DNA of 64,000 nucleotides, counting the filler, from Basidiobolus ranarum (Eukaryota), in the NCBI GenBank assembly GCA_040143965.1. It is 6 parts of 6 records of this genome, joined end to end, with 100 filler letters (N's around TTAATTAATTAA, not from the genome) between each part and the next. Parts side by side here need not be neighbours in the genome. Positions count along the whole stretch, not along the records: positions 1 to 10,689 come from JASJQH010000677.1; 5 more parts are not named here. One strand, written 5' to 3'. Of the stretch, positions 1-64,000 are shown one piece after another. Positions within the stretch are counted from its first letter, which is position 1. Each line of letters begins with the position of its first letter. The notes beneath the pieces were generated by a model, which saw only the letters and a program-made list of their open reading frames with translations, had not been told where the DNA came from and searched no databases. Position numbers and translations under genes: made by a program.

Positions 1-736
1 AGTGATGGTATCATGTTGAAGAAAGCCTGTCTGGAAAGAGCAAGAATCGTCGGTAAGATCAAAGCTAACTTGTTCCTCTTCAGAGAGAGGAGAATGTCTT
101 GAATGCGAACGTGGTTGAGAACTACTACTATAATCGTCGTTGAAGGTACTCTCCATTGTCAGGTCAAAATCGACTTCTATTTGAGTATGTTCAAGGTTAC
201 GTTCGACGTATGAATTCGAAATGTTTTCGTCTATATACGAGTCAGTATGTCGACTCTTCAATGGAGATATATCAAGATCATATTTCTAAGAGAATTTTCG
301 TATGAGTAAGGTTGTATGGAAATTATTCTTTGACGGCTCCTATTATTTGAAACCCTTACCTTTGAAACATCGGCCGAGCTTTTTATATAACTTCTGGCAA
401 GACTATGGAACGTTATACCAAGAGAATTTAGTATTGAAAATAGTGAAATTCGATAATTTATGGAGAGAACTATTTTCACCTTCTAGACCAAGATGAGCTC
501 AACACCTCCTTTTCTAGCTTTTCCAAATCGTCCTCATCATCGGAGACCAAAAGTAAAGGTACAGGGCTTATCTGGTTCGCATTTGTATCAACTTTGATTT
601 TCCTAACTGTCTCAGGAATGATCCAATCTTCTTCCAGCAAAGATATGTTACGTGAACCAGAACTTTGAGGGGAATCCAAAACTATGACAGTATGTTCAGA
701 TATGTCAAGTGTGAGCTCTTTATCCATCAAACCCAT
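1..736 (-). CDS. 5' part of a multi-exon gene of unknown function (acidic/Ser-rich N-terminus), runs off the window start
   Basis: ORF MGLMDKELTLD...SSWSR can be spliced through two GT-AG introns (gtgaaa...ccatag; gtaagg...cttag) to exons reading LARSYIKSSADVSK and KYDLDISPLKSR...QHDTIT, open to position 1. No recognisable domain. Confidence 0.55.
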
Positions 737-1602
737 ATCTAGACTGAAAGTTATGAAGGTAACTACCAAGGCAAAAAAACCAACTCTATTGTACTATGGG
801 TTATTTTCTCTATCGCATGAAGTGTGGTTTTTTTTAGCCAACTGTTTGTTTATTATTATTACTACCTTTCAGATCAATTGGATTTATCAGACGATTGGTT
901 TTCGTATTAACGATACAGCTTAGTTAATTTGTATATCATTCTAAAATCCTTGTGGATTGCCCTCCCCCGTTCAAACACTTCATGAAACTGACCAAATCGA
1001 AAACACTATTACTGATTGGCTGCTGACTATCTAGGAGGTGAGACAGTTGTTGAGTTTTAGAATCGTATGAAATGATACCCAATCAAAGGTCACCTTAGCA
1101 TATTTCTAGTCCATAACCAATAGATCAATGTGGTAGAAGATGAATCACATATATTCAAATTATGGCTGATGCGGGAAGTTACTTCCATAGGGTTATTTGA
1201 AATATTTGTGTTAAAACTATATCTCGCATTCATACATTGAGAAAAGAAAGGAATGTTCCAACATATGACAATATGTCTATCAATTTCTAATACGGAAAAC
1301 TAGCCACACTCCCATAATAAAGAACCTCGCTATGGTCTAGTCTGGTGGCAAATATTTAGGTGTTATTTATACACGAGATATTCTTTTAGCTTTACCTAGA
1401 AAGAAGCTAATATCTCAGTAATTTAAAGGAACGACGAAGGAGAAGACTATAATTGGTAAGACAATACGGAAAGAAGGTAGTGGATAGGTTTAAGAGAAAG
1501 ATACCGGATTTCTAATAAGAAAACCAGACCAAGAGTCAAGTTTATGCTGTTATATTTGTATAGATGGAATTTAACCACTGATACAACGCGATGACTTCCA
1601 TA

Positions 1603-2694
1603 TTATACTACTTTAGAGAGCTCTTTGTTTTTCTTATCTGCAAAGTACTTTTTATGGAGGACTGGGGATATGGCCAGCAAAGAGGTTACGACGATTGTAG
1701 CTATGGTAGTGAGATTAAAGAAAGTGAGCTTCGTTCCCGCTGATAACTGATGCAGAGCTAGACCAGCTTGTACATGTAGATAGGATAATGGCCCAACTCC
1801 TAAAAAACATATTAATATAGCGATTTTGAGGAAAATATAAATGTAGAGAACTCAATGATTACCCAAAGCTGTTCCTAGGAAAAATGGCCAAACTGGAACT
1901 TCTAAATGTGGAGCTGCTATGTTGATGAACCAGTTTGGACAGATTGGTGCAATACGCAAAAACATAACAAAATTAAACAGATGGTCTCGTTCATCATAAA
2001 CCTAAATATTCTTTTAGCGTTGTACATGGCTCGAAAATTTGTCCCCACAAATTACCTTTGTTCGCCAATTTTCCAGTTTTGCGTTAAAGTAAGTTCGAAC
2101 TATATCTCTACCAACATAACGTGATAGTAAGTAGCAAAAAGTCGCACCAACCCCGGAACACTAAGGATGAGAGAATTTTTCATGGTTACATAAAAGGAAT
2201 GCATTTGTGTTTGATTTTGATGGAAAAAGTGTACCAAGCAAACTATGAACAATGCTAGCCATGGTGAAAAAAGAGCACCAGAGAGTACACTCAACCACAT
2301 ACTTCCAGGAACGGCAAACGCTTGTAAACTATATCAAAACAATATATTAACTCTAGTTCAGAAGGAGAAGCTATATTACACCATACACGCACTATATATA
2401 AAGAACCCCGAAGGCTAACATCACTTGCTCTTCATGTTTTTTCATAATTGAAGTTAACTCAACTGCCAGCTCTCGTAAATCCGATACATCTTTAGGCATT
2501 CTAAGTGAGTGCTGAAGGCTGAAGTAAGAAAAGATTAAATGTCGTTTTCCAATATTGGTAAATATGCGAATTTACCCTTGGTTGAGCACACATGTTTTCA
2601 ATACAACATATACAATTCCTGTCGACACTAGAAAGGCGGCTGCTAGAATGAGTAATGATTGTATATGATGCCGAATCGAAGATTTCGCTGCCAT
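1603..2694 (-). CDS. TMEM41: TMEM41/DedA (SNARE-associated/VTT domain) membrane protein, multi-exon
   Basis: Spliced translation MAAKSSIRHH...YLQAFAVPGSMWLSVLSGALF...GATFCYLLS...FLRIAPICPNWFINIAAPHLEVPVWPFFLGTALG...HVQAG. These are typical TMEM41 motifs. GT-AG introns; stop TAA at 1603-1605. Confidence 0.9.
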
Positions 2695-3339
2695 TTTATA
2701 TTTTTAGAAGTTAGACTTTTGAAATGGAAACTCTGCAGAACAAATAATATATCTAGTAGTAAGGGAAAGAAGCGGTAGTGGCTTAGTTAATAAGTGAATT
2801 TTTTTCTTTTCCACAGTGCAAAAATAACTTTGATAGAAAGCAATTTATTTATCCCTTCTTCCCCTACATCTGAAATATATTTTACTCCTAAATCACAAAA
2901 TTAAATCACATTTGGTTTAAATACATGCTCAGAAGTCGAGAGTGACATTACTAGCCAGCATCACTAAGCACATCTGATGATTCTGAATACCGTGCGAGGC
3001 ATTTGATCCAACAGTAAATGCATCGTACCGCTACTTTTGCTAGTCATAGACCTGTAGCTGTAGCACAACGTTTGGGTGATTAAATATACTCTACACTGGC
3101 CCTCATCTCAGGTCACCATGCCACCTGATTGCTACCCTCATCAAAAGAGAAGTGTAAAGCAAGTTTTACCTCATAGCCCTATGACTGATCATCTGAACCA
3201 GGGTCAATACCGGTGCATCTCAAAATACAACTGATGTGACCGGTGCGTTTGACATAGCTTGGCTTTAAATACTCTTTCACTGATTAGAAGGTTCTGGGCC
3301 AGATGGTTCGAGCTGTCTGGAAATAGAATCCGCAGAGAT

Positions 3340-3712
3340 ATCACGTGAACGGTTAGAAGATGAGGCTGAGTGATACGCAAACATCATCAAAGAAGGATCC
3401 AGAATTAATGCAGTGCAAGAGGAATCATCTCAACGGTCCACGTAAACATCTACAAATGCGATGAAATCAGCTAATTAACTTTCAATCAATGATGCATATC
3501 ATGACTCATGTGACCACATGCTACGTAATGTTAAGCCATAATTTACCTTGAAAAGAAGGTATCTACGACTTGCACCTGTGATGAACAGAAGTGAGACGAA
3601 ATTGGAACTAAATCCAGAATACGTAAACTAAAATGGTGACATTTTCCGTAGCCAACCTTAGAGGTGCCTCAATGGTTTCATCATGATTTTTTGGAAGAAA
3701 AGTATAAAGGGG
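3340..3712 (+). promoter_or_regulatory. Putative promoter of the Stf2-like gene with E-box, AP-1 site, TATA and STRE-like element
   Basis: TCACGTGA at 3341, ATGACTCAT at 3501, TATAAA at 3703, AGGGG at 3708. Confidence 0.4.
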
Positions 3713-3794
3713 CGAATGGGCCCGATCAATTCACTCAATCATCCTTCTAACAAGTATCTCCCAACAATCTATCACCGCACATCACTTCATTAAC

Positions 3795-4007
3795 ATGACT
3801 CCTCCCGAAAAAAAGAATACCGAACAGAGCAACCACGACCGCCATCTCTCTCGCAACGGTGCCCCCGTTGATCCTAAGTCTTTGAAGAAACAGGGTGCTG
3901 GCCGTGGCAACTGGGGATCCTATGAAGACGAAATCGAAGATGCCCTACATGATCCATCTGGTGAACAGAAGAACCCTAGCAAAATCAATGTTGTTCGTAA
4001 AGATTAA
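3795..4007 (+). CDS. Small hydrophilic Stf2/Tma10-like (HABP4/PAI-RBP1-like motif) protein, 70 aa
   Basis: Motif DRHLSRNG...KKQGAGRGNWGS..DEIED resembles the yeast Stf2/Tma10 KKxGxGxGNWG motif. TATAAA at 3703. Confidence 0.8.
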   Translation: MTPPEKKNTEQSNHDRHLSRNGAPVDPKSLKKQGAGRGNWGSYEDEIEDALHDPSGEQKNPSKINVVRKD

Positions 4008-5451
4008 GTTGAGCAGTCACAAAGTAATTGTAAACTCTTGTAAAAAGATCAACTTCGCGTCACATCCCTTTCACTTATGTGTACATTGAAGAAGTATTTG
4101 AACAGACTGTTAATTGAGTTATAATAAAATTATGTTCTACAGATTAGACCATTGCCAACGTTCACTTGATTACGTAGCTTGCCATTGGCAGTCATCATTA
4201 AAAACACTGGCAACTACGATGACGTGGTTATCTTAAAAGAGAGAGGAAGATATGCAGAATTGTTAAGAAAAAGTATGAAAGCCTTATAACTAATGTGCTC
4301 TCCCAGGATATGCCACCAGATTGACAATGTAACAGTCATTAGTTTTGGATATCTTCTGAACCCGGAGTTTAAACAATATTGATGAATGCTATCCATCCTA
4401 TAGCTTCATGGATTAAAGGAAGTCTTAATCTCTGGCAAATTTTGATCTATGCCACTTTCACAAAACAAGCAGAGATTATGACCGGACTTACGCAAAATTG
4501 TTGTTGGGCCTTTCAACTCAAAGCTATCGATAAAATTTGATCTCCATATTTGGCTTAACTTCATGTGTAAAATTAAATCTCAATATATACATGTATTTAA
4601 TTCTGTCGGAAAGATGTGTGATATTAGCTGTACGCTGCATCCAGACAAACACGCCAAAGTCCATTGAATTAGGGATAGGGCAAGTACGCTTGCATGACAA
4701 TACATGAAGTATATCTATACTACTGATATCAGCGTTCTGGTTTTGCAAATAGCACTTCTCGAATATTGAGTTACATCGTACGAAATAAATTTAGATTAAT
4801 TTCAGCATCAATTGATATTCGAGCTAGAGGAGCGATTGGCCCTATACGAGAACAATTCACAAGGCGGTAAAAGTAATTTCATGTAGTTGCATAAGAATAA
4901 ATGAAACAGGTTCTGTAAGTTTTCCGGTTCATAAATTAACGCCATGGGGTTAGTGTGTAGAACATATGCTCTACTATGGAGCATGTTAAAATTACTCAGT
5001 ACGATGCCGACCTAACCGTGTACTACATTAGCTAACAACTTTTCTACTTGTAAAAGAAAGTGTGTATTACACGGAGTTATAAGGAATATTAAGACCAGGT
5101 TTAAGCTTCACTAGAATTACCTTTCTCCTTCCGCGGCGAAACCATTTACAGAGGGCTGATAAATAATTAAATTCTCATATTTCTTCAGTAATCTCAAAAT
5201 ACTAAATAATACTGCAGTGCCAAATGAATCGCTTCTCTTGATATCTTGTATTTTTATTGATTCTTCAGAGTCTTAGTGCGACTAAGTGTGACCTTGAGTT
5301 GACTAATTAGTACAGTGAGGGAAATCCAAGATTTTCCGTGAATTCATATAAAAAGGACTTTCGAGTTTTCAAGGAACGACAGTTTCTACTAAGCAAGTCT
5401 TCTATCCTATCTCTTGAAGAGAATATTCTTTTACTTCTTATTATTTAAAAA

Positions 5452-6266
5452 ATGATCAGCATAAAATTACTTGGTACTGCTCTTACTGCCATGATGGTGC
5501 TCACCACTGTAACTGAAGCTCACTCATGGGTTGACTGTTTGGATTGGAGATTCAAGAACCCCTCAAAAAAGAGCTTTGACGATAATGCCGGCGATTGTTA
5601 CGGCTTTGCTCGTCGCTTCCCCGTGAAGCAAAAGGGTGGCAAATATATCGGCCCGTACGCCTTTGGCTCACTCGACTCTACTGCTGGTAGTCGTCACTAT
5701 AAGCAAGGTGAAAAAAGTCCCGGTATGTTAAAATTCCATTACATTAATAGTGATTGGATTCACCTTACGTTGACCTCTAGTAAAGCAATCTAACCATCAA
5801 TTTCCTTCCAACGATAGATTCCTGGCCTGCCTGTTCTACTGGAAAACGTTTTGGCAATGATGAAGAAATAGGTACTGACGAGACTCGTGCAAGTCCCATT
5901 ACTAAAGCTTATGGTAACAAGTGGGGTCCTATGACCGTTGCTAAGGCTGGACAACAGCTTTGTGTCCGTTGGCCCGCCAAGAATCACAAGAACGAGCCAA
6001 ATAACATTGTCTATATCAACATGTCTCCTTCTCCTCTCTCAAAGGATCCTACCCAAAAAGAATTAAACAAGTGGAACATTGCTAAACTTCAATTTGGCAA
6101 CTGCTTCTCGGGTGGATCGGATAAGGCACGTTGTGGTGGCTGCTTCACCGTCCCTAAAGATCGTAAGCCTGGAGACTACCTCATTCAATGGAGATGGATG
6201 CTTAAGGGCGATGACGGCAGAGGTGAATGGTACACTTCTTGCTCCGATGTTAAAGTCACCAAATAA
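5452..6266 (+). CDS. Secreted Cys-rich protein with N-terminal His, candidate LPMO-like/His-brace copper protein (paralog A, 239 aa; exons 5452-5722, 5818-6266)
   Basis: Signal peptide ends TEA|HSWVDC. Intron gtatgt...acgatag (5723-5817) joins the two ORFs in frame. Motifs WPAKNH, GDYLIQWRW, EWYTSCSDV; 8 Cys. Confidence 0.85.
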
Positions 6267-7291
6267 GCAGTTTGCTGCATCAATAATGGTTGTTGAATAC
6301 CTCTAGGCATTTAATTATTTTTTTGATTTCGAGTAGTCGGATTTGCATTCACATTCTCCCTTTGTCACATTAGCTTTTATTTAGTTTAATCTTAATTAGT
6401 AATTATTGAATTGGCAACTCCTCGATGAGGTATCACTTTATTGGAAGTTGAATAATTCGAATCAATATCAATCCAACGATGTGGCGAAATAAATGGTTAC
6501 CAACAAAGGAATAATTCTCCATCAGTCTCTTGACCTAACTGCAAGTAATCTCCTTTTTTTTCCTGTTATGACCATGATTGGCCAAACATGGGTAGTTAAT
6601 TACTCGATATGGCCAATCATTGAAATACTTGTTTACATACTGGCGGGGATAGTTCAGCCTACATATGGTGCTGCGATATGCAGGGCAAACAATATAGATT
6701 ATAGTTGGGGGCTTTAGAACGCTCGAGGAATGAGTATAGATTTGTAAACCCATCATTCATGTAGAAACCCAAACGATCTTAAAATATAGGCTAAAATATG
6801 TCGAATATGGATATACTCGTCTCACGTTACTTATGTGATGCTGATTCATGAATTCGAGAGTGACATGGGATTTGATTTTGAGCAAGAGAGAATTTCTATT
6901 GTGGCACTAGAAATGCTAGCTATACTTTAGCCAAAAGATGCGAGTAGTGAGCAATTGGACTTTTATATATCTACTTAGTAATTGAACTCGAACATATTTG
7001 ACAACGGACTTCATATCATACCGCTAACCCTCTTCAATACGAGAAAAAATACTTGAGAAAATTAAGTGTTGTTAGAAACTATTTTTTATTGCGACATAGA
7101 GATCAACTCAGTAATACAGTGAATATATCTTGCAGAATAACTGATGTAGAAATATAACATATACTTACGAATATTGAACAAACGAAAACTCGGGAAATAT
7201 GTAAAGTGATTTAGCGATGGATGAATATGTAATAGAACCAAGCAAAATTTGTGGATTAAACATCAAGCAGCTTATTCTCCATTATCTCCTC

Positions 7292-8502
7292 CTAATAGTT
7301 TACATTGCGACGAAGATTATACTGCGGGCGTTGTGCCATATAGGAGCGTTTGAAGTTACTATTGTCGTCATCTCCTTCATCACCATTGTCACCTCGACCG
7401 CCATGGTTATTACCCCTGTTGTTGCGATTTCTCCTACCACCATGGCGATTTCCTCTATCATCGTCTTCGGATGGGCGAGATGTAGGTTTTCCACGACGCG
7501 ATTTGGTGGTTGTGGGGGTTTCATCTCCATTATCTTCACCACCTCTAGTGGTAGTAGGGCTAGGAGAATCTCCCTCATCCCCCTTCTCTGTTGGTGTAGG
7601 TGATGGTGTTGATGTGGATGTCGCCTTTCCTCCATTCTTTGATGATGTGGTTGATGGATCTGTGATCACTACGGGACTATCGCCGCCTTTGCCACCACTG
7701 ATTCGAACATCCGAGCAGGATGTGTACCACTCGGGAACATTGTCCGAGCCATTCAATTTCCATCTCCATTGGATCAGGTAGTCTCCGGCACCTCGATTCT
7801 CAGGAATGGTGAAGCAGCCACCACAGCGAGCTTTATCTGAACCTCCAGAGAAGCAGTTGCCATAGTCCAACTTGGCAATGGTCCATTGGTTCAGTTGACG
7901 TTGAGTAGGATCTTGACTCATAGGAGTAGGTGGCATGTTGATGAACACTACATTATTGGGCTCATCTTTGTGGTTCTTGGCCGGCCAGCGAACACACAAT
8001 TGTTGTCCAGCTTTCGCTACTGTCATTGGGCCCCACTTATTCTGTCCGTAGGCTCCATCGATGGGGTTGGCCTTCGTTTCATCCGAGCCAACCTCTTCTC
8101 CTTCTCCTCCTTTGTATGGCTTACCGGTGGAGCAAGCAGGCCAGTCATCTAATGAAAAGTAAAGAAATGTTCAAATAATGTTTGTTAGTTAACCATTCTT
8201 TCAGTTTCCGATCCCCCCCTCATTAGTCACATACCTGGATTCTTCTCTGATTGTTTGTAGTGACGGTTGGGATCTACACTGTCCAAGGAGCCGAATTCGT
8301 ATTTAGGAGAAATTTGGCTACCACTGTACTTAACTGGGAAACGACGGGCATATCCGGCGCAAGAGCCGGCATTGTCATCGAAGCTCTGGCTGCCTCCATT
8401 GAATCTCCAATCCATACAATCAACCCAGGAGTGGGCTTCATTAAGGGCTGGCATCATCACGATGGTTGCCATTGAAGCGAGGATTAGCTTAGCGTTGACC
8501 AT
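7292..8502 (-). CDS. Secreted LPMO-like/His-brace candidate (paralog B, 374 aa; exons 8502-8235, 8148-7292) with disordered C-terminal tail
   Basis: Signal peptide ends NEA|HSWVDC. Intron lies at the same position as in paralog A and the domain motifs are shared. Followed by an S/T/P linker and an R/G/N/D-rich tail. Confidence 0.85.
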
Positions 8503-10689
8503 GTTGATTTTTCTGTTTGTTTAGCTGAGTAGTTCGTCAAGGAAGAGTGTGTAACGGAGTACTATGTAAGATAGTGGTATGTAGTTTTTGACTGTAACGT
8601 AAGATAACCTGTAGCTTGAGTAGTGTTGGATATGGCTGACCAGCGACCTGTTTCCTTAAGAAAGTATGAAAACGTAAACGTTATTTGATGCTCTTACTAT
8701 TAAGAGATACCTACTATATATACGATTTCGACACATGTTGCCGCACTCACAATCTTGATAAAACTCCAATAGATAAGCTTATCGAATAGCAAGAACTATT
8801 GTGTTAGCGCCTTTCAATATCCCCTCATTAAAGAAGTATACAACAGCTTTCTAAATATATTATGTTCCCTGATATCCTGACCGTATCAAACATCAATCAG
8901 ATCTAAATGCCATTGATAGTACCGGTTTTTCACCACCAAAAATGATCCATCAGGTACTCTACTTGGTTGCCACAATCCAATCAATCAGAAGGATTCCTAT
9001 TAAACAATAAATTTTCAATTTAAAAATTCCTAGGAAGCTTTCCTTAATTATCTGTTTTGCTGGTGAATTGTCCATCACCGTACGTCGTCCAAGTTTCTTA
9101 GAAGGACAACCAAAAGTATCTTCATGAACCTCTAACAGGATGCTTGGGCATATCCTGGGGCTCATATTCAGTTCGGGTCACTATTATGAGAATAATATTG
9201 TTGGCTTAACTCTTAATAAACCCATTCTAGTTGGTCATACGGATTTCTAAAAAGCAAACTTAATATAAAGGATCAGAAACATGTTACATAAGCTGGAGGG
9301 CTGATTTGAACATTGGGGGTTTGTTGCTCAGTTTACCAACTTCGGACTGAGATCAATAGAGTAAAAGCTTAATTACCTTTCATGGAAGCGGCCCTATTCC
9401 TAATCCATGTTAGCCTACCAATTCTATCAGGTATAAGAGACATATCGCATATGTGGTCTTAAAACCATTAAATTTGTGTAATGCTTAATTGATTATCGTC
9501 AGCATACCTACATCTAGATTTCAATGGTTAGAGTGCTATTCCACATTCTCTCCATTTCAAGTTTTGTGATACTGAAAATACCTCCAACTAATCTTTTGGC
9601 AAAAAAATACTGCTGTGCCAAATAGGGATTAAGGCATGCTCGTGATTGGTTGAAGAAAGTTCACCTCAATGGCTAATTCCTTGATATTGTGGTGATGGTT
9701 CATGGATTCCGACTTGGTCTGTTGATTGATTCCTCAGAACTCGGATCAGATATATTTGGTATCTCGTACTAGGTCGCCACATTCGACATCGAGTCAGCAG
9801 GCTATTGGAGCCACTACTCTATAAGATGACAACTTGCCATGTGCTCACAACATTGGCATGGATACAATGGACTAATGGAGAATCATCGGGTATAGGAGGC
9901 CAAAGAGATTTGGGAATTTGAATTAAAGGTAAGTACTGACAAGTATATTGTGAAACCCAAGCTTCCCTTTTTCCGACTGCAGTATTTTTAGTGGTTTTCT
10001 TTCAAAGTTCCCTAGCAATTGTGACTTCCTATTACAGTTACTTCTCATGATTTGCATACAGAAATTCGCTCAAAAGTTGATTAACTGATGGGGAATATAG
10101 TAACTGTTGGCAATTTAAATACCCCTATTCTTGCTCAAGGCCTAGTCATCTATTGTTAACCCTACCTTTAAAACTGATAACAAGGGCACAGAAAGAGATA
10201 TTATCTACGGTAATTTCTTAGTTTGGGTTCACTAAGTACATACTATAGGTAAGTGCTTCCCGTATTGCCGTAACGCATGTTGGAATACAGTGTTAGAATC
10301 GTTCCAAAATTATCCAATGGGACTGTAAGTTTTACGATTTAGCACATTGAAGTAATACAATATTCAAGAAAGGCAAGCGAGTAATACTAATAGTAAAGAC
10401 AAACCTATTTTTGTTGCCATCTGGAAATTACTTTGTTTATCCATGACCAAGTAATATGATCAGATTCTTTGTTTGAATGGTGAGTCTCACCGGTAAAGTA
10501 TCTGACTACTGCGTCCATCATGGAACTGATATATAAGTGTTAAAAAGTCTTGCTAGATACACATCAACCTGAATATTCGAATCACTTTCCTGGAACAAGG
10601 TCGCTGGTCAACCATATCCAACACTACTCAAGCTACAGGTTATCTTACGTTACAGTCAAAAACTACATACCACTATCTTGCATAGTACT

Positions 10690-10789
10690 NNNNNNNNNNN
10701 NNNNNNNNNNNNNNNNNNNNNNNNNNNNNNNNNTTAATTAATTAANNNNNNNNNNNNNNNNNNNNNNNNNNNNNNNNNNNNNNNNNNNN
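10690..10789. other. Artificial contig spacer
   Basis: N44 + TTAATTAATTAA (stops in all six frames) + N44. Confidence 0.97.
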
Positions 10790-11360
10790 ATAGATTTTTC
10801 AAAGAAGCCCCAAACTTTGCACACATGTTCCTGGGACCTTCCTTAACACATTCTACACGTTAGTTTGTTTACATCTTGACAAAACTATAAATATCAACTC
10901 AATAAGTGAAAACCACCAATTTCTCTAATTCTCCAAACCACTTCCAACAGGCTCCCAAATACTTTAACACAGACATGACATATCGTGTAGTTAACAAAAT
11001 ACTTGTGCATACAAAATGGTATCATGGTGACAAAAAGTGTAATAAACTGAACCCAGATTTACATCAAATGGATACTGGACATATTTGAGAGGTACGTAAC
11101 TAATACAGAATATACTATATGGTATTGATAGTGGAGTGTGGAAGCTTTTATGCTTGTTGCTATACATGAAGTGATATTTAGAGATTGTGAAAGATTATTG
11201 ATTGAGATACACATGATAGGATTAACAACACACCCACACTAAACTTGACTTGGGTGATCGAACAATAATTAGCTAGATGAAGCTAGGAATCTGAATGAGG
11301 CTCCAAAAGGAAGAAATGAGGTTTATTGAAAGTGGACCAAAGAGAATCAGTTAAATCTAA

Positions 11361-13011
<1,651 letters not shown>

Positions 13012-13323
13012 TAGGGGAAGTCGTATATTCCCTGTAGGAAAGTGTGACTTGGAAATTGGGTAGTATATTCTCTAGAAACAAAATTAAAACCTAAGATATG
13101 GGGGTTTGGAGTAATAGAAAATTTACTTGATATGTTTGATCTATCACTGGAAGAGACTATTGATTTTTATGTTCATATTCCGAGTGATCACTTCACCTCA
13201 CCTTTCCAATTTTAGATAACCTGTCAAAATATGGGACATATAGTTTCGGTCTCGACAAATTTATCTTCAAGTTTATTGTAAAATGCCAATTCAGTGGCTG
13301 ATTTTCAAAAGCTCACTCAACGA

Positions 13324-14787
13324 TTAGAGTCGACTTGACAGAGGCTCGAGTGACTTTTCGGCGCGCCTAAGAACCGTAAGCAACCCCTGTGCAGATCCCC
13401 AGCTACTTTGAAAGCCTAATAGAATTTCCAATGTTACTACACAGATGCAGGATACTCGCCAATATTTGTAATCTTACCAAAACCACCGTGTCCATAATTG
13501 TGGCACACAATAACAGGCTTTCCTTTGTATCCTTTGTACAACATTAATACAGGCAATGATTGTACTTGCTAGAAAATCAGTTACTTACTAGCTATCTCAC
13601 TGTCTAGACGAATACCCCCAATTCTAGTAGGCCTAAAGCCAACGCCATGTCTTATAATTTGAAGGTTTTTGATGTCATTATTTTTGGCAAGCGTGGGACA
13701 AAGTAACATGCACCTTTCAATGATTGCGTCTGCGGTCTCTTGATCAGGATTTTCATTCCTACAGATGCATCAGAATAATTCGATTGTCCATAATCAGAGT
13801 GTAAATGTAAATATTACCAATCGCTTGCCTGAGTTGTACCCCCAAGTGTAACTTCCCCATTCTTTCTCGGGATAATGTACGTGATATTATCCCGACCTAA
13901 GATAAATTGAATAATGACATTCTAGGAGTGAGATTCTACAATAAGATATGCTTTACCATGTTTTAAATAAACTTGCTGGATATGAGGAGCACGTACTAGG
14001 ACAACTTGTCCTCGTGTGGGATAGACAGATAAATCTTCAACTCCTCCCAAAGTACGAGCCAACAGGCCCGTACAATTAATGACTGCATGGATATTTTCAT
14101 CAAATGCGTCACTAATATTCTTTAATTTCTTGTTTACAGTCTTCCCACCTAACTTCTCAAATTCACTTAATAGCCACTTCAGGTAATCTGTTGTACTAAT
14201 CGTGGCTAAATAAAATTGATATTAGAAGAAACCAAGACAACAATAGAAGAGAATAACAAACCTGTAGTGTATGTGACGCCATATTCACAATTATCCGGTA
14301 ACTCGTTTTTAGCGAGAACTCTATACTGTGAACAAATTTAGTATGTTGCTTATACTTAATAGAACCCTAATATCCAACTGATATATACATTTGGACAAAA
14401 CTTTGAAAACCAAGGGGTCTCCCATCCTTGAGGTAGTTGTTCCCAGAAATTAGTCTCTTGTGTCATCATCACGCCAGTTTTAGGGTTTTTTGCCAAGTCT
14501 TGGAAAATTCCAAAAGAAATAGCATCGTATTCTATTAAAGCAAACAACCGATGAGTAAGCAAAAATATTAGAAAAGAGGTGAAGAATCACATACGCTGTG
14601 CTGAAATATCATTTGCGGCAGCAACACTACGCCAATGAGCACCTGCCCAAGGACTTGTATAATGCTGATGAAAATCACCGGGAAGATGCTCAGCAAGGAT
14701 AGTAACTTGATAGCCAGCTTTTTGTAAAAGGTAAGCTGAAGTTACTCCCACAACACCAGCACCAATAACTATAACCGAGTTTGACAT
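13324..14787 (-). CDS. DAO: D-amino acid oxidase (FAD-dependent), peroxisomal, multi-exon
   Basis: [13 protein letters not shown] motif, [53 protein letters not shown]-terminus SRL* (PTS1). Confidence 0.93.
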
Positions 14788-17700
14788 TTCTTTTGAATGA
14801 TTTCTAGGCAAGTGTTGAGTTTTTATGGACTACGTATTCGAATGTTAGTTGAGCTCTATGCTCTTCTCAAAAAGGTAACGTCTGAGACAGAAGATTTTAT
14901 AGCAAATCACCTTGGACATGAAGTTAAATACAAATGTAACTCAACGCTATATAGCACAATCAAGTCTCAGTCATGTTTCATTGTGTAATGACCAGTACAA
15001 GATTATGATCAAGAAGTCAGGACTCAGCATTACTCATCTTCCTCAACCGAGCTGTGGCTGATTAATTCTGGCAAATTAGCATATGACTTAATTTCCTTTC
15101 TTATATTGCGATTATCTGGATTTTTGGAAGTGTTAAGGCTAACGAATTGTGATCCTTTGAGTAACTGATGGACCGGAGTTCATAAGCTTCAGACTTACAG
15201 TTTTTTTGATATGGTTATGAATGTATTTCACGAGCGATATAATAATCACTCAATAAATCATCAATTTGTACATTGTACACCAAGCGATATTCACTACAAA
15301 ATAATATCTTTGCTAGTAAGCCATACGAAAGGCTTATTCACTATTTTCGACATAGTGGCACCACTTACGTATATATAGGGCATTACTACAAGTTAATTCG
15401 CTTGAAGAACATCGACCTTACTGGTGATGTTATCCAACTTCAACATTCTGAAAATTTATAAATTCTCCATGGAAATGTTTTCCTATTTCTGAGTCTCTGA
15501 ATACTCATCACGTCTGTAACAAATATATTCGCCCAGAAAAGTTAGTAGAAAAACTCAAAGAGCAAATCTTGACCCGTAAAGAATCACATTTACACTTCTT
15601 CGCATCCAGAACGTGATATCCTTCTGAATGAATTCCCAAAGCCTTCTCTACTGACCGAATCATTTCCTGGTATGCAATCATTCTCCCATATTGCATTCCA
15701 CTCCAGTTAATCCAGTATATCGTATCTTTCGGGACAGTGTGCTATGCTTCTTACCACTTCGATGGAGCCTGAAGCAGGTAAACCTTATAGATTAATGAAT
15801 TAGTTGAGTTCCAGTGAGTTCTTGGAATATAGCATTATTCGGTAAAGAATAATCATTATCTTATCTCACATCTTTGACAGATATACGAGGGCTATCAAAT
15901 TATTGTAACTGCTACTGTGGAAGGTGCTATATTAGGCAGTAATAAAATGGAATTGGAAAGAACGCTACAAAAAGATGAGAAGGATATATAGAAACCCTAT
16001 GTATTTTTTTCAAAGCTAATATACAAATTGCCTTGGAAAAGTTTGATAGATACTTCGATCCTGAACCTCAAGGTGCACCAGACATTTCGAACATGCTGCT
16101 GAGTTCTAGATGAATACAAACAGAAAGCGGATCACCCATGTCGATGATACGGCTAAAAAGTTCATCGCCCCTTTTAGTTAAGGTAGCCTTTTCAAATATC
16201 TAGAGTAGTTGGTACCAATGCCACTGGTCAGAAACCTGAACCCTCCTGCTTAGAAACTAAGTTTTCTATATGATACTGCCCTTGTTTATTAATTCTTATA
16301 TATAGGAAGTTGGTTGGGCTATCTGACGAGGTGAAGAATACTTATTACTTGGGATAGAATAATACTATAGTTTTTTAAGTTTAGCTTGAAGAAAGCATGT
16401 AATTACGGAGAAGTGCTTACGAAATGTTAGATTGTTATCTGTAGCTTTAGAAAAATTAAGATTGTTTAAGAAGGCCTCTAACATCACGTCAAAAAGAGTG
16501 GAGATGAAGAGATGAAGGTTTGCCACTCATAACCTTTGAATTATCAGAATGCTTCAAAATATACTATACAACAAAAAGTGGTGTCAATATCACTTCAGAT
16601 GCGCTACTGGTTGGCCCTTTCTTGCGACCCGTCATCGTGAGCCGGTGTAGCTATTCGTGTAAACGTACACGAAGATATGACAGAAGAGGCAATTGATTGT
16701 TTGCTCAACGATAACATCCATGATATAGCTCATGCATTGAAGCGGAAACCTAGAGAAAATCTATTGGAGCAAAACCTGATGATATGGCAAAATTAGAGTC
16801 TACCATGCTAATGATTTGTAAATATATATGTGTGTACTTTTGTTGATGTTCCGCCTTAATAACAGTGAATCGATAGTTTTTTCATCATGATATGAATAAC
16901 ATTGCAACTGCAAATCAACAACATCTATTTATCGATTGCCAATATCCACTGTCTTGAGTAGGACATCTATTTTCAATTATAAAGCAGTTTTATGATTAAC
17001 CAATAACCCAATTTAGATTTCAACTCTAAATCACCACCATCATGGCCTAGATGTTCAGTATCAGAATGGAGTCTTCCTTCCAATCGGATGATTTTCTTGA
17101 AGACTATTTGCAAATAATCATGGTGGAGACTTATGGACTAACGATTAACAACCATCGGATTTGACTCGAACTCCTATCCGCCACTTAACCTTTTGCCATC
17201 TACTCGTGATTATATCGCGTATGTAGATCCTATAGATCCGCGCTGAAATCAAGCAACTGTGTGAATCGATAGAAAAATTAGTATCACGGGGTAAACACGT
17301 GCAGCCCATGCTAAAAGTAATTCCATTACTCCATTTAACTTAGACCTGCACTATTAGATCGATGGTTTTCGTGGCTGTCTGGATAATGCTGCTATTCTGT
17401 GTAACTTAGCCTGATTATTACCAACTAGCCCTTGTCTGTCAATTCAGAAAGAGTGTAATGAACAACAAGCGAAACACTCAATAACATCATTAGCTCATAT
17501 TCACTCTATATATCATTGTCTTGATATACAGCACCTGGAAAATTCATAGCATCATGAAAGTACACTTCTACCTTCATTTCAGACACCTCCAAGGATATAA
17601 TGAAATGGCATTAGAAAGAGAACTTTCTTAGTGAACGTAGCTCTTCTATTCTCAATCATTGGTGATTTATTGAATCATCACCATAAAGACAGAAAAATGA

Positions 17701-18865
17701 GGGAACGTGCTCTGTAGTACTATACACGTGGTTAATGCAAGAAGTCGTATACAATATCAATATGGAAAGCAGCACGCAGAAATGGAGGTAAAATCTACGG
17801 CACGAACTAACCAAAGAAATCAACCATCTTCTATTAGAAAATCTATAGTAAGCGGATGTTTGGAATGCCAAAAATAAGATATCCATTCACTGGTTAGAAT
17901 TTCCATTAGTTTCATGGGTAATATCCATGTTGGGATACCAAACAAATAAATCTACTGGATAGCATTTATTGCTCTAAATAACCCGTACACCTCCAGCTTG
18001 GTAATTTCCCATTAATCCACATCATTTGAAGGGTTGGGAATTTGTATTGACTATCCTACTCCAGCTAAATACGATGTAAGATGCAACATATAATTGAGGG
18101 GATTTAAGGATTGTCTATTATCATCCAATAGAAATCTAGGAGCTATAATGCAGGATAAATCGACTTATCATCGAATTCTGATTTCAAGCCCTCGTAATTG
18201 GACGCCTCTTCTCACCAGTGAGGATAGCGGCCTCGACTCACCATCTCTGATTGACGTGTGGTTTCTATTAGTTTGGTTCTTTACTAGCGACTTTAGGATT
18301 ATTTCTTTCACCTTGATATTTGTATTTCACTCGTTGAACTTGTAACTTGCCTTGGTAGTTCTAGTACAAACCCTTCAATGCATAAAATTCTCGCAACATG
18401 TCAGCTCTAACTAGTTGAAGATAAAATCCCACTTAGCCAGATAAGATAACTCTCAGATCACGGAAAAACAATACCGAGAAACACTATTGGGCTTTTGAGC
18501 AAAACGTGCTCGTATATAAATAAATGCCATCTTATTATACAAAAGAATAGTGCATTATTTCCGTTTTCGACTTGAAAAGGATATCTTCCTATAGGTAGAG
18601 ATCACTTTTATCAGCTACTTTATATCGTAATTGGCTATGGTTTATAATCAAGTGTATGGATCCATGAATGATTTCCATTAGAAACTGCAAGGTTCAGGCA
18701 CAGCCCGGTAATAGATTTAGCAGTTTGGAAGCTTAGCTAATGTAAATTCGAAGCCAGTTCATTAATCGATCATTTTAGTTCCAGTGACACTTGAGATTTT
18801 TTACTTAAATAGAACGTTCAAGTCTTCATTTTTTGCGATCATTTTTAGATATAGACATTTTTGTT

Positions 18866-20257
18866 ATGAAGTTCAACAATTATTCAGCGCCCCTGTCTCG
18901 CGATCTTCACAGTAATAATAATACCATTAGTTTTGTCTCTCAACCTAATTTCCCCTCAAATACTCCTAAACAAGAGAACAGACAAACAATGAATGTCAAG
19001 GACCCAGCTCAAGAAGAGGGCAATGGTAACCCTGGCCATTCGAGCTCCGACGGCTCAGAAGGATGGTCAAGCAGTAATGAAAAACGGCCCAGATTTGTAC
19101 CACCTTCTTCAAAGAAACCGTGTAGACGCCAAAAGTCTTCTACTCCGGGATCTGATGTATCAGATGGACTGCGGTGCTCCAATTGCCAAACTACTACAAC
19201 TCCTCTTTGGCGTCGTAACCCTCAAGACGGTGAACCATTATGTAATGCCTGTGGTCTATTCCTCAAACTCCATGGTATAGTTCGCCCACTCAGTTTAAAA
19301 AGCAATGTCATCAAGAAGAGGAACAGGAATCCAATTGGTACAATGGCTAAATTTGGCCGCCACACCGGATTAGTTTTTGGTACAGTTGCTAGTAATCGTG
19401 GTGCTGGATGTGAAGGTGTACTATTATTTGAGCCTTTTGATAATTCAGCTGAGTCAAATTCCAAGATATCACAAAGGTTACCAAATAATATCCCCACTTT
19501 AGAAACCTCGCCCATCAATCCCTCTATCCCATCTTCCCCATTGAAGTTCATTACTCACTCCAGTAACAAATTCTCTAGTTCACATTATGAAAAACCCACA
19601 AATTTAGCAGAAGAAAGAAATCGCGAGTCATCTACCTCATCATCAGAGTTTCTTTCAGAAAGCGTCGAAAATCACTCGTTACCAAGTGTGATACATCCCA
19701 ATTCATATGTCGATAATGTATCGTCAGCTCAAAATTCAGAATTAGCATATCATAACTCATACCCGGTCTCAACTAACCATATGACAAGTATGCTCGGATC
19801 TACCTCTGCCCCTACCTCCCAAAGTATGGTCGACCCATTTAGTTGGCGCGCAACCTCACACGACCATACCACTACAACTATGTCTCTACCCCACGAAGCT
19901 AACCATGTCCAATGCCCAACTGAGCAGCTACCAAGCTATTCTTGTACAAATATACCTATGCCATATTCTCCCGTCACGTTTAACTCGCTGCTCCCTATGG
20001 TATCGATGAGTCAGATGGAGCCTCACTCAAATTTTACCCCTACCATTCGCGCGATTAGTTCGAACTTCGAACTCAATCATAGTCACCAGACAAGCCCAGA
20101 GAGTTTTGTCTCACAGGAATTCCCTGGACCTACACCATCTGCCAGCTATATGTGCTCACTGAATCAGGAATGGCAACCATGGAGCACGGACCGCAATCAT
20201 CTTCCAGCCTTCTCCATGGAGCCTACACCTATTCCCGACTATTCATCTACATCTTAG
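18866..20257 (+). CDS. GATA zinc-finger transcription factor, AreA/Nit2/Gat1-like finger
   Basis: [51 protein letters not shown] within a long Ser/Pro-rich ORF. First ATG at 18866. Confidence 0.92.
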
Positions 20258-20483
20258 AGTTGATTATCTTGTATACCTTGTTTTGATTTTTATTCTATAT
20301 GTTACTATTTCAACAACGCAATACGGCGTAACGGACATTGTTTATTTATTTATTTCTTCATATAAGTTTTATTTTGTTTGCACATATTCAGATATAGATT
20401 AGAGTTGGTGCAGATTTCAGCACTTATTTTTAATGTTTTTACAGTTATTTGTAGTTTAATCTTGATCATTTTTTTAGATACCC

Positions 20484-20506
20484 ATTGATTGATTGATTGA
20501 TTGATT
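20484..20506 (+). repeat. (ATTG)n microsatellite downstream of the GATA gene
   Basis: attgattgattgattgattgatt. Confidence 0.8.
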
Positions 20507-21470
20507 AGAGTAGATTGAATTTTTTTCACATATTTATTGATTTAATAAATCCTATGATTTTCGGGATACCTTGCTATGAGCACGATAACATATTGAGTTG
20601 TTTGAAAGTGTTCCTAACACAGCGGTTTTCACTCCGAGACCAATACTCTTGGAGATTATAGAGAGAGAATGACTTTAATATGCCTAATAAGGCATTACCT
20701 TGTGATATGACGTAATGACCTTGCCGTACGAACTTGGTTAGAACCAAGGGAAATTTCTGGTATCCCAGCTTGACTCAGAGTTCATAGAAGCATGTGGTAT
20801 TTTGGGATAACATTGTGCTTCAAAAGAGGAAGGCAGGGAAATAATACCAAAGGAATTACCATTATTGGGAAAGAGGTTTTGTGGCTTGATCGTAGTAAGG
20901 ATTGGATTCGAGAAAATGTTTATTTGTAGTGAGAGTTGTGTCGGTAGAAACGTCTTTGTTCTATTTCTTTCTAACTAGATGCGGTGACCCGATTTTAGGA
21001 TCACCAAAATCTCCAATCTAGTCTTAATGAAAAAGGATATACCGTCGGCCTAGAAATTATCCACCATCAGTGGATGTATCTAAAAATGTTCAAGTGTCAG
21101 GCCACCCGATCAAGAATCTCTGGTATCCGTACCTTGCTCAAAAAACAATCAGACATATTTCCACCAACGATTGGCTTGCTGGTTAGCCCCAAACTCAATC
21201 AGTAGCCTGTTCTAGAATTAATAGAATTCTGTCACATCGACGACACGCCAAACCCATCTCAAAACCGCATTCTCATTGACAGTCTGATGACGTGACAGAC
21301 TAAACCATATTGAAATGACCCAAGTGATGGTTACTAAATTTGGCATGAGTAGCGTTAAGTTCGCTCCACATCAAATACAAAATAACAAATGGGCCAATGT
21401 CGTGACGTGCAGCGCACAATTCGATCCCAGCCTAGTACCTACTTCTCAATTCAGTTACATCAATGATAGG

Positions 21471-21570
21471 NNNNNNNNNNNNNNNNNNNNNNNNNNNNNN
21501 NNNNNNNNNNNNNNTTAATTAATTAANNNNNNNNNNNNNNNNNNNNNNNNNNNNNNNNNNNNNNNNNNNN
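21471..21570. other. Artificial contig spacer
   Basis: N44-TTAATTAATTAA-N44. Confidence 0.97.
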
Positions 21571-21800
21571 AGAAGCCTTACACCAAGGCTCCTAAGATTC
21601 AACGACTTGTCACTCCTCTAACCCTTCAACGTAAGAGACACAGAATTGCTCTTAAGCGTAAGAACTCTCCAGCTTCCAAGGAAGCCGCTGCTGACTATGC
21701 TAAGCTTCTTGCTCAACGTGTTAAAGAACACCGTGAGAAGAAGGAAGAGATCAAGAAGAGAAGACTTAGTTCCCAACATGCTTCCGCTGCCAAGAACTAA
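21571..21800 (+). CDS. RPS6: 40S ribosomal protein S6 (eS6), 3' fragment
   Basis: [22 protein letters not shown]...[13 protein letters not shown]...KKRRLSS...KN*. The 5' end is cut by the spacer. Confidence 0.96.
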
Positions 21801-23079
21801 TTTCATCCCTGCTTAAATGTTTCAAATCACATAATCTTGTTGAACTACACAAACCATGTTTATCAAAATAAAGCACTGTTATTGTGGACATAATCCAGTT
21901 AAATCATGTTCTTAGTTTACTTGCGTCCCGTGATTAAGTTCCAAGCTTGTCTTACTACATCTACAGGGTAACGTACATCATCTTCAGGTAACTTCACTGT
22001 TATTCAGGAAGCTTGGTGTTAACTAAAGACTTCACTAAATGATTCCTTTTAGCAAGACTATTGTGACATTGCTTTCTTCAGCAATAAATCATCATAACGT
22101 GAACTTATAGAAATTGATGTGTTGGTTAGTTTTTTTACGATATTTGGCAGCATTAGCATAGCCATTTCCAAATAGAACCAATAATTTTTTATATATAGTT
22201 TGCAAGAGACATCAAGAGGTTACAAGGGTGAGACCCAAAGGAAGAAAGTGTCATTTTTCGTATTAGAATCATAACAACTATCAAATTCTGATTTTAATTT
22301 AGTTCATTCGATGAGTATTCAAACTACGGTTGATTTGTTTATCTTCCTACCACGGCAGAAAATTATATGCTCTCAATCACCCAAGGTGACGTGATCGTAT
22401 AAGTTTATTAATAAGGTAAACTTCATTCTATTCTACCCCAACAAGTATTTCAATCCTGTTATTATTGCTTAGATGTTTAGCAAGTTTCAAAGAGATTTAG
22501 GATGGATGGAAGGTGTACGAGATAGTTTTAAGGATTTAACTCAATTTAATTTTTATAAGGTGAGTACTTCTATGGATCATCTTTCAAAGAGAATTATGAA
22601 ATGTCACATCAGACATATTATGCTCTTGGTTGAAGAAATCATATTAAAAAATTTAGAGATGGTGTAAGAGCATCATGTGATCCAAGCTTAGGATAAAGGA
22701 AAAATGAAACAAGGAATATTTGTTGGTTAAAAGATTAAGGCAAAGTTATGAAGAACGCATAGGTCTGATGAGAGCTGTTGAGCGTTGGAGCTCCAGATTA
22801 GATGTTCCTAATTGAAATGGCTACATTAAGCGTGAATCGGACCTTTCTTTACAAATATTGTTTGACAACGAAAATAGATGAATAACATATAAGAAAAGCA
22901 GTGCAAAACGGCTGATTGTATACGAACAATATTCAGCAGAAATCAGTTGAGAGTAAAATATACTAGTCAACAAAATATTCTTTCCACCAGGGAGCATGCT
23001 AAATTCTCTTGTATTTCAACCGAATTTCTGTATCTCTTATATATTGTTAACATCTCCACTCTTCACGCTTGTCATATAC

Positions 23080-25872
23080 TCATGTGGGGACTTGAATGAG
23101 TTCATCCTCCTGAGCAAGAGCTTGGAACCAGTATATCAAATAGTCGAGAGGGCGAGTGCGTGGTTGCTCATGGTCTTGTGTAGAGTGATGCTCAGGATAC
23201 CACGTCATGGCTGTACCGTTGGCGGTACTTATTTCTCTAACTTTATGGCCAATCATAGGCTGTTGCAAGAACATAGTTGTTACAATACCTAGTATATAAA
23301 CAACTAAAGTATATAGTATCACTGTAATAGTACCATATCCACGCGTTCTAGATACCAAAGCGGTGTTGTGAGAACTCGAGATTGCCACTTCGTTCACCTG
23401 CTTGGAAAGTGTGATTACAGATTCACGGCGACGGCGTACTAAATTTTGTCGCAGTTCTGAATTTCGATGTTGAGTCTTTGTTGAGCCATCGAATGTTTGT
23501 GATACCTGACCAGAGTTGGCTGGATCAGAAAGTAATTCATGTATTAGGGTTTCTTGGGCCTTGAAGTTATCAATCAATTTCCGATATTCCATTTCGAGAT
23601 TTTGGTGAAATTCATCCTTGTACTTCGCGTCCACTTCACACTCCATAGATTCTCCTGATAACTTGCTTTGTGCTTTGCTCTTATGCGAGTCATTCGTTGG
23701 AAGTTCATCCTTATAGTCGCACTGAATTCCAATTTCTTGAGTAAAAGAGGGTTTTATGTTCTCTCGTAGATGATTGATCTCCTCTTGGAGGCATTGTCTT
23801 TCATGGGCTATAGCTTTCTTTGCTTCTTGAAGTTGGTAAACCGCATTCTCCCATTTTCTAGAAGCGTCTTCAGCTTCGGTTCTGAAAAGTTTATTTTGAT
23901 CCTCTAAGTATGCTATATAGCTGTGATTTTGATCATGTAACTCGAAGTGATTGTTAAGTTCCAAAGCAGGTAGAATACGATTTTCGTCATCCAGAGAGTC
24001 TAAGTATATTCCGTTACATTGATCTTCCAGCATGGATGTTAGTTCGAAGTGGAGGTTCTTTTCACTTTCTACGCTAGAAATATCTTCTATATTTTTCATT
24101 GTGGTGCTTCCTGTTTTAATATTGACTCCTTTGATGGCGTCATCTAAGTCTTGTCGCAAGCGATCTACAACATCCCTGAGATGTTGGTTTTCTTCTTTCA
24201 ATTCGTCAACTTCCAGTTCAAGAGTTTGAGCGAACGATACTTCTTGCTCTAGCTTCGAGATATGAATTTCAAATGCTGAGCGTTCTTGTTGGTATCTCCT
24301 TTGCTCTATTACATAGTTCTCTAGATCCATCTCGCCTTTCAAGAGTTCTTCTTCCCTAATTTTCAATTGAAGCTGGAGTTTCTCAGTTTCCTCTCTCTTC
24401 TCCTCATACTGTTGACGCAGGTCACTATATAAATTTTTATGATGAGAGAGAACCCTAGATATTGAGACAATCTCAATTTCCAACTGAGCATTGATTTCAA
24501 ACAAGATGGTTAGCCATTATCGAGAGGTGATTTTTAGGATAAAAAGACAGTTGTAATACCAAAGAGATCTGCTGTAAGTGGGCCTTTTCGTTGCTTTTAA
24601 ATTCTTGAATTTCACGTTTCTTAGTCGTCAATTCCAGCTTCATCTCATCAACACGAGTCTGAAGCTCTGAAATTCGCTCCTCGTGTTGACGAACTGAGAG
24701 TGTGAGGTTTTTCTCAGTCTGACGAAGTCTCTTATTCAGCTCCAAGGAGATACGACTTAAATTTCCGATTTGTGATGCGGCTTCTTTAGACTAGTTAAAT
24801 GGCATTTAATTATATACAGTGGATAAGTTGAATAATATCTAGTCACACTTACATCGATGTCAAAGTCTTCAAAGCTTTTCTCCAAAAAATAGGTGTTAGA
24901 TAGGTTTTTGTCGCGCGATTCGACAGAACTGCGACTATGCTTCAGAGGTTCTTTGGAGAATCTAGGAGATACCTAGAAAATTGTTGTTAATTGATGAGGC
25001 TTAAATTCCTGATGAAATTGAATAAAGTGTATGATCATTTACCTCTTGATAAGAATGAGGTGAACTATTTGATCTACCAAAACTCCGATCGGCCGAGTAT
25101 TTGAACAAGTAAGTGTCTTCGTCGTCAAAATCATCAAAGTTTGGGACTGCATAGGCGTCTCGTCTCTTATCTACGTCTGTGTAATAAAGGAGGGAATGTG
25201 TTACTATTGATTAAAATGGGGTTACAATAACGATAAAGAACTCACCAGCTGCAGCTTTACGAGTTGATAATGTTCGTGTGACCGGGGTTGTTCGTTGTCG
25301 AGAGGCAAGCGGCGAAAGAGGGTGAGTAAACCCTAAGGTAGAGTGAGGCCTCGGGGTGGTGGGAGGACGACTATTTTTTACTGAAGTCTTGGGTAAGGCA
25401 GTAGAAGTAGGAGAAGGAGCTGATAGTTGAGAAATAAGCCGATATAGATCTTGGGGAGAGAGTTCTAGTTCCGCATTCTTGGCACAGAATTTTTGTAATA
25501 AGTCCTTGGGCTCCAAGTCTAAAAGGGCTACTCCCTGCTCCCGCTCAAAGAAGTCTAATATAGGAAACAAGTCCTGAGCTATAATAGAACCACGGTTGTC
25601 TCTATCAAATTTGGCGAATATAGCTTCCAAGTTAGAGTGAAGGGTAGAGAGTGTACTGGTGGAATCAGTCTAATATTTTTAGATATGTTGTTAGTGATGC
25701 GGGAAATAATTGTAGATATATATATAATTCAATAAGCTGGCAAAGAGTAGTTTAGAAGAACTTGCAATCGAGATGTACATGTTCTAAACTTTTATCGTTG
25801 CTCCTACACGAACACCCTCATTACCTTGCTTTTTATTTTTGCCTCAACATTTCCGAGTCGAGCAGTTGACAT
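23080..25872 (-). CDS. EF-hand / long coiled-coil / C-terminal TM protein, KASH5/Kms1-like nuclear envelope candidate, multi-exon
   Basis: Exon 1 MSTARLGNVEAKIKSK (25872-25825) splices in phase 0 to 25669. EF-hand-like FAKFDRDNRGSI, coiled-coil-like exons, TM ITVILYTLVVYILGIVTTMFL, C-terminus ...LIQVPT*. Confidence 0.75.
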
Positions 25873-27601
25873 TGTTCACTATTTATGGTGGTTTACTGAA
25901 AGTGAAAGTCTGTAGTTGGATAAGTGCCAGTAATATTATTATTATTATAAGAGAAGAGGATTAAGCGAAAGAAATGAGCACGGTAAGTCACCAAAAAAAT
26001 ATATACTGCTTGAAGAACAAGAACAAGGAAAGAGAGTGAGGATAACCTTGGAGCAGTGGTGATTGAGAGAATTGATGAACTAGGCTTATTGTATATATTT
26101 CTCTAAAGCTCTATTAATGAAATCAATTTATTCCATTAAATTTAAGAGCAAGACTTAGCCTATAATGTAGATATTAAGCGTTCACAATTTCATAGATAGG
26201 GTTAGTGATCAATATCGCCAGACTTTACACTGCAGACCCTGATCCGAATGATGCGTCAAAAACTTAAACATGGACCGGAGTAACACCGGCAAGCTCTAGG
26301 TGTATATCCGTCTGTTGACGACTGTTTGAACACTAAAAATTGCTGATCCTAAATAAAAATGTCCTCTAATTACAACTGATCTTCATCACTCCTTGCTACA
26401 TATGAAATCACACGTTGAAGCAAGCTCTACAATTGTCAGTAGATTGTCGCATTGGATTAATGTTGTTAATGCACACTGCGCATATGAATGAAGCATGCAC
26501 GTGTGTTCCATGATCCCTGATGCAACTCTGAAGCCAAATAAGTGGCGTTCAATGTCAACAAACACAAACCATAATGCAAGGTCGGATGTACATTGATTGG
26601 CAGCTTGCAATACCGCTTTACCAACATATACCCCTTGTCTTATGAGATTAGTTTCGTGTTTATGTTGGCTGTAACGATATTTGTTTCACCGTTATACCTT
26701 ATTGTAGACGCTGAGGGGATGCTTAGGCAAGTAGGAGCAGTCAATAATTGCCTAACCCTTGTTTCGATTAGGTGATACAGAGTGACGTTGTTTTGCCATA
26801 TTCGCTCTAAATAATAAATGCTCCAGCTATCACGTTAGTCACATAAAGTGTAACTTGATCACCACCAGTCATATGTCAAGCGTCATCCAATGAGTATGAG
26901 CCTAGCAGGATCCATTTGATTTGATTGCTTTTTTTTAACTCCATATTCATTGAATTGGATAGGTGACTGCTTGGCATGTGACTTGTTGCAGCTGATATGG
27001 TAGAGTGACTTTCTCTGCTCTAGTTACCGTTGTCACAGCCCTTCACAGCGTGTGCTTGGGTAAGTGTTTTTAGCAACATCGGCCTCATTAGTTTTCACTC
27101 AATCTTGGGTTTATGCCAGTTCAAATATGCTATTAGCCGAGTATTGGAGCTAAACCAGGAGCTATGCCAATCAAACTGAGTTACTTTCCCACAATTTACA
27201 AATATGGATATGTCTCTAATGAGGACGGCTTGGTTACCAGGTTTTCAATTTATATTCACCCCAATCAAGTGTTCATATAATATTCTTGCCCTGTTCTATT
27301 TCCACCATCAATTAGAGTTAGCGTCAATTACCTTATTCTTCTCCTTTAATAATAATTGGATATCTGAATAAACTATTAATACAGTGAACCTAGTTAGCCT
27401 ATACCTCTAAACCATATTCTACGTTGAACAGTACTCCTCAAATCGATAGAAAATTTCCAACTTCAGGAGATATCTTGTAACGAGCCTCTGTAGTGAAACC
27501 AGCTTCAAAGTAGACACTTGGTGTTCGCGGAATTCCAGTGTTCTTAGAATAGAGAGTATTTTTTATATAGCCCGGACTTGACAACTCTGTAGTTATTCAC
27601 T

Positions 27602-30600
27602 ATGTTTACCTTTCCAACTCCTTGCGAAGGTTCCTCTTTTTGGGAGGATTTAGCTAGTAACGAATACTTTGTGACTCAACGTGCTCTGGGTTCCAACAAT
27701 TTTTTATTAAAGAGTGTACTGGGAACCATTCAAAATGTGTAAGTTGGATGCAGTTTATGTTCATTTTGGTATCTCTTTGTGTTTCAACTCAAGTTGTGTA
27801 TATTTTGTGTAGTCTGGAGACAAAACAAGCACCTTTCCGTATCTTATTTCGACCCAACAAAAATGGAGAAGGTATGCATCTCATTGCTGAATCAAATACT
27901 CGCGAAGGGATTGAGAAACCATGGAAGTGGCTTGAAGGTAACCTCAATGTTTAGCAAGTAATCGCTCTAGAAAGAATAACCGCTTAAATCCCTTCATATG
28001 TTTGCTAGATCACCTTGTCAAAGAACTGGCAGCATTGGACGATCCGTATGAAAAAGAAACATTTGTGTTAACCAAAGTTAATTCTCTAGTGTCAAGTTTA
28101 GATGCAGGAGATGATTCAGCTAGTGACGAGAATATGAGGGCTGCCACAAGAGCTTTCAGGCAGACATTTGGTTTGCCTACTAGTGAAAGATTGGTGAATT
28201 TCTATTCGTGTGGATACAATCGAAACTTCATGATCAATCAAGGGTGGATGTATATAAGTGAGCATTATCTGTGCTTCTATTCGTTCATTCTCGGAATTGA
28301 AGCGAAAATTCAAATCTCATTAAGAGAAATTGATAGTTTACACAAGGAAACCTCAAAGAGAGGATTATTAGCTGATTCGGTCAAAGTTATTACAAGAGAT
28401 AAAAAAGAGGTATGCTCCACATAACATCCGATGAAGCCATGGCAGTTAGCGCACTAATGTGAATTCACCATGATTTATATTCCTTCTTGTAGCATTTCTT
28501 CTCCAATCTATTTTGTCGGGATGAGGTATGTTAAAGTTACTACGTTAGTCCGTCACTTGTCAACTAATTGCTGTACTAGACTTACGACCTCTTAGTCCAG
28601 CTGACCAACTTGTCAATGCAAAAACTGTTGCAAAACTCAGCGATGGATTTCGCACCTGGTTTATCGTTAGAAGCTCATTCCTCTACAGAATCTTTAAAAG
28701 ACTCCTCAAGCATTACTAAAAGATCCCGTTTCTCCATTCAGAAGTCAGAAGCTCAATTTCACAAAATTTCCTTGAAAGAGGACCTACAGCAACAAAAACG
28801 GAATGACCAATTTCAGGCAAGCTTTCGTCTTCCATCAACAGAACACCTAATTATCGAAGCCGATGCCATCCTCACCGTACCCAATCGTGAGGAGAAATAC
28901 CATGGAAAACTTAGCATATCCGAAAGCTTCATCGCATTTATGTCTACAGACGGTAAATTGTGCTCAATGGCGATCCCTCTATTTGTCATTCGTAGAGTAG
29001 AGAGAATTAATCCACGGTCGCACTTGTGTATATTGGCTCTTACTACTTGGCACCAAATGAAGATCGTATTTCAAATACAAGGATCACGTAAGATAGGAGA
29101 GAGTTACTGCGCTGCACTTAAAACTAATCTTAAAGAACAAACCAAGACTATGAAGATTCTTAAGTCATTCTTGCAGACTTGTGTATCAGAAAGCTTATTA
29201 AAAGACAAGGATGACATCAAATATGGAGGACTTGGGCTGAAGTTTGGATATCCCGTGGACGCGAAGAAATCGAAAGAAAAGGGAAAGAATAAGTACTGGC
29301 TGAGCTATCTTAAAGATAATGGCCGTAACCTCACCTTGCTAAAATACCCCGATTTCTCTCGCCTAGTTAAAATTGGCCTTCCCAACAATCTTCGTGGGGA
29401 AATATGGGAAATATGCAGTGGATCGATTCATTTGAGATGCTTGAATCCAGGCCTTTATCAGACTATACACCATGAAAACGCCGGGAAGGTATCAATATCG
29501 ACTGAAGAGATTGAGAAAGATTTAAACCGCTCTTTACCGGAATATGCCGCTTATCAAACGACAGAAGGAATAGATATATTGAGAAGAGTGTTGACGGCTT
29601 ACTCTTGGAAAGATCCAGCCCTAGGGTATTGCCAGGCCATGAATATTGTGGCATCAGCTATTCTTATATACATGAGCGAAGAACAGGCCTTTTGGACCAT
29701 TAGTGTTCTCTGTGATCGCTTCCTTCCTGGGTACTATAGCACATCTATGTACGGGGCTCTCCTCGATCAATCTATCTTTGAGCATCTAGTCGAGCAATGT
29801 ATACCGGCAATGCACGAACACTTGAAAAAAGCAGACATTCAGCTCTCTGTCGCATGCTTACCTTGGTTTCTCAGTCTTTTCATCAACACCATGCCAATCT
29901 CATTTGCTTTCCGGGTGTTGGATTGTTTCTTCATGGATGGGCCTCACGTGTTATTCCAGATTGCCCTTGCTATTATCAAAATCAACGAGAATGACTTGAT
30001 CAAAGCAAAAGATGATGGGGCATTTATTCACGTGCTCAAACGCTACTTTACTCGGCTGGATGATCCTCTTTATCCAAGTAGCAAGAATCCACGTGCGAAG
30101 CTACTAACCAAGTTCCACGAACTCATGCTAGTAGCGTTCAAGGAATTTGCCAGCATAAACATTGAGTGTATCAGTGAGCTACGCAAATCGCATCAGTTTC
30201 GGATCGTCCATAATATTGAAAGTTTTACCAAGCGAACGCACATTCGTAACCTTATTGAAACGTCAAGGTTCAATAAAGAGGAGCTATCAGTTGTCTATGA
30301 TAAATTCTACGATATCCAATTTTATAGTAACAAAAAGCAAAATGAAAACCCTGATCTCAAAATGAACTTCTGGAATTTTCAAAAGTTTCTAGCCACCATT
30401 ACCCCTTGGGCGCTTCTGGAGACCAGTACCGAATCACAACGCTTACTTAAAGGTCATGCATCGCTATTAGTACAGAAAAAAACCGTGGGCAGCTCATTCA
30501 TTGAGAAGCTCTTCGTGTATTTTGACAAAACTCGATGTGGTAGCCTATCTCTTCAGGATGTAGCCAACGGACTTCAAGGCATAATGTTTGGTGATTTGAT

Positions 30601-31294
30601 GTCGCAGATTCAACTCTTTTTCCACCTTCATGATGCCAACAACGATGGATTGCTATCGAAGGAGGATATATTACAAATGTCGGAGAGTTTTCTATTTCTT
30701 TTCCGGAACGAGAAAGATGACCGGTATCTTCGAGCCGTCTCGAATTTCCTTCAAAATTCAATCCACTATTCGGAATCGGCTTTACATTCGCCCAACCCTA
30801 GTCGAAACATCTTGGAAGTGGTTGATGGTGAAGATGCTCGACCAGACCCCCCAGCCAGATCTGTAGAAAAGGAAGAGGATGGCATCATTGTGTCCTTACC
30901 TACATTCCGAATGGTGATCTTAGCTGATGAAACACTAGAGCAGTTTTTTGATTACAAATTTGCCGCATCCTTCCAGCTGACCATGGATTCTAATACCGAC
31001 AGACAGAAAGGCTTAGGCAGAGAGATTTTCGAGTCACTGCTAAACGAAGGTTTTAAACTTGCTGATCGTGTCGCTCAAGTACCCAAAAGGAAACCAACTC
31101 GAAAGAGCCCCTCTATCAATGACACGTACCCAACTGACACAATCGCACTCACCACAGCACCAGCCCTATCTAAAGATCTGGCCGATGAGGAGGAGAATGA
31201 AGACGACGATCTAACAGCGGTCGACCATCTGCTAAGACAGTTGGACGAACCGCATAAAGAAGATCCAATCGATGATTTTGAACACATTGGTTAG
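27602..31294 (+). CDS. GYP2: GRAM + TBC (Rab GAP) + EF-hand protein, yeast Mdr1/Gyp2 / TBC1D8-9 family, multi-exon
   Basis: Two GRAM-like regions (FGLPTSERLVNFYSC...QGWMYISEHYLCFYS; FRLPSTEHL...GKLSISESFIAF). TBC fingers IEKDLNRS and YCQAMN. EF-hand DANNDGLLSKED. Confidence 0.93.
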
Positions 31295-32019
31295 TGAATA
31301 ATTAACAGCTCTAGAAGAACTGATTTGACTTTATTTCGATTTTAGAGTATACGCCAGACGAGGTCGAGTAGCGTATCCATGTGCAAATATTCCCTTGTCT
31401 TTCACGGTCATGTTTGAGATTAAAGAATTTCGTAAGATTCATTTGAGTCACGCCAAACCCTAATGTTTATATGGTATTCTTTTACGAACGCACCGTCCCT
31501 AATATCAATTGTACAATTGGAAGCGAATGTCTCCAGGAACTTGCGCTCTGATGGCAACGTATATTCGCATCTAGAACTGAGATAAATATACACATTATCA
31601 ATTTATTTAGTTATATATATTGCCACGGCGAAAGATAATAAACTCCAGCAAATTTAAACAACGAGGTGGAAACGGTACTTCTCGTTCTTCCAGACTAGCC
31701 AGTATACTCCGAAAATATCATATACAATGAATAGTAAACTAACTATGTGTCTTCTCTTGGTGCAAAAAACCAAAGAGAAAGGATTATAATGAATAACATA
31801 CAATTACTATCATATTAACAATTGTTGATGTCACACACATAAATACAGATATATATATATATGTGGAACAAAGTGCAAACGCTGCAACTATAGTAGTCAT
31901 GGCACAAAAATCAAAGCAAAAAAATTAGAAAGGTGAGTCAGGGATGTAACAAGAAGTGGAGAAGTAGCTATAAAGAAGCGGAATTTACAACGCCCGATCA
32001 GACCATGGCATTGAGCAAC

Positions 32020-32249
32020 TCAAGAACGACTAGAGTTGCTTCTTAGCAATGCACTTGTAGTTTTGACAAAATCAAATGGATTCTTTGCTCTTATTGCAGA
32101 AAATCCATCGTATTCTGCAGAGGTGCTGATACCACTGCTCTCCTCTAGACTGATACCATGAATCCGCTCTTTGTTCGATGGGGGTGTGAGAGGCTCTTCA
32201 TCATCATCCTCAAACTCCATTACATTTGGATCAATTGCAAAAATTACTG
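32020..32249 (-). CDS. 3' fragment of an unknown gene, cut by the spacer
   Basis: Frame open from the spacer: VIFAIDPNVMEFEDDDEEPLTPP...SSRS*, followed by AT-rich 3' UTR-like sequence. Confidence 0.5.
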
Positions 32250-32349
32250 NNNNNNNNNNNNNNNNNNNNNNNNNNNNNNNNNNNNNNNNNNNNTTAATTA
32301 ATTAANNNNNNNNNNNNNNNNNNNNNNNNNNNNNNNNNNNNNNNNNNNN
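32250..32349. other. Artificial contig spacer
   Basis: N44-TTAATTAATTAA-N44. Confidence 0.97.
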
Positions 32350-33307
32350 AGAACATACTCCACTACTACTAATGCCAATAATAATCTTTCCTTTTCGTTA
32401 GCAGCTGGATAAAGAAAGGCCATGTTCCAAATGATGCCTTTGATTTCAATAAGTTTCTCCTATTCCAATTGAATATCAGAAAGAGTTATTGAAAGGTGGA
32501 GGAACGTTTCTATACTTCTTTAACGGGTTCGAAATTTTCCCGACTCTGATGCTGATTCAGAATGTAGAGTTTAACAGAATCTTGCCAAGAAGCTACCGCC
32601 AGTGCGCGTGATCTTTCAAGGATGTCAATAGATACTCAATTATTATAACCAGTAAAAAGACTACTGACAGTGGATCAACACAGAGTAATCGACCTAGATT
32701 TTTGTGACCCAAACCTGGAGGAGCCAAATACAACTATAACAACTCATACTGTAAGTGACACCATTAATGAAATAGAAGTAATGAATTGCAAACAAACCTC
32801 TTTAACAATGCTAAATTTCCCTCTTCCCAGCTCCAGTTCCTCGTATGAAACAAATGATAATACTCCTGAATCTGATAAAAACACTAACACATCATCTCCA
32901 GGGATCTTTCCTGGTAGATGAGGTAACTTCGAATAGCTACTTTTAGTCGATTTTTCACTCTCTGATGTGTTGCTTTCACGAGTAAATGAACAGCGTAGAA
33001 GTTTCATGTCTTTGATTGTACCAAAAACGTGTTGCTCCAACAATGAAGTCAGGATTCCGTCAGAGTTTACTTGAAGTAATTGTAAGCAAGTTTCCTTGTA
33101 ATTTCAACGTAGATTCCAGTTTAAAATGATTTAAAAAATACAAATCTAAAGTTTAATTTTAGCTACCTTCGCAAATATAATGTCGTTTCGTTCGTTAGAT
33201 CGAAGTGCGCAAGTAGTCATTTGACGTATAACACAGCTGTTGAGCGCATTTTTAGCATATAGACGAAAGTTTTGACTGGAATCAACCACCTCATTTTGTA
33301 TCGCCAT
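32350..33307 (-). CDS. MMS1/RSE1/DDB1/CPSF1 beta-propeller family protein, 5' fragment
   Basis: Spliced: MAIQNEVVD...DIIFAK|ETCLQLLQV...EQHVFGTIKDM...DVLVFLSDSGVLSFV...LGRLLCVDPL|SRALAVAS. These match MMS1_N-type motifs. Confidence 0.8.
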
Positions 33308-35291
33308 TATGATCTAGCTAAAGGAAAGTAAAATTCGTGACGAAATTACCAGTCAAATGTAACAAAGCAAGTAATTATTTACGTTTATTTGCTATGTTTG
33401 ATACATAACTAATCAGCTTGTATGACACATAAGAATCAGATTATATTATACTAGGAATTAAGCAATATATGATTAGAAGTTGACTTAGCCCGTTTCATGT
33501 GGTGTTGGAGTTAAATAAATCGGAATTTTGATTATTAGACCTGTTCCACCAGGCCAGGGCTAGTTAGTGCCAAATTGAACGGCATGAAGGTTAGATACCT
33601 TTATTCAATATGGTATATACAGCATTATCTGGCTTAATAAAACGGAACAAATTCACTCTCCAACGTCAAAGAAGGTAAATCGAAGTAATCCGTGAACCAA
33701 TCCAATGTAGAGATTGACAGGGGTGATGCAAAAGAATAACTCCTGGGAAATACTGTGCCCAAAAGCAGACCATGTACAATCTGAACAGCAGAGACAAGTG
33801 AGGAGCGGAGGCTTCTCTAACCCTTGAACATTTGATTTCCGTTTTTCGTTGGCCAATGTAGGTCAGTGCCTCACAAATCCAGCCCATGCATTGTACTGTA
33901 CAATGTAATTTTAATCATTCTGTTATTAACAAGGAGGCATGTCGCCTGAATATTGAGAGCCGGGACAACCATGCCTCCATGATTTGGATGCACCGCGACA
34001 ATCAGCATCTGTGTGTTATATTTAGTACGACAAAAGAATATACAGTACATTCCAATGCATTGCTAATGTTAAGGCGCAAATAATATTGTGAAATTAAATC
34101 TAAATCGTGGATCAAATTTACGATATCCCTCCTCACACATGTGAACACAGATCTTCAAAGAGAAAGTGTGTCTGTACTCTCCAATCATCATATTATGTTG
34201 GATGATGACATTTAATATTACCATCAGGACGGATCGTCCCCTAGATGTTACACTTGTGATCAGGACTGTGCTTCCACAATAAACACTAGCTACCGGGGGA
34301 TGAAAATTGTAAAGCGAATGATTTGTCTAGATTGCAATGAACAATTAGCGATATCTCGAAATCCACTTCATGGAGCATCTGAATTAGCAATTTGCACAAA
34401 CGGGTTTTCCAGCTGGCGGAAGTGTTCGAAGAATGAAAGTCTGATGGATCTGCTTAATTGGGATGATTATTAAGGCATGCTTTAATGAGTATCTATTTAT
34501 ATTTGTTTCAATCAACGGTCAAATCATAGTTTTGTATTAAAGGAGAATCTATTTTAAGAGTTGGTCCTATTAATATTATTACTTCTCGCTCAAAATAGAA
34601 TTTCAAGAGTCCGCTTCGCATAGTAATGACGTCCTGATATTCTGATACCTTTGCCATTGATTGTCTTCTCTGGTTGCTTAATGTATCCTGAAGAGACATA
34701 GCCCTAAAAGCAGAAGCCACCGATGTAATTTGGTTCTTACAATTTCCATTCTAGGTCCTTGAAGCCAATCAGGTGCAGAGATGTTCTTGTGTGTATTATT
34801 TTGTTGGAGAACCGAAGTATACATCCTTAAAGCGGCAAGTAAACAATACTAAATAGCTCCACAGTCCTTAATTATGTTTCTGTATTAAGGAATTGGCGCA
34901 TAACTTGGTAGCATTGCTAGTTGTTGGTCTCGAGGACGAAATGTCTCATTAAAAGTAGGCAATGATTTCTTAATCATCGTGAATTAATCTTAATGGTTGT
35001 TCAAATTATTGGTGAAAAATAAGTGGGAGGGTACTGAATGGTGCATCTTTCGAGGTCATAGGGCGCTTTTCAACCCCGATCTATTACCGATTATTGTAAT
35101 GTGCAACTAAATTGAGATTTATCAAGTCAGCAGCAATCTCTCCAAAAAATCTCCTCCCAGCAGGTACTTAAGCTTCTCTGGGTCGTAAGTTTTCTGTAGC
35201 ATATTCAATTCTCTTCCGCACTTTTTCCTTTTCATTCTCCTTAATCCACTGACAACGTGAATCTACTCCAACAGGTGAAAAATAGTAGATT

Positions 35292-36614
35292 ATGGTGCGA
35301 GGAAAACTTGGAGTTCTACTGATTTTATCTTCTCTTGTATTGTGCCAGGCGGGAGATATACTTACCCCTGGTTGCATTGACTATCCAAACCCCATTGAGA
35401 ACTCTTATGGTGTTGAGGTTAATTGTAACCGTGTGAAGTCTTCTCACAAGTTTTACAAGAGATGTAACCACAGTAAAGCAAAAAAGAGTGCACCATTCAT
35501 TTTAGACTTCAAATGCGCGGTTGAGAATGATCAATGTCAGAAAGTTCGCCATAGCTTGGATACTGCTTTTGAACTTATCACTAATGTGATTGTACTTGAG
35601 GAACCCGTAATGGTAAATGTATCGTTCGTTTCCTTTTGTAAAGAGCTGAATATCGGCTGTGGTGACTTTGGGGCTGCAGGTAGTTATTATTTTATCAATT
35701 CCTCAACTCATTTTTCATGCTTTAGCTAAACGAAGACTTGCAATGGTTTAGGGGCTGCTAATCCGGCGAGGTCTATACCTCATGTTGATTCAGATGGTGT
35801 TACCAGGATGTATCCACAAGCTTTGATTAAGCAGATGAAGTTAAAAGAGCACCCAGAGTATAGCTCATCTGATATTAACGCATTTTTCAACTCCGACGCC
35901 AACTTCTGGTTTATGTAAGATGGACATTATATTAATCCTAATCAAAACGATTTTTTGTACGCAATCACTCATGAGCTATTCCACGGCCTAGGCATTACCA
36001 CAAACTGGGTCCAATATTTCAGTCCTGCTACTCAAGGATTTACTCCATATCCCAGATTTACCCGAGATGAAGATAACAAGTTAGTCTTCCATGGCTTTGT
36101 AGAAGCTGCATTCGATAGATACCTAACCGAAGCCAATACCTCTCGACCTATCTCTCAATATGCGAAAGCATTGAACAGCTTTATAGCACCTGGGACCTCT
36201 TTTAATAGTGAAGCAGAGTTCATTAGCGCCTTTAATCAATCACGTCAGTACTCAGTTGCCTCGCATTTTGAAAAGTTGGCCACTACGAAAGGGGCTGTGA
36301 CTTTCAAAGTTGGCAAGAAAGTTGATTCTGCCAACGATATTGTCTTAGAGACCTCTCTCAATCCATTTATCCCTGGTTCCGGCTTAACTCATTTCGACTA
36401 TGCTTCTTACTCCAATACTTCGGATTTTTTGATGAGATTCACTCAGTTGTTTGGAGAAAGTATTCTTGGTGATGTCGACGCTGGAGGCCAACACATTGCA
36501 GGCCCAATTGGACCCCGTCTGACCGAAATGATGCATACTCTTGGGTATCGAATCAATCCAAAGCCAGAATCTTGGATTGACATTCTTAGAAGAAGGTATC
36601 CTACTAAGAATTAA
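35292..36614 (+). pseudogene. Secreted HEXXH zinc-metalloprotease-like protein with a single in-frame TAA (35916-35918)
   Basis: Signal peptide; intron 35680-35751. Exon 2 reads GAANPARS...RMYPQALIKQ...FNSDANFWFM*DGHYINPNQNDFLYAITHELFHGLG, continuing in the same frame to 36614. Confidence 0.65.
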
Positions 36615-37171
36615 CTTTAGCCACTTACTGAGAAGAATTCCATACTCTTAAGAATTGAGTTCCTACTATTCTATTTTTTTGATGAATTTTAATATGACTG
36701 CAAGTCTATTTAGATAGTAATTATGCTTTACTATCTAAATCTTATAACTAGTATACCCCCAATATAGCATCGCGTCCAAGGTTATGTCCTGGGTTTTTTT
36801 CGGTATTCATTAATTTTTGCATGCTTATCCTTCCGATATTTATTTAATCAAGTCTCTTATGGCACTTCATCTTTCAACTTTCTAATTCATGGAACTCAAT
36901 ACTAAGAATGAACCTTCTTGTTTTATGGCTTATTGGACCAAATTTTTCGATATTTTTGACAATGGTTTTGTTTTGTGAGAATAAAGATGAACAAATTATG
37001 TCTTCAAGTCGAATGTTCAATAGGATTAATACTCAAAGATGATGATAATCTTTTTTAGCAGTTTGTACTTCTATTTAGATTGATTTAATAATTGGCAATG
37101 TTGACCGGAAAGGGTTGTGTAGAGTATAACGAAGACTGTGTTGGAAGAAGTATATACAAAGTGATATACTT

Positions 37172-37681
37172 TCATTCATCGTAGAGAAATTTGTTAACTT
37201 GTTCGGATTCGTGTGCTTCTTCGAATTCCTGAAAGATCTTTTTATTTGTTGAAAAAGAATAAACGTAAGTATCAGGGATAATAGGAAACTCAAAGCTTGT
37301 GTTGAAATGAACAGTTCACTTACCCCGCGAAATTCTCCATCGACAAAAATTTGAGGTAACTCGTTGGTTTTATTCAGATTTTTACGCTTCATGTAGTTTC
37401 TTGCTTTTTCATCGGCGGCGATATCGATGAACTCAAAAGGGATTTTACGAGTGTTTAATATGGATTCAAGTTGTTGTTGTCTATCCTTTATCTAATATGG
37501 AAAGTTACTTCAAATGCTCTAGAGTATTTCTGGCCAAGGGGAGAAATATTCATACCTGCATGTTGCCAGAAATGGAAGAGCCATAAATCTCCACTACCTT
37601 GGTGCGGTCTTCAGGAATCGGCGTTTGGCAAGGGTAATACATTATATCAGCTATCAGAGTAGTCTGGTATTCACTGGGCAT
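37172..37681 (-). CDS. SH3BGR-like / glutaredoxin-fold small protein, 3 exons
   Basis: VEIYGSSISGNMQ|IKDRQQQLESILNTRKIPFEFIDIAADEKARNYM...LPQIFVDGEFRG|IFQEFEEAHESEQVNKFL. No CxxC, as is typical for SH3BGR. Confidence 0.85.
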
Positions 37682-37713
37682 TTAATGCTTTCTACACTCA
37701 TCAATTCCTTTAT

Positions 37714-37723
37714 GTGACGTCAC
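37714..37723. promoter_or_regulatory. Perfect CRE/ATF palindrome upstream of the SH3BGR-like gene
   Basis: GTGACGTCAC, 33 nt upstream of the putative ATG. Confidence 0.4.
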
Positions 37724-38299
37724 GTTTAATTGAACTCCTTGAAATTGTAAATTATTACGTTGTTGCATCACAGGCTAGAGTCATCGTCGTACTAAAATTT
37801 AAAGCATTGGCTGATTGCTGAGCATTCCATTGAAGTGTCGATATGTGTATGCATGTTTGGAAGGTACTACGTAATTTCGGTGATTTCTGAGTTGTGCATA
37901 CGCCAACACGTCCACAAATGGTTTGGTAATCTTGGCAGTTACAACTGCGTGCTATGGGTTGAGTAGTGTTGCCAAGCTTTATTATTCGATGAGCAAGGAT
38001 GGGGATTATCATAGACCTCCCTTGGATATGTATTAATGTTTACAGTTATTAATAGCTGAACTCATGAGAGATCGCTTGTGGCTGTCGGGATTAATAAGCA
38101 CAACTATCAATTGTATACCCAACTATCCTATCTTGTTTCCTGTTGCTCAACAAACTAGCTGTTCAATGCTCTATTATATGATTTCACATGTTTTCGCGTT
38201 TCACCAAGAGAAGCAATAGCATTGCATTTCCATATATAGGTTTAATTCTTCTTCTGAGGAAGTATAACTGAAAAGATACATAGTGGAGATATCTGAGTA

Positions 38300-39465
38300 T
38301 CAAGATGAATGTGGTATATAAATGGGGGGAACTTCCAATCTACGATGGATTCCATAAATCAAGAGTTGATAGTGAGGATTTGTTTCTGGCGTTATGTATC
38401 CAAATCTAATGAAAAGGTCAATAATGACAATTGCTGCATCTGGCATAAATCTATCATTTAGCAGTAGTTGTTCGATTTCTTCAAAAGTATATAGATAGTA
38501 GGCGCTGACCTCCCCGTCCTGAGGTATTGGTTGAAAATCTTCAGGCAGATAAAGATCATACACGAACCTGAATATAGAAAATTTTTAAGTTAAAACAGTA
38601 TTAGAACATATAAAAATTCATTTCTTACAATGTAGACTGCTCTATTCCTAAAGCAGTGATTATATAGCTCACGGTACCGGTGAGTACAGAATTTCTCGCC
38701 AGGCTGCTAGGTATTCCGGCTTCCTCCATGGATTCTTTCACAATGGTTTCTCTTGGCGTGTATTCAGCTGGTATACCTCCACCAACCTAACCATATAAAA
38801 TAAGAAAGGGAACATTGTTGATGTATCACTTATATAGTTATTACCGTATTATCCAGGTAGCTAGGCCATGTCTGCTTGCTTTCGGCACGTCGTCCAATCC
38901 ATACTCTAGGGAAACTTCCTTCAGTTCGGACCAGCCCGTTGAGATGTGAGCCATATGTACCAATCCCAAATAAAGAGCTTGCAGATCTCTCCAACTTAAA
39001 GAAAATTCTTTTATGGTCTTTAGGATTCCCATAGACAGAAAAAAGCTCGTTTCGCCAACCTAAAATTTAGGTCAGAAAACGGAATATGGAGTTCAAGTAC
39101 TATTTGATATACCTAATAAAGTTTCAAATTCCGAGGCATCTCTCCAAGCTTCCTATTTAGCAAAGATTACTATTAGAAGTGTTAATGTCAATTAATCAGC
39201 TTACCGTCAGTACTGTTAGGACTTGTGTACGTTCCTCACACGTGTTCACTGCTTCAGAAAAGGTGAGATAGGTTTGGTCTTCACCGGATATTACTCTTAG
39301 TTTATCATCAATAACATGACTGTATTCACAAACTTTCTGACACACCCTTTCTTCTACCAAGCCTACTTTTATTTCGTCAATGATGAAAGGAACAAAAGCT
39401 TTTAGTTCCTCCTGCGTAACAGAGTCTATGCCACGAAGTAGTTCTAAATAGTTATATGCAGTCAT
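38300..39465 (-). CDS. Nudix hydrolase, YJR142W/NUDX20-like (thiamine pyrophosphokinase-related N-terminus), multi-exon
   Basis: GWRNELFSVYG, ERSASSLFGIGTYGSHLNG, WIGRRAESKQTWPSYLDN, GGGIPAEYTPRETIVKESMEEAGI (Nudix box), YDLYLPEDFQPIPQDGEV. Confidence 0.9.
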
Positions 39466-39747
39466 TTCTGTCAAGTTGAGAAATCTTGAGACAAGAACAG
39501 ATTATCAAAAATTAAAAACTATCATGGAGAGTATTCTATTGGTCTAGGGATATTGGTCGAATCAACCTAGTCAGTTGTTAGTAACTGAAATTAAAGAAAG
39601 GTACGGTACAAGGGTCTATTTATTCTTACTAAGAGTGAAAATGTACAGAGTTTATAGTCTTAGAAGGTCTATCGAACATATTTTACTAGGGAAATACTAT
39701 GAGAACAGGGTAAGAATGTCTTAGATCCATACTGTAATAGACATATT

Positions 39748-40375
39748 CTAGTTAACTAGAACGGATGTTGAACCGTTTTCTTTTTGGAGAGAATTCGGCA
39801 GCTTCATGATGCTAGCTTCATATAGAACGACTTCGTTGGTTTTATTATTTTCCGCAGTATTTTCTTCTTCATATCCAGAGTCTTGAGATATTTGAGCCCA
39901 TTTCTTGGCCAACCAGTTAGGATCAGTTCTACACAATTCCATGGGAAATCTAACTAGACTTCTAAAAGGATCTTCTTCCTGATAACCTACGAATTGATCT
40001 TTACCAGATTTTACCAAGACACACATTCTTGTTCCGTTCTTTAAATGATGTACTTTAGAGTCGACATGTTCGGGCACTTGATAATCTCCATTCAAGCTTA
40101 CTACGCCAAGGATTCGATGATCGAAAGGGTTTATTTCCGAGAACTTTAGGTGCCGTTCGTTTTTTGAGGTTTCTTCAAACTCCCTTCGAAAACAATAGCT
40201 GAAAACACAAAACATATATTCACTTGCTGATTAAGAGATGAATGATAATGCTGACTGCCAAGTATTGCTGGGATGTACCAGATTTGATTAAGAACCGAAT
40301 TTTACAAGGAAGGATACTTGTCAGGGATACGAGTAAGGGAAGACTGACAAATCCGAGTCAAAGCCAGGCAAGCTG
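39748..40375 (-). CDS. 3' exons of an orphan gene of unknown function (upstream structure unclear or possibly decayed)
   Basis: 155-codon open frame preceded by splice-like signals (GTATCCTT donor at 40317, ttttcag acceptor at 40199). No recognised domain. Confidence 0.4.
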
Positions 40376-43018
40376 AAGCAAAGTACGAACGGTAAGTTAG
40401 TTGGTACTGAAGATAGCGGAGTTATATATTCGCATGGAATATACAGATACAATATCTGCTCTATCTGTCAACAAATAATCACCGCTTTCGTTTGTTTGGG
40501 AAAGACTCGTTTTTTGTAACCAAAATCCCCAAAATTAAACGGAAATTATTAATCCTCGAGAAGACATTGTTGTAATGAATATAAGTTTGAAAACAATGAG
40601 ATGAGTAATACACCTACACTTTCATCGTCACATTAGGATGTGCCTATAATTGTAGAGCCTTCATGATTGAACCGATCATTTTGATATAGGCAGATGCCAA
40701 AGACTCATAATTATTCGTTTCGCTTATTAAGCAGATAAGCATGATTGTTCGCAATATCATTGAGCTTTGTTCTACTGCCTTGTGGTTGCATATTGGCGTT
40801 AACTATCCATGTCACGCGTTTGTGAAAGCTGCTCAATAAGTTCGTTTGGAATTCACCAACTATATGCTTGTAATAACCGACTGCCATTATGACTTTACCG
40901 TTGCCATCATAATTGATATTGATGCATCTATATTTATGTATTTTCGTTACTCTCTATGTATAATTCCTGTGGGCTAGGGTGGTTTTTTACCAATAGTTAT
41001 GGAAAATACAGAAAGTGATGCACCTTTTGATGATAGCCAACCACCCGCTACCATAACTTGTGATGATTTTTATTCTTGCAGTGTCCAATGCGTGACTTCG
41101 AGGTATAAACCCTATATTAATGTTCAACATCCATAGATCGATGTTTTTACAGAGTCCTAGTCCAACGGCAGCAAAAGCTCTTCTAAGGAGTAGAGAACAT
41201 CTTGATTGGGTTTCAACGAGTGATGTGTATGCTGACTGTGCATAATGAAAGCAAAGTCTAAATTTCACCAACTGTTGATGGATATCACTGAAATTCACTA
41301 CAGAACTGGTTTGAAGTTGATTGCTAAGCGATACTGTTTTCTTATTACCTCGGTAATTGCATCTTGGTTTAGCATGCTAGTCACATATTTCCAATATTTG
41401 TTACAGCGATCCCGGTGTGACCGGATATTCCAATTCAGTTTATATTTCCTTCAAAGTATCAACGAATTGTTGACTCCACTAAGCAATGGTGCGTTTGTTC
41501 GTATTTATATTTACATTTCTATAGGTACTCACTCTAGGTACTTCATATGAGACAATATCTTCCGCCTGGATAGCTAGTATATGCCTTCGTCATACTTGGT
41601 AGAGGTTTGAGATTACTCATGAAAGGTAGTCGGGGGCAGTCTCTTCGAGTACATGATTGGCCCAGTAAGCCAATTATCTGACCAGGAAGATCGAAAGCTA
41701 TCTGAGTACTAGATTGTATCAATATTCACCTATCCTCTGTATAGATTAGTGTTGTGTTGACGAAGCAATCTGATAATAGGTTGAAAATTAATGATCAGAA
41801 AATTACTTTTTACAGTCACTCGACAGATGATAATTCAACAATAAGCTTTGAAATAACCAGCCAATTTCCCACCCAAACAGCTGGCCTTCATTTTTACTAA
41901 GATTCTCTTGTGTCAGAAAACTGGAACAGGTTTTATTTTTTGTAACCATGGAACCTTCTTGAAACCCTATCAAATCTCGTTTCAACTCGATGTCGTTTCC
42001 ATCGACTGTTATCGTCACAAAAAATGGGAGCTTTTCCCAACTTAAAGGGTAAGAGGCCATTGAGCAGGCCTAGGTCAAGTGTCAGCTTCGAATGGTCTAT
42101 ACCTGAGCAGCTCGATGGCTCGACTCAACGATTGCAAAGACATTCCCACGAGTTGTTCTCACCGCATTGTTTTAATCAAGTTCTCTTCCCTCAAACAATG
42201 TTTTGATAGTATAGGCCATAGATGTTGAGGCTATCTGGAAACCTTCTGGAATTCTCGAACCCATCCAGAATTCTGCAGTAAAGTTCATTTCACCATCTTT
42301 ATCACGGTTGAATCGCAGGTGATTAGTGCTCGATGTATAGAAGTTTCTCATGCACACATGTAAAACGCATTGTTGCTTGGTTTGATGATGGAATATCGCA
42401 GGTGTGCAGTTTCAGACAAATTCAGCGAGATTTAGCCGTTATCTTCCAATCAATGTCATAGATGAGTCCACCGTCCATTTTTAGAATACCCAAAGTGGGA
42501 TAGGCTGATGAATTATTGAATTGTCCTTCTATTGACCAAGGGTTAGGGTAGATGTGAACCAAATCTAAGACGAAAAGAGTGTGATAATAGCACAACATAA
42601 ACTATCAATATGTATAGGATCGTTCTCGCAGCGTACTAAATTGGTCAGTGTTCTGAATTCATTCATTGGTTTTGGATGAGATCATGATAATATATAGACT
42701 TTATAGTGGATATTTACAATTGAGATTAAATTAAACAGAGGTATGTAGACTTGGAATGCACCAAGTGCAGTGGAGAGGCTAATACGATTACAGCTCTATT
42801 GTTAAGGTATGCGATGTCGCCAGCTATCGAAGAATGAGCTGTTCTAAAGATAAAGGACAAGTCTGGCTAGAGGCTAATTATAGGGCTTTGATATAGTCTG
42901 TAGGGTTGGTGCTTATGTTTCCATGTTCAAACGAAGATTCCTCGGTTGAGGATATGGGAATTTGTGTATCGTTTTTGGCTGGTGTGTAGGCATGGTTTAC
43001 CCTGTTTTGTCTAGAACA

Positions 43019-43118
43019 NNNNNNNNNNNNNNNNNNNNNNNNNNNNNNNNNNNNNNNNNNNNTTAATTAATTAANNNNNNNNNNNNNNNNNNNNNNNNNN
43101 NNNNNNNNNNNNNNNNNN
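43019..43118. other. Artificial contig spacer
   Basis: N44-TTAATTAATTAA-N44. Confidence 0.97.
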
Positions 43119-45705
43119 AGAAAACCATTGAGAACTCCATGATGTTTGTTTAGAGATTAAATGAGGTAGTAGAGAAGTTGTACTGTTGATGCTGCTTTCG
43201 CTGGCAAAGTGAAAAGACTCCAAGTGAAGGGTATTTATACTCCAGAATACGAAGATTGCTATGGATAAGTGATTTGCAATGATATTCTCCAACTAGAGTC
43301 TATGATCTATTATTGTTCAGGAAAGTACTAGACTTGAGCACTCTGAAGGGGGAGGAGTAGCGGAAACTCGTTTGGATTAGATATGTATTAAAAACATCTT
43401 GGGAGGTAAGAGTATTTTTGTACAGATTAATTACTCATTAATAAGAGAATTTGGAGGGCTGAAGGCAGTCCCAAGTAAATAGAGGCCAAAATTGTATCGA
43501 TTTGTATCCTTGAAAGGTCATATTCATGATTGAGCAATGTAGTGCGTTGAAAATGAATAGAATCTGGGCGGGTTTTAATTTTTGTGCGTCGAGGCTATAA
43601 AAAACCGGATTTCAAATGATTTGGAAGGCCAAGCATCTCAATATATACCATTCTGATACCTCCTGGTGAGTTATTCTTAGAGTTCTAAAACTTTGAGATC
43701 CTTTTCGTACGGGAGCATAATGGGGTGAACTGTCGGTTCTAACACACAAAGCTTAATAAATTAATATGCAAATATCGGCGCTGACTAAGATACAAAGCAG
43801 AGGGGAATTGGCCCAATTGGCCTAGCCAGAGGCATGTGGATTAAGTCCCGACCTTGGTGGTCAGCCCTTCTCTAGCCCAGCATGCCCGGTGGATATTGTT
43901 ATGCTGCATTAGTTGTGGCCGGGTTTCCATGAGATAGTGATCAGAAATCCAATTGGGTAACTACAGGATTGAAGCGAAACCATAAAAGCCACTGAAGCTC
44001 TAGCGCTCACATGGACATAGAGAGTCTATCATAACAGGTGTTTGTATCTAGTGAATGGCAAGGGTTCATGGCATGTGTTTGATTAATTGAGTGACATCAT
44101 AGTATGCACTCAAGATGGATTGCGGCCAGCAACAGAGCCTAAATAGAAATGATAGTCTGAATGCTGGCTTTGGTACTCCACGAGACCTAGGGAGCGAGCA
44201 AATACCCGCTGTGGAATCCGGGCAAGATCTATCACTCTATCTTGAATTAGGCTCATTTTGTCGTGCATAGGATGTTTGCGTTAGTGCCCTCATATCTATT
44301 CCCACCATGGTGCAGTGGCTGCGAGGCTGGCTGTTGTTGGTTGAATGGTGAGTGTTCTCAACCCCCTGTTGGATGGTTTCAAACTGCAGTACAACAGGAT
44401 ATTGGAAAGTCTTGATCACCAAGTAACCATTTGAGACCATGATTAATTTCCGTTGATTGGCAGCATATCTGGAGATTTGCTCTATCCATAACTGGGGAAG
44501 TCTGAGTCCTATTGATCCAATAACGAACAAGTGGATTGGTAGTATGAAGTGGACTATTTCCAATGAGATAAGGTTTCATCTGCTAGCTCGCATGCTGAAA
44601 TGAATTTGTGTCATGAGCAATTGCTACACTTTTCAATATTACCAAACCAGTGAAGATGAAGGGGAGCTCCATCCTATATTCCCTTCGCAAATAAACCCGA
44701 CTCGAACTCCATGCTCTAGCATTCGTTAATTGAACACCTACTTCTCCCATGGAGGTAGATGGCTTGACTTGATCATTAATCTATTCTATATTCGTAAGCT
44801 ATGATATGCATCTCCTATATAGCTATACACGGTCTTTCTTTGGGTGGGTATGGGAACACGACAAATGATGAACGGTCCCTATGTAGCGTCGTAAAATATC
44901 TGGAGGGTTTCGCCAATGTGGTGAAAATATAAATACTATTACTTACGGTATGTGTCGGCTGGAGCTGCTCCAAAAATTCGTTCTCAAATGGAGTACAACA
45001 TGCCATCATTTTTTTCAATTCTGTTTCTTATGATTCACCTCCTACCGTTGGTCCAACTGGCTTTCCCTTCAGTCAAGAGAGTAGCTATACATATACGAAA
45101 CTCTGAGAATAGCTCTGGAACAAGAGGCATCTCGTACCCCGGGCGTAAATGTTGGGTGCTGGGTATACCATGCACTCATCACTGGTGGCTGGTGCTTGAG
45201 CTGAGATTAAGACCAGAGAGCCGACTTAATCGAGGAAAGTCTTGAATCTAAAGAAAGTCATTGCATATGAGGCATAAGTCAAACTTTGGAGTTTGTGGCC
45301 CTCTCACACCATCTTCATCTGCTGTCATTGTATAAACGGCTCACCTAAGTGTAATTATCTTGTAATCTGATTGGCATATTTAACTATCGCTTGCTTTATC
45401 TTAACGTAAATGTTTGTAACAAAGTCTTTATCTATTATTTCCAACTGTATATATCTAAAACTTCTATTTGAGATGGGATTTTTTTTTCGGGATTAGGGTC
45501 TTTTAGCAGGATCCCTGAAAACGGCCATTACAAAAGTGGATTGTGATTCAGAAACTGCTCTTCCTTCTCGATTATTCGTGTACTCTTTCAAGGGGTAAGA
45601 TTTCTTTTCTGGATTATTAACTGAACGCAACTATTGATAGATGCATGTAGACATGTAGTGGATTTACCATATTAACAATATACATATATATCATTAGAAC
45701 TCAAT

Positions 45706-46038
45706 ATGCGTTATATTGCTGCCTATCTTCTTCTCACCCTTGGTGGTAACCAAGCCCCTACCTCCGCTGATGTTGAAAAGCTTCTCTCTTCTGTTGGTAT
45801 TGAAGCCGACTCTGAGCGCCTTAGTAAGTTGATCTCTGAATTGGAGGGCAAGAACGTTGAGGAACTTATCGCTGAAGGAAAGAGCAAGCTTGCTTCCGTA
45901 CCTTCCGGTGGTGCTGCCTCTGCTTCATCCAGCGGTGCTGCTGCTGCTGGTGGTGCTGACGCTGCCCCTGCTGCCGCTAAGGAAGAAGAAGCCAAGGAAG
46001 AGTCTGATGACGATATGGGCTTTGGTCTTTTCGACTAA
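45706..46038 (+). CDS. RPP2: 60S acidic ribosomal protein P2 (5' UTR intron 45595-45697)
   Basis: [10 protein letters not shown]...Ala-rich hinge...[13 protein letters not shown]. Confidence 0.98.
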
Positions 46039-46490
46039 ATTAAATAACCATTTATGCATTTCTTCTTTTGTAATTATGCCTTGACGTTTTACTAAGGAAC
46101 GTACCATGGTTGTTATAAGCATAATAAACATTCGAGGTGCATACTTTATCGACTATATAGCACGAAATATTCAATTTGATCTTCCCAGTTTATAATGACT
46201 AATGTATTGAATCATTATGAGATAGAGAAGCGGTTATCAATGAGATAAAAATGAAACAGGCCCGACCGACGCGTCAGATATCAATACTAATGACTGTTTA
46301 AATCGGATGCTTTTAAAATCACTCAGCTAAAGTGGATCATTTTTCACCAACATATTTCATATATTCACCATGGAGGTGTACTGGAGAAAATGGCTTTATA
46401 TAATAATAGTTGAGACGTATAAACGAAATCAAGTGAAAGGATCTAAAAATAAACTATCGAATCACTAAATTATGAGTGGAGGGTCAAGAC

Positions 46491-47534
46491 TTAAGCGCTG
46501 GGTCGATTCTCCTCGACTTTCAAAGTGAACTCATCATTTTCCAAATTCTCCATTTGAGTGTCCACTGGTTGGTAAGTAGCTGGCTTCTTTGAGTCATCAA
46601 GACCGTACATGTAACTGGAGTAAATGACTAGGGATGAGCCAACAATGAAAAGAAGAGTAATATGGAAATCGAATAAATATATAGAGAAGAAGCTGGAAAC
46701 GATAATCGAAATACTGGTAGCGAATCCTTTAAGAATATTATCGGCGTATTTAACCACTATAGCAACAATAATACCTCCACAAGCTTGACAGGCAATGGCC
46801 ATAACAGTGTAGATGTTGTAACCGTACAAAAAGCCGTTAGTTAATACGCTATCTCCGTCCATCCATAAGACGCCCAAAAATAATGCTGGGAATAACGAGA
46901 AAAAGGATAGTTGAATATTGCGCACCCAAAGAGAAGCGCGAGTTCCTTTGAGGATTTTCTCAAAGTATACACCTGCTAAGCCAGAAATAATACAAGCGCA
47001 CACTACAGTAGCTAGACCGAGGAGTTTTTGGTTACGTTTGTCTTCAGTAGTTGAAGTCTTGGTTGGAAATTGAACCAAAACAACACCAACAGTAAGTATC
47101 ACCAAAGCCAGCCACTTCTTCAAGGATAAGCTTCTACGAAGGATGATTACTGTGCAAAGAGCGGTAGTAAGGATTTTAAGTTGGTAAGTGACCTGAAAGG
47201 TAGCAGCATCTAAAAGAGTAACCGCCACATATTGAAGATTATTTTGTAGCGTGTATAGACCAGCAGGAATCATAAGTTTCCAGGCATCTCTACCAAAAAT
47301 TTCAGAAAATAGTTCGCGAGGTTTAACATGCCCTTTGGTGTTCAGTTCATCACGAATATGCATACATAAACAAATGATTAATTTGGCAAGTTCGGATAAT
47401 GTAACGGCGGTAGAAGTAGCATAACGCGGTAGAATGTCTCGAGATTGAGTCATAACAAGTACTAGGGCACTATTTTGAATAACCAGAATGATTAAACTCA
47501 AGTATTTCATGGGAATTTTCTCCAGTAGTGACAT
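46491..47534 (-). CDS. Golgi nucleotide-sugar transporter (UDP-Gal/UDP-GlcNAc; SLC35A/Gms1 family)
   Basis: IPAGLYTLQNNLQY, ATFQVTYQLKILTTA, SGLAGVYFEKILK, VVKYADNILKGFATS; multiple TM segments. Confidence 0.94.
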   Translation of the reverse strand: MSLLEKIPMKYLSLIILVIQNSALVLVMTQSRDILPRYATSTAVTLSELAKLIICLCMHIRDELNTKGHVKPRELFSEIFGRDAWKLMIPAGLYTLQNNLQYVAVTLLDAATFQVTYQLKILTTALCTVIILRRSLSLKKWLALVILTVGVVLVQFPTKTSTTEDKRNQKLLGLATVVCACIISGLAGVYFEKILKGTRASLWVRNIQLSFFSLFPALFLGVLWMDGDSVLTNGFLYGYNIYTVMAIACQACGGIIVAIVVKYADNILKGFATSISIIVSSFFSIYLFDFHITLLFIVGSSLVIYSSYMYGLDDSKKPATYQPVDTQMENLENDEFTLKVEENRPSA

Positions 47535-48355
47535 CTGTTGAAGAGGAACATTAACGACAAGTTACAGATAAGAAAACTGTGGTGTTTTTTCCATTCCCGA
47601 ATATGAATTACGAGAATTTAAAAGTGAATGAATACCTTGATAGTTGAGTATTTGCTCAAATGAAAATAAGATGTAGTTGAGTGGTATTCAAAAAAGCACC
47701 AAATTTAGTGGGCTTAAGAAAAGAAGTAAAGCTCAAAGTTATGATATAAAGGAAAAAGATAGTCAAGTTCAAAAGGCGCAAATTACTCCAAGGCAGATAA
47801 GGTAATTTAAAGCAGAATTCTTAGGTTACGCCTGATTGCATCAAAGAATAGTGTGTAAATCATTAAATAAAGCCAAAAAATTGAAAAAGGATCAAAAAAG
47901 AGGCCGTTTAAAAAATAGATCATAGACTGGTATATAATCCAGTAATACTGTGCCCAAATTTTGCATGATTAATGATGCTTTAGTTACTGATTATTTTCAG
48001 AAATAATATCAGTATTATTCATCTAAATATAGAACATAAATGGCAAGTCTCTATTGGTAGATATTAACAATGTGCAATTTAGGGCTTTTCAGTGCAACAT
48101 AGATGCTGGAAAATTGATGAGGCTTGTTGTTTTTCTGGTAGCTTCAACGACTAAGATGTTTAAGCTTGTGGATGATGATTTGTCTACTTCCTCTCTGATC
48201 AATGAAGGGAGACATGCTTGGTGGATGGTAGTGGTATACATTGTGTAGAGCTGGTGGGATTAGCAAAGTACATGGTTCTCACTGAAAAATATGCTTATTT
48301 GTCATGAGTTTATTTTATTTTAGATAGGTAATAGTTCCACGTTTACGAAACTAAA

Positions 48356-48893
48356 CTATTGCTCCATAGAGTCAGTGGATTTGGCAGAGCGATCCTTACG
48401 TTGAAGGAGAGCCTTGCGGTCTTTGTCGAGCTTGATGTTGGTAACAACAACTTTGGAAGGGTGAACACCAATAGCGGTAGTAGCACCGTTGACCTTCTCA
48501 CGAGTGAGACGTTCTATGTGAATAACCCACTACTTACGATAGACCTGAACAATCTTGCCTTCACGACCTTTGAAGGAACCACGAACAACTAAAACTTCAT
48601 CATCCTTACGGACGGGAATAGAACGAGCGTGATACTTTTCTCTCAATTCCTTGGAAAGGGAGGCTGACATGATCTTTCTGCGAATGCTAGAAGTAACGGC
48701 AAAGTGAGCCTTTCGGCACTTGCGGCGGGAGGAGCTGACGTCTGTAAATGAATGTTCGAAGTTTAGTTTAACTCAAGAAATTTTGTTTGACGAATTGTGC
48801 ATGTAGTTGTTTCGTTTCAAAGGAGACGATAGCAATTAAGTGATGGATGTTATATTCTATAGAATAGGATTATTTACCTTGGCTGAACTTCAT
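48356..48893 (-). CDS. RPL26: 60S ribosomal protein L26 (uL24); exons 48893-48878, 48741-48356
   Basis: [19 protein letters not shown]...[27 protein letters not shown]...[11 protein letters not shown]...MEQ*. Confidence 0.97.
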
Positions 48894-51800
48894 CTTTATC
48901 CCCAGGCACTACGCGTAGTTTGGTAGTATATTTGAAAGAGAAGGACTCCGCCATTAATTTTCCCTGATTTTTGTTAAAGTTGACAGATCACGTGATTATT
49001 TGCACATTTGGTTGGTGCTGATTGCAGATCCGAAAAAAATTTACATGTTTAGCTGGGATAAATAATTTCATGAGGAATTACTCCAAGTATTTACTTTATA
49101 TTTTATCGATAAATAGTCTCGGCAGTTTTATATTTTGTTGGCAGTTGGCTTTAATTTGGAATCTCAAGTCTTGATCACGAGATGGCAACAAGTGATAGGA
49201 AAGAGAGACAACGCAATATCACATTGACACTAGCAAAGCATTGAACAATCTTTACTAGGAGTGATCCCAATGTTACCCATATTGGTTGTCAATGTAATCT
49301 GCTTTTTAGAAATCGGACTTGATCAATCAGGAAACATAGTGTCACTGAGAATATTAAGCATTCCAGATTATTGATTTATCTGATTTGTTGGAGTCAAGTA
49401 AAGACAGTGGTTTGTGAATTTCCATATATATATGTATATGATTACGCATCTTATCCACAGTTGTAGATCAACTAAATCAAACTCTCCATGGTTGAAGCTT
49501 ACCGAGGTTTCCTTCATCAAAAGTTGTGAAATAAATGGGTTTTCCCTATCCATTAATTCTACTGCATGATAAATCTGAAGTGTCCAGGTATTTTCTCGAA
49601 CTGGTATAGACTGCGTTGTTCCTGCAATATAGCTTTGGAAAATTCATTTTGCCCATACTGAAGTTTCTTCATTGACTTGTTCTTGATTTGTTATCACATA
49701 ATTTCTTTCGGTTTTTAAATCCGGGTGAAATAGGATACTTTACTTGAATATGTTTTTACAACTTAAGAGCAAGGGTTTTTACCGCCACAGTTCGAAAAAC
49801 TCAAGAGGTTCCTGGGTTATTTACTCTTAAGAATGTCAGGGAGAATCTATATGCCAAGCTACAAAATCAGGAAGAACTTGTACTCAAGGTCGAGTCAATA
49901 CGAATGCGAGATACCAGTGGAACAAAGTCACGTGAAAGAAGGTACAGAGCTTGAAGAGCAAACATATTCGTGTTGAATCCCAATCGTTCTCATTGTGTAC
50001 TGTACTATTTCAAAGTCTATGACGGAAGTTAAGAAACCTGTCCTGATGTTTCTCCTAGCCAGACCACAGTATCCCCTGATATTAATTCTAGTAATCGGAA
50101 GTTGCTAAAGCAAGCGTATCTCCTCTACTCAAATTAAAATTCGTGAGTTCGTTCTCGTTGGACTTTCCAAGTGGCTGAAATCACATAGGAATCAAAAAAT
50201 CAAATATAAATTAATCGTACTTCATGTCAAAACCAGTCAAACTCGCCCCGAGTAAATGTGTTTCAGTAGGTTGAGGTGAGTTCTCAAGTCTTTCGATGAC
50301 AGATTACGCAATCGAATGATGATCTCCAGATGTGCCTCTAGTGGTGGCCTACATATGTAGAAGACACTCTATACCAATATCCATTGATATGAGAGAATGT
50401 GGGGGTACAAACAAGTCAAGGATAGCAAGTCTTGTCTCACTGCAATATACAGCATACTGCTCTATTATACTTTCGGTAGCTATGGAGTGTAATATAGCAG
50501 TATAGCTAGATCTAGGATATATTTTTGGTATGATGATCTCTGCTAGCGGCTTTCCGTAATTAATATTTAGAATTTGAGGAACTAGGGATTTTTTTGAAAG
50601 CCTAGATGAGTACTCATGATTATAGATATCTCATCTCTTTTACAATATATTGGTCTGTGAGCCGAATTGCCGAGTAGCAGTTGTCTGCTTATAGACTCGG
50701 CGGCTGAGTTCTTGATCTGTTTAAATGTACACAATGTGGGAATCCCTCTGTAAACCATGACGTTTGATTTTGAGCTGTTGGTAGCAGCAAATCAATTCAA
50801 AGGGCAACAGCAATGCTCATGACTATTTTGGTATGGATATGAGGAGTTTGTTATTATACGAAGCTATATATTTCTTTTGGTACTACTATCGAAGAGAGTT
50901 GTCATAGAACTCCCATATATATCTACGTAAGGTAGATCAAAATGGTTAGTTTTCTCATTAGTTGAGCTTGTGCTGATGATTATCAGCTTGCTACAGATAA
51001 ATCGAGCCTTCATTGTTACTGACATGATCATGGGGTTAACTAATCTCTATTCCTGTGAATATAATGTGCTTTTGTGCTATCATCGGATTTACCAGTCGCT
51101 GGGTCTGTGGAAGCCATCATGCGCACTCCACTGCCTCCAATCTCGTCATTTGCTTCGGAACAAACCCGCTGAATCAAGAAAATACTGCACCATTCTATGA
51201 GTTCAGCTATGTAAATCACTGAGAAAAGACACAAGTGAACAAAGCTGGCTGTAACGTGTTTTTACCATATACCAACGAGGTATCGCCCCATGGAAGGTTC
51301 TTTTGCCGGGCCATTTGCAAATGATGAGGACTGAATATTGCTACTTTGCCTTGTAAGAGGTTACTCCGATCAGAAGGTACCGATTAAGTATGCGAATATC
51401 GCTCGGGTCTAAATCATGCTCACTTGACGAAGTTTCGATTAGATAAATCCCATTCCAACATTCCGTTTCGGGATGAATTAATACACTACACTTTAATTAC
51501 TCGCCGCCAACAACTGGTGTATACTTGAGCTAAAATGGTAACGATTATAGTCTCCACAATTAAGGATTGAGCAACTCTGATGCGGACTCCTCAAGTTCGG
51601 AAACGTTTGCCGAATAGATTTAAGTATTCCAGAAATCACACCCCAATCCTATTGCCTATATTCCGCACTTGTAGACTCCATGGAGAAAAATGGCCTCTGG
51701 CAATGTCTAATGACGATTATACGCGCACCGCGTCCAACCCTAACACATTTGTCATCTATTCGATGGGATATACACCGTATCCACTCTAACCTGGAGAACT

Positions 51801-53486
51801 CCAGGTAGGTTGCCACCGCAGGCATGTTCCAGCTCTGGGAAGTAAATGAATTAGGATTCAAAAAGTAAAGTATGCAATAAACAACGATTGAATTCGCAAG
51901 GCCTCGAAGGTAGTTCTCCAAGATCACAACAAGCTAAAAGCCCCTAATATCTGATCTAATACATCATCCATAGTCAATTCTAACGTATCAGATTTAGAAA
52001 TATTCCACGATTGTGGCTCTGCACCGGTTATAAATTCCCATGAGCCTTGGAGGCATGAGGTTAATTATTACTTTCTCAATGGCTGTCTATTATAAATTGC
52101 ATACCGACGCACCGACGAAGTATGACTTGGGCTGCACTGTAGAGCCATTGTCGGAAAGGGTTCCGAGGAGTGTTTGAGACATCGAGAATCTTGCTTGTTC
52201 AACAAGATAAACTTGCTTGTAAATGAAGATTCTTTACATGAGGTAAGGGGATATTAAGATAAAAGGAAATTGGTGGTTCACTATGTTGTATTTTGGAATT
52301 GGTGTATTGGTTGATACTACACACTTGATATTGATCAGTGGCCGCTTTGAATTTATTGTGCTATTGCAAAATCGGCGCGAATTTCTGTGTGATATGAACT
52401 GGCTAGAATCCTGTAGCGTGCTTAATTTTGCCAATAATAGCTTTATACGGTGGTGGTACACATTCACTTTACCGCTGTTGATATGTTCTTTTTGTAACTG
52501 TGGTTGGACCTTGGGCGAGTACAATATTGATCATAGATATCTAGTTCCCATCAACACGAAAAGTATGCTTGTCTTCTCTGATTGGTTCTGCAGAATATGA
52601 CTACTGTTTGTAAAAATAATCGCCGATACATTCCCTATTGATATCGCTCTGCAAGCCCACTAAGATTGGGGTAAACGTTCGCCCACCCGTTGCTAATTGA
52701 TGGTAGTATTCTTCTGTTCCGGATTACAGTTTGGGCTATCGAGAGGACACTGATCATCTACCAGTTTCTTTTCAACATATATGGAGAACGATCAAATTGC
52801 TGATGCACAAGTATGCAGCTGTATCGATCAGAAGAATACAACCCATACGTTGAGCCTGTAGGCTCTCCTCTTACCACAAGAATAGATTCGCCTAGGATGT
52901 GCTCTAGCATGGGCTTTTGAATGGTAATCGCATGGCTCGAGAGGAGACTTGGGGCCCATTACTGAATCCTGCATTTATAATCATGTCGCAGTGGAGATGT
53001 GTGAATATAGTGGAACTACAGCTGTGAGGGAGTTTGAAATCTAGCAGATTAGGCAGGTGCTGGTCATTTGGTCACTATGATGAGGCCCAACCTTAACAGG
53101 TCTGGTAGAAATAAAGTAACGTATCCACTAAATCAACGATTCAACTCACTCCTCATATTCTGTTCTATTCTGTTACTGAGACTGTCCTACCTGGCTCGAT
53201 CTTAATACTAAATTTACAGTTCGATCTATTAAGTCCAACAACTCCGTTGACTTCAATTCAAAACATTAGTTCAATACCAGTTTATCGGTTTGTGAAAACA
53301 TTGGCCAGACGCTTTCGATCATTGTGATTTCATTTAAATTAGTATATCTTTTTTGGGGAGGAGTGAGGCTGAGTAGCGAAATATTCGGTGTGGAGAGGAA
53401 TCTATAAATTTGAGCGACTCTCCCCGTATATCGCTTATACGATTCTTATAATATCATTATACCTTCACACTTTTTATTCCAAAGCT

Positions 53487-53769
53487 ATGAATCTGCTTAC
53501 TACTGACTATGTGCGCTTCCCTGAAATGATTGCTGCTCCACATTATATGCAGAATGCTGGACACCCTTCCGAGGTTTACATGAACATCTCCCTGTTCCCG
53601 TTCAACACGATTAATAAATGCTTAACGACAAAGCAATATACCTACTGTGTCGTTCCAGAGGGATATCACGCGCTTCTAGTCCCCGAGAGAGACTACCAAA
53701 TCCTCTCGAAAAAGATTGACTCTGTAGAAGACCAACTTTCCCCAGTAGCCGAAGCTCCAAAAAAGATCG
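53487..53769 (+). CDS. 5' fragment of an unknown gene, cut by the spacer
   Basis: MNLLTTDYVRFPEM...VVPEGYHALLVPE...VAEAPKKI, then N. Possible short intron from gtttac. Identity not determinable. Confidence 0.45.
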
Positions 53770-53869
53770 NNNNNNNNNNNNNNNNNNNNNNNNNNNNNNN
53801 NNNNNNNNNNNNNTTAATTAATTAANNNNNNNNNNNNNNNNNNNNNNNNNNNNNNNNNNNNNNNNNNNN
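53770..53869. other. Artificial contig spacer
   Basis: N44-TTAATTAATTAA-N44. Confidence 0.97.
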
Positions 53870-54035
53870 TTTTCATGTGTTCGTATTTGGCTTGAAGTTG
53901 AACGATGGATAGCTCCAATTGATTGCGCAGATCTTTTGTAGGTTGATTTGTATTGAGATTTACACTGACTAGGTTATCGGCGTTTACCACTCCAACGGCG
54001 AGTGAGAGCGCACACAAAGAAAGTAAAGATCTCAT
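53870..54035 (-). CDS. N-terminus of a secreted prepro-protein, possibly a pepsin-like (A1) aspartic protease; cut by the spacer
   Basis: Signal peptide MRSLLSLCALSLAVGVVNA|D. Propeptide-like LVSVNL...QLQAKY resembles A1 prosegments. TATA-like TATAAAAAG about 100 nt upstream. The catalytic domain is not visible. Confidence 0.5.
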
Positions 54036-56140
54036 GGTAAAGCTGGTAAAAAAGGAATATGTGGAATATGGCAGAGAAGAGAGAATATAAGTGAGCGAAG
54101 ATGATGATTTTCAGCAGGGAGGGGGTGATCTTTTTATAAATAAATCGAGAAGCTTGGCGTTGGTATCTCCAATATCATATTCGTGGAGTATTTTTAGTAT
54201 ATTGTAGTATAGATAAATTGGATGGAATCGGATCACGGCAGCTTACCAGATCACAACGCAATAATGGAGTACTCTATAATATAAAAAGTTAACTCAATAA
54301 TCACAACACCTCATTTGAATCTCCATGCATGGCTGGTATATTTATCAGAAGAATCTCTGGAAGGTATTTGCGTATTGGCTTCGAATCTGGAGAATGATCA
54401 AGTATTTACCATTGTAATGCATTCTATATTATTCGAGTGATCCATTGCTGACAATCGGAGACTATACCAGACATCAACCACAGACCCGATCTGCCACAAA
54501 TAATAAGCAAATATACAACAAACGATCAGCTTTGCTTGACTAAGCCAAGTCATCTCTAGAAGCAGCCGTGGTTGAAACACTGAGCGCTTGGCCAGCATTA
54601 GTGACGAATCTCTTCCGAAACTGAGCTGTTGCGTTGTATTCCAGGCAGGGCTGTGGTTAGTAATCTCCATGTTTTTCTGGTCTTGTTTCCTTGCGGTGGA
54701 GATCAAACTAAGCCCTGTCTTGAATCATAGAGCACATGAGCGCGAATGACGATGTTCACCAAGGCTTTCGTGTGCTTTCATGACGTAGATCGCACGCTGT
54801 TTGTCCAATGTAGATCGAGCCAATGGCTGAGTCATAGATTTGATTTAATCAATTTTAAAATAGAAATTGCTTCTGAGGTTCCTAGGTGATGGCTGGTATT
54901 AATAAATTCTATTTCTGATGATGCGCGGCAGAATGAAGTTGCCTGTTCGGGAACTTCTTCGGGCCACCGACACATAGGTGGGTCAATATATCAATATTTA
55001 GTAAACTGATTCCTGCAGTGGTAATCAGCCTATCGTCAATCGGGTAAGTTGTAGGCTGCATTTGTTAATAGTACCTTCAGGCACCACCTGAACTGGTTTT
55101 AGCTTCGATGCAGGTTTTACTGATGATGATCAAAAGAGGGCATATTTGCTTGTGCTTCCTTGTTAGCACAGCAAACAACCTCATATACTGTCTAGAAGTG
55201 CTGGCGACATAGGTATCGGGGATCTGGACTGTTGGGATGCGATGTACGTGCACAGTCTGAGTGTAGATTGCTAAATCTAGATGCTGACTTTCCTGCGTTT
55301 GCCAAAGCACAAGAGCCGGCTGAGTTTCAAGATCTTTCAATGACCAGGGTGGATGTGAAGGAAATAAAGTAGCGTCTATAATTAGCTTCTAGAGTATGGT
55401 GTTTCAATTTGCCTTTATGTCAGGCTTTGCTGGCCTTTCAGCCGTCTCAGTATTTCTGGACAGAGATGAGAGTTGGAATTACCAACAATGTTGGCCACTC
55501 TTGCAGTAGTCGCGCGAGTGATACTGATACCTTAGAGCAGTATTTCATCGTCCAAAGGTTTCAACGCGTCAACCTTGTGATAAAACCCATAGCATTCATA
55601 AGGTCTCGTTTCGACAATCTCAGAAACCAATCTACCATAGAATGTATAGCTAGTATCATGAATCCTACACTCAGCCTACACTACTCACGAAGTCTCTCCA
55701 GCGTTTGTGATTATAACATCATGTGAGTCACTTCCAACGCTACAAACACCAGTGACATGTTGAAATACAGTCACATCATATAGGGGGTGGAAAATTGCCG
55801 CAGAGGTTGACCATTTTTTGATCAGTCGAGCTGAGATCAATTTTAAATTGTAAATAACTGCTTCCTGGAAACAAAACAATTCAACTTTTTGTTAGCAATA
55901 GTAGTAAACGAATAGTTGCAAACATAACGATTCAGAGCGCTTAATGAAGAGGTTTGAAAACAAAACTTAAAGAGTCTATTCTATTCAATACTGAAGGTTC
56001 TATAACCAAAGCGTTTCTCAAAGCCTCAAATTGATATTAACTAAACGACAAGGTTAGAAGCCTGTGTATTTCAATTCAACTCAATTCCTCTGCAGTGATA
56101 TTACTTGAAGCTATTAGTTTTCCGAGTGAAGTAGAATTGA

Positions 56141-59100
56141 ATGAATAATCCATCTGGCCTCGAACACCATAAAACCCCTAACTTAGACGAAAAGTCCACG
56201 CGTGAGGTAGTCTTTAGCTGTCGAATTGTGAATATAGACTTCGAATTTGTACAACCGGGTCCGTATGATATTCATCGCACAAATATACATCCGGATATTG
56301 CACTTCAAAAAGTGCCTGTTATACGGATATTTGGAAGTACAGAAAATGGACAAAAGACTTGTCTACACGTGCACCAGGTATGATGAATAATTTGAGTAGT
56401 GAATATCATCCAGTAAGCTCATAATTCTTTAGGCTTTCCCGTATTTTTACGTAGAATACAAAGGGTCAATGACACTCACTGCCCGTAAGTTTTGTGTTTA
56501 GCCGATATTAAGCACATACGACTAACTTTAAGCAGTTAAAAGCTTCTGTATACAGCTAGCGACAAGTATAAACCATGCTGTCGCGGTATCTCTGGATAAA
56601 GATCCGCAGCTGAAAAATCAGTATGTTTTGACAATACTACCGGTTAAAGGAGTCCCATTTTACGGATACTATAAAGAGCATAGGTGCTTTTTGAAGATTT
56701 ATTTATATCCTTTAAACACTGTTATGCATGCTGATCCTTTCACGAACTATTGAGTTTATCCTTAATGTTATCCCTGCACAGTTAACCCGAATATAGTCTC
56801 CAGAGTTGCTGAGTTACTTCAGATGGGTGCTATCATGGGGACGGTATTTCAACCATATGAGGCCCATATACCGTTTTTGCTACAGTTCTTTATCGATTAC
56901 AATTTATACGGGATGAATTATATCAACTTGGATGATATGGTGACTAGAGTGAATTCTTATGGTTGGCACATTTTACATGGCTTTCTTACTTATTCATCAG
57001 CTAACTTCAACATATTCATATGCAGAAAAGCAACCATGGGAGGATTCAGTTGTTGTTAAAGAGACCGTTTGTGAAATAGAGGCGGATACCGTTGTAGGAA
57101 ATATCCTTTGGTCATTTATGTTATACTTTCAATGGTTCATTTGGAGGAGGGTTACATTTCTTTAACTTGACTCTACATATAGTAAACAAAGACTTGATTT
57201 CTGAGAGAGATATCCATACCGTAGACCCGGAGGTAAATGGCTATCAGGCTAACGTTCGGTTAGTTCATTCACTCAAGGCTTTGTGGCAGGTAAGGTTTAA
57301 ATCCTAATTGAAAACTTAAGAACTTTATTATTCATGATAAAAATGATCAAGGATGAGGAAGAAAGATGCAAAGCGCATATATCCCCTACCGAAACAAAAC
57401 CTCAAGCTGAAGACAGAGGATACTCACCTTGGAATAATGAAGCAGCTTTAAGGGAAATAATTCACAGGTTGGTTGAGAACAACCTAGAAACCAAGAAACC
57501 CGAACCCGAGCCGTTAGATCCCCCTAAAACCGATATATTAGATAAACTGATGACTGCTTATCAAGCCATTGATGGACTGTTCAAGAATACTCTATTTCTT
57601 GGCGAGGATACTGTGGATTCATTTCAAGAGTAAGCAGTGATGCTTGGCAAATTCTATTCTCCTGAAATCATGTAATTAATAGGCTCTTCTTAGCATAACT
57701 TCTTCCGCGGAGGTATATGTGGATGACGATGTAGTTAGTCAGCGATTTAGCTCGCAAAATGTAAGGAAATATATTGTTGTCTGATTCAATCTGCTCTTAA
57801 CATGTATCAATTACTAGGCCCATCAAGAGGAGGATAGCAACGTTGATCAGGACCTTCCACTGCCGGAAGAGCAGACTGAGGATGATATGAATGATGAGAA
57901 ATTTTGGGAACAGTTCGAGTTAATCGACGATGAAGAACTTTTTAATGTTAACGTAGAAAATCAACGGGATTTGCCTTATCAAGGTGACAAGCGGTTGCCC
58001 ACTCCCTTGATGACTCTATCTAATAAAATGTTAGCTGAAACCTCATCAAACCATAAGCAAAGCGAGACCCCAGGAATTCCAGCTAACTCGAGTCATTTCT
58101 TGAATCATGAAACTCTTAACGCGATGTCTATATCAGATGAACCAATGCCAATGAATTTTGCTACATGTCCTATTCTGCGTAAGAAGTCTCCTGATATCGA
58201 AGATAGCTCGAGTTGTCAGTCATTTCCCATTCGTAAAATTCCTCAATTTGATGGTCCTGGAGATCTAGAGCCACCAAACAATCCAAGATTTCCTTCAGAG
58301 AAGAAAGGAAGCCGGACGCCTATATTTGGATCTAGTATGTATTCTACGGCTGAAAAAAATGATTCGTTTATACAGCAAACTAACCATTCTATCTCTTTAG
58401 CATCTCGTAAATTTTGTCGAATTGTCAATAAGTCTAACAGTAGTAATCGCCGACTATTATACCAAGCTAAGGTAGATTCATAGTATGAGTATAGTTAGAT
58501 GATCATCTGGTGTGAACCATTTTGTATATTTAGAATCGTGAACCAAACCAAAAAACACCCAAAGTACCACTTACATCTCTCACAATCCCAATTTTACCGT
58601 CATCCCAAGAATCTCCTACCAAACGTAAAAATCGAGATTTCCAATCAACATCTCAGTTATGGCCAAAGAAACCTACTGACCGCGAGTCATCACGACGGCA
58701 TACCGACACATATATTAGACGAAGACGTCGAGCCAACTTTATATATTTAAGCGATGAAGAGGATGAGATCGATCCCTTCATGTTAGGTATGGCATTGCAT
58801 AATTATGTGGAAGGAATTCCTCTAAACTCTTACCATTTACTAATTGATTTGGTCAACTTTAGTGCCTCTCAGCCGCCGCTCGAGTCGATTGGTAATGGAC
58901 TTTGTCGATGTACCTCACAAAAGCAAGAGTGCTGACGACTACTTGTTCATCGATTGCAGTTCTTACAATGATATTTCAGCACCAAAAAACATTTCAGAAG
59001 TAGGAGATAATAGGTTTGATACTAAACCTGAAAATAACTATGTTCGACCCCTTGGTCCCTATTGTAATAATATAGAAGATGCAGTCACCGAGTCTACCTT

Positions 59101-62100
59101 TCCAACACAACTTATCAGAAAGGTTCAGATATCCAAAAATGATAGAATTGAGCCCGTACCAATAGTACCACCATGCCAACTGCCGGATGATGTTAGCATG
59201 GTAATGCACCCTATTGATACACTAGATCGTGATTATTTCACGAAAAACATAACTACAATGTGGTCACCCGCAGTCTCTCCAACTCAAGAAGTATTCGAAG
59301 AGCAACCAATAATCGAGATTCTATCTCTACCCAGCTCGCCTGTAAAAGATATTCGCGTCCCCATACAATCACATTCTCAACGATCAGAAACATCCAAGTC
59401 TAACGCTGACAAATACGAAAGCTCCTGGTCTGAAATTGTCGTACCTGCTACAATTCCTCACCCCACCCAGGATGTCTTCACTCCGGAAGATATTGAAGTT
59501 GTTATCCCCGCATCAAATATTTCACGTGAGCAATTTGTAAAATTTCTAGATGAATCAGAAGATGCGGAGAAACCGCGTAGTAACCCTGCATGTGAGATAT
59601 CAACAATGGAGATGGTACCGCCCATTTTCAAGAGTGCTCTCGCAAACTTTGAAATCGAAATACCAGCCTTTAGGTATCCACGTGAAAGTTTTTTGATGTG
59701 TACTACCTCAACCGATTTGTCAGACAATGAACCAGATTTCTCGGAAACTTCCATTGAACAACTTGAAAGTGAGTATGAAAGTTTATCTTCGTCGGAAGAT
59801 GCGGCTCATTCAGATTTTGAAGACGATGAAATCAGTCGTAGCTCCTCACCTATATCAGATATCATTGAGGTGACGCCGACTAAGAAGACGCGGCATGGCG
59901 TTCTCTTTGGTAATTGGAAAGAAGCCTATAGAACACCAGAGCACGAAAGGTCCAGTCTTGATGAATCTGGGAAACTTTTAGTGGCTAGCACTCCAACAAG
60001 AGTACGGAGTCAACATGACATTCTGGATCAGGACGAAAGTCCGTTTATTAAGCGGCCTATTCACAAAGCTTCATCCAAAATACGAAGCCAACCTATAAAA
60101 AAAAAATGGACACCACAATCGTTCAAAGAAAGAAAACCTCTGTCCCTTTCTTTGAAACGTATTAGCGATTTCAAACCGAAAGACGGTGCAGACTTTACTT
60201 TTTTGGATATTTTGATGAAATCCAAGAAAAATAGAGATCCTGTTAACCTTACAGTAGATTCGTCTGAAAGTAGGCCTCAGAAGAGCTCTACATTGCCCAA
60301 GTTAGCTCAAGAAAATTACAATGATATATTGCTCGAGAGTGATTTGGAGCATAAAGATGCTCCACATATTAGTCAATCTATAGTAGAGATTCCCAAAACC
60401 GACGTTTCAATTGATATGAATAGCAATTTCCATTTATCTCAGACTCCACCTCGAGAAAAGGGAAAGAATGCCATCGTCTATGATGATCCATTCAGAGTAG
60501 AGCCACAATTGATTACCACATTGCCTAGAAATGCAGATCTAACTGAAAATGGTGAGCCCGGTTACCAAGAAGCTTGCGTACTTCGGCTAGGACCCACCTC
60601 TAGCCAGTTACATGCCATTGAGAACAATAGTATTTATCATACCGGTGATACTCCTCAAAACTTTAGAAATCGTGAGCACTCCCCTTCTCCCTTTCAAACT
60701 CCTACTAAGCAGAAAGTCGCTGAGCTGGCAAATGCTCCAGCATCCTCAAGCAGTATACCTGATGTCGCATCAAATTATGCAAATACTCCATCAACACCAA
60801 GTAGATACTCGTTTAAGCGTAATATGAAGTTTCTTATGGATAGTTCTAGCCATCCTTTTACATCGTCGGCTGGACGTCGCTCAATTGTTCGTTCGCAAGA
60901 GAAGTTGCCATCAATTGTACCTCATAACCCATTCATGTCCTCCACTTTTGTAACGTCGAACTCTGGCAGACATTCCATTACAAATCAACTGAATATCTTC
61001 AAAATACCTACATCACCCTACCGAGAACGCAAAGCAGCGGCCAATTCGAATCCAATATTGAACAAGTTTCAATGGGGTCGAAAAGTTAGTTTTATTTACC
61101 GTGAGCAACCGCCTACTTTGGAATTCCTCGAGAAAACTTGGAAGGATTTTGATTTGCCGACAATTAATTACCAACCCCCGTTCTTCAGTAACGAGAAGGA
61201 TGTTCCAGAAAAACCGCGACTATACGCTGGGAAACTTTGGAAGATTAAGTCAAAATCAATATCTCACTTAAAAGAATTCGAAACATATATGAGAGCCACT
61301 TCTGCTTTAGGAAATGATACTCGAGTCGCACCGAAAGAAACGATATCATCAAAAACGAATATCAACTTTTGGACCAGCGCGAGAGTTCCGCCTACTCCTG
61401 AACAAGTTGAACAGTGGTTGCAGAAAAACAAAAAGGAGGATGAAGTATCACAAGTGACTACACCCTTCTTAAAACGTTTAAAGCACCCATCTCAAATTGA
61501 ACCCACCACTCCCAAAAATCGATATGGATTTAAATTAAGTCAATTCACTCCAGCTTCATCAAGTGAGCATCAGATCGATATTCTTTGCATCGAAATTCTA
61601 GTTGACACTCGGAAGGGACTTTTACCCGACCCGAATATAGACGCATTGAAGGCCATTTGTTATGCCTATAAGAAATTCTCCATCACCGAAAACGATGGCC
61701 TTTTGTAAGTCATAATTAGACATTTTTAATGGTCTTGAATTGCGTGATCAAGAAATACTGACCTTAACATATCTCTACAGGCGTGCTGGGTGTATAATAG
61801 TAAAATCTGGAGAGTCAAAAGTCGAGAAAATAGCAGGTATATTCCGTTTACCAATGCTTTAATTCGCTTATCTAATTACGCGGTTGAATTCAGCTAACTT
61901 GCATTTTAAAAAGGACATGAAATAACCTATGTTGCTGATGAACGAGCAGTGATTGATAAATTAGCCGGGTTGGTTCATCAGCTGAACCCTGATATTTTAG
62001 GTGGCTTTGAAATTCACAAATCCTCTTGGGGATATTTAGCTGATCGGGCCAAGCTAGCATACGGTACATTCTGGTGATAGAAAATAACCCACTTGGTTTA

Positions 62101-64000
62101 TTAATTGACACTGTATTTTCCAGGAATCGAACTCCATCATAGAATCTCCAAAATGCTATCTCAAAACCCTGGAGACACCTTTGTAGATCAAAACAAGAAC
62201 AACTGGAACTACAAAAAGGCCTCTACTTTTGTTGTCACTGGTAGACATGTATTGAACATCTGGCGAATCATGAGGGGTGAAGTTAGTCTGAACATCTATT
62301 CTTATGAGAATTTGGTATTTCATGTTCTTCACCAAAGGTTTTTTTAATCCATCTTTTGAGACTCCTTGAGTGATTTTTATTCACTATTTTAATCGTTAGA
62401 GTGCCTCATTTCAAGCATTCCACCATTGTCAAATGGATTAACCACCCCCAGAAGCTATTTCAACTGCGCGCCATCCAGTACTACATAGACAAAGCTAAGA
62501 TGGACATCAGACTGCTAGAACAAACAGACGTGCTGAATCGAACTGTTGAATTTGCCAAAGTATTCGGGGTGGATTTTTTCTCCGTATTATCTCGTGGTTC
62601 CCAATTCAAAGTGGAATCCATGATGTGTAGAATTGCCAAGCCTGAGAATTATTTGTTGATCTCCCCGAGTAGAGTCAAAGTAAGTCAACTATTTTTAAAG
62701 GTAGACGATACAAACTTGGATTTATGACATTCATTAATGAATTTCAGGTAGCTGAGATGAGGGCTGCTGAATCATTGCCTTTGGTCATGGAGCCAGAGTC
62801 GAGTTTCTACACAAGCCCTGTCGTTGTTTTGGACTTTCAATCACTCTACCCCTCGATCATGATTGCATATAATTATTGGTATGTGAGATATACCTTGGCC
62901 CTAAACGCGGCACGTGCTTCCTTCGTTTCTAACTTGCTGTTTGATTGAAATATGCCATATAAGCTATTCCACTTGTTTAGGTAAAATTCAGCCGACCATC
63001 GCAAAGCAAAAATTCGGAGTTACGTCGTATGTTCCGCCGATTGACGTGCTGTCAAAATTCGAGGACCAACTGAATGGTAGTCAATGGGTCATAGTTAGCC
63101 AGTATTTAGCACTTTATATTAACCAGAAACTCTTATAGTTGCACCGAATGGGGTTGCCTATTTAAAGCCCAGCGTCAGAAAAGGCTTACTTGGGAAAATG
63201 TTGACGGAAATACTCGACACCAGAGTTATGGTTAAGACATCCATGAAAAAATACAAGAAGGATAAGGTGACATTGTATGGACAACTGTTTTTATTATCTT
63301 ATACTAATGAGCTTTCCGATAGGCATTGACGAGCTTGCTAAACGCTCGCCAATTAAGTTTGAAATTTATTGCAAATGTCACCTACGGTTATACTGGCGCC
63401 AGCTACTCCGGTAGAATGCCAAGCGTAGAAATTGCCGACAGTATAGTTCAAACTGGTCGAGAAACTTTAGAAAAGGTTAGATAATCAGTCGTTTGCTTGT
63501 GTTGGAGACTGGTGAAACTCAAGATTTTTGACAGACAATAGCTCTAATCAATACCACCGCCAAATGGGGTGCGAAGGTCATCTACGGTGATACTGATAGG
63601 TAAGGGCTTTGCACAATTCTCTCTCAGGAATCAACTTTCAGCTAAAGATCACCACATGCATGATATAGTGTCTTTATTCACATACCCGGAGCTTCACGTG
63701 ATCAAGCGTTTGATATTGGGCACGAAATAGCAGAAACCGTTACCCAAATGAACCCGCAACCAGTCAAGTTGAAATTTGAGAAAGTAAGAATCATTGTAAC
63801 TCTCAACTGGAAACCTGGATTACAAATTAATAACCTCGACATAAACAACAGGTTTATCATCCGTGTGTCATGATCACCAAAAAGCGCTACGTTGGATTCA
63901 AATACGAAGCCAAAACAGACACTGTTCCAGAGTTTGAAGCGATAGGAATTGAACCAGTGCGGAGAGATGGTTGTTGTGCTACTCAAAAAATGAGGGAATC
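56141..64000 (+). CDS. REV3: DNA polymerase zeta catalytic subunit, multi-exon, 3' end beyond window
   Basis: VPVIRIFGSTENGQKTCLHVHQ, GVPFYGY, PYEAHIPFLLQFFIDYNLYGMN, SRGSQFKVESMM, LDFQSLYPSIMIAYN, KFIANVTYGY, YGDTDS. Confidence 0.97.
56705..56779 (+). other. U12-type AT-AC intron 1 of REV3
   Basis: 5' ATATCCTTT, branch TCCTTAAT (56759-56766), 3' AC. Removal restores FLKIYLVNPN. Confidence 0.88.
57101..57176 (+). other. U12-type AT-AC intron 2 of REV3
   Basis: 5' ATATCCTTT, branch TTCTTTAAC (57158-57166), 3' AC. Removal restores CEIEADTVVGNIVNKDLISERDIH. Confidence 0.85.

What the first reader, a model, noticed from the sequence alone, without database searches (positions are those of the whole stretch)
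5452..8502. Convergent pair of secreted proteins with a full histidine-brace signature: candidate unassigned LPMO-like copper-protein family
Seen: both paralogs have a 23-aa signal peptide ending EA followed directly by His (HSWVDC). They share a second His in WPAKNH (also RHY), a GDYLIQWRW strand, a terminal EWYTSCSDV, 8 conserved Cys and an identical intron position. Established: LPMOs (AA9-11, AA13-17) need His1 after signal cleavage, a second His and an axial Tyr/Phe, which in several families lies in a C-terminal (Q/E)x(Y/F)xxCxD-like strand. Inference: these have LPMO architecture but do not resemble an AA family I can recognise. They may be an uncharacterised copper monooxygenase or Cu-binding (X325-like) family acting on chitin or other glycans. 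The inverted local duplication suggests family expansion.
Basis: partly seen in the sequence, partly recalled or inferred. Interest (0 to 1): 0.78.

Follow-up and report, generated by a model that had tools for sequence, protein, structure and literature searches.

The report
Paired secreted LPMO-like copper protein genes
Two neighbouring fungal genes encode secreted proteins that look like copper enzymes which cut tough sugar polymers such as chitin, but they belong to a widespread eukaryotic family that nobody appears to have studied at the bench.

Summary
Window 5452-8502 holds two convergent, two-exon paralogues. Gene A (+) gives 239 aa and gene B (-) gives 374 aa; they share 158 identical residues of 241 aligned columns. 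Gene B's product is letter-for-letter a Basidiobolus ranarum hypothetical protein.

Both start with a 23-residue hydrophobic leader ending EA, followed by HSWVDC. Both have WPAKNH, GDYLIQWRW, EWYTSCSDV, 8 Cys and the same phase-1 intron.

AlphaFold models fold confidently (gene B's own product: blocks over residues 21-240 at pLDDT 86-98). Foldseek returns almost only LPMO structures of AA9, AA10 and AA11.

Among 149 distant representatives His1, the WPAKNH His and the Tyr are nearly invariant. The RHY His is not.

No named LPMO Pfam model reaches its cut-off. The only links are sub-threshold hits to DUF7492 and AA9, and a 50-residue C-terminal match to AA11 (E 1.8e-7).

The family spans fungi, amoebae and marine protists. 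Some relatives carry CBM1 modules or membrane anchors.

Best reading: an uncharacterised histidine-brace LPMO family, probably chitin-directed. Copper binding and activity are untested.

The parts
5452..5722 (+). Gene A exon 1: 23-residue leader (5452-5520), His24 = predicted mature His1 (codon 5521-5523), Cys-rich N-terminal loops including RHY
   Evidence: Sequence; splice and translation; 87 % identity to P0001
5723..5817 (+). Gene A intron, 95 nt, GT..AG, phase 1, inside the Asp91 codon
   Evidence: same position as the gene B intron
5818..6266 (+). Gene A exon 2 with stop: WPAKNH (His147 codon 5985-5987), GDYLIQWRW strand, EWYTSC (Tyr229 codon 6231-6233)
   Evidence: conservation; sub-threshold Pfam DUF7492 and AA9 hits; AA11 C-terminal alignment
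6267..7291 (.). Intergenic spacer between the two convergent 3' ends, 34 % G+C
   Evidence: no ORF with a relative
7292..8148 (-). Gene B exon 2 with stop: His149 (codon 7972-7970), Tyr231 (codon 7726-7724), then a 134-residue low-complexity tail (7696-7295) rich in G, T, R, D, S, N and P
   Evidence: AlphaFold blocks over residues 21-240 at pLDDT 86-98, tail blocks (241-374) at 34-52
8149..8234 (-). Gene B intron, 86 nt, GT..AG, phase 1, inside the Asp90 codon
8235..8502 (-). Gene B exon 1: 23-residue leader (8502-8434), His24 = predicted mature His1 (codon 8433-8431)
   Evidence: spliced product identical to P0252

Best explanation
Genes A and B encode two secreted paralogues of an uncharacterised, eukaryote-wide family of LPMO-fold, histidine-brace copper proteins. 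The family is peripheral to Pfam DUF7492, and its nearest characterised relatives by sequence are the AA11 chitin LPMOs.

Proposed mechanism:
1. The 23-residue leader is removed, so His24 becomes residue 1 (inferred).
2. Its amino group and side chain, the side chain of the WPAKNH His (His147 in A, His149 in B) and the axial Tyr of the E-W-Y-T-S-C strand (Tyr229 in A, Tyr231 in B) hold one Cu on a face of a disulfide-stapled beta-sandwich. The fold and the conservation are shown; the geometry and the metal are inferred.
3. The reduced Cu uses H2O2 or O2 to oxidise a glycosidic carbon in an insoluble polysaccharide (inferred). The likely substrate is chitin, either the fungus's own wall or arthropod or fungal remains.

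Gene B adds a 134-residue disordered tail of unknown role. It may serve for tethering or metal binding.
For: - Real, spliced and conserved genes.
- Confident folds. The P0001 model has mean pLDDT 85.1 and pTM 0.83. In the P0252 model (gene B itself) the blocks covering residues 21-240 have pLDDT 86-98.
- Foldseek against the PDB. 38 of the 39 rows shown for P0001 and all 37 rows shown for P0252 are LPMO, GH61 or CBM33 entries. The best E-values are 4.5e-6 and 6.4e-6.
- The Atlas structure search gives bacterial LPMO_10 clusters at TM 0.55-0.57.
- Conservation in 149 representatives of 50 %-identity clusters, counted over the aligned stretches that cover each column: His1 111 of 112, WPAKNH His 137 of 137, Tyr 129 of 131 (the other 2 are Phe), the following Cys 131 of 131.
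- The broad family profile matches solved AA11 enzymes (4mah E 1.8e-7, 9exj 2.8e-7, 7p3u 3.1e-5). The Tyr falls on their E-x-Y-x-x-C, and on Q-x-Y of AA9 chains.
- Two distant relatives carry a CBM_1 carbohydrate-binding module (P0246 at 41.9 bits, P0277 at 35.8 bits). This argues for action on polysaccharide in at least part of the family.
- Saturated dS with dN 0.23, and retention of both the A-type and the B-type copy in two Basidiobolus species, argue that both copies are functional.
Against: - No metal, substrate or expression data exist here.
- Structural similarity to solved LPMOs is only moderate (TM by target at most 0.55-0.56, rmsd 4-11 A).
- No named LPMO Pfam model reaches its cut-off.
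- SignalP was not run, and gene B has Asn at -3.
- Neither A nor B carries a CBM.
- 15 of 66 full-length distant relatives have a C-terminal membrane-anchor-like stretch. Some also have a WW domain at the C-terminal end. This fits cell-surface roles other than biomass degradation.
- The chitin assignment rests only on the AA11 affinity and on the ecology of the organism.
Confidence: 0.6

Rival explanations
1. They bind copper with a histidine brace but are not polysaccharide oxidases. Instead they handle copper or redox chemistry at the cell surface or wall, as the X325/Bim1-type LPMO-like proteins do.
For: - Many distant relatives look membrane-anchored (15 of 66; sequences).
- A and B lack a CBM.
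- The Atlas lists a cluster in which 36 % of members carry BIM1-like_dom, at feature scores 0.84-0.86 and structure TM 0.50 by query. These are leads only.
- A review passage states that a histidine brace does not predict polysaccharide oxidation, and that X325 proteins add an Asp ligand and a GPI anchor (PMC13353379, passages).
Against: - BIM1-like_dom (PF20238) gave no Pfam hit at E <= 1 on the window's pieces or on 11 close homologues.
- Neither A nor B ends in a hydrophobic GPI-signal-like segment (sequences).
- The axial Tyr and the preceding Glu/Gln/Asp are kept, as in catalytic AA9 and AA11.
- CBM_1 fusions exist in the family.
Confidence: 0.2
2. They are simply divergent members of the known CAZy family AA11 (chitin LPMOs) that Pfam does not model, so there is no new family.
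For: - The only significant sequence link to a characterised family is to AA11 structures (E 1.8e-7; E 0.011 with gene A's exon 2 alone).
- A secretome study reports AA11 as enriched in Zoopagomycota and Mortierellomycotina (PMC9391592, one passage). Another reports an AA11 expansion in Kickxellomycotina (PMC9866270, passages). The first lineages are the ones where this family is abundant.
Against: - Only about 50 C-terminal residues align with AA11 chains. The N-terminal 170 residues do not.
- The His1-to-Tyr spacing is 205 residues, against about 139 in AoAA11 (the latter is recalled, not tested).
- There are 8 Cys and a long Cys-rich insert.
- Foldseek ranks AA10 and AA9 chains above AA11 chains.
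Confidence: 0.15
3. They are metal-free glycan-binding or effector-like proteins that merely keep an LPMO-derived beta-sandwich.
For: One non-LPMO hit, the Magnaporthe effector NIS1 (8xgl), appears at rank 50 with TM by target 0.66.
Against: - His1, the second His and the Tyr are nearly invariant across very distant eukaryotes. This is hard to explain without a metal site.
- All better structural matches are LPMOs.
Confidence: 0.05

Closest known systems
AA11 LPMOs (solved: 4mah/4mai AoAA11, 9exj/9hdg AfAA11B, 7p3u)
   Same: - Secreted fungal protein with a predicted N-terminal His.
- The C-terminal pair of strands, P-x-G-x-Y-T/L-x-x-W-x-W ... E-x-Y-x-x-C, aligns at E 1.8e-7 with the family profile.
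- A Glu sits two residues before the Tyr.
- LPMO fold.
   Different: - Only the last ~50 residues align.
- The N-terminal motif is HSW..C. I recall AA11 starting differently; this was not checked.
- The second His is 123 residues after His1.
- There are 8 Cys and a long Cys-rich loop region.
- No X278-type module was seen.
Pfam DUF7492 (PF24320, function unknown)
   Same: - Same superfamily. hhalign of the fungal clade (A1) against a distant clade (A3) containing six members that pass the DUF7492 cut-off gives probability 100 %, E 3.5e-52 over 202 columns.
- The N-terminal HSW..C, WPAKNH and Y..C motifs are shared.
   Different: - The window's proteins score below the curated cut-off of 27 bits: gene B 22.5 bits, the gene A orthologue 23.1 bits.
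- Only 1 of 11 close homologues and 7 of 38 distant representatives pass.
- No paper mentions DUF7492.
AA9 LPMOs (PF03443)
   Same: - Fold.
- Sub-threshold Pfam match of residues 130-238 to model positions 56-172. This puts WPAKNH near the AA9 second-His loop (my reading).
- Q/E-x-Y-x-x-C strand.
   Different: - Scores of 13.6-21.5 bits against a cut-off of 27.8.
- No AA9-type second-sphere His close before the Tyr (sequence; the AA9 feature is recalled).
AA10 LPMOs (PF03067, e.g. CBP21 2bem, 5ftz)
   Same: - Best structural matches by TM (0.54-0.55 by target).
- Atlas structure hits at TM 0.55-0.57.
- UniRef auto-names relatives 'Chitin-binding type-4 domain-containing protein'.
   Different: - No LPMO_10 hit at E <= 1 on the window's pieces or on 11 close homologues.
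- Tyr rather than the Phe common in AA10 (recalled).
- Eukaryote-only so far: a motif scan of 185,579 prokaryote genomes found no relative.
X325 / Bim1-like LPMO-like copper proteins (PF20238)
   Same: Secreted or surface LPMO-fold proteins with a histidine brace. Parts of this family are surface-anchored too.
   Different: - No Pfam hit.
- No GPI-signal-like end in A or B.
- Tyr is retained.
- The Asp ligand and GPI anchor that define X325 (review passage) were not found here.

Membership tests
LPMO (general kind) | Signal peptide cleaved directly before an N-terminal His | tested here: inconclusive
   Leaders of 23 residues end in EA|H in both genes. The His of the motif lies at precursor position 13-36 in 101 of 111 motif-bearing representatives. 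SignalP was not available.
LPMO (general kind) | Second conserved His and an axial Tyr/Phe | tested here: met
   WPAKNH His 137 of 137; Tyr 129 of 131 plus 2 Phe. The Tyr aligns to E-x-Y of AA11 and Q-x-Y of AA9 chains.
LPMO (general kind) | Immunoglobulin-like beta-sandwich fold of LPMOs | tested here: met
   Models at pLDDT 85.1 (P0001), and at 86-98 for the blocks covering residues 21-240 of P0252. Foldseek rows are LPMOs in 38 of 39 and 37 of 37 cases; TM is only 0.3-0.56.
LPMO (general kind) | His, His and Tyr converge on one solvent-exposed Cu site | not testable with these tools
   Model coordinates are not returned by the tools, and Cu is not among the offered ligands.
LPMO (general kind) | Copper-dependent oxidative cleavage of a polysaccharide | not testable with these tools
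   Needs bench work.
AA9 (PF03443) | Score at or above Pfam gathering cut-off of 27.8 bits | tested here: not met
   15.1 and 15.4 bits on the exon-2 products; 13.6-21.5 bits on 6 of 11 close homologues and no hit on the other 5.
AA10 (PF03067 LPMO_10) | Score at or above Pfam gathering cut-off of 23 bits | tested here: not met
   No hit at E <= 1 on the window's four exon products or on 11 close homologues. Two distant relatives score 17.0-17.3 bits.
AA11 | Sequence similarity over the catalytic module to characterised AA11 enzymes | tested here: inconclusive
   Only the C-terminal ~50 residues align: E 0.011 with a single sequence, 0.11-0.14 with the clade profile, 1.8e-7 with the broad profile. 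The dbCAN/CAZy model was not available.
X325 / BIM1-like (PF20238) | Pfam match; GPI anchor; Asp as an extra Cu ligand | tested here: not met
   No Pfam hit at E <= 1. No hydrophobic C-terminal end in A or B. The Asp ligand was not testable.
DUF7492 (PF24320) | Score at or above Pfam gathering cut-off of 27 bits | tested here: not met
   Gene B product (P0252) 22.5 bits; gene A orthologue (P0001) 23.1 bits; exon-2 products 17.5 and 18.1 bits.
DUF7492 (PF24320) | Homology to proteins that do pass the cut-off | tested here: met
   hhalign A1 against A3: probability 100 %, E 3.5e-52, 202 columns. The A1 profile finds DUF7492-passing proteins at E 1e-15 to 1e-22.

The most novel reading that the evidence does not exclude
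This is an ancient, eukaryote-wide LPMO family that deserves its own AA number. It is defined by the mature N-terminus H-S-W-x-x-C, a W-P-A-K-N-H second histidine and an E-x-Y-x-x-C tyrosine. It has secreted forms (Basidiobolus, Mortierellaceae), CBM1-tagged forms (marine protists) and transmembrane forms with a WW domain at the C-terminal end (cytoplasmic by inference). On this reading the same copper site is used both for polysaccharide oxidation and for cell-surface redox or copper sensing. Gene B's disordered Arg/Asn/His/Gly/Asp tail would be a second, regulatory metal-binding or wall-tethering element.
Probability: 0.4. Interest if true: 0.75.

Novelty: new variant of a known kind. Interest (0 to 1): 0.6.

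Why it matters
Each new LPMO family has so far brought a new substrate, a new biological role, or both.

This family is large: at least 465 clusters at 50 % identity. It spans fungi, a heterolobosean amoeba and marine protists. In ten full-text searches I found no paper on it.

Basidiobolus lives on chitin-rich material in animal guts and can infect people. Mortierellaceae carry dozens of copies. An activity on chitin or on the fungal wall would bear on nutrition, wall remodelling and host interaction.

The membrane-anchored relatives with a C-terminal WW domain would be an unusual setting for a histidine-brace site.

The pair in this window gives two ready constructs, a minimal catalytic domain (A) and a domain with a tail (B).

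Tried and rejected
- **Pfam.** Scans of the four exon products and of 11 close homologues gave no family above its cut-off except DUF7492 in one paralogue.
- **PDB by sequence.** Single-sequence and clade-profile searches gave nothing significant. Glutaminase-asparaginase hits at E 0.03-0.5 are taken as chance.
- **AA18.** Two 2026 papers (passages) list it. By my reading it is the CelOCE-type enzyme, which is not this fold.
- **PxLPMO1 of Podosphaera** (PMC8035642, passages). Its brace is His1/His52 and it models on X325 and AA11, so it is not this family.
- **Egh16-like TrsA**, proposed as a new LPMO family (PMC12377627, passages). It has a different domain, and no Egh16 Pfam hit was seen here.
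- **Literature.** Ten searches found no description of this family. 'DUF7492' gave 0 papers; no listed paper held 'PF24320'.
- **Cluster look-up.** Organism names for most distant representatives therefore stayed unknown.
- **Prokaryote scan.** The search for related loci with the broad alignment gave an error. With the clade alignment it matched 8 stretches, none a relative. That scan used two short motifs only, so it is weak evidence of absence.
- **Other copies.** A search for further copies or pseudogenes in the window found none.
- **Neighbouring genes.** They show no chitinase or redox-partner cluster.
- **dN/dS.** Not computable because dS is saturated.
- **Complex prediction.** Not used, because no protein-protein claim is made.
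Full report
**What is there.**
Reading window 5000-9000, listing ORFs under the standard code and splicing in a script gives two two-exon genes in convergent orientation.
- Gene A (+): 5452-5722 and 5818-6266, 239 aa.
- Gene B (-): 8502-8235 and 8148-7292, 374 aa.
- Both introns are GT..AG, phase 1, and split the same Asp codon.
- The proteins share 158 identical residues of 241 aligned columns.
- tblastn finds each gene with the other's protein at E about 1e-92, and finds no third copy in the 64 kb.
- Only the exons are alignable at DNA level. dN is 0.23 with saturated dS, so the duplication is old and both copies have stayed intact.
- Gene B's spliced product is letter-for-letter P0252, a hypothetical protein of Basidiobolus ranarum. 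This validates the gene model and indicates the organism.
- Gene A is 87 % identical to B. meristosporus K493DRAFT_332704.

**The pair is conserved.**
In B. meristosporus the short form (332704) and a long form (332705) have consecutive locus tags on one 267-kb contig. A second short/long pair shares a 36.6-kb contig. A maximum-likelihood tree of 16 rows places all Basidiobolus copies in one clade (99/99). Within it there is an A-type clade (99/98) and a B-type clade (96/95), each holding both species. The duplication therefore predates the split of the two species. The tree used the first 240-245 residues only, and five Mortierellaceae rows served as outgroup.

**The signature.**
Both precursors begin with a Lys-containing N-region, about 15 hydrophobic residues and ...EA, followed by HSWVDC. 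Each mature domain has 8 Cys. In the alignment of 50 close homologues from Basidiobolus and Mortierellaceae, H82 (RHY), H147 (WPAKNH), E227, Y229 and seven of the eight Cys are invariant. H24 and the eighth Cys (C29) are nearly invariant.

A profile search of 1.84 billion cluster representatives gave 465 hits at E <= 1e-3, 218 at E <= 1e-10 and 46 at E <= 1e-30. The counts below come from the 149 best representatives that were new in that search. They are taken over the aligned stretches that cover each column.

| Residue | Conserved |
|---|---|
| His1 | 111 of 112 |
| WPAKNH His | 137 of 137 |
| Tyr | 129 of 131 (2 Phe) |
| Cys three residues after the Tyr | 131 of 131 |
| Glu before the Tyr | 80 of 133 (then Gln 16, Asp 11, Ser 7) |
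| RHY His | 40 of 77 |

The RHY histidine is a feature of the fungal clade only. The H[ST][WFY]..C motif occurs in 111 of the 149 representatives, and in 101 of those 111 it sits at precursor position 13-36. That is what an N-terminal His exposed by signal-peptide cleavage predicts. SignalP itself could not be run.

**Fold.**
- P0001, the stand-in for gene A, was folded with the 50-sequence alignment. It gives mean pLDDT 85.1 and pTM 0.83.
- P0252, which is gene B itself, was folded with a 78-sequence alignment. The ten-residue blocks covering residues 21-240 have pLDDT 86-98; the tail blocks (241-374) have 34-52 and no secondary structure.
- Foldseek against the PDB returns LPMO, GH61 or CBM33 entries in 38 of the 39 rows shown for P0001. 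The exception is the NIS1 effector at rank 50. For P0252 all 37 rows shown are of that kind.
- The best E-values are 4.5e-6 and 6.4e-6.
- The similarity is moderate, with TM by target up to 0.55-0.56 and rmsd 4-11 A. The core is shared, but much of the N-terminal loop region is new.
- The Atlas's own model of P0252 matches bacterial LPMO_10 clusters at TM 0.55-0.57.
- The tools do not return coordinates, so I could not measure whether the three residues converge on one site.

**Relation to named families.**
- No named LPMO Pfam model reaches its curated cut-off.
  - AA9 scores 13.6-21.5 bits against a cut-off of 27.8.
  - LPMO_10 and BIM1-like_dom give no hit at E <= 1.
- DUF7492 (cut-off 27 bits) scores 22.5 bits on gene B's product and 23.1 bits on the gene A orthologue. 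It passes in 1 of 11 close homologues and in 7 of 38 distant representatives.
- Profile-profile comparison of the fungal clade with a distant clade that includes DUF7492-passing members gives probability 100 %, E 3.5e-52 over 202 columns. The window's genes are therefore a divergent branch of the DUF7492 superfamily.
- Against solved structures by sequence, a single sequence or the clade profile gives nothing significant.
- The broader 71-sequence profile hits AA11 enzymes at E 1.8e-7, 2.8e-7 and 3.1e-5, over the last ~50 residues only.
  - That region is the strands P-x-G-x-Y-T-x-x-W-x-W and E-x-Y-x-x-C.
  - That the aligned AA11 and AA9 tyrosines are the axial copper ligands is recalled knowledge, not tested here.

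**Range and architectures.**
Named relatives come from Basidiobolus and many Mortierellaceae genera, one heterolobosean amoeba (Willaertia magna) and MMETSP marine-protist transcriptomes. The Atlas adds DUF7492 clusters that are commonest in Ascomycota. Architectures seen in distant members:
- CBM_1 modules, in 2 of 12 proteins scanned.
- C-terminal membrane-anchor-like stretches, in 15 of 66 by a crude hydrophobicity rule.
- WW domains at the C-terminal end; TSP1 and EGF modules.

A two-motif scan of one genome for each of 185,579 prokaryote species found no relative, which is weak evidence of absence.

**Mechanism and rivals.**
- **Best supported:** secreted histidine-brace copper proteins that act as LPMOs. 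Chitin is the most likely substrate, given the AA11 link, the CBM_1 fusions elsewhere in the family and the chitin-rich habitat. All chemistry is inferred.
- **Main rival:** a non-catalytic copper-handling role like X325/Bim1. The anchored relatives favour it. The absence of the X325 hallmarks disfavours it, as do the retained Tyr and Glu.
- **Classification rival:** CAZy might already file these proteins under AA11. Two comparative papers, seen as passages, report AA11 enrichment or expansion in Zoopagomycota, Mortierellomycotina and Kickxellomycotina. I could not run dbCAN or see CAZy, and I did not open those papers' supplements.

**Prior knowledge.**
Ten full-text searches found no paper on this family. 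'DUF7492' returned 0 papers. Automatic names already hint at LPMO likeness, so the recognition is not wholly new. The lack of any characterisation is the open ground.

**Verdict.**
Three points temper it: the RHY His is not a family-wide feature, the family is catalogued as a DUF, and copper, geometry and activity remain to be shown.

Noticed in passing
window 7295-7696 (-), gene B tail; P0245, P0065, P0279: The long-form paralogues carry very different low-complexity tails after an S/T/P/G linker. B and its B. meristosporus orthologue have a mixed Arg/Asn/His/Gly then Asp-rich tail, with shared FKRSY and YNLRRN motifs and dibasic sites. P0065 has an almost pure Asp/Glu run. P0279 has a Lys/His-rich tail. 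Their function is unknown.
   Followed up: partly
Alignment A1, Mortierellaceae homologues: Many Mortierellaceae members end in a conserved C-terminal peptide after a variable linker (G-x-S-T-S-V/I-F-A-E/D/Q-L-A/S/T-E-D). It is absent from the Basidiobolus copies and looks like a sorting or attachment signal.
   Followed up: no
P0001 residue 82 / window 5695-5697 (gene A RHY His): The RHY histidine is invariant in the 50 fungal-clade sequences but present in only 40 of 77 aligned stretches of distant representatives. It may be a clade-specific second-sphere or extra metal ligand.
   Followed up: partly
P0246, P0277, P0092, P0161, P0139, P0118, P0253: Distant family members are fused to CBM_1, to TSP1 and EGF modules, or to a transmembrane segment followed by a WW domain. 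The last is an odd partner for an extracellular copper domain.
   Followed up: partly
window 11521-13071 (-): Exons of an NAD-dependent sugar-nucleotide dehydratase/epimerase (GDP_Man_Dehyd 88.6 bits, Epimerase 72.1 bits).
   Followed up: partly
window 13922-14829 (-): Exons of an FAD-dependent oxidoreductase of the DAO family (PF01266, 32.5 and 36.4 bits), about 5.4 kb from gene B. Some members of this family make H2O2, but no link to the LPMO-like genes is shown.
   Followed up: no
window 3708-4007 (+): ORF with a HABP4_PAI-RBP1 (Stm1-like mRNA-binding) match, 28.4 bits.
   Followed up: no
window 18809-61708: Housekeeping-type genes: a GATA zinc-finger protein (18809-20257), GRAM + RabGAP-TBC + EF-hand (27942-31294), a glutaredoxin/SH3BGR-like protein (37075-37491), a 60S acidic ribosomal protein (45676-46038) and a nucleotide-sugar transporter (46491-47561). 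Long ORFs at 23080-24516 (-) and 58844-61708 (+) have no Pfam match.
   Followed up: no
P0308 (Willaertia magna): The precomputed Pfam label for this relative is PF27624.1, an accession newer than the Pfam copy I could scan. It may be a recently added model that covers part of this superfamily.
   Followed up: no
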